A stretch of 35,641 bases of DNA from a virus. Where the stretch lies: IMG/VR virus record IMGVR_UViG_3300045988_048484, one strand, 5' to 3'. Positions within the stretch are counted from its first letter, which is position 1, and every line of letters begins with the position of its first letter. A model generated the notes under the pieces. The model worked only from the letters and a program-made list of their open reading frames with translations, made no database searches and was not told the DNA's origin. Below are positions 1 through 35,641 of the stretch, in pieces. The position numbers and the translations under genes were made by a program.

Positions 1-1081
1 GTTCACTGTCCGCCTTTATATTATACGACTTTTTACGTTCCGTTTCAACGGAACCCTGGCCGTTTTTCGCCACCTGGCGATCATACCATTCCTGATAGGT
101 TTCCCTTTTCGGCATAGGTTCGCCAGAATTGAACCAGTCCAGGGCGTCGTCTGGGTCGTGTTTTATGGTGGTACAGCGACAATTCGGGTGTAATAACGGA
201 TAGTTTTCGCCGGTGATCGCCTTCGCGACCTTGAAAATTCTTCCGTCCATAGCGCCGCAAGTTGGACAGGTTTCTTCGTTGTGACCGGCCACGAATTCAT
301 ATTCTTCGACGCCGGCTTCTTTATATCCCTGAAGAACTGCTTCGCTTTGAATATGGCCCATTTCAGTTCTGATCAGCCTTTCGGCCGTCTTATACGATTT
401 CCCCATAACAGAAGAAAGTTCCTGGGTCATTTTGTCAATGCTCGACCCGTGAATAATTCCTTTCGTTATGGTTTCTCTGATCGCGAACGGTAGGACCTGT
501 TTCACATTACGCCACAGGCGATCGGAAAACATAGCGCCGGACCAGGGATAAGAAACAGCGGCTTCGACCTGGGCCGTGTCGATCTTCGCGATTTCGTTGA
601 AGAATCCGGCCCTGGATTGAATGTCGTAACACTGTTTATAATAGCCTTCTATAAAGGCGTCCCCGAATTCTTCTTTCATCTGGGCGACGCCTTTGTCAAA
701 AAGGTCGTTCAGAATCAGGTCGATCTGGCCCTGTAAGGCTTCCAGACGGGAAATAGAACTGTTCGCCGATAAGGCGTCAAGCTGTGCAGTCAGAAGCGCC
801 CTGGCGTGGGCGTCTGTGGTCTGGGCGATCTGGGCGACGTATGCGTCCAGGCTTGCCTTCCATTCCTGGAATTCCTTCCGGTTCAGAAGGCGGACGGCCT
901 GATCGTATGTAAGACCATACTTTCCGGCATATTTCGAATAGAACCCGTCGATTTCGCGGCGGATCGCCTTCGCGGCCGTTTCGTATTCCTGGAACATTTT
1001 CGCCGAAAGACCGGCGCCGCGAAGATAGGCTTCATTCTCACGCTGTAAGGCGCGCGCGGCCCAGTATTCCTTATTCCTCAT
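1..1081 (-). CDS. Minor head (head morphogenesis) protein, SPP1 gp7 / Mu F-like, N-terminal 360 codons. The ORF runs off the window start and continues in frame at 35586..35096 across the circular junction (523 aa in total)
   Basis: Own translation from ATG at 1081-1079 (ATGAGGAATAA overlaps the portal stop): MRNKEYWAARALQRENEAYL...ERLIRTEMGHIQSEAVLQGYKEAGVEEYEFVAGHNEETCPTCGAMDGRIFKV...YPLLHPNCRCTT. No stop occurs down to position 1. It is missing from the ORF track because it has no stop inside the window. It lies directly after the portal gene. Confidence 0.9.
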   Translation of the reverse strand, partial: MRNKEYWAARALQRENEAYLRGAGLSAKMFQEYETAAKAIRREIDGFYSKYAGKYGLTYDQAVRLLNRKEFQEWKASLDAYVAQIAQTTDAHARALLTAQLDALSANSSISRLEALQGQIDLILNDLFDKGVAQMKEEFGDAFIEGYYKQCYDIQSRAGFFNEIAKIDTAQVEAAVSYPWSGAMFSDRLWRNVKQVLPFAIRETITKGIIHGSSIDKMTQELSSVMGKSYKTAERLIRTEMGHIQSEAVLQGYKEAGVEEYEFVAGHNEETCPTCGAMDGRIFKVAKAITGENYPLLHPNCRCTTIKHDPDDALDWFNSGEPMPKRETYQEWYDRQVAKNGQGSVETERKKSYNIKADSE

Positions 1082-2567
1082 TTACGCCACCACCATTCAG
1101 GCCGGCGCCATTGTCGCCGCCTTCCTGGCCGGCGTTCGCGCCCAGGCTATTATTGAAAAGACCTTCGCCGAATTCTTCCATAGCGGCCTTCTTTTCTTCG
1201 TTGATACGGTCCAGTTCTTCGTCTGCGTCTGCGACCCAGGGGTGATTCTGAAGAATGGTTCGTTTCGACAGAAGTCCGTCGCTGTTTCTGGCGTTGTTGA
1301 TCACGTCGGTTTCATTGACAGGAAGGTCCATATTGAAGATAATGTCGAATTCTTCGTTCGTGAAGTCGCCCTGGCCGGTGATCTGAAGATAGACGTCAAT
1401 GAACAGTTTCAGACGTTGGAAGGTGTCTTTCAGTTCGGTTCCCAGGGAATCACAGTCCGCGTCAAGGTCCATATATCGGAAGTTGATCGCGGTTCCGGAA
1501 GCGTTACCCAGTTCAGGGTCCTTCGTATCGACAGCGGCGGCGAAGTCATACACGTCGCGGCGCTGTTTATCCAGGAAGGCCATGACAGCGTCGATATTCA
1601 GGTCGGCCTGAAGTTTATCCACGCCACCGTCAGTCGTGACTTTGATCGCCATGTGTTCCTTCAGGTCCTTCAGGAATTCGGCCAGGTCCTGACCGCCATA
1701 GTTGCGAAGGATATAGATGAACTTCGCGACGTCACGAAGAACGTCGGCCGTGACGGACGTCTGCCAGTTGATGTCGTCGATCAGGTCCTTAATGAAATAA
1801 CAAAGGGGAAGTTCTTCTTCGTTATACTTCAGCCAGGCGATCGGCGCTTCCTCCCAGTTATAGGCTTTGTCGCCGACGACGAAGTGGGGTTCGGTGTAGT
1901 CGTTGGTTTCGTCGCCGTGTTCCTTGTCGACGTGGAACTGACCGGCGCCGGTTCCGGCGAAGGCGTCAGTCTTGAACCACTTCACGCCGCCAGACCACCA
2001 GAATTCCGCGTGTGTGATAACGTGTTTTCTGGTCCCGATATAAATGATCTGATCATAGAATCGAATGAAGGCGTCCAGTTTGGTTCGTTCTGCGTCCTTC
2101 CACAAAGGGATCAGTTCGTTCGAAGGGATTCGCATGAAGGCCAGTTTCCCTTCGTCGAAGTAAGGCTGAAGCCAGGCAATACCGGACTTCACAGCGCCCT
2201 TTCCCAGTGACTTAATCTTCCGGCGGAATGTGGCGTCGAATACCTTGTTCAAGGCGTCGCCATAGGCGCCGTTCGCGGTGTCCACGGTCCAGGGTTTCGA
2301 CAGAAGGTAGTTCGCTTTCTGGTCGACAAGTTTCTTCAGAATCGGGTGTTCGATCCTGGTGTTCGACCGGTTGGCGACGTCATTCGTCTTCTTCTGGACG
2401 TCGGACCTGTTTCTGTAATAGGATTCAGCCTGAACAATATTCTGATACTGTTCGGACTGTTTGAATTCGCGGATTTCCTCACTGACGATCTGGGCCAGTG
2501 ACATAGTCGCGTTTTCGGGGTTGGACAGGACAGCGTTGATCCGGTCCATAACCGATAGTTCAGCCAT
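1071..2567 (-). CDS. Portal protein (SPP1 gp6-like family)
   Basis: 498 aa ORF immediately downstream of terL. Its size, acidic/Gly-rich C-terminus and sequence style (QAESYYRNRSDVQKK..., WLQPYFDE...) fit SPP1-type portals. Confidence 0.9.
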   Translation of the reverse strand: MAELSVMDRINAVLSNPENATMSLAQIVSEEIREFKQSEQYQNIVQAESYYRNRSDVQKKTNDVANRSNTRIEHPILKKLVDQKANYLLSKPWTVDTANGAYGDALNKVFDATFRRKIKSLGKGAVKSGIAWLQPYFDEGKLAFMRIPSNELIPLWKDAERTKLDAFIRFYDQIIYIGTRKHVITHAEFWWSGGVKWFKTDAFAGTGAGQFHVDKEHGDETNDYTEPHFVVGDKAYNWEEAPIAWLKYNEEELPLCYFIKDLIDDINWQTSVTADVLRDVAKFIYILRNYGGQDLAEFLKDLKEHMAIKVTTDGGVDKLQADLNIDAVMAFLDKQRRDVYDFAAAVDTKDPELGNASGTAINFRYMDLDADCDSLGTELKDTFQRLKLFIDVYLQITGQGDFTNEEFDIIFNMDLPVNETDVINNARNSDGLLSKRTILQNHPWVADADEELDRINEEKKAAMEEFGEGLFNNSLGANAGQEGGDNGAGLNGGGVNEE

Positions 2568-2577
2568 TTTTCACACC

Positions 2578-3849
2578 TCATTTCAATACTTCGATAGCAG
2601 AACCACGACGAAGACGTTCGACAGCATAACGAAGGGCCGCCATAGCGTCGTCCATGAATTCGACCGGTTCGTCGATATACAGGCCGGACGTGGCGTCCTT
2701 TTTCCATTTCCACTGTTGAACTTCCTTCAGGACATTTACACAAGACGGGTGAATGTGGATTTTTCGGCCCTTCAGCCAGTCAATTTGTGCCTTGACGCTT
2801 CCAGGTTCCTTCTTCACAGCGGCCGCCCTGAAGCCGGCCTTCTGCCAGGTCTTGATTCTGTCTGGTTCCGCTGAATCACAGAACATTTCGACGCGTTGGT
2901 CGACCTTGTTCTGTTTGGCCAGGTTGATAATTTCTTCCGTGTCCTTCTCAAAGACATAGATTTCGGAACAGATATAGATTTCACCGTCCCGTGATCCCAC
3001 GCCCAGAATGGCGTCGGCGTGGTTATATCCGAAGTCCTGGCCATAATAGAAGGCGTCGAAGTTGGTCTTCGCCGTCGGGAAGTCATGGACTTCGAAGTTC
3101 GTCAGGATCAGGCCGCCCAGTTCGCCCCATTCACCTTCACCGTATACGCGATAACCTTCAGGGTCTTCTTCACGGCGGCGTTCCATACGTCGATAATACG
3201 CCGGATCAATGAACCGGTTTGTCTTATATGTGGAATGGTGGGCCAGAACGTCCGGATCGGCCTTGTCGAAGTATCGGCCTTTGATCCAGTGCGTCGCGCT
3301 GACGGGGTTGAAGGTCATTGTGATCTGGTAATACAGATTCGGGTTCAGGCCGTCCAGGTTACCACGAAGACGGTCGTCCAGAATGTCGACGTCTTCAGAC
3401 AGAAGTTCCGTCGCTTCCTCACACCATATCCACGTCAGTTTTCCGTTCTTGAAGGTGATCGACTTCACCTTTTCGCGCTGTCGCTGATCCTTGACGCCGC
3501 GAAATATGATTCTGTTTCCGGTGATCTTACATTCCAGGGACAACGGGTTCAAGTTGACCTTCCAGAAGCGTTCAGCGTAAGGGCCGAACATTCGGAAGAT
3601 CGCCGCCTGTAATTCTGCGAAGGTGCTGTCGCGGTTGGTTTCTTCGATCTTGCGAACGACAAGAAGGTTCGCGCCGGTATACGCCGGATCGGACAACTTC
3701 GCGATATAGTCCTGGGCGATATTCACAGACTTTCCGGAACCGGCCGATCCCTTCAGGATTCTATAACGGCCGCGCCATTCGTTCACCGGTCGGAATACGG
3801 GGTTAAACTGGGCCGACGCTTTGAATTCAATCTTCGCCGCCGTAGTCAT
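2578..3849 (-). CDS. terL: Terminase large subunit
   Basis: 423 aa with a Walker A-like KGSAGSGKS near the N-terminus and a C-terminal nuclease-like region. It overlaps the terS end by 23 nt. Confidence 0.92.
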   Translation of the reverse strand: MTTAAKIEFKASAQFNPVFRPVNEWRGRYRILKGSAGSGKSVNIAQDYIAKLSDPAYTGANLLVVRKIEETNRDSTFAELQAAIFRMFGPYAERFWKVNLNPLSLECKITGNRIIFRGVKDQRQREKVKSITFKNGKLTWIWCEEATELLSEDVDILDDRLRGNLDGLNPNLYYQITMTFNPVSATHWIKGRYFDKADPDVLAHHSTYKTNRFIDPAYYRRMERRREEDPEGYRVYGEGEWGELGGLILTNFEVHDFPTAKTNFDAFYYGQDFGYNHADAILGVGSRDGEIYICSEIYVFEKDTEEIINLAKQNKVDQRVEMFCDSAEPDRIKTWQKAGFRAAAVKKEPGSVKAQIDWLKGRKIHIHPSCVNVLKEVQQWKWKKDATSGLYIDEPVEFMDDAMAALRYAVERLRRGSAIEVLK

Positions 3850-4354
3850 AATTGATCACCACCGTTACAGGGACATTCGCTTCAGGGTTGTCCTTGAACA
3901 TTCCCAGGTGACGGCCGCACATTTCAAGTGCCTTCAGTTTGTCGCACAGTTTGACTTCGCGTTCGATAGCTTGTTCTATAATAGGATCACCGTTTTCGTC
4001 AAAGTCTTTGTGTGGGACATACTTGACCTTCATTCCGGAAATGACCGCCAGATCGTCTTCACTGGCGTCTGACAGGACTTCGGCCGTTTGGAAGTCAATG
4101 ACCTTTGTCGGATTCAGGAAGGCGATTCTTCCCAGTTCCCGAAGAACCCTGTCGGCGTTGATTCCGGTTCGCTTCGACCGTTCGGCCATAGCGGTATCAA
4201 TACGCGCGCGAATTTCAGGTTTCGTCAAGTTTTCACTTCCAATTGATCCGGCGGATTCCACAGAATATCCGGCGCGAATTGCGGCCTGTGTCGCGTTCAG
4301 GTCGATCAGATATTCTTCACAGAAGCGTTCTTGTTTTGCTGTCAGCTTCGGCAT
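3827..4354 (-). CDS. terS: Terminase small subunit (Terminase_2-like)
   Basis: N-terminus MPKLTAKQERFCEEYLIDLNATQAAIRAGYS is the typical small-terminase HTH signature. It sits immediately upstream of terL. Confidence 0.9.
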   Translation of the reverse strand: MPKLTAKQERFCEEYLIDLNATQAAIRAGYSVESAGSIGSENLTKPEIRARIDTAMAERSKRTGINADRVLRELGRIAFLNPTKVIDFQTAEVLSDASEDDLAVISGMKVKYVPHKDFDENGDPIIEQAIEREVKLCDKLKALEMCGRHLGMFKDNPEANVPVTVVINYDYGGED

Positions 4355-4394
4355 GATTCACACCGTCCTTTCTGTATAATCAATGAATGGGTAC

Positions 4395-4420
4395 AAAAAA
4401 GACACTCCCGAAGGAATGTC
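4395..4420 (-). terminator. Rho-independent terminator-like hairpin in the leader of terS
   Basis: Minus-strand RNA GACAUUCC-UUCG-GGGAGUGUC forms an 8-bp stem (one G-U pair) with a UUCG loop, followed by UUUUUUG. It lies about 40 nt upstream of the terS ATG. Confidence 0.6.
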
Positions 4421-4471
4421 TTCAATGTACCCTATTCAAAGGAGGGTGGACTTTCAGTCGTCCACGATACC

Positions 4472-4500
4472 ATAATATCATATAAAAACTGCCTTGTCAG
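4472..4500 (-). promoter_or_regulatory. Candidate late promoter (-35 CTGACA, 17-nt spacer, -10 TATTAT) abutting the 10-bp repeat array
   Basis: The minus strand reads CTGACA(4500-4495)-aggcagtttttatatga-TATTAT(4477-4472). It is directly downstream of the repeats at 4501-4540. Confidence 0.4.
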
Positions 4501-4540
4501 TTGCAAAGAGTTGCAAACAGTTGCAAACAGTTGCACATAG
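4501..4540. repeat. Four tandem 10-bp repeats (TTGCAAASAG-like), in phase with the DNA helix
   Basis: ttgcaaagag ttgcaaacag ttgcaaacag ttgcacatag. The array lies between the tRNA and the terS leader. Confidence 0.85.
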
Positions 4541-4559
4541 TTTCATATTTTTTATATTT

Positions 4560-4644
4560 TGGTGCGGACAAGGGGATTCGAACCCCTATGGAATGAACCA
4601 CGCGGTCCTGAACCGCGCGCGTCTGCCAGTTCCGCCATGTCCGC
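4560..4644 (-). tRNA. tRNA-Leu (anticodon CAG), type II, with encoded CCA
   Basis: The reverse complement GCGGACATGGCGGAACTGGCAGACGCGCGCGGTTCAGGACCGCGTGGTTCATTCCATAGGGGTTCGAATCCCCTTGTCCGCACCA folds as a cloverleaf. Acceptor stem GCGGACA/TGTCCGC, D arm GCG/CGC, anticodon stem CGCGG/CCGCG with loop TTCAGGA, a 13-nt variable arm, and T arm AGGGG-TTCGAAT-CCCCT. Confidence 0.9.
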
Positions 4645-4678
4645 GCGTTGTGCCTGGGGTTGCCAGGCACGTTTCAGG

Positions 4679-5173
4679 CTATGTAAACCACTTCGATCGT
4701 TCGGCCCTGTTGAACAATTTGTTCAGGGCGATTTCTCTTTGACGGTAGACTGTGGTTCTGTCCACCTGAAGGAATTCAGCGGCTTCTTCGTATGACCTGT
4801 AAGGGTAATACAGGGCCAGAAGGACGCATTTTGAACGGGTGTCCAGTGTCAGGACCAGGGACCGGACTTCTTCGATCTGGCGAAGCTGACGTTCCAGGTT
4901 CGCGATCGCTTCGTCTGCTCTGGCGCGCCGGCGGTCACGTCGGTCGACCATTCGGACCAGGTTCCCGTCTGGTTCTGGTGAAGAAGCGCGGACGCCCGTC
5001 GGGTTTATGGCCGTGGAAGGATAGGCGCCCGACATAAGTATTTCTTCCAGATCGTATTCCAGGGATTCTTTTTCGGCGGCGATCTGTGCTTCTATGACGC
5101 GCGCTTCCTGGTCGTGGTTCCGAAGTATATCCATGACCCTTGTTCTGACTTGACTTTCTTTCGGTTTGTCCAT
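4679..5173 (-). CDS. Sigma-70 region-4-like / RinA-ArpU-type putative late transcriptional activator
   Basis: The C-terminal HTH reads SYEEAAEFLQVDRTTVYRQREIALNKL. This is the last protein gene before the packaging module, the usual position for late activators. Confidence 0.55.
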   Translation of the reverse strand: MDKPKESQVRTRVMDILRNHDQEARVIEAQIAAEKESLEYDLEEILMSGAYPSTAINPTGVRASSPEPDGNLVRMVDRRDRRRARADEAIANLERQLRQIEEVRSLVLTLDTRSKCVLLALYYPYRSYEEAAEFLQVDRTTVYRQREIALNKLFNRAERSKWFT

Positions 5174-5203
5174 TTTTCTTCACCACCTTTCCGACACTTC
5201 GGA

Positions 5204-5596
5204 TTAAAACGGAATGTCTTCGTCTTCGCCCACTTCTTCGAAGTCGCCGGAAGCATAAGCGTTAGCGGCATAACTGCCGGCTTCCGCGTCTTTCTTCGCG
5301 TCTGCGAAATAGACAGAATCGGCCACGACTTCGACGGCCTTTCTTTTTCTGCCTTCGTTGTCTTCCCAGGTTCTGGTCTGGATAGAACCGACGACGGCGA
5401 TCCTGGTTCCTTTCTGGAAGTGCTTCGAAATGAATTCGGCGGTCTGTCGCCAGGCCACGACGTCAATGAAGTCGGCCTTCTCTCTGTTGAAGCGGCGGTC
5501 GACGGCCAGGGAAAACGACACGACGGCCGTTCCCTGTGGGGTGTATTTCAGTTCTGGATCGCGTGTCATGCGGCCCAGAAGTTGACATTGATTCAT
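5204..5596 (-). CDS. ssb: Single-stranded DNA-binding protein
   Basis: OB-fold N-terminus MNQCQLLGRMTRDPELKYTPQGTAVVSFSLAV and an acidic tail ending in DIPF. Confidence 0.92.
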   Translation of the reverse strand: MNQCQLLGRMTRDPELKYTPQGTAVVSFSLAVDRRFNREKADFIDVVAWRQTAEFISKHFQKGTRIAVVGSIQTRTWEDNEGRKRKAVEVVADSVYFADAKKDAEAGSYAANAYASGDFEEVGEDEDIPF

Positions 5597-5616
5597 GTGG
5601 TTTCCTCGCTTTCGGT

Positions 5617-6024
5617 TTAGAATTTCTTCCCGTGTTTATATGGGCGGCCTTCGTTATATGCCATTTTCTCACGGATAGCGGCGTCCAGGTCGATTCCCAG
5701 GTGTCCGCAAAGGTCCGCGATCCGGATCACAGCGTCAGCCAGTTCGACGGCCACGCCTTCGGGTTTTTTGCTTCTGTACTTGCACAGATTTTCTTTACCG
5801 TACATAAGGCAGTCAGTTTCGTCCTGTGGCGCGCAAGTGCTGACGCCGTCAGCTTCGTTGCATTTATACCAGACCATAGGACGACCTTCGCGTTCTTCTT
5901 CCAGTGCTTCAGAAAGTTCGCTGTGGATCAATGCGATAGCGGTTCCGAAGTCAATGGGCGGATTCCAGAAGTCGTGATTCACGGCGTTTTCGTGGGCCTT
6001 CTTGACCATTTCGTTAATTTCCAT
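5617..6024 (-). CDS. mazG: MazG-like nucleotide pyrophosphohydrolase
   Basis: 135 aa with HSELSEALEEER and the AVELADAVIRIADL helix pair typical of phage MazG. Confidence 0.75.
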   Translation of the reverse strand: MEINEMVKKAHENAVNHDFWNPPIDFGTAIALIHSELSEALEEEREGRPMVWYKCNEADGVSTCAPQDETDCLMYGKENLCKYRSKKPEGVAVELADAVIRIADLCGHLGIDLDAAIREKMAYNEGRPYKHGKKF

Positions 6025-6030
6025 GCTGTT

Positions 6031-6564
6031 TTACCTCCCAATTTCAGATATGACTTTGATTCGTACTTCCTGGCGGCCGAACTGAAGGGCGGCTTCGTGG
6101 TCTTCGAAGTAGACGTCGATCTTCAGGCCCTTAATGGCGCCGCCGCGATCCTGAACTATGTATTTCCCCAGGCCTTCGATCTGAAGGACGGTTCCAGGCG
6201 GATAGACGTCCCAGTCAGCGGCGATCGTGACGCCTTCCTGGGCGATAGCGCCCGACGCGGTGTAGACGATACCGTTCGGCCGGTTTTCGGCCCACGCGCC
6301 ACAGCATTTTTCACAGGGACAGTAAGCCGTCGCCGTGACGGTCGTCCAGGCTTCTTCTGGCGGCTTTGTTTCGTCCGGTAGGGGAAGAATAGGGGCGGAC
6401 GGTTTAGACGTCGCCAGGGGCGCCAGAATCGCTTCCTGGGCGCCTTTTGTTTCTTCCTGGACAATTCCTTCGGCGGCCGCCGGTTCGGCCGCCATAACGA
6501 AGGACGTACACACCAGGACGCTTCCCAGAAGCAGACACAGGAAACTAAATGTCAGTTGTTTCAT
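6031..6564 (-). CDS. Secreted 3D-domain (MltA/RlpA-like double-psi beta-barrel) cell-wall protein
   Basis: Signal peptide MKQLTFSFLCLLLGSVLVCTSFVMA. The C-terminus TATAYCPCEKCCG...GTVLQIEGLGKYIVQDRGGAIKGLKIDVYF matches the 3D-domain pattern. Confidence 0.75.
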   Translation of the reverse strand: MKQLTFSFLCLLLGSVLVCTSFVMAAEPAAAEGIVQEETKGAQEAILAPLATSKPSAPILPLPDETKPPEEAWTTVTATAYCPCEKCCGAWAENRPNGIVYTASGAIAQEGVTIAADWDVYPPGTVLQIEGLGKYIVQDRGGAIKGLKIDVYFEDHEAALQFGRQEVRIKVISEIGR

Positions 6565-7042
6565 TTCGGTTCACCTTCCTTTTCGGGGATCGCCTTGATT
6601 CCCAGATTATCTTCGGGCCGGTTGGATATTTTTCGGGCATTTCGCGCGGTCGGCTTGGTACTGACCACCCATTCGCCTTTCCTTCAGTCATTCCGATCTG
6701 TTTGAAGCCGGCGGCGCGTAGACTGGCGCCAGATTCCGACGGTAGGGTGTAGGTGATGATTCGGCGATACCCCATAGCGCGCGCCGCGCGCCAGGCGGCC
6801 GCATACAGAAGCGAATTCGCGTTTTTGTGTCCTTCGATCACGCAACAACGGGTTATTTCTGCCGTTTTTCCGTCGTCGTTCCGTCTTGCAATAGGCCGCC
6901 CAACGGTGACGACGCCGATCAAAACGCCGTCTTCCTTAACTCCGATACTGAATTTCTGGCCTTGCGGCGCTACATTGTGACGGTGATGTTCGTTCACGAA
7001 TTCCTTTGCTTCTTTGAAGGTTATCGGTGTTATTTCAATCAT
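6545..7042 (-). CDS. GNAT-fold (XF1762-like) acetyltransferase-like protein
   Basis: 165 aa. The FSIGV..DGVLIGVVTVGRP...TRCCV...YRRIITYT pattern resembles small GNAT-like proteins often found next to phage methylases. The start overlaps the methylase stop. Confidence 0.5.
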   Translation of the reverse strand: MIEITPITFKEAKEFVNEHHRHNVAPQGQKFSIGVKEDGVLIGVVTVGRPIARRNDDGKTAEITRCCVIEGHKNANSLLYAAAWRAARAMGYRRIITYTLPSESGASLRAAGFKQIGMTEGKANGWSVPSRPREMPEKYPTGPKIIWESRRSPKRKVNRNETTDI

Positions 7043-7587
7043 TCACGACACCGCCTTCCACTTCGTCGCCCCAGGCGTCCCACCCAGGGGCCGTCTGTCT
7101 GGCGAATAACTCGATTCGTGATACCCCCCCCCGCAAGCCGAACTATACGGTCACGGGTTTCGGCCGGTTTCTCACTGTGGCGGCCGATCGGGGCGTCGAT
7201 TACACTGTGGACGGACGCGGAAGCGCGTTTCGGCTTGCCTTTTGTAGCCAGAAGGCAAACTTCGGCGTTCGCGCGTGTCCAGTTCCCCAGGCCCCAGAAC
7301 CAGGAAGGGGACTTCTTGTTCCTTTTTACCCAGACGAACGCGGCGGTCTTGTATGTAAAACCCCACCGTTTGATCGCTTCCAGGGCGACGTCCAGGTTCG
7401 GGAATGTGGCCCACATGAACAGAAGACAGTCGTCTTCGGCTATATCCTGGACTGGAAGGTCGAAGATGTCTTCCGGCTTCATGGTCTTATAATGCCTTTC
7501 GGCGTTTCGCGTGGCGCCGCCGGCGGCATAGTTCCAGGGTGGGTCAGCATAGATCACGGAATATTTCTTGTCTGGGAATGGTATCAT
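7039..7587 (-). CDS. MT-A70 family DNA N6-adenine methyltransferase, frameshifted at a G9 tract (C-terminus out of frame as assembled)
   Basis: It carries the DPPW motif (YADPPWNY) and HSEKPAETRDRIVRL. After the G9 run the frame reads ITNRVIRQTDGPW...; with one fewer G it reads VSRIELFARQTAPGWDAWGDEVEGGVVND, the canonical family C-terminus. Confidence 0.85.
   Translation of the reverse strand: MIPFPDKKYSVIYADPPWNYAAGGATRNAERHYKTMKPEDIFDLPVQDIAEDDCLLFMWATFPNLDVALEAIKRWGFTYKTAAFVWVKRNKKSPSWFWGLGNWTRANAEVCLLATKGKPKRASASVHSVIDAPIGRHSEKPAETRDRIVRLAGGGITNRVIRQTDGPWVGRLGRRSGRRCRE
7124..7132. repeat. Homopolymer C9 (G9 on the coding strand) inside the methyltransferase gene
   Basis: The plus strand reads ata-ccccccccc-gcaag. 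The coding strand reads CTT GCG GGG GGG GGT ATC. Confidence 0.95.
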
Positions 7588-7850
7588 GTGGCCACCGCCT
7601 TTCTGGCGGCCAGGTTTTCAGCCGACCGCTTTTCACAGTAGACGGAAAAGGCCATTTCGCGGATCACGTCGGGGATCAGTAAGACCAGGTATTCGTCACC
7701 GTAGCCGTCTTCACCCCATTCGCGGCCGGCGGACCGGTTCGCGACTTCCAGTTTCCTTCTGGCGTATTGTTCGGCGTCTGCGAAGAATACTGGACACAGT
7801 TCGACGCCCAGTTCGGCTTCGACTGCGATCTGAAGATCAGTCTTTTCCAT
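7584..7850 (-). CDS. Hypothetical protein (88 aa)
   Basis: ORF in the operon orientation. Its stop overlaps the methylase start (ATGA-type junction). No motif was recognised. Confidence 0.5.
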   Translation of the reverse strand: MEKTDLQIAVEAELGVELCPVFFADAEQYARRKLEVANRSAGREWGEDGYGDEYLVLLIPDVIREMAFSVYCEKRSAENLAARKAVAT

Positions 7851-8070
7851 GCTTCAGACCTCCCTTCAGGTGATCCGGCATTTCGGCCGGAAGGACGGCC
7901 TGGTGGACCAGGACAAGGTCACTTTCGTCCACCAGGGCCATATCGTCGAAAATGTCGAATGTCCCGTCCGTCAGGTTGACCGCGTTGTGTGGGCGGCGCG
8001 TCTTCAGGAAGGCCGTTCCGTTGTGTTCGAAGACGTCGCCGGCGTTCAGATTACCATACTTCACTTTCAT
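7837..8070 (-). CDS. Hypothetical small protein (77 aa; shortened from track ORF 7837..8295)
   Basis: An internal ATG at 8070 gives MKVKYGNLNAGDVFEHNG.... The longer ORF would overlap the VR1 gene by 245 nt in another frame. Confidence 0.4.
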   Translation of the reverse strand: MKVKYGNLNAGDVFEHNGTAFLKTRRPHNAVNLTDGTFDIFDDMALVDESDLVLVHQAVLPAEMPDHLKGGLKHGKD

Positions 8071-8749
8071 CTTCGTCACCGTCTTCCTGGCCTTCGGCGA
8101 TTCTGCGAAGGACTTCTTCAACAAGCTGTTTCGAAGTGAATTCGGCCAACAGTGCGGAATCAGAAAATTCGACCTGGTCAGGTTCCAGGGATAACGTGAT
8201 CCCAGATTCCACATAGAAAGCCGGCCGAACGCCAAGGTAGCCAATGTACGCGTAGCTGCGGCCCAGACTGCCGTCAGCGCTGACACCGCGCGCACCGTTC
8301 GCGTTGCCGGCGTACGGGGTGATCAGCCACCACCAGTCGTCCAGGGTCAGAAGGTCCTGTTCGCTGTACTTGCGGAACATGGCTTCAGACAGAAGGGCGA
8401 TCTTGTCCTGAATGATACCGTAACCGGCGCCGCCTTCGTGGTCTGCCAGGTCCCAGTCTGCCGTCAGAATGTGGGCGGAACGGATAGGTCCTTCAGCATG
8501 GTCGAAAGCGGCCAGGAATTCGGTGTTCAGTTCCTTTCGAAGATTGCTGAAGCGCCAGTCGTTCGGATTCGTTTCCGGCTTTTCAGGTCTGGTCTTGAAA
8601 GGCTGATCTGCGAAGTGGCGGTCGGCGATACAGGCGTCGGCGATCAGAAGGGTTCTTCCGTTCGTGAAGTGTTCCAGAATCCGGACGTCGATCGGTCCGG
8701 CGTTGAATACGGTTCCGGGTGCAAGGTCTTTGATTTTAGCGTTTACCAT
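8051..8749 (-). CDS. DGR target protein 1 (232 aa), C-type-lectin/FGE-like variable domain (WWL.TPYAG...GVRPA class), located in the early region
   Basis: The start was reset to the ATG at 8749, which is preceded by GAAGGAGGAAAAACAA. It contains VR1. The motifs DDWWWLITPYAGNANGARGVSADGSLGRSYAYIGYLGVRPAF are paralogous to the N-terminal domain of ORF 18522..20222. Confidence 0.85.
   Translation of the reverse strand: MVNAKIKDLAPGTVFNAGPIDVRILEHFTNGRTLLIADACIADRHFADQPFKTRPEKPETNPNDWRFSNLRKELNTEFLAAFDHAEGPIRSAHILTADWDLADHEGGAGYGIIQDKIALLSEAMFRKYSEQDLLTLDDWWWLITPYAGNANGARGVSADGSLGRSYAYIGYLGVRPAFYVESGITLSLEPDQVEFSDSALLAEFTSKQLVEEVLRRIAEGQEDGDEDESEVW
8217..8320 (-). repeat. DGR variable repeat VR1
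   Basis: It aligns without gaps to TR 21454-21557. Over the 100-bp core (8221-8320) there are 17 mismatches, all where the TR coding strand has A. Confidence 0.93.
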
Positions 8750-9164
8750 TTGTTTTTCCTCCTTCGAATTCTTCGATCGTGACTTCGATTCGCGGGTCTT
8801 TCGGGTCCACGGCGAAGTCGTCTGTGAAATGCTCGATCTGGCCCCACCCGTCATTATCCAGGACGCCACAGTGGACCAGGCTGTCCTGAATGAACTTTTT
8901 CGCGAAGGCGATATTGTCCTTATCGCGACGACGGTTCGGTTCGACCCACAGATAGCGGATCACGACGGGGCGGTCGAAATGGACGCCGCGAAGCTGTGTC
9001 TTTACCATGTATCCGATCACGTTTTCGGCCTGTTTCTTCATGGCGGCGGCCTTATACTTACCCTTGACGGCTCTTTCGGCGTCAATGTATTCGTTTAACC
9101 CTGGCAGAAGGCCAGGAATGGTCAGTTTGTACTGTTTTTTCACTCGTTCACGTCCTTTCCTCAC
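8736..9164 (-). CDS. rusA: RusA-like Holliday junction resolvase
   Basis: 142 aa with RRRDKDNIAFAKKFIQDSLVHCGVLDND, the RusA catalytic Asp-rich pattern. Confidence 0.8.
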   Translation of the reverse strand: MRKGRERVKKQYKLTIPGLLPGLNEYIDAERAVKGKYKAAAMKKQAENVIGYMVKTQLRGVHFDRPVVIRYLWVEPNRRRDKDNIAFAKKFIQDSLVHCGVLDNDGWGQIEHFTDDFAVDPKDPRIEVTIEEFEGGKTNGKR

Positions 9165-10009
9165 AGGCCCAGAATCTTTCGGGCCTTGTCACGCCGTTCG
9201 GCGGCGTTCTGGGTTCGCCTGGATTCGCCGGCAAGTTTCAGCTTGATCGGACACATTTCCAGGATTCGGTCATAGATTCGCGCATACCCCAGGGAAGGCG
9301 GATTCTGAAGGTCGGCCAGGGAAAGATTCGTGGTGACGATCAGGGGTTTTCCGGAACGGCTTCGGGCGTCTATGATGTTGAAGACCTGTTCGACAGAAAA
9401 CGACGTGTCACGTTCGACGCCCAGGTCGTCAATGACCAGAAGGTCATAACGGTTCAGCTTGTCCAGGAATTCCTGTTTGTCTTCTCCGAACCCCTGAAGT
9501 TTGTTCAGAATTCGGGGAAAGTTCGTGACGCTGACCCTGACACATTTGTCGATCAGTGCGTTCGCGATACAACAGGCCAGGAAGGACTTTCCGGTCCCGA
9601 CGCCGCCATAGAACAGAATTCCGATATTGTCGGCCTTCATTTCCTCCCAGTGGTCGACGTACTTCAGACAGACGTCAGTGATCTTCTGATTCCGGCCGTC
9701 GTCCTGGTCGAAGGTCTGGACCAGATATGACGGATCGGTGATCCCGTCTTTTCGCCGGCGCTCGACCATTTCGCGGAACTTCCGGCGTTCTTCTTCCTGG
9801 CGTTCACGTTCCGCCTGTTCTGACCGGCATTTACACATACACGGAACAAGGACCGTCTTTTCGCCCAGGTCCAGGCGGTGTTCTTTTCGGGTTTTGCAGT
9901 TGCCGCAACACAGGAAGCCTTCTTCGTCACGGAAGTCGCCTTCGGCTTCGTTGTTCGCGCGGCCCCTTGCGGCGATCTGTTCCACGACGTCGCTGAAGAT
10001 GTTTCCCAC
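9161..10009 (-). CDS. DnaC/IstB-like AAA+ helicase loader
   Basis: Walker A GGVGTGKSF, Walker B LLVIDDLG, and an N-terminal CxxC zinc-ribbon-like region. Confidence 0.85.
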   Translation of the reverse strand: MGNIFSDVVEQIAARGRANNEAEGDFRDEEGFLCCGNCKTRKEHRLDLGEKTVLVPCMCKCRSEQAERERQEEERRKFREMVERRRKDGITDPSYLVQTFDQDDGRNQKITDVCLKYVDHWEEMKADNIGILFYGGVGTGKSFLACCIANALIDKCVRVSVTNFPRILNKLQGFGEDKQEFLDKLNRYDLLVIDDLGVERDTSFSVEQVFNIIDARSRSGKPLIVTTNLSLADLQNPPSLGYARIYDRILEMCPIKLKLAGESRRTQNAAERRDKARKILGL

Positions 10010-10011
10010 GG

Positions 10012-10791
10012 TTATTCACCCAGGAAGTCTTCGCCGTCGTCGTAGTTTTTGGCGGCGGTCGGCTTCGGTGAAGGCGTTACCTCTGCGCGATCGTATTCGT
10101 TCCAACGCTCACCGCGAAGGAATGTGGCCGGATAGGGAATGAAGCGACCTTCGTCCTTCGTCCACTGTTCAGAACGCTTCCAACGCTCGACGCCCTGGAC
10201 GATCTGGTCGATAAGGCTGTCGTCAGGCTTGATCTGGTTCCAGACCTTCACAGCGTCCTTCTTCCCGACCTTACGGGGATAAGCAGACCAGAAGCGGTCA
10301 AACCCGTCGCGGCCACCGGCGCCGTTTTGCGCCGTTGCTCGTTTTCGTTCCTCGTTTACGTTTTCGTTTTCGTTTACGTTTACGGAAGAATCTGTTTGCA
10401 TTTGCGCGCAAGTGTTAAAATCTTCACCTGTTTCCTGTTGTGTGCAAATGCTATCAAGGGAACACGGAAGCGGAAACTTGCTTTTCTGTGCGCGTCTGTT
10501 CTGGTGTTTGTCCCAGGACAATAATTTCAGGTATTTCTTGCCGTCTTCGGCGGCTGTGTATGTAGCCACCAGGCCGGCCTTGCATAATTCGGAAAGCCAG
10601 GAAGCGACTTTTCTTTCGGTCGGGACGCTCAAAGGGAACAGAAGTGAAGCTATAATCTTCGGGTTCCCGTGGTACAGGCCGAAGTCGTCCGCTTTGACGA
10701 TCAGACGATAGAACAGGACTTCCGCTTCGGCCGAAATTGTGGCCAGGTTTTCCGACGTGCAGATCGATTCTTTCAAAATGCGACTTGGCAT
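10012..10791 (-). CDS. Phage replisome organizer / DnaD-like replication initiation protein
   Basis: The N-terminus ILKESICTSENLATISAEAEVLFYRLIVKADDFG is the replisome-organizer N-domain pattern. The C-terminus FDRFWSAYPRKVGKKDAVKVW is helicase-loader/DnaD-like. Confidence 0.8.
   Translation of the reverse strand: MPSRILKESICTSENLATISAEAEVLFYRLIVKADDFGLYHGNPKIIASLLFPLSVPTERKVASWLSELCKAGLVATYTAAEDGKKYLKLLSWDKHQNRRAQKSKFPLPCSLDSICTQQETGEDFNTCAQMQTDSSVNVNENENVNEERKRATAQNGAGGRDGFDRFWSAYPRKVGKKDAVKVWNQIKPDDSLIDQIVQGVERWKRSEQWTKDEGRFIPYPATFLRGERWNEYDRAEVTPSPKPTAAKNYDDGEDFLGE
10341..10383. repeat. Run of GTTTTC/GTTTAC hexamers inside the replisome organizer gene (candidate iterons/origin)
   Basis: gttttc gttcctc gtttac gttttc gttttc gtttac gtttac. 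On the minus strand it encodes the linker VNVNENENVNEE. Confidence 0.7.
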
Positions 10792-10806
10792 TTCTTACAC
10801 CACCTT

Positions 10807-11580
10807 TCAAGCGTTCTTCTGGCAAGCGCGACACATTTCGCGGCCATACTTCTTCATGGAATATTGCTGTTCGGCGGAACTGATAGGTCCGCCACATACA
10901 GGACACACAGAACCGGTCGTCTGGCCGTTATTCTGGCCCTGTGGCGCGTTTTGCGGTGCGCGGTTGGTAGTTTGTCCACCCTGGGCCTGTGCGGCGTTCT
11001 GGGGTGCGTTCTGGGCGGCTCTGGGCGCCTGGGTGTAACCGTTCATATTGAAGCGGACAACGCCGTTCCGGTCCACGATCACCAGGTCACAGATTTCGCG
11101 GCGGTCGTCATAGGCGATCTTCGACACCTTGAAGCGCGTGTTCGAATAGCACTTGAAGACCTCTTTGTTTCCCTGGCGTTCGGAATAGAATTCGCCGTCT
11201 GCCAGTTCGACATAAATGAACGGGCCGGTGTAAAGTTCACGGCCGATCCCGACGTTAAAGCCGGCGCGTTTGAAGGCGTCCGACGCCTGGCCTTTTTCCT
11301 TTTCGGTGTTACTCTCGACGCCGACGTCCTGTTTCCGGACCCAGGTTTTCTTTTCTTCGTCCCAGATGTCGATCGAACAGAACAGGTTCCCGTTGATCAC
11401 TTCGTGGGTTCTCTGCCAGTTCCCAGGGCCGAAGACCAGGTCCAGGATTCGCATATCGACACGGGCGTCCTTGTAAAGCAGAAGGACGGCGCCGACCTTG
11501 CCGGTTTTCGCCTTGCTGACAGACTGAACGCGACAGTCTATGTCCTGTTCAGTCAGAAGGGGAATGGTGAATTCTTTCAT
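10807..11580 (-). CDS. Rad52/Sak-like single-strand annealing protein with a C-terminal zinc ribbon
   Basis: KGQASDAFKRAGFNVGIGRELY is the Rad52-family signature. The C-terminus carries CPVCGG...CRACQ. Confidence 0.8.
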   Translation of the reverse strand: MKEFTIPLLTEQDIDCRVQSVSKAKTGKVGAVLLLYKDARVDMRILDLVFGPGNWQRTHEVINGNLFCSIDIWDEEKKTWVRKQDVGVESNTEKEKGQASDAFKRAGFNVGIGRELYTGPFIYVELADGEFYSERQGNKEVFKCYSNTRFKVSKIAYDDRREICDLVIVDRNGVVRFNMNGYTQAPRAAQNAPQNAAQAQGGQTTNRAPQNAPQGQNNGQTTGSVCPVCGGPISSAEQQYSMKKYGREMCRACQKNA

Positions 11581-11593
11581 ATCGTCGCCCCCC

Positions 11594-12088
11594 TTACTTG
11601 ATCTGAATGTTTCGGTTCTCGATCAACGTCGCGCCGGCGATTTCCTGTCCGGCCTGAATTGCCTTCTTGATTGCCGTTTTGTCCGGCTTCGTGGACACGG
11701 TTTCCACGATAAAGTCAGCCGGAAGGGCGCCTTCGTCTTCGATATTCACCGCCACGGACTTTCTGAAGGACACGCGGACCTTTGCGGTTTCGACCTTGTC
11801 ACGGCCGGCGGCGTCCAGACAGGAAGTCAGATACTTCTTCATGTTGTCGACCTTACGTTCTGCGCTCTTTCTGCGCTCTGCCAGGCTCGATTCCTCTGTC
11901 TTCAGGGAACCGATAAAGGCTTCCAGGTTCTTAATGTAACAGGCCACAGATTCGGCCTTTTCCTCAAACACACCGGCCAGGGCGTCCACTGCTTCGAAAT
12001 TCAGGATTTCGCCGGTTTCTTCGTCGACCTCCAAACGGTCGAAGGCTTCCAGATATTCACGGGTGATTTCATACAGACTATTATTCAT
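11594..12088 (-). CDS. Siphovirus Gp157-like protein
   Basis: 164 aa with an N-terminal coiled coil (ITREYLEAFDRLEVDEETGEI) and a C-terminus ending in IK. It sits upstream of the annealase, as in many Firmicutes phages. Confidence 0.6.
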   Translation of the reverse strand: MNNSLYEITREYLEAFDRLEVDEETGEILNFEAVDALAGVFEEKAESVACYIKNLEAFIGSLKTEESSLAERRKSAERKVDNMKKYLTSCLDAAGRDKVETAKVRVSFRKSVAVNIEDEGALPADFIVETVSTKPDKTAIKKAIQAGQEIAGATLIENRNIQIK

Positions 12089-12281
12089 TCGGGGAACCTC
12101 CCTTCAGGGCGGCCAGTTCTGCTTCCAGATCGGCGGCCTTCTTTTCGGCTTCTCTGCAACGGTTGAACCAGTCGGTAGAACTGCGGCGTTCAAATTCCAG
12201 GCTTTCGGCCAGTTCGCGGTTCTCGACCAGGATTTTTAAGGTAAAAGCCTTCACGGCTTCAGTGTCATAAAAATTCAGCAT
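12081..12281 (-). CDS. Hypothetical coiled-coil protein (66 aa)
   Basis: AAAGGAG lies 9 nt upstream of the ATG. The ORF is tightly packed in the operon. Confidence 0.5.
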   Translation of the reverse strand: MLNFYDTEAVKAFTLKILVENRELAESLEFERRSSTDWFNRCREAEKKAADLEAELAALKGGSPNE

Positions 12282-12307
12282 TGAAATTTGCTCCTTTCTG
12301 TGCTATA

Positions 12308-12469
12308 CTATTTACAGGTTTTTTTGGAATGGGCCGTTTCGGTTGTTGTGGTGACGACGAAACGGTCTTTTTCTGTTTCTTCGATCGTGATTTTCTTTTC
12401 ACCAAGAAGAATCAGACTTTTGACAGCCTGTCCGACCTGGACCGGCGATAACGTCGCGGTGTACTTCAT
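12308..12469 (-). CDS. Hypothetical small protein (53 aa; below the ORF-track cutoff)
   Basis: Own translation: GGAGGAAACGCC-ATG, giving MKYTATLSPVQVGQAVKSLILLGEKKITIEETEKDRFVVTTTTETAHSKKTCK. It ends just before the RBS of the next gene. Confidence 0.45.
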   Translation of the reverse strand: MKYTATLSPVQVGQAVKSLILLGEKKITIEETEKDRFVVTTTTETAHSKKTCK

Positions 12470-12710
12470 GGCGTTTCCTCCTTTCCTTGCGTACTGGGAA
12501 GGCGCCGGCCAGAAGTAGCAGTCCGGCCCAGATGAACATGAATCCGAACATTCTGACCGTTCCTTCCAGAAGTGGAACCCTGTCGCACTCGACAGCGCCG
12601 ACGGCCCCTAACATGGCCAGGAAGGCAAACACCGAAAGAACCGTCGCCGTGTTTCTTATGGCCAGGCGAATTCGTTGTCGTTTTCGCCTGGCGCGCTGTG
12701 CTTGTGTCAT
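12399..12710 (-). CDS. Hypothetical membrane protein with two predicted TM helices
   Basis: Hydrophobic stretches VLSVFAFLAMLGAVGAV and FGFMFIWAGLLLLAGAF. The start overlaps the upstream stop. The 3' end overlaps the 53-aa ORF by 71 nt, so one of the two may be mis-delimited. Confidence 0.45.
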   Translation of the reverse strand: MTQAQRARRKRQRIRLAIRNTATVLSVFAFLAMLGAVGAVECDRVPLLEGTVRMFGFMFIWAGLLLLAGAFPVRKERRKRHEVHRDVIAGPGRTGCQKSDSSW

Positions 12711-12961
12711 GCGTTGACCTCCTTTCGTCTTCTGCCGCGACGACGAATATTTTCCTGGTAGGTCTTCTGTGCCAGAACCGGATCGTAGGCCGGACGCTGA
12801 TTCTGATCAAGTTCGCCAGTGTCGCCGCGCTTCAGTTCACCATAAAGCGTCTTTTTGGGAACGCCGACAGCTTCAGAAATTTCGGCGGTGGTGACGCCTT
12901 TTTCGTATAAAGCCGCGATCGCTTTTCTGTCGTCGAAGGTAATAGTCTTATAAGTTGCCAC
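12707..12961 (-). CDS. HTH protein resembling the N-terminal DNA-binding domain of IS30-type transposases
   Basis: ITFDDRKAIAALYEKGVTTAEISEAVGVPKKTLYGELKRG parallels LSWNDRLKIEAMLKAGRHYQEIADEIGVHLRTIYNEVKRG in the adjacent transposase. GTG start with GAAAGGAG. Confidence 0.55.
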   Translation of the reverse strand: MATYKTITFDDRKAIAALYEKGVTTAEISEAVGVPKKTLYGELKRGDTGELDQNQRPAYDPVLAQKTYQENIRRRGRRRKEVNA

Positions 12962-12994
12962 GTTTTCACGCTCCTTTCTCGGCCGTTTTGGATA

Positions 12995-13030
12995 TAAAAA
13001 AATAGACTGCGAAGTTCGTCTGAACTTTGC
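12995..13030 (-). terminator. Terminator-like hairpin plus U7 in the leader of the HTH gene
   Basis: Minus-strand RNA GCAAAGUUC-AGAC-GAACUUCGC forms a 9-bp stem with one mismatch, followed by AGUCUAUUUUUUUA. Confidence 0.45.
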
Positions 13031-13036
13031 AATCTA

Positions 13037-13065
13037 ATGTTACACCCTACATTCGAAAAAGTCAA
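13037..13065 (-). promoter_or_regulatory. Candidate sigma-70-type promoter (TTGACT-17 nt-TAACAT)
   Basis: The minus strand reads TTGACT(13065-13060)-ttttcgaatgtagggtg-TAACAT(13042-13037). It lies in an AT-rich intergenic region. Confidence 0.4.
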
Positions 13066-13094
13066 GACTAAATTGCAAAAATCCACAAATAATT

Positions 13095-14135
13095 TCAAAT
13101 TAGCATGGCGACGCCTTCAGCGAACACAGAATTCGCGCTTCTGAATCCGTGAATTTCTCTGGGGTAGTTGTTGATCCAGTCTTCGACCTGGCGGATCGCC
13201 TTCGCCGTTACCTGGCGGAAGTCAGTCCCCTTCGGGAACCACCGGCGGATCATTTTATTCAGATTTTCGTTCGTCCCTCTCTCATACGAAGAATAGGGGT
13301 GACAATAATAGACCTTTGTCCTGTTGCCTTTCCGGCGACAGGACTTTTCTATTCCCTGGCAGTCGGCGAATTCGGAACCGTTGTCGACGGTGATCGTCTG
13401 GAATATCTTATAGAAGGCGGCGCCGTATTGACGTTCAAGGCGATCCAGGGCCGCGACGACGCTTCGGCTTGTCTGGTCCTTCATAGGGATAATGATTTCT
13501 TTTCTGGACTTTCGTTCGGTCAGAACCAGAAGGGTTTTCTTCGTCTTTTTCTTGCCTTCGACACAGTCCATTTCCCAGTGACCGACGGTTTCCCTGGCGT
13601 TGATCTCTTTCGGGCGGTTTTCAATACTTTCACCGGCGGAAGGACGGGAAGCCTTCTTCACGCGGTTATAGGAACGCTTCTTCTTGCTCTTTTCCGGAAG
13701 GCTTTTGTTCGTAATGGTCAGAAAGACACCTTTGTCGATATAGGAATAAAGGGTCGATTCACAGATCGACGTCTGGAATTCGATTCCCTGTTCCTTGATT
13801 TCACCCAGGACAGCGGCCGGCGAATAGCCTTCTTCGCCGATCTTCTTTTCGATATACTGGGCCAGGGCGTGATCCTTGCCGATCTTCAGATCAGGACCCT
13901 TCGCCGCCAGGTGTTCCCTGTATGCCGCTTCGGCTATGTCCGGACTGTATCGTTCTTCTTCGGTCAGGTCCGAATTCGTGTGGATATAACGGCCACGCTT
14001 GACTTCGTTGTAAATGGTGCGAAGGTGGACACCGATTTCGTCGGCGATTTCCTGGTAATGCCGGCCGGCCTTCAACATGGCTTCAATCTTCAGGCGATCG
14101 TTCCATGATAAATGTCTGAATCTGCGTCTTTTCAT
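13095..14135 (-). CDS. IS30-family DDE transposase (346 aa)
   Basis: N-terminal HTH, then the catalytic core WEMD...TVDNGSEF...YCHPYSSYERGTNENLN (D, D, E spacing typical of IS30). The start was reset to the ATG at 14135 behind GGGAGGAATAACA. Confidence 0.88.
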   Translation of the reverse strand: MKRRRFRHLSWNDRLKIEAMLKAGRHYQEIADEIGVHLRTIYNEVKRGRYIHTNSDLTEEERYSPDIAEAAYREHLAAKGPDLKIGKDHALAQYIEKKIGEEGYSPAAVLGEIKEQGIEFQTSICESTLYSYIDKGVFLTITNKSLPEKSKKKRSYNRVKKASRPSAGESIENRPKEINARETVGHWEMDCVEGKKKTKKTLLVLTERKSRKEIIIPMKDQTSRSVVAALDRLERQYGAAFYKIFQTITVDNGSEFADCQGIEKSCRRKGNRTKVYYCHPYSSYERGTNENLNKMIRRWFPKGTDFRQVTAKAIRQVEDWINNYPREIHGFRSANSVFAEGVAMLI

Positions 14136-14155
14136 TGTTATTCCTCCCTGGGTAA

Positions 14156-14187
14156 GCAAAAAGGCCCCGTCCGTAATGGACAGGGCC
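14156..14187 (-). terminator. Rho-independent terminator after the RHH gene
   Basis: Minus-strand RNA GGCCCUGUCC-AUUAC-GGACGGGGCC forms a 10-bp stem with one G-U pair, followed by UUUUUG. Confidence 0.75.
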
Positions 14188-14196
14188 TTCTGATCG

Positions 14197-14382
14197 TTAT
14201 ATGTTGGATAATCGGGCGATATGTTCCGCCAGTGCTTCTTTTATGAAGGCGTTGACGCTCATTCCGACCGATTCGGCCGCCTTCGCGATTTTTTCCCTGT
14301 CACCTTTCGGGACTGTGATTTCGATTCGGTCATAGGCTTTCGTATTATAGCGCTTGTTTGCGGCTGTCTGTGCTTTACTCAT
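14197..14382 (-). CDS. Ribbon-helix-helix (Arc/MetJ/CopG-type) DNA-binding protein
   Basis: 61 aa. YDRIEITVPKGDREKIAKAAESVGMSVNAFIKEAL shows the beta-strand plus two-helix RHH pattern. Confidence 0.7.
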   Translation of the reverse strand: MSKAQTAANKRYNTKAYDRIEITVPKGDREKIAKAAESVGMSVNAFIKEALAEHIARLSNI

Positions 14383-14405
14383 AAAATAATCACCTCACGC
14401 CTATT

Positions 14406-14434
14406 ATTATATACTACCGGTAGTATATTGTCAA
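14406..14434 (-). promoter_or_regulatory. Consensus sigma-70 promoter (TTGACA-17 nt-TATAAT) with an embedded perfect 20-bp palindrome (operator candidate)
   Basis: The minus strand reads TTGACA(14434-14429)-atatactaccggtagta-TATAAT(14411-14406). The palindrome ATATACTACCGGTAGTATAT lies at 14409-14428. Confidence 0.7.
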
Positions 14435-14445
14435 GGGGTTCAGGG

Positions 14446-14475
14446 TAAAAAAATAGGCCACCGGTGATCCGGTGG
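14446..14475 (-). terminator. Rho-independent terminator after the XRE gene (bidirectional shape)
   Basis: Minus-strand RNA CCACCGG-AUCA-CCGGUGG forms a 7-bp stem, followed by CCUAUUUUUUUA. A T5 run is present on the other side. Confidence 0.7.
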
Positions 14476-14487
14476 TCGGTTTTTGGT

Positions 14488-14730
14488 TCAGTCTTCAGAT
14501 AAAAGCCAGTCGACAGACACGTTCAGGACCTTCGCTATAACCTTCAGTTCGAAGTCTGCGACGAAGCGCGTTCCGATCTCGATTCGGCTGACGCTGTCGC
14601 GCTCTATGGTTATACCGGCGATCTGTAACTGTGCCGCGAAGTCCGCCTGGGTAAGTCGGCGCTTCAATCTGGCTTCGCGAATTCGTTCGCCGCTGACATT
14701 CTTCTTTCCCTGATAATCGTATATTTTCAC
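14488..14730 (-). CDS. XRE-family (Cro/CI-type) HTH regulator, first gene of the leftward early operon
   Basis: ERIREARLKRRLTQADFAAQLQIAGITIERDSVSRIEIGTR is a classic HTH_3 signature. GTG start behind GAAGGGAGGG. Confidence 0.85.
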   Translation of the reverse strand: MKIYDYQGKKNVSGERIREARLKRRLTQADFAAQLQIAGITIERDSVSRIEIGTRFVADFELKVIAKVLNVSVDWLLSED

Positions 14731-14758
14731 GCCAGACCCTCCCTTCGTTTGTAACTTT

Positions 14759-14819
14759 TGTGTTAAACGTCTGAATTATTCTTGTTTTTAACACATTTTT
14801 GATGTATAATTGTGTTAAA
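14759..14819. promoter_or_regulatory. Divergent control region with three copies of the 9-mer TGTGTTAAA (one inverted), plus a plus-strand promoter TTGTTT-17 nt-TATAAT
   Basis: TGTGTTAAA at 14759-14767 and 14811-14819; TTTAACACA at 14787-14795. The -35 is at 14782-14787 and the -10 at 14805-14810. Confidence 0.6.
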
Positions 14820-14873
14820 GGTCAGAATCTCTCAAAGATTCACAAATAGTTTACATAAAGAGGTGATTTCAGT

Positions 14874-15533
14874 ATGTGGTTATTCGGGTACATAGTCGGA
14901 ACCCTGGCGGCGATCGTCGACCTAATACTTATTATAGTTTCTGTTTCTGTCCCTGAAGATTCAGCATGGGGCGCCGTGGTCGTCCTGACGATCGTTGTCG
15001 CCGGTCTGTTCTTCAGTTCAACGAAGGCCAGGAAGACAAAGAAGGCCCAGAAGGAACACGCGGCCGCACAGAACAGGCCGTTTATGGAAGATAGCGCGCT
15101 GACATTGATCGAACAGGGCGGTCTTCCTGTAATAGTAGGAACGCCGGTGATCCTGGAAGAAGGCGAAGCGGCCCACTATTACGCGCCGGCGATTCGTTCG
15201 GTTACAAAAACAAGAGTGGTCGGCCACACAGGCGGCGGCGCCGGTGTCAGTGTCCGCGTTGCGAAGGGCGTGTCGGTCAGAACAGGCGGCGGTTCCAGTC
15301 GGAACGTCAGAAGTGACGTGACTGACGATTTCACGGGCGCCGTGGTTCTTACGAATAGGCGTCTGGTATTTCTTCATAACCAGGCCGGTTTTGAATGTAG
15401 ACTGGCCAGTGTTTCGGCGGTTACGCCGACAGCCGGTTCCGTTCTGATTCAGGCCGGTTCGAAGTCTTACCAGGTAACAGTCGCACGATCCGACCTGTTT
15501 GAAACAGTTCTTCAGTCTGTTATAGGACAATAA
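14874..15533 (+). CDS. Membrane protein with a C-terminal bacterial-PH/GRAM-like domain. It is the only plus-strand gene (moron or superinfection-exclusion candidate)
   Basis: Two N-terminal TM helices (LFGYIVGTLAAIVDLILIIVSV, AVVVLTIVVAGLFF). The C-terminus GAVVLTNRRLVFLHNQAGFECRLASVSAV shows a bPH-like pattern. RBS AGAGGTGA. Confidence 0.6.
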   Translation: MWLFGYIVGTLAAIVDLILIIVSVSVPEDSAWGAVVVLTIVVAGLFFSSTKARKTKKAQKEHAAAQNRPFMEDSALTLIEQGGLPVIVGTPVILEEGEAAHYYAPAIRSVTKTRVVGHTGGGAGVSVRVAKGVSVRTGGGSSRNVRSDVTDDFTGAVVLTNRRLVFLHNQAGFECRLASVSAVTPTAGSVLIQAGSKSYQVTVARSDLFETVLQSVIGQ

Positions 15534-15575
15534 AAAAGGCGGTCAAGGGAAATTCCCCTGACCGCTTCTTTTTTA
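15532..15575. terminator. Bidirectional rho-independent terminator between convergent genes
   Basis: AAAAAA-GCGGTCAAGGG-aaatt-CCCCTGACCGC-TTCTTTTTT. Confidence 0.8.
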
Positions 15576-16058
15576 TAGGTCTGCGTATTTTCCGAAGCCG
15601 CGACGCTTCAGTTCTTCGCGGTATTTCCGTTCCAGTCGTGCGTCCTGGGACTTCTTCGTGTTTTCGACAGCAGTCGTCAAAACAAGGTGTCCAGGCGTGA
15701 ATTTTACATACATACCGCCGCCGCGATAACCTTTCATATAGACGAAGGATTTTCCTTCCCACCGGCCAGGGACCCAGTGACCCCTGAAGCCATATTCAAG
15801 GTGTTTCGCGTATTCGACGTTATTGAACACGTCGATCTTGTAATACTTGCCGGCGCGAATGGCACGTTTGCCGAAGTTGAATCCGCGCATATAGTGGCCG
15901 GTTCTGTGGATATTCTTTCGCTGACAGATCAGGACCGCCTGATCGCGCGCGTATTCGCCTTCTTCGACGACCAGTCGGTCCATGATTTCCGGAATATCGT
16001 TTTCAAGTTCCTTCAGCTTCTTTTCCATGTCGATAAGTCCGTCGTGTTTTACTGCCAT
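15573..16058 (-). CDS. HK97 gp10-family head-tail/neck protein (XkdI-like), displaced to the end of the late region
   Basis: 161 aa. The MEKKLKELENDIPEI... start and NNVEYAKHLEYGF match the gp10-family N.VEYA..vEyG signature. Confidence 0.7.
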   Translation of the reverse strand: MAVKHDGLIDMEKKLKELENDIPEIMDRLVVEEGEYARDQAVLICQRKNIHRTGHYMRGFNFGKRAIRAGKYYKIDVFNNVEYAKHLEYGFRGHWVPGRWEGKSFVYMKGYRGGGMYVKFTPGHLVLTTAVENTKKSQDARLERKYREELKRRGFGKYADL

Positions 16059-16083
16059 ATAAATTCACCTCCTAACGAAGAAA

Positions 16084-16108
16084 GGCGGCCAGGTTTTCCC
16101 TGACCGCC
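16084..16108 (-). terminator. Terminator-like hairpin right after the endolysin stop; a paralog of the 15539-15565 hairpin
   Basis: Minus-strand RNA GGCGGUCAGG-GAAAA-CCUGGCCGCC, followed by UUUCUUCGUU (a weak U tract). Confidence 0.5.
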
Positions 16109-16113
16109 GCTTT

Positions 16114-17082
16114 TTATACTTTCTGAAGGTTGGACGCCTTGACGGCGGCGGTGACAGTCTTTCCGATACCAATGACGACACGATCGCCGTTCACCTGGAT
16201 CACGTCATAGACGTCATAATAGGTCTTGAAGGTTCCGCCGTTGTAGGTCTGGGCCTTCAGGACCTTTACTTTGTCGCCCTTGCGGATCGTCTGATCGGCG
16301 CCGGCGGAAATGTCGGCCGCGTCGACCCACCCGTAAACAGTGGAACCCCTTCCGGACACTGCGACCAGGTGGTAAGGGTGGGCCTTACCGGCCGCGATCG
16401 CGGTGATCTTCGCCTTTCCGGCCTTACAGGTTTTCCTTGTGGCGGTCTTATAGGCGGAAGTGTAGTGGCTTGTTCCGGTGAAGTCGACTTCCATTCCGAC
16501 GGCCAGGGGCTTTTCTTCGACCTGGTCGTCCTTTCCGACGACGGGTTCCTGATAGCTTCCCAGGCGTTTATTGACTTCGTCGGCGATCTGGCCGTGGCGG
16601 TTATACAGATAATCGCCAGGACAGGACTTGTTCGCATAATCGCGGTGAACGGTCATATTACAGCCGTTTCTGTGATTTACGCGGTCAGTCTTGTTCGTAG
16701 ACCAGACCAGTTTCTTGATCCCGTTTCGCTGACAGATGTCAGTCACCAGGTCGATCAGGGCGGCGAAGGCCTTGTCGTTTACGGCGTAGGGGTGTTTCGT
16801 ATCAGACGCGACTTCGATCGTGATCGCGCGGTGGTCGTTGGCGCCACTGGAAGAACACCAGGAACGGTCCTTTTCTTCGACATACATTCCGATTCGGCCG
16901 TCGACGCCGACGCCGTAATTCGAAGACGCCTGTCTGGAAGTAGGGGCGAAGATGTTTCCCAGGGTTTCGACCGAACACTGGCCGACGACACAGTGGATCG
17001 TGATCGTGTCGATCTTCTTATTTCTGGGACTGGTCTTGTTCGGGGAAATTTTGGTGTAGCTTACAAGGGGACTATTGCTCAT
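16114..17082 (-). CDS. Endolysin: N-acetylmuramoyl-L-alanine amidase (Amidase_2/PGRP) with C-terminal SH3-like wall-binding repeats
   Basis: IDTITIHCVVG...SSNYGVGVDGRI...AITIEV...HRDYANKSCPG is an Amidase_2 signature. It follows the holin genes. Confidence 0.88.
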   Translation of the reverse strand: MSNSPLVSYTKISPNKTSPRNKKIDTITIHCVVGQCSVETLGNIFAPTSRQASSNYGVGVDGRIGMYVEEKDRSWCSSSGANDHRAITIEVASDTKHPYAVNDKAFAALIDLVTDICQRNGIKKLVWSTNKTDRVNHRNGCNMTVHRDYANKSCPGDYLYNRHGQIADEVNKRLGSYQEPVVGKDDQVEEKPLAVGMEVDFTGTSHYTSAYKTATRKTCKAGKAKITAIAAGKAHPYHLVAVSGRGSTVYGWVDAADISAGADQTIRKGDKVKVLKAQTYNGGTFKTYYDVYDVIQVNGDRVVIGIGKTVTAAVKASNLQKV

Positions 17083-17539
17083 TTTCAGTCACGTCCTTTC
17101 CCACGGTGAACCCGATCGGATTCGTGGCCGGTTCTGCTTCCTGGGTGTTATCCACAGTTTCCACATTATCCACAGGGCCGGCGTTCAAAATTGCGGTGAA
17201 CTTCGTGAAGGCTTCCTTGATGTATTTACAGGACACCAGAAGAACGGCGCCAATGATCACCAGGTCGGCGAACAGGTCGGAATATTCTTCGGGGATCGCC
17301 CACCCGACTTCGTTCGCAAACAGGGGAAGCGTAGTCACGGAAATACACAGAAGGGTCAGTCCGACGACAAAGGTCAGAATCTTCAGGCCGCTTGTGATCA
17401 GCTTTTCACGGCTGAACTGTTCCTTCTGAAGTTTGATGTTATACCAAAGGGAAAAGGTGACGTTCGCCAGGTATGCCGCTAAAAAAATCAGCATGGCCCA
17501 CCCGATAGTCACCAGGTTCGCGATAACTGCTTGATACAT
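17072..17539 (-). CDS. Holin-like membrane protein (3-4 TM helices)
   Basis: Hydrophobic helices (IGWAMLIFLAAYLANV, ILTFVVGLTLLCISV, VIIGAVLLVSC). It overlaps the endolysin start by 11 nt. Confidence 0.7.
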   Translation of the reverse strand: MYQAVIANLVTIGWAMLIFLAAYLANVTFSLWYNIKLQKEQFSREKLITSGLKILTFVVGLTLLCISVTTLPLFANEVGWAIPEEYSDLFADLVIIGAVLLVSCKYIKEAFTKFTAILNAGPVDNVETVDNTQEAEPATNPIGFTVGKDVTENEQ

Positions 17540-17541
17540 GG

Positions 17542-17805
17542 TTAAACCTCCTTTGTATCGTTGTAAACTTCGGGGCCGTATTGCTTCCGAAGTTTGATTC
17601 GGTTTTCGGCTTTCGCCTTACTGTAATAGAATCCCGTCGCGGTTGCCAGTTCGGCGAAGACGGCCGGAATCAGATAGGCCAGGGGTGACGCGTCGCCGGT
17701 CTTCCAAACAAAGGCCAAAGTGAAGACCGTCACGACGATCGTGACGGTCCCCACAACGGCCATTATGATTTTGGAAAACTCGCGGCGTTTCTTACGCCTG
17801 GTCAT
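17542..17805 (-). CDS. Small two-TM membrane protein (holin/antiholin-like lysis accessory)
   Basis: 87 aa with KIIMAVVGTVTIVVTVFTLAFVW and YLIPAVFAELATATGFYY. It lies inside the lysis cassette. Confidence 0.5.
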   Translation of the reverse strand: MTRRKKRREFSKIIMAVVGTVTIVVTVFTLAFVWKTGDASPLAYLIPAVFAELATATGFYYSKAKAENRIKLRKQYGPEVYNDTKEV

Positions 17806-18055
17806 GGTGTTCCAGGTCTTCGATTCGGTGGTTCGCGACCTTCATCTTTTCTTCATAAACGTCAAGCGCTTTTTCGACCTTGTAAAGTCTTTCGACCGCG
17901 CTATTATGAAGTTCCACCTTCTTTTCAAGCTGTTCCAGGCGGTAAGCGATCAGCGCCGAACTTTTCCGGTGGGCGAAATAGGTTCCGGCCAGGGTTCCGA
18001 CCAGGGACAGAAGTCCTATGATAATTCCTTCGGTCATTCGGTCACCTCCGTCCAC
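17792..18055 (-). CDS. BhlA/UviB-like protein: N-terminal TM anchor plus coiled coil
   Basis: GIIIGLLSLVGTLAGTYF is followed by a heptad-rich stretch LEQLEKKVELHNSAVERLYKVEKALDVYEEKMK. Confidence 0.5.
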   Translation of the reverse strand: MDGGDRMTEGIIIGLLSLVGTLAGTYFAHRKSSALIAYRLEQLEKKVELHNSAVERLYKVEKALDVYEEKMKVANHRIEDLEHHDQA

Positions 18056-18504
18056 CCATAGACGCCAGGTTCCCAGACGTTCGCGTCGACGTCAGAAGTC
18101 CAGTGTTTCCCGTTGTGGGAAACCTTCGCGCCGGCGTCATAAGCGTCCTGGGCGCCGACAGGCTGTGACCAGTCGGGCCATTCCACGGTCGGATCGCCAA
18201 TCTTCACCCACAGGGAAACGGCGGCGTCAGGGGTCCAGTCTGCTTGTGAAGTGTGATCCTGAATACAGCGGTACAGTTCGCCGTTATGGCGGCGAATGTT
18301 GCCGGCCTTGTATGTAGCCGGATAGACCCAGGGCGAAAACTGACTGGCGTTTTCGGTTGCGGTTACGTCGTCGATCTGGCCGCCTTCAGCCAGGGTCACA
18401 AAGGCGATAGAAGTCGCCCTGGAAATTTCGTTCACGGGGTTCTGTGCTTCCTGGGCCTTTGCTTCCTTCATGCTGACGGCTTCGCATTTTGTAGGATCGA
18501 ACAT
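18034..18504 (-). CDS. Protein with two CBM5/12-like (chitin-binding-type) carbohydrate-binding repeats
   Basis: YKAGNIRRHNGELYRCIQDHTSQADWTPDAAVSLW and YDAGAKVSHNGKHWTSDVDANVWEPGVYGW match the Y..G..V...G..Y........W.P pattern. Confidence 0.65.
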   Translation of the reverse strand: MFDPTKCEAVSMKEAKAQEAQNPVNEISRATSIAFVTLAEGGQIDDVTATENASQFSPWVYPATYKAGNIRRHNGELYRCIQDHTSQADWTPDAAVSLWVKIGDPTVEWPDWSQPVGAQDAYDAGAKVSHNGKHWTSDVDANVWEPGVYGWTEVTE

Positions 18505-18521
18505 TTCGGTTTCCTCCTTCC

Positions 18522-20222
18522 TTATGCGAAACGGATCGTCGCCTGTGTAACTTCGATTTCTTCGTCACCCTTCAGGATATAGAAGCGATAACCCAGGCCG
18601 TAACCGTTCGCGGCTGTCGTGTTGCTGAAAACGTGAACAAGGCTGTTCACTTTGCTTGTGATTTCCTCCCATACAGGGGAATCGTCGAACGGATTGTTCG
18701 TGACTTCCAGGTAAAGGGTGGAATCCGCCGGCCTTTCGGTCGGATAAAGAGAAATAAAGACCTTCTGGACCAGGGCGTCGGTAGAGAAGGCGCGCGCGGC
18801 CGCGATTCTGCTGACGGTTCGGCTGAAGGTGATCTTCCTTGTGGCCGTTCCGCCGGCGCCGTCGCTTGCGGTGATCGTCAGGACGTGGGTTCCGGCGATC
18901 AGTTTCAACCAGACGTCAGTCAGGTCGATCGTGTTTGTGGCGCCGCTTGTGGCGGTGTAGCTTCGAAGGGTGATCGTTTCGGAACCGTTCGTCAGAGTTT
19001 CAACGACGGTCAAGGTCTGGGACGAAGCCTGGGCGTCAGTCACGGTATAGGAATGACTGAAGGGGTCAGTCTTCGCGCCGACGTTGGTGTCGGAACCGCT
19101 GATCACGGGCGCGGTGTTGTAGGAAATGGTTTTCGCGGAACCGGTACAATATCCGGATTCAAGGCCGTTCGCGTCGACTGCCTTCACGCGGACCTGATAG
19201 GTCGTTCCGGACGTCGGAACAGTGTCGGTGATCGACTTTGTGGTCGTGATCCCGATCTGGGTGTAGGCGCCGGAATCGGTTCGTCTTTCCCAGACGTAGG
19301 AAATGGCGTCGCCTTCAGGATCGGAAGAACCGCCGGTCGTGATTGTCAGACTATTTCCGGCCTGTGGTGTGCCATAGGAAATAGAAGACGGATCAGTGGG
19401 CGGCTGATTCCACTGAAGGATATAAGCGCCGTCTGTGTCTGTTGAATCGGATACCAGATTCGTAGATGCCAATTCCAAAGCCGGCCGAACGCCATAGTCG
19501 CCACCGTACGCGCTGTAGCCGTTCAGACTGCCGCCAGTGTAGACACTGCGCGCAAGGTGCGCGCCGCCGGCGTACGGGGTACGAAGCCACCAATACCAGG
19601 CAGAAGAAGCGTTCAGACTGGAATTTGTATATTCGGACATGCTGACTGCTTCGGCCGTAGGCATACACTGACGACGTGTGGCGCTGTTGAAGTAAGACCA
19701 GACGGTTCCTTCTGCGACGCTGTTTTCGTTGGCCAGGCCGACTTCGGTGTTCGACAACAGATAGACCTTTCGGGTGATGTCTTCATAACCGCCGCCGTCG
19801 GTGACGGTGTTCTTTGCGACACGGATCACGCTGTCCAGGATCGCGGCGCGGAAGTCTGCTTCGAAGTTGGTCAGGAAGCCGGCTTCGGCGTCGTATTCGT
19901 TGTAGTTCGACCAGACATTCGCGTTTGTGGGCGCGGCGTCGGCGCTGTGCCTTGCGGAATACCAGGAAGAAGCGGCACTGTTTAACCACTGGTCAATGTT
20001 GGACACTGAATAGCGGTTATTACCGTAGTTCTTGCGATCGGAATTACTGTTCGACGCTTCCTTCGCGTCGAAGGCCTTCAGTGTGATAATCTTTTCAGTG
20101 ACCAGTTTCGTTCGGCCCGTCGCCTGGTGACCCACTATGAACCTGATCTGTTTCCCGTTGTACTTCGTATTCGCCGACTTGACGATCGCGCCAACGGGCA
20201 AAGCGGAAAGTAATTTCGCCAT
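18522..20222 (-). CDS. DGR target protein 2 (566 aa): N-terminal variable lectin-like domain, followed by Ig/FN3-like repeats and a C-terminal beta-rich domain. Probable receptor-binding tail protein
   Basis: It contains VR2 at about codons 215-248 (WYWWLRTPYAGGAHLARSVYTGGSLNGYSAYGGDYGVRPAL). Downstream come DPEGDAISYVWE- and NTAPVISG-type Ig-like segments. RBS GGAGGGAATAACCT. Confidence 0.88.
   Translation of the reverse strand: MAKLLSALPVGAIVKSANTKYNGKQIRFIVGHQATGRTKLVTEKIITLKAFDAKEASNSNSDRKNYGNNRYSVSNIDQWLNSAASSWYSARHSADAAPTNANVWSNYNEYDAEAGFLTNFEADFRAAILDSVIRVAKNTVTDGGGYEDITRKVYLLSNTEVGLANENSVAEGTVWSYFNSATRRQCMPTAEAVSMSEYTNSSLNASSAWYWWLRTPYAGGAHLARSVYTGGSLNGYSAYGGDYGVRPALELASTNLVSDSTDTDGAYILQWNQPPTDPSSISYGTPQAGNSLTITTGGSSDPEGDAISYVWERRTDSGAYTQIGITTTKSITDTVPTSGTTYQVRVKAVDANGLESGYCTGSAKTISYNTAPVISGSDTNVGAKTDPFSHSYTVTDAQASSQTLTVVETLTNGSETITLRSYTATSGATNTIDLTDVWLKLIAGTHVLTITASDGAGGTATRKITFSRTVSRIAAARAFSTDALVQKVFISLYPTERPADSTLYLEVTNNPFDDSPVWEEITSKVNSLVHVFSNTTAANGYGLGYRFYILKGDEEIEVTQATIRFA
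19475..19580 (-). repeat. DGR variable repeat VR2
   Basis: It aligns without gaps to TR 21452-21557. Over the 100-bp core (19481-19580) there are 17 mismatches, all where the TR coding strand has A. Confidence 0.93.
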
Positions 20223-21288
20223 AGGTTATTCCCTCCAATTCTTTTCTGAACAGGCTGAAGAACAGGTCGTCCGTCTTCCTGATCAGATGATAGCTGTTCC
20301 CGTGTTCGGCGTGGCCGGTCCAGGACGAATATGACTGAATGATCGTTTCAATGTCGATCCGGCCTTCGTCCAGAAGGTGACGGAATTTCTTCAGCTTTCG
20401 TCTGATTCGGTTTTTGCTGTCACGGCGAATTTTGCGGATCACCTTTCCGGTGTCCATCATGTAGGTCCTAAAACCCAGGAAGTCGATCCCCTGGGTCAAG
20501 GGAAATATGGCCGTTTTCTGGTTCAGTTCCAGTCCAAGCGGAACAAGGAATTTTCTGATTTCTTCCAGGCAATACTGAAGATATTCCTTGTCGTGGTGGA
20601 TCAGATAGAAGTCGTCCATGTAACGGCCATAAAATTTGATTCCCAGACGTTCCTTGATCATGTGGTCCATTCCGGATAGGTACAGGACCGCGAACCATTG
20701 TGAAGTGTGGTTCCCGATCGGGATTCCTGGCCCTTCGGTGGAATCTATGATCATATCAAGAAGCCATAAGACGTCGGTGTCTTTGATAAGCCGGCGAAGC
20801 TGTGATTTCAGAACGTCGTGATCGATTCTGTAAAAGTATTTTCGAACGTCGCACTTCAGGACCCACCCGTCCGTCCCGTGTTGCCGGTAAAACTTCTGCA
20901 TAAACAGTTTCAGGCGGTCAAGGCCGAAGTGTGTTCCTTTGCCCTTTTGACTTGCGTAGTTGTCGTATATGAAGGTTTTTGAAAGAACCGGTTCCAGGAC
21001 ATTGTCGCAAAGACTGTGCTGAACGATTTTGTCGCGGAATGAATTATACATAATCAGGCGTTCCTTCGGTTCCTTTACTATGAAGCAGTTATAAGGCGAA
21101 AGGCGGTATTTGTGTGACGTCAGCATGAAGTGAATGAACATAAGGTTTTCAAGAATGTTCGCTTCGTATTTGCAGACGGCATACTTCCACCGTTTACCTT
21201 TGCGCGCTTCTGTATACGACGAATACAGGCTGTTAAAGTCTGCGACAGACGCGAAGTCAGAAGGTTCTGCTTTCTGTTCTTCGCTCAA
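20095..21288 (-). CDS. DGR reverse transcriptase
   Basis: Hallmark IGNHTSQWFAVLYL (the DGR-specific motif-4 SQ) and catalytic YMDD (GRYMDDFYLI). TTG start at 21288 behind AAGGAGGA. The 3' end overlaps the target 2 start by 128 nt. Confidence 0.93.
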   Translation of the reverse strand: MSEEQKAEPSDFASVADFNSLYSSYTEARKGKRWKYAVCKYEANILENLMFIHFMLTSHKYRLSPYNCFIVKEPKERLIMYNSFRDKIVQHSLCDNVLEPVLSKTFIYDNYASQKGKGTHFGLDRLKLFMQKFYRQHGTDGWVLKCDVRKYFYRIDHDVLKSQLRRLIKDTDVLWLLDMIIDSTEGPGIPIGNHTSQWFAVLYLSGMDHMIKERLGIKFYGRYMDDFYLIHHDKEYLQYCLEEIRKFLVPLGLELNQKTAIFPLTQGIDFLGFRTYMMDTGKVIRKIRRDSKNRIRRKLKKFRHLLDEGRIDIETIIQSYSSWTGHAEHGNSYHLIRKTDDLFFSLFRKELEGITYGEITFRFARWRDRQVGEYEVQRETDQVHSGSPGDGPNETGH

Positions 21289-21451
21289 TTTAGAATCCTC
21301 CTTGACGCTTATAGTCCGGCCGTCACCACGGAAGGCCTTTCGTCGTCAATCATGTATTTACCGTAGCCTTTCCGGCTTGCGGAAGGAAACGACCTCCTTT
21401 GTTGGGGTACTCTGCTTTCAGGTTCGTCGCCTTACTCGGTCACGTTTTCCA

Positions 21452-21557
21452 CCAAATCCGGCCGAACGCCATTGTTGCCATTGTACGCGTTGTTGTTGTT
21501 CAGACTGCCGTCAGTGTTGACATTGCGCGCATTGTTCGCGTTGCCGGCGTTCGGGGT
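21452..21557 (-). repeat. DGR template repeat (TR)
   Basis: It lies between avd and the RT gene. On the coding strand it encodes TPNAGNANNARNVNTDGSLNNNNAYNGNNGVRP, with 13 AAY Asn codons. The 100-bp core contains 31 adenines. Confidence 0.93.
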
Positions 21558-21583
21558 AACAGGTCGTTCCCTAATGGGTTTTA

Positions 21584-22042
21584 TCACACGCCTTCAGGTA
21601 TCGGCGCCGAAGGTTCCACCGGTTCGGCGGTTTCCTGTTCGGCCTTATACCATTTAGCGGTCATAAACTTAACGTCCAGGGTCAGCTTCGTCCAGTAGTC
21701 AAAGGTTCCCTTGTCGATATAGGACCGCTTCTTCGACAGTTCGATCATGTGAAGCAGTTTCTTACATTCGGTCAGGGCGGCCCTTTGCAGACGAAGCCGT
21801 TCCAGGCGATCCGCTTCGTCGCGGATCGGGAATATTTCGTTCGCTTCCAGTAGGTCGTCATATATGGCCATGACGTGACCCTGGATTCTGTTGACAATAG
21901 AAAAGCGAACCTTCTTCGGGAAGCGGTTCGCGTTGTCAGTCAGGTCCAGGGTGTAGTCGATCAGCTTGTCGGCCACCGGAAGAACGTGAAGCGGACTTTC
22001 GTTTTTATTCGAAGACCGCTGATAATTTCTTCGGGTTCCCAT
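21584..22042 (-). CDS. avd: Avd-like DGR accessory variability determinant (four-helix-bundle protein)
   Basis: 152 aa. LIDYTLDLTDNANRFPKKVRFSIVNRIQGHVMAIYDDLLEAN fits the Avd/four-helix-bundle pattern. It ends 26 nt upstream of the TR. Confidence 0.8.
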   Translation of the reverse strand: MGTRRNYQRSSNKNESPLHVLPVADKLIDYTLDLTDNANRFPKKVRFSIVNRIQGHVMAIYDDLLEANEIFPIRDEADRLERLRLQRAALTECKKLLHMIELSKKRSYIDKGTFDYWTKLTLDVKFMTAKWYKAEQETAEPVEPSAPIPEGV

Positions 22043-22262
22043 TGATACACCTTCGCTTTCTTATTCTTTCGACTGTTTCCGGATCGCCGGAATAGTCGAA
22101 GCCATATTCACGAAGGACGACGGTTTCTTCCGTGCCTTCGTAGGTTACGCCACACAGAACCACGCTGTCGCCCTCACAATGGCCGCAGACGGGCCGAAGT
22201 TCGGTGAATAGGTTAGACACCAGACAGGACGTTTCTGAAGGCGTACAGGCGAACCTGGTCAC
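22005..22262 (-). CDS. Hypothetical Cys-containing small protein (85 aa)
   Basis: Its start overlaps the fiber-gene stop by 4 nt. No family was recognised. Confidence 0.4.
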   Translation of the reverse strand: MTRFACTPSETSCLVSNLFTELRPVCGHCEGDSVVLCGVTYEGTEETVVLREYGFDYSGDPETVERIRKRRCINGNPKKLSAVFE

Positions 22263-23005
22263 AGATACAGGCGATTCTGGGACGTGTCCAGAATCCCTTC
22301 TGGAACGCCGTCGCCGTCATAGCCGACCCAGTTCGCGATCTGTGCCGGCGCGAAGGTGTGTGTCACGGTGGTTCCCGCGAAGCCGGTGTTTAACTGGTCC
22401 AGGATCGACTGAATGTCGTTGTCCTGGCGTCGCTGAACCTGTTCGGTCGTTTCGCCGGTCGTTTCGTTGATCGTGGACGCGGCCTGGGTGTGGACCACCG
22501 GCGCCGCGTAGGCGATTAACTGGGTATTTGTGACGTAGGAACCGGCGCCCACCTGAACGGACACGGCGGCCGCTTCCTGGTTCGTAATGAAGACGGCCAG
22601 GTCGTGAATGTGGACAGTGTCGGCCCCGTCTTCGAAAGACGTCGCCGGAATGACGTTGTCACTGTCTTCGCCGTCAAGCCACCCATAACAGAACAGGATT
22701 TCCTCTCCGTTGATGTCCTGGCCGAAAACGCCGATTTCTCTGACCCAGACGTTCGCTTCCAGTGCTTCGTTCGTGATCTGAACGGGAATTCGCATGATCG
22801 CCGGTGTGCCGTCGACGAATTCCTTTCCGGCAAGGTTCGCGGTTACGTCTTCAGGATTGATAAGTCCCGACAGGGTGTTCGGACTGACGTCCGGAACTCC
22901 ACTTCCGGCGGCCGCGCGCGTCAGGTTCAGTCCCTGTCCTGAAGCGATCAAGGCTGTCAGCGCTTCGACGCCGCTGTCGGTAACGATAGACTTGAATTTT
23001 GCCAT
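22259..23005 (-). CDS. Tail fiber protein (P2 H / Mu S-type conserved N-terminal domain)
   Basis: MAKFKSIVTDSGVEALTALIASGQGLNLTRAAAGSG resembles the conserved tail-fiber N-terminus. It follows the baseplate genes. Confidence 0.7.
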   Translation of the reverse strand: MAKFKSIVTDSGVEALTALIASGQGLNLTRAAAGSGVPDVSPNTLSGLINPEDVTANLAGKEFVDGTPAIMRIPVQITNEALEANVWVREIGVFGQDINGEEILFCYGWLDGEDSDNVIPATSFEDGADTVHIHDLAVFITNQEAAAVSVQVGAGSYVTNTQLIAYAAPVVHTQAASTINETTGETTEQVQRRQDNDIQSILDQLNTGFAGTTVTHTFAPAQIANWVGYDGDGVPEGILDTSQNRLYL

Positions 23006-23017
23006 GTGGTTTCCTCC

Positions 23018-23545
23018 TTATTCGGCCGGCTTGTAGACGTGCCGATTCAGAACCGCCATAGCGGAACAGGCGGCCGTCTGGGCCGGTTCGATTTTCTGTG
23101 GAATTTCGGTCTTCATACGAAGAACCAAATTCGCCGGAATCATTTGTCCCAGTGTGGCCACCAGGGCGTCGCGCTGTGAATAACCTTCCAGGCGGATTCT
23201 GACCAGTAGATCATAGGCGTTTTCGTCCAGTGTGACGCTGAAGTCTTCGCTGACCGTGGACAGATACTTCAGAAGGGTCCTGTAAGTGTAGGGAAGCTGA
23301 TCCAGGTATCGGATCAGGATTCTTTCGCGGCGTTCCTGTAAAGTGTCGCCAGGGGCCACAGAAAGGCCCAGAATCGCTTCCCACCGCTGACACCCATATT
23401 CGGTCAGGGACACAAGAAAGAAGTCGTCAGCGGCGTTCCTGACGTCACTGACGGCCCTTTCGAATTCCGGCTGTTCTGCGTTTGCGATCTGGTCGAATTC
23501 GATCAGTTCCTGAAGGCAACGCGGCCAGTATTCTTTAAGTAACAT
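23018..23545 (-). CDS. Baseplate/tail protein XkdU/YmfQ-like (DUF2313, P2 gpI-like)
   Basis: 175 aa directly after the baseplate J gene, with ...YGCQRWEAILGL...ERRERILIRY.... Confidence 0.65.
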   Translation of the reverse strand: MLLKEYWPRCLQELIEFDQIANAEQPEFERAVSDVRNAADDFFLVSLTEYGCQRWEAILGLSVAPGDTLQERRERILIRYLDQLPYTYRTLLKYLSTVSEDFSVTLDENAYDLLVRIRLEGYSQRDALVATLGQMIPANLVLRMKTEIPQKIEPAQTAACSAMAVLNRHVYKPAE

Positions 23546-24614
23546 TTTCGACCACCCCCAGAACCGGAATAGCGTTCGACGCCAGACTGATATTCTGGGT
23601 CGTGCCGTTGATTGTGGTTCCGGTTACGTCGATAATTCCGTCGACGGCCAGGACCTTTGTTTCGATCTGGCTGACGCGGACGATCAGGACTTCCTGGTCG
23701 GCCCATTCCTTCGCCAGTTCAGCGAAGTATTCCTGGATAGCCTTCTGGACCTCTGTTTCGACAGATTCCCAGGTGTAGGACGTCGCAAAGGTCAGCGCGA
23801 AGGAAACATTCACGGTGGTTCCGACGACACCTTCCACGGTTACAACGTGGCCGATCGGCGCGATACCGTCACCGACGCCCCGGTTCTGAACAGGGTCGAC
23901 GGCCGTCTGGACGCTGTTGACCAGGTCTTCCGAAGGAATCCCCCAGTCGCTGTCGACGAAGATGATCTTGACGGTTCCGCCGCCGTTCCAGACAGGAATG
24001 ACCTTGATCTTTCCGACGCCCTGAAGAAGTTCGACCTTCGTCTTGTAGTCAGCCTTGTTTCCGCCGTAGGCCTGGGATTCAAGACTTTCCAGGTAACGGG
24101 AATACAGGTCGGCGTCAGATTCTTCGTCTTCGCCGTTGATCAGAATGTCGGCCAGGCGCGCGGCGCCCAGGCCTTCGACATAGTCGATCGGGAACAGGTT
24201 TCCCTGGTAACGGTTACCGGCGGCGCCGGCTGTTTCGCATACCAGGCGGAACTGACCAGTCGCCAGTTTTTCGGTGACTATGTAGTTCAGGGAATCGCCA
24301 GAAAAGCGCGTTCCGATAGGAACGTCCATAGCGTTTCCGTCACCGTCTTCGAAATATCCCTTTCGGACAGCGGCAGTCGCGGCCGTTCGGAAGATACTTC
24401 GTTCACGGACCTTCTTTGTCAGGTCTTCGCCGGTTTCGGTGTCAGGGAAGGCCCTGTCCATAAGATAGGCCAGTTCGATATACATGATCGCCAGTTCAGC
24501 GGCCGCCGGCGCTATGGCGTCATATACAACGGAACCTTCGCGTTTGTCGATAGAAGGCGCGACGCGCTTCAGACAACGGTCCATAATTTTTTCGAAGGTC
24601 ATATCTTCAAACAT
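23535..24614 (-). CDS. Baseplate J-like protein (XkdT-like)
   Basis: 359 aa. REGSVVYDAIAPAAAELA... and its size and position are typical of Baseplate_J. Confidence 0.82.
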   Translation of the reverse strand: MFEDMTFEKIMDRCLKRVAPSIDKREGSVVYDAIAPAAAELAIMYIELAYLMDRAFPDTETGEDLTKKVRERSIFRTAATAAVRKGYFEDGDGNAMDVPIGTRFSGDSLNYIVTEKLATGQFRLVCETAGAAGNRYQGNLFPIDYVEGLGAARLADILINGEDEESDADLYSRYLESLESQAYGGNKADYKTKVELLQGVGKIKVIPVWNGGGTVKIIFVDSDWGIPSEDLVNSVQTAVDPVQNRGVGDGIAPIGHVVTVEGVVGTTVNVSFALTFATSYTWESVETEVQKAIQEYFAELAKEWADQEVLIVRVSQIETKVLAVDGIIDVTGTTINGTTQNISLASNAIPVLGVVENVT

Positions 24615-25029
24615 TTCCGCCCACCTCTCTTTCGATAGGAATTTCGCCGAAGATAGTTTCGGCCGTGAACTTCACGGAAGCGGTTCTTTTGTCGATCTGG
24701 ACCACTTCGAAGTCGACGACGTCGGTGATCCGGCTGTCCGCCAGAAGCGCTTCGCGAATTACACGTTTGATTTCACTTGCAAACACTTGATAACTTTTCC
24801 CGACGACGGCGTTCAGTTCTATTCCGTAATTCCAGGAATAGATCAGGAATTCAAATCGTTCGGTTTGCAGTATTTTGTAAATGGCCTGTTTCATGGCTTC
24901 CGTGGAATCACAGAAGCCACCGACGCGGCCGGCGTCAAAGTCGATTTTGTATGTCCGCGAAGGGGCGTCAGCGGCGGTCTGAACCGCCACGTCGGCGCCG
25001 ATCTTCACGGTCGTCGCGTTAGGAATCAT
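24607..25029 (-). CDS. Baseplate wedge protein, XkdS/DUF2634 (gp25/W-like)
   Basis: 140 aa with RTYKIDFDAGRVGGFCDSTEAMKQAIYKILQTERFEFLIYSWNYG. Confidence 0.7.
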   Translation of the reverse strand: MIPNATTVKIGADVAVQTAADAPSRTYKIDFDAGRVGGFCDSTEAMKQAIYKILQTERFEFLIYSWNYGIELNAVVGKSYQVFASEIKRVIREALLADSRITDVVDFEVVQIDKRTASVKFTAETIFGEIPIEREVGGNV

Positions 25030-25033
25030 AAGT

Positions 25034-25438
25034 TCACACCCTTCCCAGAACCAGGAAGGACTGGCCGCCCTGGTTTCTTAAAAGGACCACCTTTTCACCG
25101 ACTGCCAGGCCGTAATAATATTCGGACGTGCCGTCAGTGTTGGTCTGATAGTTGTTCTTCAGGACGTGGGAGTGGGACGCGAAGGACGCGTCGCCGCTTC
25201 CGCCTGACTGCGCTTCGGTGGTGGGTGAATCCTTGACGCCAGTGTGATAGTGTGTAGGATAAAAGCCGGCCTTGAATTCCTTCATAACGACGATAGCGTC
25301 GCCGGAAATGTCGAAGCGGTTGTCGACACGGATCGTCAGCGGTGACGTTTTGGTCACGGTCCCGAACATATAAGCGGCCGGAACGCCGGCGTTCTGTGTG
25401 CCTTCCGCGACTTTTTTCATTGTGTCAAGAAGTCCCAT
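25034..25438 (-). CDS. Baseplate spike/plug protein, XkdR/DUF2577-like
   Basis: 134 aa. FGTVTKTSPLTIRVDNRFDISGDAIV is the pattern seen in PBSX-like clusters. Gene order is conserved. Confidence 0.65.
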   Translation of the reverse strand: MGLLDTMKKVAEGTQNAGVPAAYMFGTVTKTSPLTIRVDNRFDISGDAIVVMKEFKAGFYPTHYHTGVKDSPTTEAQSGGSGDASFASHSHVLKNNYQTNTDGTSEYYYGLAVGEKVVLLRNQGGQSFLVLGRV

Positions 25439-25439
25439 A

Positions 25440-26396
25440 TTACACCACCTTCAATTTCAAAGACATAGTTTCCTTCAGAAGATCGTGACTGGCTTCTTCG
25501 ACGACAAAGAAGGACTTCACGTCCACGGCGCCGATTCCGATAAACAAGGCGCGGCCGGCGCGGACGGACAGGTCAGCGATCGCGTTCACGCTAAAGGACC
25601 GCTTCGGTCTGTTGTAAAGTTCCAACATTTGATCGCCGCGTTCCTTGATCTGCGCTTCGTTCATGTTTTCGTCGACCGTTTCGTAATTTTGCAGAATACC
25701 CCAGAAGTTCATATTGTTTGAATCCTGGAAGATATAGGCGTCACGCTTTCCGGTTTCCTTATTGTCGCGGGCCAGTTTGATCTTGTTGAAGGTGTCGGAA
25801 TCTATGTCGGTTTCATAGGTGAAGCCTGTCGCCAGGCTACCGTCACCCACGAAAAGGTCCAGTTTCGCGGTTTCGACGTCAGTCAACGTCAGTTTTCCGA
25901 AGTCGTCCCACAGAACGAACATTTTACCGGTATTGATCAGGGTGTAGTCGATCGCCTTCAGGACAATATCGAAAAGGGTTTGTCCGTCTTCGATCATGGA
26001 AGGGATCACATATCCCGTATTGACCAGGCTTCCGGTCTTCAGTTTGAAGTCCTCCGCGATCTGTAAAAGAATCTGGTCGGCGCGCTTACCGGTAAAGACA
26101 TAGGTTTCCTTGTTTTTCTTCAAATACCAGGTTTGATCGTAGGCCAGAACCTGAACCTGGTCTTTTTCGTTCTGGCTGATTTTCACAACGTAACCGTAGA
26201 ACAGGCCCACGTCGCCGTCCTTCAAACAAAGGATTCCGCCGTGTGTCCATTCCACCGCGCCGTCGGCGATCGCGGTCAGGTCCAGGGAAGAAGGGGAACC
26301 GGACCGTTTTGTCGACCATTTCGCGGCCGTGATCAGCGTCGTAATGTCGAACGCGTCACCGGTGACGTTGTTCTGATACAGGATAGAAATTCCCAT
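25440..26396 (-). CDS. Baseplate hub / late control D-like protein (XkdQ/YqbQ-like)
   Basis: 318 aa in the conserved position after the LysM protein. Confidence 0.7.
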   Translation of the reverse strand: MGISILYQNNVTGDAFDITTLITAAKWSTKRSGSPSSLDLTAIADGAVEWTHGGILCLKDGDVGLFYGYVVKISQNEKDQVQVLAYDQTWYLKKNKETYVFTGKRADQILLQIAEDFKLKTGSLVNTGYVIPSMIEDGQTLFDIVLKAIDYTLINTGKMFVLWDDFGKLTLTDVETAKLDLFVGDGSLATGFTYETDIDSDTFNKIKLARDNKETGKRDAYIFQDSNNMNFWGILQNYETVDENMNEAQIKERGDQMLELYNRPKRSFSVNAIADLSVRAGRALFIGIGAVDVKSFFVVEEASHDLLKETMSLKLKVV

Positions 26397-27052
26397 TATG
26401 GAATCGTGAACACCTGTCCGGCGTAGATCAGATTCGGGTTCGAACCGATCACGCCTTTATTGGCGTTATAAATTTTCGTGTAGTCGCTCCCCTTGCCGTA
26501 GATCGCTTTCGCGATATTCCACAGGCAGTCCCCAGGCTTCACGGTGTAGGTTTTACTGGTCTGTTCCGGCGTCCCTGGCCTTTCGGGTTCCTGGGTCTTC
26601 GCTGGTTCTTCCTTCTTTTCTGGAAGGACGATTCTTTTCGGGGAAATATCCTTCCATTCGTACAGCTTGATCGTGTAATACAGATCCCCCAGTTCGCCGG
26701 ACCGTTCTTCGTATTCGAAGGAATCAATTCCCATACGAAGGTTACAGTCCAGGTCTGTTCCGGTGATCAGGAAGCGGACAGGGGCCTTCTGGTCCCTGGC
26801 CTTCTGGATCGCCTGGATAATGCTGACAGGGTCCCTGATCTGGCCGACGGTATACGGCGCCTTCGCCATAGGGAAGAAACTTTCCCAGGACAGGATTCGA
26901 AGGCCCTTCTTTCGAAGAAGAAGAACTTCGCCCAGTTCAAGAACGGTCACCCGTTCGTTTTTGCCAGGCGAAGAAACATTCAGTTTCGCCGGAAGGACGG
27001 GAATGTTTATTTCCCGTCCCCCGACGATCAGGGTCATTTTGTAGTTGCTCAT
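26396..27052 (-). CDS. LysM-domain tail protein (XkdP-like)
   Basis: The C-terminus carries a LysM domain: YTVKPGDCLWNIAKAIYGKGSDYTKIYNANKGVIGSNPNLIYAGQVFTIP. Confidence 0.85.
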   Translation of the reverse strand: MSNYKMTLIVGGREINIPVLPAKLNVSSPGKNERVTVLELGEVLLLRKKGLRILSWESFFPMAKAPYTVGQIRDPVSIIQAIQKARDQKAPVRFLITGTDLDCNLRMGIDSFEYEERSGELGDLYYTIKLYEWKDISPKRIVLPEKKEEPAKTQEPERPGTPEQTSKTYTVKPGDCLWNIAKAIYGKGSDYTKIYNANKGVIGSNPNLIYAGQVFTIP

Positions 27053-28953
27053 TAGTTATACACCCCTTCCGCCGCCGCTGTGAATTCGTCTTCCAGTTTC
27101 TTTTCGATCTTGGTGACGACTTCGTCGACGTCGACTTTTTCGCTGATCTGGGCGTCCACCGCCACAGTAGGCGTCAAAGTGACGAAGTTCTGGACATAGC
27201 GCATTTCGGCCACGTCGCGAAGGAATTTCAGGTCTTCGTCGGCGATATTGACGTCGCTTTCGATAGAACCCACCGATCCGACACTGTCCACGTTTCCGAC
27301 GTCATACTGGTCAGTATTCCAGTCGGACACGCCGGCGTCAGAATTTGCCTGGGCGGCTTCGGCTCTGGCGTTTGCGTAGGTTTCGGACAGTTGGGCCGTA
27401 GCGTCGGCAAGTTCTTGCTTCGCCGCTGAATATGTGGCGTCGCGTTCTGCCTGGGCGGCCTTGATGTCCGCTTCATACTGATTCAGGGCGTCGGCCCTTG
27501 CCTGTTTGGCGGCTTCGTTTTCGGCGGCCGCTGTCGTGGCGAAGGTCACCTGTTCGATCAGGCTGATATTGACGCCAGGAATCTTGTTCAGAAGGGATAT
27601 GAAGTCGTTAATGATTCCGATCGCGCCGTTAATCATGTTCTGAAGAACCGTTAAGACGCTGACCTTCATATCGCCCATGAAGTTAGCTATGGCCGTTCCG
27701 GCCTTTTGCCAACATAGCTTTAATTTGTCGATCAGGTTCGCGATCCAGTTGTAAACCGCAAAGAAGGCCACCTTCAGGGCAGTCCAGGCCACCACAAGGG
27801 CCGCCTTGCAGATTTCCCAGGCGTTCTTCACGCCACCGACGGCCTGGATCATCTTGTAAAGGGCGGCGATTACGACGCCGACCGCAAGGGCGATCCAGAA
27901 CAAAGGATTCGACAGAAGGGTCACGAAGAAGGCCTTCGCGGCGCCATTCGCGATCCATGTCGCGGCGGTCTGAATACCCAGGGCCACCGCGTAAGCGATA
28001 GCCGCGCCGGCAAGGCCCCAGAAGATCGGGGCGATAGTGGACCAGTTTTCATAAATCCACTGGGCGCCGGCGCCGATCGCCTGGATAACAGGCCCGAAGG
28101 CTTCCAGGGCGATATTCTTCGCCAGGGTCCAGACCTGGGCGAAGGTCATAGGCATAGCGTTAAACTTCGCGTTGATTTCGTCGGCAGACGACAACATGGC
28201 ATTTTTGACGATCGTTGAAGTGATCTGGCCTTCGGCGGCCATAGCGCGAATTTGTCCGATAGGAACGCCCAGATAGTCGGCGATCGTCTGAATAATTGTA
28301 GGCGCCTGTTCAAAAATGCTGTTCAGTTCTTCACCACGAAGGACGCCGGAAGACATGGCCTGGGTAAGCTGTAACATAGCCGCGTCCACGCCGGCGGCAG
28401 ATGTGCCGGCGATCGTGAACTGTTTGTTAATCAGTTCTGTAAACTGGATCAGTTCGGCGTTGTTTCCGAAGGCGTCCTTCGCCATAATACCCATTTTGGA
28501 AACGGCGTCAGCGGTTGTCTGATAGGCCGCGCGTGAACGATTCGCGGACGCCATAATCATAGACTGAAGTTCGTCCGTGGTCTGAAGACCGTCGTTCATT
28601 AGATCGATTCTGGCCCTGGTCGTGGTCATGGTGTCCGCCAGATCAATAATCTTTTGGACGCTGATCGCCGCCAGGGCAGAACCAATATATTTCTTTACGC
28701 TTCCCCAGGCGTTCGCGACGCCTTTCGCTTCTTTCTGGGCCTGTTGCTGTTTACGGTTGAAGTTATCAACCTGACCGGAAGCGCGACTGACGGCCGAAGA
28801 CGCCCTGTCGAAATTCGCGCCAGGGTTTACCTGGTCCGACAGGCTGTCGGTCACTTCCAGGGCGCGGTTCGTTCTGGAAAGGGCGGTGGTGATCTTCCGC
28901 AGTTTGGAAGTCATACCGTCACGAATAGTCATTTGTGTAGCTACTCCGGCCAC
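27052..28953 (-). CDS. Tail tape measure protein
   Basis: 633 aa, helical and Ala-rich, with a central hydrophobic block. GTG start behind AAGGAAGGTGA. It follows the chaperone pair. Confidence 0.88.
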   Translation of the reverse strand: MAGVATQMTIRDGMTSKLRKITTALSRTNRALEVTDSLSDQVNPGANFDRASSAVSRASGQVDNFNRKQQQAQKEAKGVANAWGSVKKYIGSALAAISVQKIIDLADTMTTTRARIDLMNDGLQTTDELQSMIMASANRSRAAYQTTADAVSKMGIMAKDAFGNNAELIQFTELINKQFTIAGTSAAGVDAAMLQLTQAMSSGVLRGEELNSIFEQAPTIIQTIADYLGVPIGQIRAMAAEGQITSTIVKNAMLSSADEINAKFNAMPMTFAQVWTLAKNIALEAFGPVIQAIGAGAQWIYENWSTIAPIFWGLAGAAIAYAVALGIQTAATWIANGAAKAFFVTLLSNPLFWIALAVGVVIAALYKMIQAVGGVKNAWEICKAALVVAWTALKVAFFAVYNWIANLIDKLKLCWQKAGTAIANFMGDMKVSVLTVLQNMINGAIGIINDFISLLNKIPGVNISLIEQVTFATTAAAENEAAKQARADALNQYEADIKAAQAERDATYSAAKQELADATAQLSETYANARAEAAQANSDAGVSDWNTDQYDVGNVDSVGSVGSIESDVNIADEDLKFLRDVAEMRYVQNFVTLTPTVAVDAQISEKVDVDEVVTKIEKKLEDEFTAAAEGVYN

Positions 28954-28959
28954 AGTTCA

Positions 28960-29175
28960 TCACCTTCCTTTCTTTCCCTTCCGGTTCGCTTTCTTCGCTT
29001 CTTTCTTTTCCTTCTCAATCTGAAGGTCGATCGAAGCATAGATAAAGGCCCGTTCCCGAAGGGGAAGGGCCACAAGCTGACTGGGAAGGATTTTCAACCG
29101 GTGAAGGGCGTAATGTGCGTAGACGGATTCACCGTCCGCCTGGCTATCATCACCCCCACCGGTTATTAGTTTTTT
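28960..29175 (-). CDS. -1 frameshift extension of the tail assembly chaperone (the fusion product would span 29573..28960)
   Basis: Own translation of the -1 frame from A_AAA_AAC: KKLITGGGDDSQADGESVYAHYALHRLKILPSQLVALPLRERAFIYASIDLQIEKEKKEAKKANRKGKKGR, with the stop at 28962-28960. The frame is open for about 70 codons and has no in-frame ATG. Confidence 0.6.
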   Translation of the reverse strand, partial: KKLITGGGDDSQADGESVYAHYALHRLKILPSQLVALPLRERAFIYASIDLQIEKEKKEAKKANRKGKKGR

Positions 29176-29573
29176 GCTTCTTCACGAAGGTCGTTCACGT
29201 CGTCGGTGAACCCGTTGATCTCCTGGACGCCCAGAAGAAGGTCGATAAACTGACCAGGCTTCAGAAGGACGTCGATCAGCGCTTCGGCGCCCATGACGCC
29301 ATACTTCGCCTGAAGGTCCGCGTCCTTGAAGTTGGGGTCGACGGTGCAAGCGATAACCAGGCGGTTATTGTAAAGGTCCTGATCGGTGTCAGTGGTCTTC
29401 TGGTGGGTCTTCTTATCGAAGGTCACCTTCTGACAGGACTTTCGAAGGGCCTTGTTTTCGCCCTCTGTGATAGACTTGATCGTGAAAGGAACAGGGAAGT
29501 CGCTGACCGCGACTTCCGCTGTTGCCTGTACTGTTTCCTCATTTGCCATAAGGAATTCCTGAAGTTTACCCAT
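29166..29573 (-). CDS. Tail assembly chaperone (XkdN-like)
   Basis: 135 aa between the tube and tape measure genes. It ends in the slippery sequence GCA AAA AAC TAA. Confidence 0.75.
   Translation of the reverse strand: MGKLQEFLMANEETVQATAEVAVSDFPVPFTIKSITEGENKALRKSCQKVTFDKKTHQKTTDTDQDLYNNRLVIACTVDPNFKDADLQAKYGVMGAEALIDVLLKPGQFIDLLLGVQEINGFTDDVNDLREEAKN
29169..29175 (-). promoter_or_regulatory. Slippery heptamer A_AAA_AAC (candidate programmed -1 ribosomal frameshift site)
   Basis: It lies in the zero frame of the chaperone gene, immediately before its stop codon. Confidence 0.6.
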
Positions 29574-29600
29574 GTTTTTATCCTCCTTTGAAGTGTGTCG

Positions 29601-30059
29601 TTAAATCTTCGCGAACGGGGTCAGAATGTCGAAGTCTTCGAAGGTGAAGTCGACGTCTTCGTCCAGGGCGTCGTCGGAATCGCCGTCCAGTTTTGCCAGG
29701 ACAACAGAATCCAGGTTACAGCCGATCAGAAGGGTCGACTGTTTACCGGCGGAAGATTCCTGGTCGTCGTTCTCGACCACCATGTCGAAATACACGTCGA
29801 CGCCGGTTTCCTTCCACTGCTTGATCATGGCGCGGAAAAGGGGCGTCATGTAGTAAAGGGTCATGGAGCCGGCGCCGTTCGCGCCAGTGGTCTTGTGGCC
29901 GGTCATGCGCTTACCGATCGCCTTGATTTCAGACTTGTTCTTCTCGACGTTGGCTTCGATAGTCTTCGCCATGAACAATTCTTCATTGTTGCCGTTGATC
30001 TTCGCGTATGCGCGACCTTCCTTTCCGGAAATGGTATCAGGTGCGTTCAAAGTTTTCAT
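29601..30059 (-). CDS. Tail tube protein (XkdM-like)
   Basis: 152 aa directly after the sheath gene. SGKEGRAYAKINGNNEELFMAKTIEANVEKNKSEI is the pattern of PBSX XkdM-type tubes. Confidence 0.8.
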   Translation of the reverse strand: MKTLNAPDTISGKEGRAYAKINGNNEELFMAKTIEANVEKNKSEIKAIGKRMTGHKTTGANGAGSMTLYYMTPLFRAMIKQWKETGVDVYFDMVVENDDQESSAGKQSTLLIGCNLDSVVLAKLDGDSDDALDEDVDFTFEDFDILTPFAKI

Positions 30060-30076
30060 TGTCTGTCACCCCTTTC

Positions 30077-31411
30077 TTAATTTACGACGACAGTCATGTA
30101 AAGTTTTTCCATGCTGTCGTTAGGCTGAAGCGCGCAGTCGACGGAAACGTCGCGTTTGCCGTCGCCCTGGTTTACGGTAATATCGGCGCTGTTGAAATTG
30201 CTGATCGCGTCGATAGACTGATACTGAAGGGCCAGGGCCACCAGATCAGCCTTGAAAAGCTGACGGCCGGTGTCGCTGTTGGTAACAAGGCCGATATAAG
30301 AATCGCCGAAAATACGGGCGACGTCGTTCGCCCACCCGTCCATGACACGGACAACGCGGTTAGAAGTCCAGTCGCCGGACATATTCTGGCCAATGGTTAC
30401 CAGGCTGTTAATATCAGTCAGAACGCGCGCCTTGCCATAATCGGCATAGAAGACGAATTCGCCGGCCTGGATAGCGGCTTCGAACTGGGACTTCGTATAT
30501 TTAATATCGACGTCCACAGCGTCGTCGTAGGCGGTATTCGTCAGGCTTTCGTTGACCTCCGCGCCGGCGGAAGCGCCAGTCACCCAGGCGACAGCCTTGT
30601 CACCGGTCACGACGGTTCCGTTCGTAAGAACGACGCCGTTCTTGACGTTGATCAGGCCCAAATTGTCGCCGTCGTACTGGTAAAGGACGCCGACGATCTT
30701 TCGACCTTCGTCGTCACGAAGACGCTTCACGAAGGCGGCGAAAAGGGACTTGATGTCTTCGTCAGTGCCAGGATAGCCGATCACGTTGAAGGATTCGACT
30801 TCGAAGGCCACCAGGGCGGCGGTGTAGTTTGCGGCCTTGACTTCGCCGTTCGCGCCACCGGTCAGCGCTGTCGCGGTTGCGATAGTAAGAGAATCGACGG
30901 TTCCGAAGGTTACGAAGTTGTTCGCCACCAGGGACGCGGCGCCGCCGTCCTTTGCGACGGTCTGGCTGTCCATGACCATATCGTCAAGATAGGTCACGAC
31001 GTCAACCTTTGTCGCGTCGTCGACGTTGGTGATCACTGCGACCTTGATGTCGTTTCCGCGTGTGCCGCCCCACTTTGCGGTCACGGTCATTCCGCCCACG
31101 GTTGCGGACGCCTTCGCGCCACCGCCGTTCACGCGGTAGATCAGAAGGGTCTTCGCGCGCTTCAGCGCTTCGCGGACCAGAAGAATATTCGCGTCAGTGG
31201 GATCGTAACCGAAGACCTTCAGACTGGACGCGTTGAAGTCAGTCGCGGTCATTGCGAAGACCTGGGATTCAGGTCCCCAGTTAAGTTCCAGGGGAAGGGC
31301 GGCGACGCCACGGCTTCCCATTTTGGCGTTGGTTCCCATGCTTACGAAGTTAATGTAAGCGCCAGGAAGAATCTTGTTCTGTACTGTGAAAGTACCTCCA
31401 CCAATAGGCAT
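30077..31411 (-). CDS. Contractile tail sheath protein (XkdK-like)
   Basis: 444 aa. The N-terminus GTFTVQNKILPGAYINF is typical of sheath proteins. Confidence 0.88.
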   Translation of the reverse strand: MPIGGGTFTVQNKILPGAYINFVSMGTNAKMGSRGVAALPLELNWGPESQVFAMTATDFNASSLKVFGYDPTDANILLVREALKRAKTLLIYRVNGGGAKASATVGGMTVTAKWGGTRGNDIKVAVITNVDDATKVDVVTYLDDMVMDSQTVAKDGGAASLVANNFVTFGTVDSLTIATATALTGGANGEVKAANYTAALVAFEVESFNVIGYPGTDEDIKSLFAAFVKRLRDDEGRKIVGVLYQYDGDNLGLINVKNGVVLTNGTVVTGDKAVAWVTGASAGAEVNESLTNTAYDDAVDVDIKYTKSQFEAAIQAGEFVFYADYGKARVLTDINSLVTIGQNMSGDWTSNRVVRVMDGWANDVARIFGDSYIGLVTNSDTGRQLFKADLVALALQYQSIDAISNFNSADITVNQGDGKRDVSVDCALQPNDSMEKLYMTVVVN

Positions 31412-31414
31412 AGG

Positions 31415-31606
31415 TTACACCTTCCTTTCAAGAAATTCGGTTACAAGCTGAATCGCCTGTTCCCGTGTATACTGCTGACCGTCCTTCAGGATCGCCGCCA
31501 CAGCGTCCCTGGGAAGGCCAAGCGTTTTCGAATTGACCAGTTGTTCTTTGCTGTAAACGGGCGCGGCCTGGTCGACCACGGCGTCCGTTTTCTTCTTTGT
31601 AGCCAT
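31415..31606 (-). CDS. Hypothetical small protein (63 aa)
   Basis: Tightly packed between the neck and sheath genes. Confidence 0.45.
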   Translation of the reverse strand: MATKKKTDAVVDQAAPVYSKEQLVNSKTLGLPRDAVAAILKDGQQYTREQAIQLVTEFLERKV

Positions 31607-32082
31607 TACGTTATAACCTCCGATCTGATCGTGTTGTTCTGGTCCAGATAATACATTGTCGGAATGACTTCCGGTGTGATCACGAAATAGAAGTCAGTGT
31701 CAAAAAGGAACTGGAAGACGCGTTGATCGTCGTCCTTCCTGGCGCTGATATTCGTCAGGCGGATCGTTCGGCGGACGTCGGTTTCGACACCGTCGACGAC
31801 CTCCGTTTTTTCGTGAACCGAAAGGGATTCGAATTCGTCGAACATAGCTTCCGCCCATTCGTTGAATTCAAGGTTGTCCTTCGACGCCATAAAATAGAGG
31901 ACTTCGAACTTGACAGTTCTTCGGCGGCGACGGTCCAGTTTCTTTTCCTGGGCCGCGTCGACTACCCTGACGAAGAAGTTTCCGTCAGAATCTTTCGGAA
32001 TCTCATTGACGAAGACGTGGCGATCGGACCATAGACCGACAAGTTTCATGGCGATAGATTCCAGGAAGTTGTTCAGCGTCAC
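31606..32082 (-). CDS. Tail completion / terminator-type neck protein (XkdJ-like; assignment by position)
   Basis: 158 aa, the last neck-region gene before the sheath. Confidence 0.45.
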   Translation of the reverse strand: MTLNNFLESIAMKLVGLWSDRHVFVNEIPKDSDGNFFVRVVDAAQEKKLDRRRRRTVKFEVLYFMASKDNLEFNEWAEAMFDEFESLSVHEKTEVVDGVETDVRRTIRLTNISARKDDDQRVFQFLFDTDFYFVITPEVIPTMYYLDQNNTIRSEVIT

Positions 32083-32468
32083 GCCAGATCACCGTCCTTC
32101 ACCTTGATTTCTTGATGTGTTGCATATACGGCCGGACGACCGACGACCGCGAAGTTCAGGTCTTTCTGACTGGAAGGATCGTCACGCCCGAAGCGTTTCA
32201 GGACGATCTTGTCGCCAGGAAGGATCGAAAGGTCAGGTCCGGCGAAAATGACAGCGTCATAATCGACGTTGTTTTGTGCGTCTGTCTGTCCGCTACTGTC
32301 TGAACCTGTATACGAAAGCGCGCAAATGATACCAGAATAAATCACAGAAGGATCAGACGCCGAAATAGCGTTCTGACCCCTCTGTGGCGCGGTTCTTGAT
32401 ACCGTGGCGGTGTCTTCATAGGTCATTTCGATCGCGGCGCGCTCTGCGCTTGCGTTTCCGAAGGACAT
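32079..32468 (-). CDS. Head closure / head-tail adaptor protein (assignment by position)
   Basis: 129 aa between the connector-like and tail completion genes. Confidence 0.45.
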   Translation of the reverse strand: MSFGNASAERAAIEMTYEDTATVSRTAPQRGQNAISASDPSVIYSGIICALSYTGSDSSGQTDAQNNVDYDAVIFAGPDLSILPGDKIVLKRFGRDDPSSQKDLNFAVVGRPAVYATHQEIKVKDGDLA

Positions 32469-32472
32469 AGAA

Positions 32473-32922
32473 TCACCACCTTACTTTTCGATACTCATTC
32501 AGGACAGTCTTCCACCCGAAGAATTCGCCGTTATCGGCGCCCAGGTTGAAGGTGTTCGCCGATCCAGACGATCCGGAACCCGTGGCGAAGGTGGTTTGAA
32601 CGTCACCACGCTTCACAGAAGCCACAGGGCCGGTCGTGGCCGAAGAATTCCCCAGGCCGGCCGACTTGTAATAGCTGACACACATGACGACCAGGACGTT
32701 TTCCAGGTCTTCCGGAAGGGTGTCCCAGTTGATGTAACGAAGGACCATTTTTTCGACGGTCTGGATCACATATTCCAGGATCGCGTCATGGTCTTCCGTC
32801 TGAATCCCCAGAAGGGCCTTGACCTTCGAAAGACGGCTGTCGCTCGACATAAGGGTTTGAAGAACCGTCGCGCGTTCCGCGTCGGTTAGGCCTTCCAGGG
32901 AAGATAGAATTTGATTCAGCAT
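32473..32922 (-). CDS. Head-tail connector protein (gp6/YqbG-like)
   Basis: 149 aa. KALLGIQTEDHDAILEYVIQTVEKMVLRYIN resembles gp6-like connector N-terminal helices. Confidence 0.55.
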   Translation of the reverse strand: MLNQILSSLEGLTDAERATVLQTLMSSDSRLSKVKALLGIQTEDHDAILEYVIQTVEKMVLRYINWDTLPEDLENVLVVMCVSYYKSAGLGNSSATTGPVASVKRGDVQTTFATGSGSSGSANTFNLGADNGEFFGWKTVLNEYRKVRW

Positions 32923-32949
32923 GATTACACCACCTTTCGGCGGTCCCGA

Positions 32950-33201
32950 TTATTCACCTTTCGCGGCTTCGATCAGTTCGACGATCTGGGCCTTTGTGGC
33001 GCCGTCAGGAACCGCGATTCCGGCGTCCTGGGCGACTTTCAGAAGTTCGCCCTTGTTCATCTTGGACAAAGGCTTTTCGTCGCCCTGGGCGGCGTTCTGG
33101 CCGTCGTAGGGTTCGAAGTCGGGGTTCTTCTGAAGCTGTTCGACGACCATGTCGGACTTCGGTTCCAGGATTACGCCGGTATGCTTATTTTTGAACTTCA
33201 T
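32950..33201 (-). CDS. Small protein with a Rho-N/HeH (SAP-like) motif
   Basis: SKMNKGELLKVAQDAGIAVPDGATKAQIVELI is an HeH-type helix-extension-helix. Confidence 0.55.
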   Translation of the reverse strand: MKFKNKHTGVILEPKSDMVVEQLQKNPDFEPYDGQNAAQGDEKPLSKMNKGELLKVAQDAGIAVPDGATKAQIVELIEAAKGE

Positions 33202-33237
33202 TGTGTTTCCCTCCTTGTGAATATGATCCTGGCCAGA

Positions 33238-34080
33238 TTACGCCTTCGCGTAGTGGAAGATCAGGTCAGGGGTCAGGGCCTTCGTGCCGTAGTCGTAGAA
33301 CATAGACACGCCGTAGTCGTTGGACAGAGGAATCTTTTCAGGCTCCTTGTAAGGATAGATTACGGCCGGCTGTGCGATAGCGCCGTCGATCATAATGATC
33401 GCGTTAGTGCCGGAAGGAACAAAGACGGAAGAATAGCAACGGACGCCGTGGAAGATTGCGAAGTCTTCGGCCGCGCTGTCCACGTTGGCGTTGTGAACAT
33501 TCTTGTCCAGGTAGTTTCTGATCTTGCCGTAGAAGGAAGGATCGCACACCAGGCGCATAATGTTACGGGGAACGCCGCGAACGTAGCCGTTCTTTACGGT
33601 TTCCAGGGTCTGAATGAAGGCTTCGACGATAGCTTCCACGTCGGTTTCGGTAGTGCTGAAGGAAGTACCTTCGTCGACCGCACACTGGAAGAAAGCAGTG
33701 TCGAATTCGGCCGCCACGGTGTCGACATGGTTGTCGGCGCGTCTGGCCATGATGTTACCCACGCCGAAAGTATCAAGGTCGAACTTTGCGGCTTCCTCCA
33801 CGATCTCCTTGTGGGTGTTCAGGTTGACAGTGGTAGGGGGAACAGTGATCGCGCTACCCTTGCCGGCGGCTCTCGCAGTGCCGTAGTCCTGGGAAACGCT
33901 GTTCTTGAATCTCTTATACTCGACGGAACCGCTTGCAGGATTGCCGGTATAAGACTGGGACTTCAGACCGGACGCCAGGGTGTCCTTCTGAATGTTGCCG
34001 ATCACAAGACCGGACAGTTCGGCCAGGTCGACCTTTGTCGCGCCAGTCTGGATCAGGGAAATAGCTTTAGTTCTTGCCAT
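33238..34080 (-). CDS. Major capsid protein
   Basis: 280 aa directly after the scaffold gene. The assignment rests on position and size. Confidence 0.75.
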   Translation of the reverse strand: MARTKAISLIQTGATKVDLAELSGLVIGNIQKDTLASGLKSQSYTGNPASGSVEYKRFKNSVSQDYGTARAAGKGSAITVPPTTVNLNTHKEIVEEAAKFDLDTFGVGNIMARRADNHVDTVAAEFDTAFFQCAVDEGTSFSTTETDVEAIVEAFIQTLETVKNGYVRGVPRNIMRLVCDPSFYGKIRNYLDKNVHNANVDSAAEDFAIFHGVRCYSSVFVPSGTNAIIMIDGAIAQPAVIYPYKEPEKIPLSNDYGVSMFYDYGTKALTPDLIFHYAKA

Positions 34081-34120
34081 AGTAAATCACATTCCTTTCA
34101 AAAATATTTTTTGTGATTGA

Positions 34121-34714
34121 TTACAGGACGACAGGGCCGTCCACTTTTGCGGCCGGTGCGCCAGGGGCGCCAGGTTCGGCCGGCTTCGCGCCCTTAATGT
34201 CAGGGGCGCCAGGTTTGGATTCCTCCTTGAACAGATAGGCTTTTGTTTCCTTGATAGGCTTCAGAAGGCCTTCAAGGTCTGTCTTCAGGGAACCCGTGTC
34301 GTCGACGTCGATCTTGTCCAGGTCCAGAAGGCCGATAATGTCCGAAGGGTCGTGAACCTTTCCGTTCAGGGCCATTCGAAGGGCGGCGTTCTTGCTGATC
34401 TTCTTGATTTCGGCGTCGTGTGTGGCCTGAAGGTTCGCGATCGTGGTCTGGGCGTTCTTCACGTCGTCGGCGATTTTGGCCGGATCGCCGGTTCCACCGA
34501 TAGCCTTCAGCGCTTCGGCGGCGGCCTTCAGGGCGTTTTCTGCGCTCGTTTTGCCGCTGTTCGCGCCGTTGTACTTATCGGCCGGAACGAAACTTCCGTC
34601 GTTTCCGATTACCAGATCGACGTCCTTTCCGTCTTTGCCTTTGCCTTTCAGGGCGGCTTCGACCTGGGCGGACAGTTCGTCGCCCAACAGGGATTTAATA
34701 CCTTCAATGATCAT
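34121..34714 (-). CDS. Scaffolding protein (GP20-like)
   Basis: The start was reset to the ATG at 34714 behind AAAGGAG. The protein is helical, K/A/D-rich, and contains ...NGKVHDPSDIIGLLDLDKIDVDD.... Confidence 0.75.
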   Translation of the reverse strand: MIIEGIKSLLGDELSAQVEAALKGKGKDGKDVDLVIGNDGSFVPADKYNGANSGKTSAENALKAAAEALKAIGGTGDPAKIADDVKNAQTTIANLQATHDAEIKKISKNAALRMALNGKVHDPSDIIGLLDLDKIDVDDTGSLKTDLEGLLKPIKETKAYLFKEESKPGAPDIKGAKPAEPGAPGAPAAKVDGPVVL

Positions 34715-34804
34715 GGGAACTCCTTTCACCGCTGTCTTTTCCGTGACTTCCACACGCTTTGCGGTTCCGTCTGTTCGCCGGACGGTTACGGCTTGAATTA
34801 TATG

Positions 34805-34833
34805 AAAAAGACGCCACCTGGAAGGGTGACGCC
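34805..34833 (-). terminator. Rho-independent terminator between the DUF4926-like gene and the scaffold gene
   Basis: Minus-strand RNA GGCGUCACC-CUUCCA-GGUGGCGUC forms a 9-bp stem with two G-U pairs, followed by UUUUUCAU. Confidence 0.6.
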
Positions 34834-34860
34834 TTAATCAACAGAAAAAGGGCATATTAA

Positions 34861-34883
34861 AACGCCGGCCTGTCGGTCGACGT
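34861..34883 (-). terminator. Second hairpin immediately after the DUF4926-like stop
   Basis: Minus-strand RNA ACGUCGACC-GACA-GGCCGGCGU has one mismatch and one wobble pair, followed by UUUAAU. Confidence 0.35.
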
Positions 34884-35084
34884 TTATTTTTGAATCTGAA
34901 GTTCGTTTTCTGTGAATTCCTTGTCAAAGGACGCTTCAATGGTGTCGCCGTCCTTGTCGAAGAATTCGACGGTGTAGGCTTCGCCGTTGCCGTGGATATA
35001 TACGACCGTTCCTTCGGTTCCTTTGCGGATTCCGGTTTCCTGGTCGTCTTCCTTCAGGGTTACAACGTCGTATAGATTCAACAT
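34884..35084 (-). CDS. DUF4926-like small protein (66 aa); candidate partner or immunity protein for the MuF C-terminal domain
   Basis: MLNLYDVVTLKEDDQETGIRKGTEGTVVYIHGNGEAYTVEFFDKDGDT matches my recollection of DUF4926 (SH3-like small proteins). RBS GAGGTGA. Confidence 0.55.
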   Translation of the reverse strand: MLNLYDVVTLKEDDQETGIRKGTEGTVVYIHGNGEAYTVEFFDKDGDTIEASFDKEFTENELQIQK

Positions 35085-35095
35085 AGGTCTTCACC

Positions 35096-35641
35096 TCACT
35101 TCTTTTTCTTGTCGAATGTCGCAGTCACAAGGCGCGGAACATTCGAACCATTATCTATCTGCCATACGGTATTTAGCCGCAAGAAGCGGCCTTTTTTGCC
35201 GTATACAATGACAGGGACCTTGTATTTCGTGCCATGCTTCGTCGTCGTGATCGTCGAAACAGGGGACTTCTGGACTTCGCGGAATATCTTGTCGGAAAAC
35301 TCTGACCAGTTGGTCCGATCGTAGCCTAAAACGCTTTCTATGACGTGCGCTTTGTGCTGACCTTCCTTGTGGTCGGGGTTCAGAAGATAATTGACGAACT
35401 TGTCTTCAGGCGTGGCCGCCTGGGAAGCGTTCGGCATGGTTCCGCGCGTTCCGACGCTGTTATAAAGGCGAACTTTCGCCTTCGTCATGGAATAGCGATC
35501 CGGATCGGTGTATTTCATATTCTGGAACGATTCAAGGTCGGCCGGAAGTTCGTCCACAGGAAGAACTGTCCGGTATGCGTCGAACTGTTCACTGTCCGCC
35601 TTTATATTATACGACTTTTTACGTTCCGTTTCAACGGAACC
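35096..35641 (-). CDS. C-terminal part of the wrap-around MuF-like minor head protein, carrying a DUF6883-like extension
   Basis: The frame is continuous with 1..1081 (…SVETERKKSYNIKADSE|QFDAYRTVLPVDELPADL…). The extension contains FVNYLLNPDHKEGQHKAHVIESVLGY and ...RLNTVWQIDNGSNVPRLVTATF. Confidence 0.85.
   Translation of the reverse strand, partial: GSVETERKKSYNIKADSEQFDAYRTVLPVDELPADLESFQNMKYTDPDRYSMTKAKVRLYNSVGTRGTMPNASQAATPEDKFVNYLLNPDHKEGQHKAHVIESVLGYDRTNWSEFSDKIFREVQKSPVSTITTTKHGTKYKVPVIVYGKKGRFLRLNTVWQIDNGSNVPRLVTATFDKKKK
35587..35641. repeat. 55-bp terminal direct repeat identical to 1..55 (circular assembly overlap)
   Basis: gttcactgtccgcctttatattatacgactttttacgttccgtttcaacggaacc is present at both window ends. 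Confidence 0.97.

Follow-up and report, generated by a model that had tools for sequence, protein, structure and literature searches.

The DGRs of phages have been explained almost entirely as tools for switching receptor specificity. Most of their targets are tail proteins (PMC8144416), and an architecture with two targets, a tentaclin beside the RT and a small distal DUF6273 protein, has been published for nd4/nd12, Toutatis/Lelie and CP11 (PMC10743442, PMC11792537, bioRxiv 10.1101/2024.10.15.618418). The small second targets of the gut myoviruses nd4 and nd12, nd4_tgt2 and nd12_tgt2 (Baykov et al. 2023, PMC10743442), were treated by their authors as part of a 'DGR cassette' and proposed to be Mtd-like receptor binders; their position in the early module was not discussed. 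In Toutatis, Lelie and CP11 the small target is counted among the core genes of the phage group, and in CP11 population-level A-specific variation was reported at both VRs (bioRxiv 10.1101/2024.10.15.618418; PMC11792537). Distal second VRs near counter-defence genes were also found in inducible gut prophages, and were read as signs of a phage-host arms race (Nature 2025, PMC12629997). In multicellular bacteria, intracellular DGR-diversified C-type-lectin sensors, fused to enzymatic or NTPase domains, take part in conflict systems (PMC10907252).

The window analysed here is a stretch of viral DNA of 35,641 nucleotides (IMG/VR record IMGVR_UViG_3300045988_048484), in which a first-pass annotation had proposed that the gene at 8051-8749 is a second DGR target. 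Our analysis agreed with this proposal, since every VR1 mismatch to the template repeat (TR) lies at an adenine and both RT and Avd are present, and the gene is almost certainly a live, remote (trans) target of the single DGR of this phage. The features of the DGR and of the genes around the target are listed in Table 1. A repeat is present in three copies in the window (8189-8332, 19449-19592 and 21426-21569), and the genes for RT and Avd flank the TR. VR1 and VR2 each differ from the TR by 17 mismatches per 100 nt, all located at TR adenines (hypergeometric P = 4e-11 in both cases). The two VRs differ from each other at 22 of the 31 TR A sites, in line with the earlier claim that they are diversified independently. 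The distance from VR1 is 13.2 kb to the TR and 11.3 kb to VR2, the latter being carried by a tentaclin of 566 aa matching phrog_10993 over its full length (E = 2e-205).

Table 1. Coordinates of the DGR components, the small target gene and neighbouring features in the window
Feature	Position	Strand	Remarks
Small DGR target gene	8051..8749	(-)	232 aa, stand-alone DUF6273, phrog_9958
VR1 core	8221..8320	(-)	codons 144-177; 17/17 TR mismatches at TR adenines
Candidate IMH, VR1 3' end GGCGTTCGGCCGGCTTT	8217..8233	(-)	same in VR2; TR = ...GGATTT
Template repeat (TR) core	21458..21557	(-)	31 A, Asn-codon rich, between avd and RT
DGR reverse transcriptase	20095..21288	(-)	phrog_1423, E = 9e-138
Avd accessory protein	21584..22042	(-)	phrog_3206, E = 1.4e-26
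Adjacent large target, 566 aa tentaclin / 'Hoc-like'	18522..20222	(-)	N-terminal DUF6273 + Ig-like domains; VR2 19481-19580
RusA-like resolvase	8736..9164	(-)	end overlaps target ATG by 14 nt
Small ORF, 77 aa	7837..8070	(-)	no family; ATG at 8070; 20-nt overlap with target 3' end
Conserved 88-aa ORF	7584..7850	(-)	always downstream of target in relatives
Rest of co-oriented block	4679..7587	(-)	MT-A70 methylase, Mom-like GNAT, secreted 3D-domain protein, MazG-like pyrophosphatase, SSB, sigma70-region-4-like regulator
Perfect sigma-70 consensus TTGACA-17-TATAAT	14406..14434	(-)	candidate early promoter of target's unit; consensus match only
Promoter-like site just upstream of terS	4472..4500	(-)	candidate late promoter, downstream of target block; consensus match only

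The TR RNA, encoded between avd and RT, serves as the template for both VRs, and adenine-mutagenised copies of it have replaced VR1 in the small target and VR2 in the adjacent tentaclin. The sequence GGCGTTCGGCCGGCTTT is a candidate IMH, a role taken from the BPP-1 DGR model; the C/A difference between the 3' ends of VR and TR is also present in other lineages. Stems of 5 bp occur 17-19 nt past the IMH in both VRs (folding energy z = -0.27 and +0.46), and the search for a hairpin or cruciform 3' of VR1 and VR2 gave no folding energy better than that of shuffled sequence.

Across the relatives of this phage, variation in the target falls almost only on adenine-derived codons, and VR1 is therefore regarded as live. 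In the VR1 of these relatives, 30 of the 31 TR-A columns were polymorphic, as were 11 of the 69 non-A columns, and the TRs were nearly invariant at A. Mean protein entropy was 1.33 bits within the VR versus 0.35 elsewhere, concentrated at 12 Asn-derived codons where 10-13 residue types were found. An A-specific relation between TR and small target was also seen in five further loci, two from close relatives and three from more divergent phages including nd4. Not all members of the phrog_9958 family are demonstrably DGR targets, because the small DUF6273 gene of locus L046 had no repeat match to the local TR.

The first-pass annotation had argued that a VR1 fixed across all related genomes and reads would suggest a dead target; among the relatives it is not fixed, with 29 distinct versions in 33 loci. 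The gene could in principle be a relic, a former DGR target in which mutagenesis has since ceased, and the small-target VR of one relative, locus L083, whose mismatches to its own TR are equally numerous at non-A and at A positions, would fit such a history. For the window this explanation is barely credible: the VR1-TR differences are confined to A, VR1 and VR2 have identical 3' ends, the variation among the relatives' VR1 versions is likewise restricted to A-derived sites, and the 90%-identity cluster of the target protein comprises 919 distinct sequences. The population data on VR1 of the relatives effectively refute the dead-target idea.

The target ORF starts with an ATG at 8749, with GAAGGAGG 8 nt upstream, and ends with a TAA at 8051-8053. 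Its product is identical to GenBank DAU65088.1, annotated as 'hypothetical protein'. The sole Pfam match of the 232-aa protein was DUF6273 (PF19789, E = 1.6e-14); the protein also matched phrog_9958 over its full length (E = 1.9e-48) and nd4 tgt2 with 31.5% identity (E = 2e-9), and it very probably belongs to the class of small stand-alone DUF6273 DGR targets (tgt2 class, phrog_9958). The description of the protein as lacking a signal peptide and ending in an acidic tail was borne out by a pI of 4.5 and by the lack of a hydrophobic N-terminus (maximum Kyte-Doolittle 19-mer 0.82); it contains a single Cys. The target had also been described as a copy of the tentaclin's N-terminal domain. Both proteins do match DUF6273, but BLASTP aligned them only in the VR segment (46% over 59 aa), which corrects this description.

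An AF2 model computed from an alignment of diverse representatives (pLDDT 88.6) predicted a globular part (residues 1-190), a helix (206-223) and a disordered acidic tail, with strands 152-156 and 162-166 forming a beta-hairpin within the VR, in agreement with the published account of tgt2 for both the fold and the VR hairpin (PMC10743442). An earlier model from a shallow alignment of sequences 74-93% identical had a pLDDT of 45 and was discarded. Residue usage in the VR is paratope-like (Tyr/Ser/Gly/Asp), and the hairpin is rich in Tyr, Ser, Gly, Asp and Asn. As modelled, the protein is one globular lectin-like domain that presents the VR in the form of a beta-hairpin, with a helix and then an acidic tail at its C-terminal side. 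A C-type lectin fold for the model is weakly supported by Foldseek, in which classical lectins had E > 1 and DUF1566 had E = 3.6e-4. The sole significant PDB match was 9qa6, a secreted IgA peptidase whose N-terminal domain is DUF6273; this domain was rejected as a functional precedent because its paper assigns it no function. Neither TvpA nor classical lectins gave a significant PDB match, and Mtd (PDB 1YU0) was absent among the phmmer, profile and Foldseek PDB matches. The model, one globular domain plus the C-terminal helix, contains no beta-prism or beta-sandwich domain, and Pfam and the model revealed no Ig domains in the 232-aa protein, unlike the neighbouring 566-aa target, which has the tentaclin layout of an N-terminal lectin-like domain, Ig-like domains and a C-terminal Ig anchor.

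Two features of the C-terminal region were examined across the family. The helix carries a conserved motif, [FY][ST]xxELLxEv, seen across divergent homologues. The C-terminus is an acidic run followed by F or W in 112 of 116 close-family members, and the SSB of this phage ends in EDEDIPF; the SSB-like tail end of the target is a lead only. As a family trait the SSB-like tip was rejected, the acidic tail not being conserved among distant homologues.

Gene assignments around the target confirmed the neighbours named in the first-pass annotation (rusA, small genes, a methylase and a GNAT-like gene), and the tight packing noted there, with the ATG inside the end of rusA, was measured as a 14-nt overlap. 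RusA, a DnaC-like loader and a replication initiator are encoded upstream, and two small ORFs, the MT-A70 methylase and the Mom-like GNAT downstream. The 77-aa ORF is conserved in relatives, yet is more divergent than its flanking genes. The suggested survey of synteny among relatives showed the position of the target to be conserved: about 45 loci, at identities as low as 55%, share the arrangement RusA > target > small ORFs > (methylase, Mom) > 3D > MazG > SSB > regulator > terS. Overlapping start and stop codons suggest that the target is translationally coupled to its neighbours, rusA included, and it appears to sit in a terminator-poor unit that would begin at the consensus promoter (14434) and extend as far as the regulator upstream of terS. 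The 3D-domain protein of the same block has a signal peptide; the target has none. The coupling to rusA, the terminator-poor unit and the absence of a signal or anchor make it most likely that the target is made together with the replication and DNA-modification genes, position alone being no proof of timing.

No close phage relatives were found in GenBank by megablast, and tblastn gave two matches only; the relatives are prophages in Oscillospiraceae/Clostridia MAGs and in Senimuribacter. Small DUF6273 targets were found within early/replication modules in at least eight unrelated lineages, where the neighbours include Sak4/QueDE, primase-helicase, DNA polymerase/thymidylate synthase/UvsX, SSB/MazG, the pol III beta clamp or RecT/SSB; in locus L053 the whole DGR, two small targets included, lies inside a RecT/SSB module. 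A small target in a tail module was never found in the lineages examined. In some lineages phrog_9958 is fused to a MazG-like domain (phrog_2245, E = 1e-19 to 1e-27). These fusions are hypervariable in the VR only, their gene is the third or fourth after a divergent cI/Cro-like pair, and in the phages that carry them the RT adjoins a 766-aa DUF6273+Ig protein with a matching VR. The target in the window is itself not fused to MazG, and the MazG of the window showed no similarity to the MazG part of the fusions, the two belonging to different NTP-PPase families. The occurrence of the small-target family in early/replication modules across unrelated lineages, together with MazG-like fusions located after a cI/Cro-like switch, is new here.

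We favour the reading that the target is an early-expressed cytoplasmic binder over that of a tail-associated receptor binder, at a probability judged to be slightly short of even; the explanation as a whole, with a DGR target of the small class acting as an early intracellular binder, is held to be evenly balanced. The protein would be a soluble hypervariable binder inside the infected cell, not a canonical tail receptor-binding protein, and would be functionally tied to the surrounding nucleotide/DNA-metabolism or counter-defence genes. An early, non-tail role gains comparative support because the family is found in early/replication modules of many unrelated phages and because some of these phages encode it as a fusion with a MazG-like enzyme. 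More tentatively, the target may be a cytoplasmic 'antibody' of temperate gut phages, DGR-diversified, made early, coupled to a MazG-like domain in some lineages, and recognising a variable host factor, for which a defence protein, a component of the replication machinery or a nucleotide-type signal are candidates; in that case a single retroelement would drive the evolution of the virion's exterior, through the tentaclin, as well as that of an intracellular takeover or counter-defence function. Several observations speak against a cytoplasmic role. DUF6273 is otherwise known from extracellular or virion-type proteins (tentaclins, the secreted IgA peptidase), the published hypothesis for tgt2 is that of an Mtd-like receptor binder (PMC10743442), the [FY][ST]xxELLxEv helix could serve for docking to a virion protein, and the MazG-like domain of the fusions might be an oligomerisation scaffold only. 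Furthermore, the promoter and terminator calls are consensus matches, gene position does not establish when a protein is made, and the protein in the window is without MazG.

Doubtful, but the strongest of the alternatives, is an accessory receptor-binding protein or adaptor of the virion with an Mtd-like role: soluble and made in the cell, it would dock through its C-terminal helix on the tail fibre, baseplate or tentaclin and provide a second, independently diversified binding specificity. The literature holds this hypothesis (PMC10743442; bioRxiv 10.1101/2024.10.15.618418), which is consistent with the preponderance of tail proteins among phage DGR targets (PMC8144416), with the TR shared between small target and tentaclin, with a Tyr/Ser/Gly/Asp usage that fits receptor binding, and with the conservation of the helix motif across divergent homologues. 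However, in the lineages examined the gene was never in a tail module and instead lies in replication/early operons, even right after the cI/Cro-like switch; the protein has no beta-prism/beta-sandwich attachment domain, Mtd was not among its Foldseek or HMM PDB matches, and fusion to a nucleotide pyrophosphohydrolase is ill-suited to a tail tip protein. It is improbable that the target is a soluble lectin-like binder freed at lysis and acting outside the cell, for instance as a decoy masking receptors on debris or as an adhesin to mucus, glycans or other bacteria. The protein is acidic, soluble and has a single Cys and no signal peptide, DUF6273 is present in extracellular proteins, tentaclin has been reported in a lysogen secretome (bioRxiv 10.64898/2026.05.08.723808), and such an extracellular role has been proposed for the secreted tentaclins of Mushu-like prophages, but the steady link to replication/nucleotide-metabolism genes and the MazG fusions suggest an intracellular partner. 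Very unlikely is a binder that is encapsidated and injected, like the anti-restriction proteins P1 Dar or T4 IPI, and neutralises a variable host factor at entry: proximity to DNA-modification/anti-restriction-type genes (MT-A70, Mom), the acidity of the protein and the distal VRs near counter-defence genes (PMC12629997) would suit it, but no packaging signal or capsid-targeting feature was detectable in the target, and its early-operon position speaks against co-assembly with heads.

If this widespread class of small targets does act intracellularly, host takeover or counter-defence would be a further use of targeted hypermutation, and the class would be a natural source of evolvable intracellular binders. 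The question can be tested directly, as a close relative is present in a cultured carrier, Senimuribacter sp. DSM 106208 (locus L058), and activity has been demonstrated for related Faecalibacterium phages with two targets (Lelie), in the case of Lelie with no inducing treatment. The novelty implied in the first-pass annotation was overstated: as a sequence finding, the two-target architecture is already in the literature, distal small DUF6273 target included (PMC10743442, PMC11792537, bioRxiv 10.1101/2024.10.15.618418), and the proximity of distal VRs to counter-defence genes is remarked in an earlier study (PMC12629997).

Among known systems, nd4/nd12 tgt2 resemble the target in being stand-alone DUF6273 proteins (234-294 aa), in having the VR beta-hairpin near the C-terminal end of the domain with short flanking helices, and in sharing one TR with an adjacent tentaclin; nd4_tgt2 is likewise located within a set of early/replication genes, at about 9-10 kb from the RT. 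The window phage belongs to a different lineage without nucleotide similarity to nd4/nd12, and its target differs in having an acidic tail with a terminal aromatic residue. The small targets of Lelie and CP11 and the Toutatisvirus gene that carries the second VR are also DUF6273-only and have their TR in common with a 'Hoc-like' DUF6273+Ig protein adjoining the RT, and in Toutatis the small target is similarly remote, with 17.5 kb between it and the TR; tblastn from the target did not detect the Toutatis protein at E = 1e-5, and the hosts differ, with Faecalibacterium for Lelie and CP11 and the MAGs and Senimuribacter named above for the window's relatives. The inducible prophages have a second VR distant from the RT cassette and beside a DNA methyltransferase, as here, but were the subject of a brief remark on four prophage species, mostly Bacteroidota, without analysis of protein family, fusion or synteny (PMC12629997). 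The arms-race interpretation given there coincides with that of the first-pass annotation. Mtd of BPP-1 shares a DGR-diversified lectin-like binding surface, an Asn-codon-rich TR and homing via the 3' end of the VR; unlike the target, it forms the trimeric tip of the tail fibre, has 381 aa including beta-prism and beta-sandwich domains, and is encoded immediately beside the DGR. The DUF6273-MazG fusions are comparable in architecture, homology aside, to the diversified sensors of multicellular bacteria (PMC10907252). Those sensors are large multidomain proteins of cells (STAND NTPases and similar) with a role in defence, whereas the target is a small phage protein that would serve offence or host takeover.

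A repeat was found in three copies in the window, namely the template repeat (TR) between avd and the RT gene and the variable repeats VR1, in the gene for the 232-aa target, and VR2, in the gene for the 566-aa DUF6273+Ig protein. The 100-nt core of the TR contains 31 adenines, and VR1 and VR2 each differ from the TR at 17 positions, all of which are TR adenines (hypergeometric P = 4e-11 each). The TR translates as TPNAGNANNARNVNTDGSLNNNNAYNGNNGVRP and VR1 as TPYAGNANGARGVSADGSLGRSYAYIGYLGVRP, and both VRs end in the same 3' element, GGCGTTCGGCCGGCTTT, where the TR reads ...GGATTT. Because the mismatches in both VRs are confined to adenines and the VRs share this 3' end, the proposal of the first-pass annotation that the VR1 gene is a second, remote DGR target is confirmed, far beyond chance. 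VR1 and VR2, described there as unlike at most variable sites, differ at 22 of the 31 TR-A sites. The tight packing of the gene was also borne out, since its ATG (8749; stop codon TAA, 8051-8053) overlaps the RusA stop by 14 nt and is preceded 8 nt upstream by GAAGGAGG, and the next ORF begins at ATG 8070, overlapping the target by 20 nt. The 77-aa ORF directly after the target is about 65% identical among close relatives, with flanking genes at 93-100%, and gave no family match.

Features of the window and of the phage loci compared with it
Feature	Position	Strand	Context
terS, terL, portal	4354 down to 1071	-	first in transcription order
Head, sheath, tube, tape measure, baseplate, tail fibre			after portal, wrapping round the genome (family searches)
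Avd	21584-22042		then TR, RT
Repeat copy, TR	21426-21569	-	between avd and RT
RT	20095-21288		after TR
566-aa DUF6273+Ig protein (tentaclin)	18522-20222		after RT
Repeat copy, VR2	19449-19592	-	in 566-aa protein gene
156-aa protein, two CBM_5_12 carbohydrate-binding modules	18034-18504		directly downstream of tentaclin gene
Endolysin			after CBM_5_12 protein
HK97-gp10-like (tail completion)	15573-16058		after endolysin
Two strongest predicted terminators	16108-16084, 15565-15539		at end of HK97-gp10-like gene
Perfect sigma-70 consensus	14434-14406		start of second unit (consensus match)
IS30-like DDE transposase (rve domain + HTH)	13095-14159		second unit, next
Mu-Gam-like	11594-12088		second unit
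Erf-like, replication initiator, DnaC-like loader, RusA			second unit, in this order
Target, 232 aa	8051-8749	-	after RusA
Repeat copy, VR1	8189-8332	-	in target
Target C-terminus	8051-8095	-	acidic tail
Two small ORFs (77-aa ORF directly after target)	7837-8070 (77-aa ORF)		after target
MT-A70 methylase, Mom-like GNAT			after small ORFs
Secreted 3D-domain protein	6031-6564		after Mom-like GNAT
MazG-like pyrophosphatase, SSB	5204-5240 (SSB C-terminus)		after 3D-domain protein
Regulator, weak sigma-70 region 4 matches	4679-5173		last in second unit, directly upstream of terS
phrog_9958 (DUF6273)-phrog_2245 fusion genes	L146:10001-10855, L147:10001-10867, L062:2695-3462, L063:1818-2672
Distant phrog_9958 member	L038		between Sak4-like annealing protein and QueD/QueE
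Distant phrog_9958 member	L039		behind primase-helicase + helicase, ahead of late-type regulator and terL
Two tandem small targets	L049:9267-10504		directly after SSB, then MazG-like gene and primase-helicase
Distant phrog_9958 member	L051		between DNA polymerase/thymidylate synthase and UvsX-like recombinase
Distant phrog_9958 member	L062		downstream of pol III beta clamp
Two tandem small DUF6273 targets	L053:1-2341		then Avd-TR-RT, then RecT, HNH, SSB
Small-target VR, mismatched to own TR	L083:18442-18559

Both protein and nucleotide comparisons indicated that the target is still diversified. Among 1,050 homologues in the protein database, the top 120 are 73-93% identical; several 90%-identity clusters comprise thousands of different sequences, and the target's own cluster contains 919. 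Across 115 of these homologues, entropy averaged 1.33 bits in the VR versus 0.35 elsewhere, with peaks at residues 149, 151, 152, 155, 157, 163-166, 169, 171 and 172, each occupied by 10-13 residue types. The variable sites hold 23.5% Tyr together with Asn, Ser, Gly, Asp and Arg, and no Pro, which is the composition of a selected binding surface. A VR1 fixed across relatives, the sign of a dead target, was not found, as 29 distinct VR1 sequences occurred in 33 loci, polymorphic at 30 of 31 TR-A columns versus 11 of 69 others; the TRs of the loci varied at 2 of 31 A columns. The A-specific relation between TR and small target was also present in five further loci holding all three repeats (three from more divergent phages, among them the gut myovirus nd4, and the other two from close relatives). 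The exception was locus L083, in which the small-target VR has 17 non-A and 17 A mismatches to its own TR, and which may carry a recombinant or orphaned target.

These data demonstrate that VR1 and VR2 have repeatedly been overwritten by copies of a single template mutagenised at its adenines and that each VR has been selected independently. In the model for Bordetella phage BPP-1, the ends of VR and TR are distinguished as IMH and IMH*, and the difference between the VR and TR ends in the window fits this distinction; a hairpin downstream of VR1 and VR2 was looked for and was unsupported. By analogy with BPP-1, the RT/Avd complex would copy TR RNA, and the cDNA would home to any VR with the shared 3' element, irrespective of its genomic position.

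The window begins and ends with the same 55 nt (1-55 and 35587-35641), indicating that the genome is complete, circular (or terminally redundant) and 35,586 bp long, with nearly all genes on the minus strand. Family searches show that the phage is contractile-tailed and temperate. No tyrosine or serine integrase was found in the window; the IS30-like transposase may serve in integration, since it is kept in relatives and in nd4 (49% identity). The HK97-gp10-like gene is remote from the remaining morphogenesis genes and is flanked on both sides by the two strongest predicted terminators. As judged from this context, the target would be made from a long co-oriented unit beginning at the consensus promoter near 14434. 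As this unit has only weak terminator-like sites ahead of the regulator gene located upstream of terS, the target would be produced together with the proteins of replication, recombination and DNA modification.

DUF6273 was the only Pfam match of the target (E = 1.6e-14), and the PHROGs search gave a full-length match to phrog_9958, 'unknown function' (E = 1.9e-48); its GenBank name is hypothetical protein (DAU65088.1). The earlier description of the target as a copy of the 566-aa protein's N-terminal domain held as to family; the BLASTP alignment was confined to the VR segment (46% over 59 aa), and the target is a distant paralogue, not a recent copy, with a VR kept alike by the common template. 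An AF2 model built from a diverse alignment (pLDDT 88.6, pTM 0.81) comprised a globular domain (residues 1-190), in which strands 152-156 and 162-166 form a hairpin within the VR, a helix (206-223) and an acidic tail that is disordered. The sole significant PDB match was 9qa6, an IgA peptidase from Thomasclavelia ramosa, at its N-terminal DUF6273 domain (Foldseek E = 1.2e-7; profile E = 3.5e-11); classical C-type lectins gave only E > 1 in the structure search. In BFVD the model matched further phage proteins with DUF6273 and, less strongly, DUF1566. The target has one Cys, a pI of 4.5, a net charge of -19 and no hydrophobic segment, in agreement with the absence of a signal peptide and the highly acidic tail reported earlier. 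Its C-terminus carries an acidic run plus F or W in 112 of 116 close-family members, and the phage's own SSB ends in EEVGEDEDIPF; the likeness to the SSB interaction tip is not kept in distant homologues.

A synteny survey of related phages found the order RusA, target, small ORFs, (methylase, Mom), 3D, MazG, SSB, regulator, terS in about 45 IMG/VR loci, even where protein identity falls to 55%, with methylase and Mom variably present. The relatives are prophages in Oscillospiraceae/Clostridia MAGs and Senimuribacter sp. DSM 106208. More distant members of phrog_9958 (L038, L039, L049, L051 and L062) likewise lie in replication modules, of other kinds. In L053 the entire DGR lies within a recombination module, with A-specific differences present. 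Furthermore, the phrog_9958 domain is fused to a MazG-like NTP pyrophosphohydrolase in three representatives (P0167, P0195 and P0235; phrog_2245, E = 1e-19 to 1e-27) and, by motif, in P0181 and P0243, with the metal-binding EExxE...EExxD motifs intact. The fusions behave like DGR targets, in that variability in the fusion family is limited to VR positions, the MazG part being conserved. Over 109 nt, the fusion VR shares 80-88% identity with that of a 766-aa DUF6273+Ig protein. L146 and L147 are temperate phages of ~34 kb, in which RT, the 766-aa protein gene, lysis genes, a serine recombinase and a cI-like gene are followed divergently by a Cro-like gene and, past one or two small genes, by the fusion, beyond which come methylases, Rep and terL. 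The fusion is thereby placed third or fourth after the divergent cI/Cro-like pair. No published report of such fusions was found in the searchable literature.

Because of this recurring neighbourhood and the fusion to a nucleotide pyrophosphohydrolase, the role that we tentatively favour as the most likely is that of a cytoplasmic hypervariable binder working with nucleotide/DNA-metabolism or counter-defence genes. The target has no export signals, in contrast to the 3D-domain protein, whose gene lies six genes downstream within the same block. That cell-wall-related protein clearly carries a signal peptide or membrane anchor at its N-terminus, and its gene sits mid-block among genes otherwise of DNA metabolism. 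The main rival, a soluble adaptor that joins the virion, draws support from the general rule for phage DGRs, from the occurrence of other DUF6273 domains outside the cell and from the recurrence of the C-terminal helix motif [FY][ST]xxELLxEv among divergent homologues; set against the neighbourhood and the fusions, it seems rather unlikely. A binder released at lysis or an injected anti-defence protein would be less likely, and the reading of the target as a relic was rejected, being contradicted by the population data. The functional idea of the first-pass annotation, a putative non-tail binder expressed with early genes, appears reasonable and partly anticipated in print, and the cross-lineage synteny and MazG fusions strengthen it. 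A small distal target would not surprise a DGR specialist, yet it points to a clear, testable question of role.

The two-target architecture has already been described, and both the observation and the gist of its interpretation have precedents, while no report of the expression, localisation or ligand of a small target was found in the searchable literature. In the Toutatisvirus group, a second VR gene lies 17,480 nt from the TR and occurs in 98.8% of members (Egorov et al., bioRxiv 10.1101/2024.10.15.618418). The Faecalibacterium phages Lelie and CP11 each pair a large with a small DUF6273 target, and in CP11 both VRs were shown to vary within the population (Gulyaeva et al. 2024, PMC11792537). 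In nd4 and nd12, one TR serves both a tentaclin, with an N-terminal DUF6273 and Ig domains, and the small 'tgt2' (DUF6273 only, 234-294 aa), for which Mtd-like receptor binding was proposed (Baykov et al. 2023, PMC10743442). The AF2 models published there agree with that of the target, and nd4_tgt2 is a detectable homologue (31.5% identity), located in the deposited genome ~9-10 kb past the RT, behind lysis genes and amid replication genes. In conclusion, the target is a new member of a published class, in which small, distal DUF6273 DGR targets occur together with tentaclins.

Follow-up and report, generated by a model that had tools for sequence, protein, structure and literature searches.

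Diversity-generating retroelements (DGRs) with two targets have been described in the gut phages nd12 and nd4 (GenBank OR777946 and OR777945; Baykov et al. 2023, PMC10743442), where avd, the template repeat (TR), the reverse transcriptase (RT) gene and a first target follow one another in this order and the same TR also feeds a remote, small second target consisting of DUF6273 only. The first target is a tentaclin of ~570 aa, a protein type defined by an N-terminal C-lec (DUF6273) domain that carries the variable repeat (VR), one to four Ig-like domains after it, and a C-terminal anchoring Ig domain with a seven-residue consensus (PMC10743442). DGRs are also carried by the Faecalibacterium prophages Lelie and CP11 and by Toutatisvirus (PMC11792537; bioRxiv 10.1101/2024.10.15.618418), in which a single TR again serves two DUF6273 targets, one large and one small. 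The architecture of a tentaclin plus a small DUF6273 target is already published for nd4, nd12, the Faecalibacterium prophages and Toutatisvirus, and because this two-target design was described before in related gut phages, the locus reported here is a new example and not a new kind of system.

The window, i.e. the whole stretch of 35,641 nt of virus DNA that was analysed, begins and ends with the same 55 nt, and because these terminal nucleotides are a circular-assembly overlap the unique genome is 35,586 bp long. Together with the terminase, portal, head, sheath, tape measure, baseplate, lysis and replication genes, all of which were located, this overlap upholds the claim of an earlier note, made from the letters alone, that the phage is complete. 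It is a circular temperate myovirus of Oscillospiraceae, gut bacteria, and no DNA-level match to it was found among GenBank phages. We consider it very probable that this phage carries a complete avd-TR-RT-target DGR, as the same note, which overlooked the published precedents for the architecture, had proposed; the RT, Avd, one TR and two VRs differing from it at adenines only were all found:

21584-22042, minus strand: avd, accessory variability determinant, 152 aa (PHROG 3206, AF2 fold, bAvd 4dwl_D)
21452-21557, minus strand: TR, core 21458-21557 matching VR1 and VR2, 13 Asn codons
20095-21288, minus strand: DGR-type RT by sequence, 397 aa, TTG start (Pfam RVT_1, PDB 8ub7_A, PHROG 1423)
18522-20222, minus strand: large target, assigned to the tentaclins, 566 aa, DUF6273 at aa 38-252, then putative Ig-like domains
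19475-19580, minus strand: VR2, aa 215-247 of the large target, 17 A-site differences from the TR
8051-8749, minus strand: small target, 232 aa from ATG 8749, DUF6273 only, acidic C-terminal tail
8217-8320, minus strand: VR1, aa 144-176 of the small target, 17 A-site differences from the TR

The order avd-TR-RT-target1, the VR in the N-terminal DUF6273 domain of the tentaclin, the remote second target fed by the same TR and a YNGNN motif in the TR are shared with nd12 and nd4. Identities to nd12 are 61% for the RT, 45% for the tentaclin, 42% for Avd (against the nd12 Avd region), 32% for the small target and 82% for the TR, and the small target lies in the same neighbourhood, beside Mom-like and pyrophosphatase genes. 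Matches to nd12 are limited to the cassette, an endolysin, the IS30-like transposase and a few early genes, the remaining genome being unrelated; the RT and tentaclin genes overlap by 128 nt here and by 16 nt in nd12, and the TR holds 31 adenines as opposed to 28 in nd12 and 25 in nd4. With Lelie, CP11 and Toutatisvirus the locus has in common a VR located C-terminally in the DUF6273 domain, a second target at a distance of many kb (17.5 kb for Toutatisvirus) and Oscillospiraceae-type gut Firmicutes hosts; however, the protein kinship is distant (33-35% to the FP_Brigit and FP_Toutatis 'Hoc-like' proteins) and the genome backbone differs. Finally, in contrast to the prototype BPP-1 (mtd-avd-TR-brt), where the target lies upstream of avd and the VR is C-terminal in Mtd, here the adjacent target lies downstream of the RT, there are two targets, both are DUF6273 proteins, and one VR sits in an N-terminal domain.

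Adenine-specific differences between template and variable repeats

The earlier note had aligned the repeats by hand, and a recomputed three-way alignment agrees with it in full. The TR core (21458-21557) aligns without gaps to VR2 (19481-19580) and to VR1 (8221-8320) with 17 mismatches each, and all 34 of these fall on plus-strand T of the TR, which is coding-strand A since the genes lie on the minus strand. The core contains 31 such positions and the remaining 69 are the same in TR, VR1 and VR2. By chance, 17 of 17 mismatches would fall on the 31 A sites with a probability of 4.0e-11 in one VR and of 1.6e-21 in the two together, and a TR pattern with N at each A site matches the window exactly three times (0 expected, 100 shuffles). 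Read in the target frame the TR gives TPNAGNANNARNVNTDGSLNNNNAYNGNNGVRP with the 13 Asn codons claimed before; its adenines occupy codon position 1 (16) or 2 (15) but never 3, and the changed codons (12 in VR1, 13 in VR2) are all nonsynonymous. The avd stop at 21584-21586 likewise leaves the 26 nt between avd and TR that had been noted.

If the repeats were simply paralogous stretches of DUF6273 genes, with a pseudogene fragment among the three, shaped by normal mutation or gene conversion beside an unrelated RT, some similarity would be expected, as both targets belong to one protein family. However, beyond the block of 100-106 nt there is no alignable DNA between the targets or the TR flanks, the TR is non-coding and placed between avd and RT, and its geometry relative to the VR is kept in 36 related cassettes. 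Above all, every difference falls on one base of one copy (P ~1.6e-21), and these mismatch statistics refute the ordinary-paralogue reading, to which we attach a negligible probability.

Adenine-specific TR-to-VR transfer is a feature in common with BPP-1, as is a G+C-rich 3′ end with a base that discriminates TR from VR. Homology extends past the core by 6 nt in VR2 and 4 nt in VR1, and the base after ...CCGG is A in the TR and C in the VRs. The G+C-rich GGCGTTCGGCCGG at the 3′ end is common to all TR and VR copies and is followed by A in 8 of 8 TR copies and by C in every VR found (11 VRs aligned by BLAST, the others retrieved by pattern). GGCGTTCGGCCGG and its A/C discriminating base correspond to an IMH (VR) and IMH* (TR) pair and form a putative directional element. 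A hairpin or cruciform 3′ of the VR enhances homing in BPP-1 but is not universal among DGRs. In contrast to BPP-1 none was found 3′ of either VR here (folding z-scores –0.06 and –1.4), nor was there a conserved inverted repeat across 13 related VR flanks.

Reverse transcriptase and Avd

The RT begins at a TTG (21288) preceded by AAGGAGG, and its C-terminal 128 nt overlap the tentaclin gene, an arrangement kept in five relatives. It contains GIPIGNHTSQWF, IGNHTSQ and YMDD, matches Pfam RVT_1 and PHROG 1423 (E = 9e-138), and finds its best solved-structure match in 8ub7_A (E = 1.7e-41, 146 bits). This chain is the BPP-1 bRT, being 100% identical to the BPP-1 brt gene product over an 80-aa stretch. 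The bRT active-site and template-contact residues are preserved in the alignment (K29, F66, R74, I76, D138, I181, G182 and Q187 all kept). By its sequence, then, the RT is of DGR type and closest to the BPP-1 enzyme, in line with the hallmarks IGNHTSQWF and YMDD from which that type had been read initially.

An RT from some other retroelement (group II intron, retron or defence RT) might also lie near repeats by chance, and the best NCBIfam match is indeed a group II intron RT/maturase (E = 4.8e-31), with no DGR RT family among the NCBIfam matches. However, that match reaches 108 bits where the cutoff is 300, retron and Drt models fall far below theirs, and in the PDB the best group II RT reaches E = 2.4e-12, with group II and retron-type RTs at ≤50 bits. 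DGR RTs are marked by YxDD and by a motif 4 that reads [I/L/V]GxxxSQ, as contrasted with QGxxxSP, and the RT has IGxxxSQ. Additionally, Avd and DGR-type RNA elements adjoin the RT, and Rfam detects neither a group II intron nor a retron RNA in the window, its sole match there being a tRNA. With the NCBIfam models under their cutoffs and no cognate RNA found by Rfam in the window we rejected these identities, which now seem next to impossible.

The product of the gene upstream of the TR matches PHROG 3206 'Avd protein of DGR' (E = 1.4e-26) and, over its full length though under the curated cutoff, NCBIfam DivGenRetAVD (E = 3.3e-7). Its own Pfam matches are under the cutoffs; of 35 homologues, 20 match Pfam bAvd and 30 match 23S_rRNA_IVP. 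The AF2 model (pLDDT 83) has four helices (17-35, 43-69, 76-105 and 111-137), as expected from the four-helix bundle proposed earlier. Foldseek places 2rld, deposited as an S23 ribosomal protein family member, and 2gsc at the top, and also matches the model to bAvd 4dwl_D (TM 0.89, rmsd 1.9 Å) and to the Avd chain 8ub7_B. DGR accessory proteins encoded beside the TR are of the Avd or the HRDC type. By profile and predicted fold this gene is avd, with the same Avd fold as in BPP-1.

RNA elements around the template repeat

The functional RNA reaches past the TR on both sides, which the first reading had missed. In alignment A3 of 20 related cassettes the following elements were found:

21561-21572, minus strand: 5′ strand AGGGAACGACCU of a 12-bp long-range RNA duplex, between avd stop and TR (covariation)
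21449-21456, minus strand: UUUGGUGG, straddling the TR 3′ end, candidate for the template strand in a template:primer duplex
21398-21405, minus strand: spacer strand CCAACAAA, pairing with UUUGGUGG
21384-21395, minus strand: 3′ strand AGGUCGUUUCCU of the long-range duplex, by layout the counterpart of the Sp strand of the BPP-1 cPRT Stop
21353-21382, minus strand: stem-loop (21361-21382), then A-rich UAAAUACA (21353-21360) (covariation)
21302-21349, minus strand: 3′ spacer domain with a 6-bp closing helix UUGACG / CGUCAA, ending at the RT Shine-Dalgarno sequence

Across the helices 98.9% of alignment cells are paired and 16 of 31 pairs show compensatory changes; none of 500 shuffles equals the real score and slid controls stay at ≤55%. 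All 12 pairs of the long-range duplex are kept in 20 of 20 sequences, seven of them with compensatory changes, and five of the six UUGACG / CGUCAA pairs have also changed in compensation. The basal pairs of the stem-loop covary (C-G to G-C in eight sequences, to U-A in two), while its loop varies in length and is reduced to GAAA or GCAA tetraloops in L058 and L054. The UUUGGUGG:CCAACAAA duplex comprises seven canonical pairs and one G·A with 99.3% of cells paired, and shows a single compensatory change (U-A to A-U in L049).

In BPP-1 the template:primer duplex is TR117-129:Sp47-56 and is followed by the layout Sp A56-G57-C58-duplex (bioRxiv 10.1101/2023.10.23.563531). The order of elements here is the same, with a template:primer-like duplex, a 2-nt linker, the TR-bracketing duplex, a stem-loop and adenosines, the last two matching the cPRT Stop, although in BPP-1 the 5′ strand of the bracketing duplex lies inside avd and here between genes. 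On this likeness in layout, UUUGGUGG:CCAACAAA may act as the template:primer duplex and A21398, which precedes GG and the long-range duplex, is a candidate for the adenosine that primes.

By analogy with BPP-1 we infer the following mechanism. The transcript would comprise the avd 3′ flank, the TR and a ~160-nt spacer, with the 12-bp duplex bracketing the TR and possibly serving as a stop, and with CCAACAAA pairing to UUUGGUGG at the TR 3′ end. The RT-Avd complex would then prime in cis from the spacer adenosine and copy the TR into cDNA with misincorporation opposite adenines, and the cDNA would replace the homologous 100-nt VR in two genes, the tentaclin gene just downstream (VR2) and that of the small DUF6273 protein 13 kb away (VR1). 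GGCGTTCGGCCGG and the base after it, C in the VRs and A in the TR, might give this homing its direction. In both targets ~13 Asn-coded surface-loop positions of a lectin-like domain would be randomised, presumably altering ligand or receptor specificity.

The two targets and their diversification in related genomes

The large target matches PHROG 10993 over its full length (E = 2e-205), and its identity is 44.7% to nd12 target1, over 98% of the length and reaching residue 553 of 566, and 41.3% to nd4 target1. The N-terminal DUF6273 (aa 38-252) is recognised by Pfam (E = 6.4e-37); PKD-like (289-354) and Big_9 (369-466) matches after it are weak and sub-threshold. On these similarities we assign it to the tentaclins, and VR2 is in the N-terminal part of a multidomain protein and not at its C-terminus, a point overlooked in the first reading.

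It is possible, though we hold it only tentatively, that the tentaclin is a Hoc-like capsid decoration binding gut mucus or host-surface glycans and not a tail receptor-binding protein, with the small target being non-virion; this concerns target function, not DGR identity. PHROG 10993 is labelled 'Hoc-like head decoration', the FP_Brigit and FP_Toutatis relatives are annotated in that way, and the gene of the small target, flanked by RusA and a DNA methyltransferase, falls outside the structural modules both here and in nd12. However, the Hoc label is a putative annotation, the gene encoding the tentaclin comes directly after the tail-fibre gene and the DGR cassette, and the C-terminal half of the protein has a weak match (E = 5e-5) to a solved 'tail fiber protein'. 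The tentaclin anchoring domain differs from T4 Hoc according to Baykov et al. (PMC10743442).

The small target, with VR1 13.2 kb from the TR, has AAGGAGG upstream of ATG 8749, while the open frame extends to 8869 and the PHROG 9958 match begins at residue 42 of this longer ORF. It matches DUF6273 in Pfam (E = 2.4e-14), and its homologues form 1,050 90% clusters. Its fold could not be modelled (pLDDT 48), so that for a lectin fold we rely on its Pfam family and published homologue models. In 116 sequences the entropy is 2.31 bits at TR-A codons, 0.24 at other VR codons and 0.34 elsewhere.

If the DGR were a relic that diversified its targets in the past but is inactive in the present genome, the VR differences would be frozen. 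Decay is seen in the clade: the TR/VR pair of L054 has six A and eight non-A mismatches, so loss of activity does occur, and one VR2 from a MAG has two non-A changes. However, in the window the RT, with its YMDD and contact residues, avd, both target ORFs and all RNA helices are intact and neither VR carries a non-A change, and among relatives, as detailed below, the TR is unchanged while genomes with nearly identical flanks already differ in either VR. We therefore regard a relic as improbable; the DGR, judged from related sequences, is apparently working in this phage lineage.

The TR is 100% conserved in eight independent copies (IMG/VR, MAG and metagenome contigs) whose flanks are up to 5% apart, whereas the 15 distinct VRs of these relatives (nine VR2, six VR1) differ almost only at TR adenines. 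Each of the 30 A sites in the search pattern varies in one or more of these VRs, and the substitutions number 99 for A>G, 72 for A>T and 54 for A>C. Of 44 related cassettes (RT 61-96% identical), 36 keep the TR/VR spacing with mismatches almost only at A. Pattern searches retrieve only VRs with intact non-A positions and are thus by themselves no measure of non-A change; in the VRs aligned by BLAST, non-A sites are unchanged apart from the two in the MAG VR2. VR divergence (12-23%) is uncoupled from flank divergence (0.10-5.5%). VR2 differs by 14% between L005 and L006, whose flanks differ by 0.10%, and VR1 by 12% between L003 and L004, whose flanks differ by 0.15%. Both targets have therefore diversified recently, in keeping with the original description of the element as active or recently active.

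Template and variable repeats and the retroelement genes

The earlier note had aligned one template repeat (TR) by hand to two variable repeats (VRs), and recomputing this alignment reproduced it: the TR core (21458-21557) matches VR2 (19481-19580) with 17 mismatches and VR1 (8221-8320) with 17 mismatches, both without gaps, and 34/34 mismatches fall on a plus-strand T of the TR, which is a coding-strand adenine because the genes lie on the minus strand. The core has 31 coding-strand adenines and its remaining 69 positions are identical across TR, VR1 and VR2, as had been claimed. With random placement of mismatches among the 100 positions, 17 of 17 would land on the 31 A sites with a probability of 4.0e-11 for a single VR and 1.6e-21 for the two together. 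A TR pattern with N at each A site has exactly three matches in the window (TR, VR1 and VR2) against 0 expected. Read in the target frame the TR is TPNAGNANNARNVNTDGSLNNNNAYNGNNGVRP, with the 13 Asn codons previously counted; its adenines occupy codon position 1 (16) and position 2 (15) but never position 3, and 25/25 changed VR codons are nonsynonymous. The TR/VR homology has a sharp end on its 5′ side and continues 4-6 nt beyond the core on its 3′ side; the base after GGCGTTCGGCCGG is A in the TR and C in both VRs.

Genes of the diversity-generating retroelement (DGR)
21584-22042, minus: Avd (PHROG 'Avd protein of DGR', E 1.4e-26)
20095-21288, minus: reverse transcriptase (RT), TTG start with AAGGAGG upstream, Pfam RVT_1 match
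18522-20222, minus: large target (tentaclin), 566 aa, VR at residues 215-247, then ~320 residues with weak Ig-like matches
8051-8749, minus: small target, 232 aa from the ATG at 8749, VR at residues 144-176

Structure-database matches place the RT nearer to DGR enzymes than to group II or retron RTs, in line with the earlier assignment. The best solved-structure match is chain 8ub7_A (E 1.7e-41, 146 bits), compared with 2.4e-12 for the best group II intron RT structure, and retron-type RTs score lower still. Over a stretch of 80 residues, 8ub7_A and the brt gene of BPP-1, the Bordetella phage with the prototype DGR, are 100% identical, and Foldseek labels 8ub7 a DGR ribonucleoprotein. The bRT residues K29, F66, R74, I76, D138, I181, G182 and Q187, whose roles have been described (bioRxiv 10.1101/2023.10.23.563531), are conserved in the RT alignment together with the YMDD aspartates. 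Classification as a group II, retron or Drt RT was rejected, all NCBIfam models falling far under their cutoffs, and an Rfam search of the window found no intron or retron RNA.

Homologues of the Avd protein match Pfam bAvd and 23S_rRNA_IVP, and its AF2 model is a four-helix bundle (pLDDT 83) that superposes on bAvd 4dwl_D with a TM of 0.89 and an rmsd of 1.9 Å. Sequence comparison with the PDB gave no significant match for either the single protein or a 35-sequence profile, and only the fold comparison and PHROGs succeeded in identifying it. With RT, Avd, TR and two VRs with adenine-only differences all found, the element is a genuine DGR, as originally proposed, and very probably functional. 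The last 128 nt of the RT frame (20095-20222) also lie within the tentaclin gene, which is read in a different frame; five relatives retain this overlap, with an in-frame indel of 6 nt, and in nd12, a gut phage with a published tentaclin DGR, it measures only 16 nt.

Diversification of both targets among relatives

Scanning public collections with the A-masked TR pattern returned 5 contigs from IMG/VR, 4 stretches from two MAGs and 7 metagenome contigs. The IMG/VR and MAG loci, which were the ones aligned to the window, are 94-98% identical to it. Eight TR copies are identical to that of the window, while the 15 VR sequences (9 VR2 and 6 VR1) are all different, bar one contig pair sharing a VR. 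Each of the 30 pattern adenines has been altered in one VR or more, with A>G (99), A>T (72) and A>C (54) as the changes counted. Since an A-masked pattern is blind to non-A change, BLAST alignments were also made of the VR region in every overlapping locus, and non-A sites proved unchanged in 10 of 11 aligned VRs. The exception is VR2 of a Eubacteriales MAG copy (L009 4364-4470), which carries two non-A changes (G>T and G>C) besides 19 at A sites; the two represent rare non-A errors or, alternatively, ordinary point mutations.

The most telling comparison involves near-identical genomes: L005 and L006 differ at 2/2000 flanking bases yet at 14/99 bases of VR2, and L003 and L004 differ at 3/2000 flanking bases yet at 12/99 bases of VR1. 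Both targets, the remote one included, have therefore been altered far faster than ordinary divergence would allow. Together with identical TRs and differing VRs this upholds the claim of an active or recently active DGR, and the related contigs provide clean natural evidence that both targets, including one 13 kb away, diversify on very short evolutionary timescales.

The layout extends to more distant relatives. Among 44 related cassettes with RT identities of 45-96%, 36 (RT 61-96% identical) have the TR ~270 nt upstream of the RT and the VR ~1,985 nt downstream of the TR; in a more distant relative, L060 (RT 45%), the VR instead lies on the upstream side of the TR. TR/VR mismatches in the 36 cassettes and L060 are almost exclusively at adenines. 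In the cassette L054 (77% RT identity) the pair 2744-2849 / 4709-4814 has 6 A mismatches and 8 non-A mismatches, and looks like a decaying DGR. Two contigs hold atypical copies: L095 (729-827) has a copy of TR type, altered at three A sites and with ATTTGGT after it, and L096 (121-219, contig coverage 1.7x) has a VR2 changed in its 3′ half only. Each is either an assembly chimera of TR and VR or the trace of a partial or aberrant homing event.

Conserved RNA helices around the template repeat

For the window, nd12 and 18 relatives (n=20) we aligned the TR with its flanking sequence and assessed pairing using RNAalifold and explicit pair counts.

Helices in the TR flanks
21561-21572 with 21384-21395: 12-bp duplex between the region just downstream of the avd stop and the spacer, paired in 20/20, compensatory changes at 7 pairs
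21361-21382: stem-loop of variable length, GNRA tetraloop in two relatives, followed by A-rich UAAAUACA
21344-21349 with 21302-21307: 6-bp helix closing the rest of the spacer and adjoining the RT ribosome-binding site

Overall, 98.9% of alignment cells are paired and 16/31 pairs show compensatory change; 0/500 shuffles reach the observed pairing and slid controls are at most 55% paired. The structure is detectable only via covariation, as a single-sequence fold of the whole TR-plus-spacer is no better than shuffles (z = -0.77). Covariation thus supports the helices as real; a priming site, a stop function and a homing route are what we infer. The order avd:Sp (spacer RNA) duplex, stem-loop, A-minor adenosines is that of the BPP-1 cPRT Stop, an RNA element that Handa et al. 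predicted in 207 other DGRs (bioRxiv 10.1101/2023.10.23.563531), and this scaffold known from a Bordetella phage is here maintained across a clade of Firmicutes phages, with covariation. Another possible pairing lies 2 nt upstream of the duplex, where the spacer segment CCAACAAA (21398-21405) could base-pair with UUUGGUGG (21449-21456), located at the 3′ end of the TR, and one relative has a compensatory U-A to A-U change in this pairing. By analogy with Sp A56 of BPP-1, A21398 would be the candidate for the priming nucleotide, with reverse transcription predicted to begin at ~21457-21458 and proceed toward 21557.

DNA folding and inverted-repeat searches for a hairpin or cruciform 3′ of the VRs gave nothing above background, and in 13 aligned related VR flanks the conservation is accounted for by protein sequence (LVSD..DTDG), not by a stem. 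A 12-mer after both VRs, GAATCTGG(G/T)ATC, had been considered as a DNA signal because the frames seemed different, and was dismissed once alignment showed that the two sites are homologous in the same frame and that GAATCTGG is locally duplicated. Around the cassette and the small target, predicted promoters and terminators were about as numerous as in shuffled sequence, and these scans were uninformative.

Target proteins, known relatives and the phage

DUF6273 (Pfam) is present in both targets. In tentaclins a C-type-lectin-like DUF6273 domain, with a beta-hairpin mutated by the DGR, stands at the N-terminus and Ig-like domains come after it; the class was founded on target1 of the gut phages nd12 and nd4 (Baykov et al. 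2023, PMC10743442). The window's tentaclin is 44.7% identical to nd12 target1 over 98% of its length and 41.3% identical to nd4 target1, and identity to nd12 is 61% for the RT, 42% for Avd, 32% for the small target (nd12 target2) and 82% for the TR DNA, with nd12 avd and target2 located by tblastn. Beyond the cassette and a few accessory genes the window and nd12 have nothing in common, and a megablast search of GenBank phages returned nothing for either the cassette or the structural half; the phage has no close relative there. The same large-plus-small DUF6273 design has also been reported in the Faecalibacterium prophages Lelie and CP11 (PMC11792537) and in Toutatisvirus (bioRxiv 10.1101/2024.10.15.618418). 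The architecture is therefore already known and the window genome is a new carrier: the element is a further case of the published tentaclin-type two-target gut-phage DGRs and leaves the understanding of DGRs unchanged. It adds a complete circular genome with a putative host family to the gut-phage DGRs in which one template feeds two lectin-like targets, and can serve as a well-annotated example and a candidate for work on remote-target homing.

Across 116 small-target sequences, entropy is 2.31 bits at VR codons with a TR adenine, compared with 0.24 bits at other VR codons and 0.34 bits elsewhere. The AF2 model of the small target (pLDDT 48, from a shallow alignment) is unusable, and the sole profile match in the PDB is the DUF6273 part of an IgA protease. 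Its gene belongs to the early genes, flanked by those for RusA and a DNA methyltransferase within the replication/modification block, outside the structural modules, and in nd12 the small target occupies the same relative place, likewise far from the cassette and beside Mom-like and pyrophosphatase genes. Given this location in both phages, the small target may be no virion receptor-binding protein, and we raise as a long shot that it is an intracellular or released binder retuned by the DGR, with a variable host factor or a defence component as possible binding partners. If true, the DGR would diversify a non-structural phage protein alongside a virion adhesin. The gene directly after tentaclin (18034-18504, minus) encodes 156 aa with two CBM_5_12 carbohydrate-binding modules.

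Positions 1-55 of the window are identical to 35587-35641, a circular-assembly overlap, and the unique genome is therefore 35,586 bp (G+C 53%). This overlap and the modules listed below agree with the description of a complete phage, which is a myovirus.

Other phage features
1071-4354: terS, terL and portal, with head genes across the junction
6545-7042, 7039-7587, 11594-12088: Mom-like DNA modification protein, DNA methyltransferase, Mu Gam-like end-protection protein
9161-12088: replication genes
13095-14159, minus: IS30-like DDE transposase (Pfam rve and HTH_38), 64% identical to the nd12 'IS30 family transposase'
16114-17082: endolysin (amidase)
22259-23005: tail fibre, directly upstream of the cassette
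27052-28953: tape measure
30077-31411: sheath
Among the tail modules: baseplate

An integrated copy occupies ~105-141 kb of a MAG contig of 228 kb assigned to Oscillospiraceae, which shows the phage to be temperate and points to its probable host family. Homology of this copy to the window breaks at ~13050, beside the IS30-like transposase gene, which suggests integration by the transposase rather than by a tyrosine or serine integrase. The Mom-like, methyltransferase, Gam-like and DDE transposase genes give the genome a Mu-like flavour; MuA or MuB homologues were not seen in the window. A 363-aa ORF spans the junction and adjoins the portal gene, and a tRNA-Leu gene (anticodon CAG; 4560-4644, minus) lies between a transcriptional-regulator-like gene and terS. 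Inside the tail module, adjoining the tape measure gene and separate from the amidase, a gene at 26396-27052 (minus) encodes an endolysin-like/LysM-like protein that is probably a tail-associated lysin.
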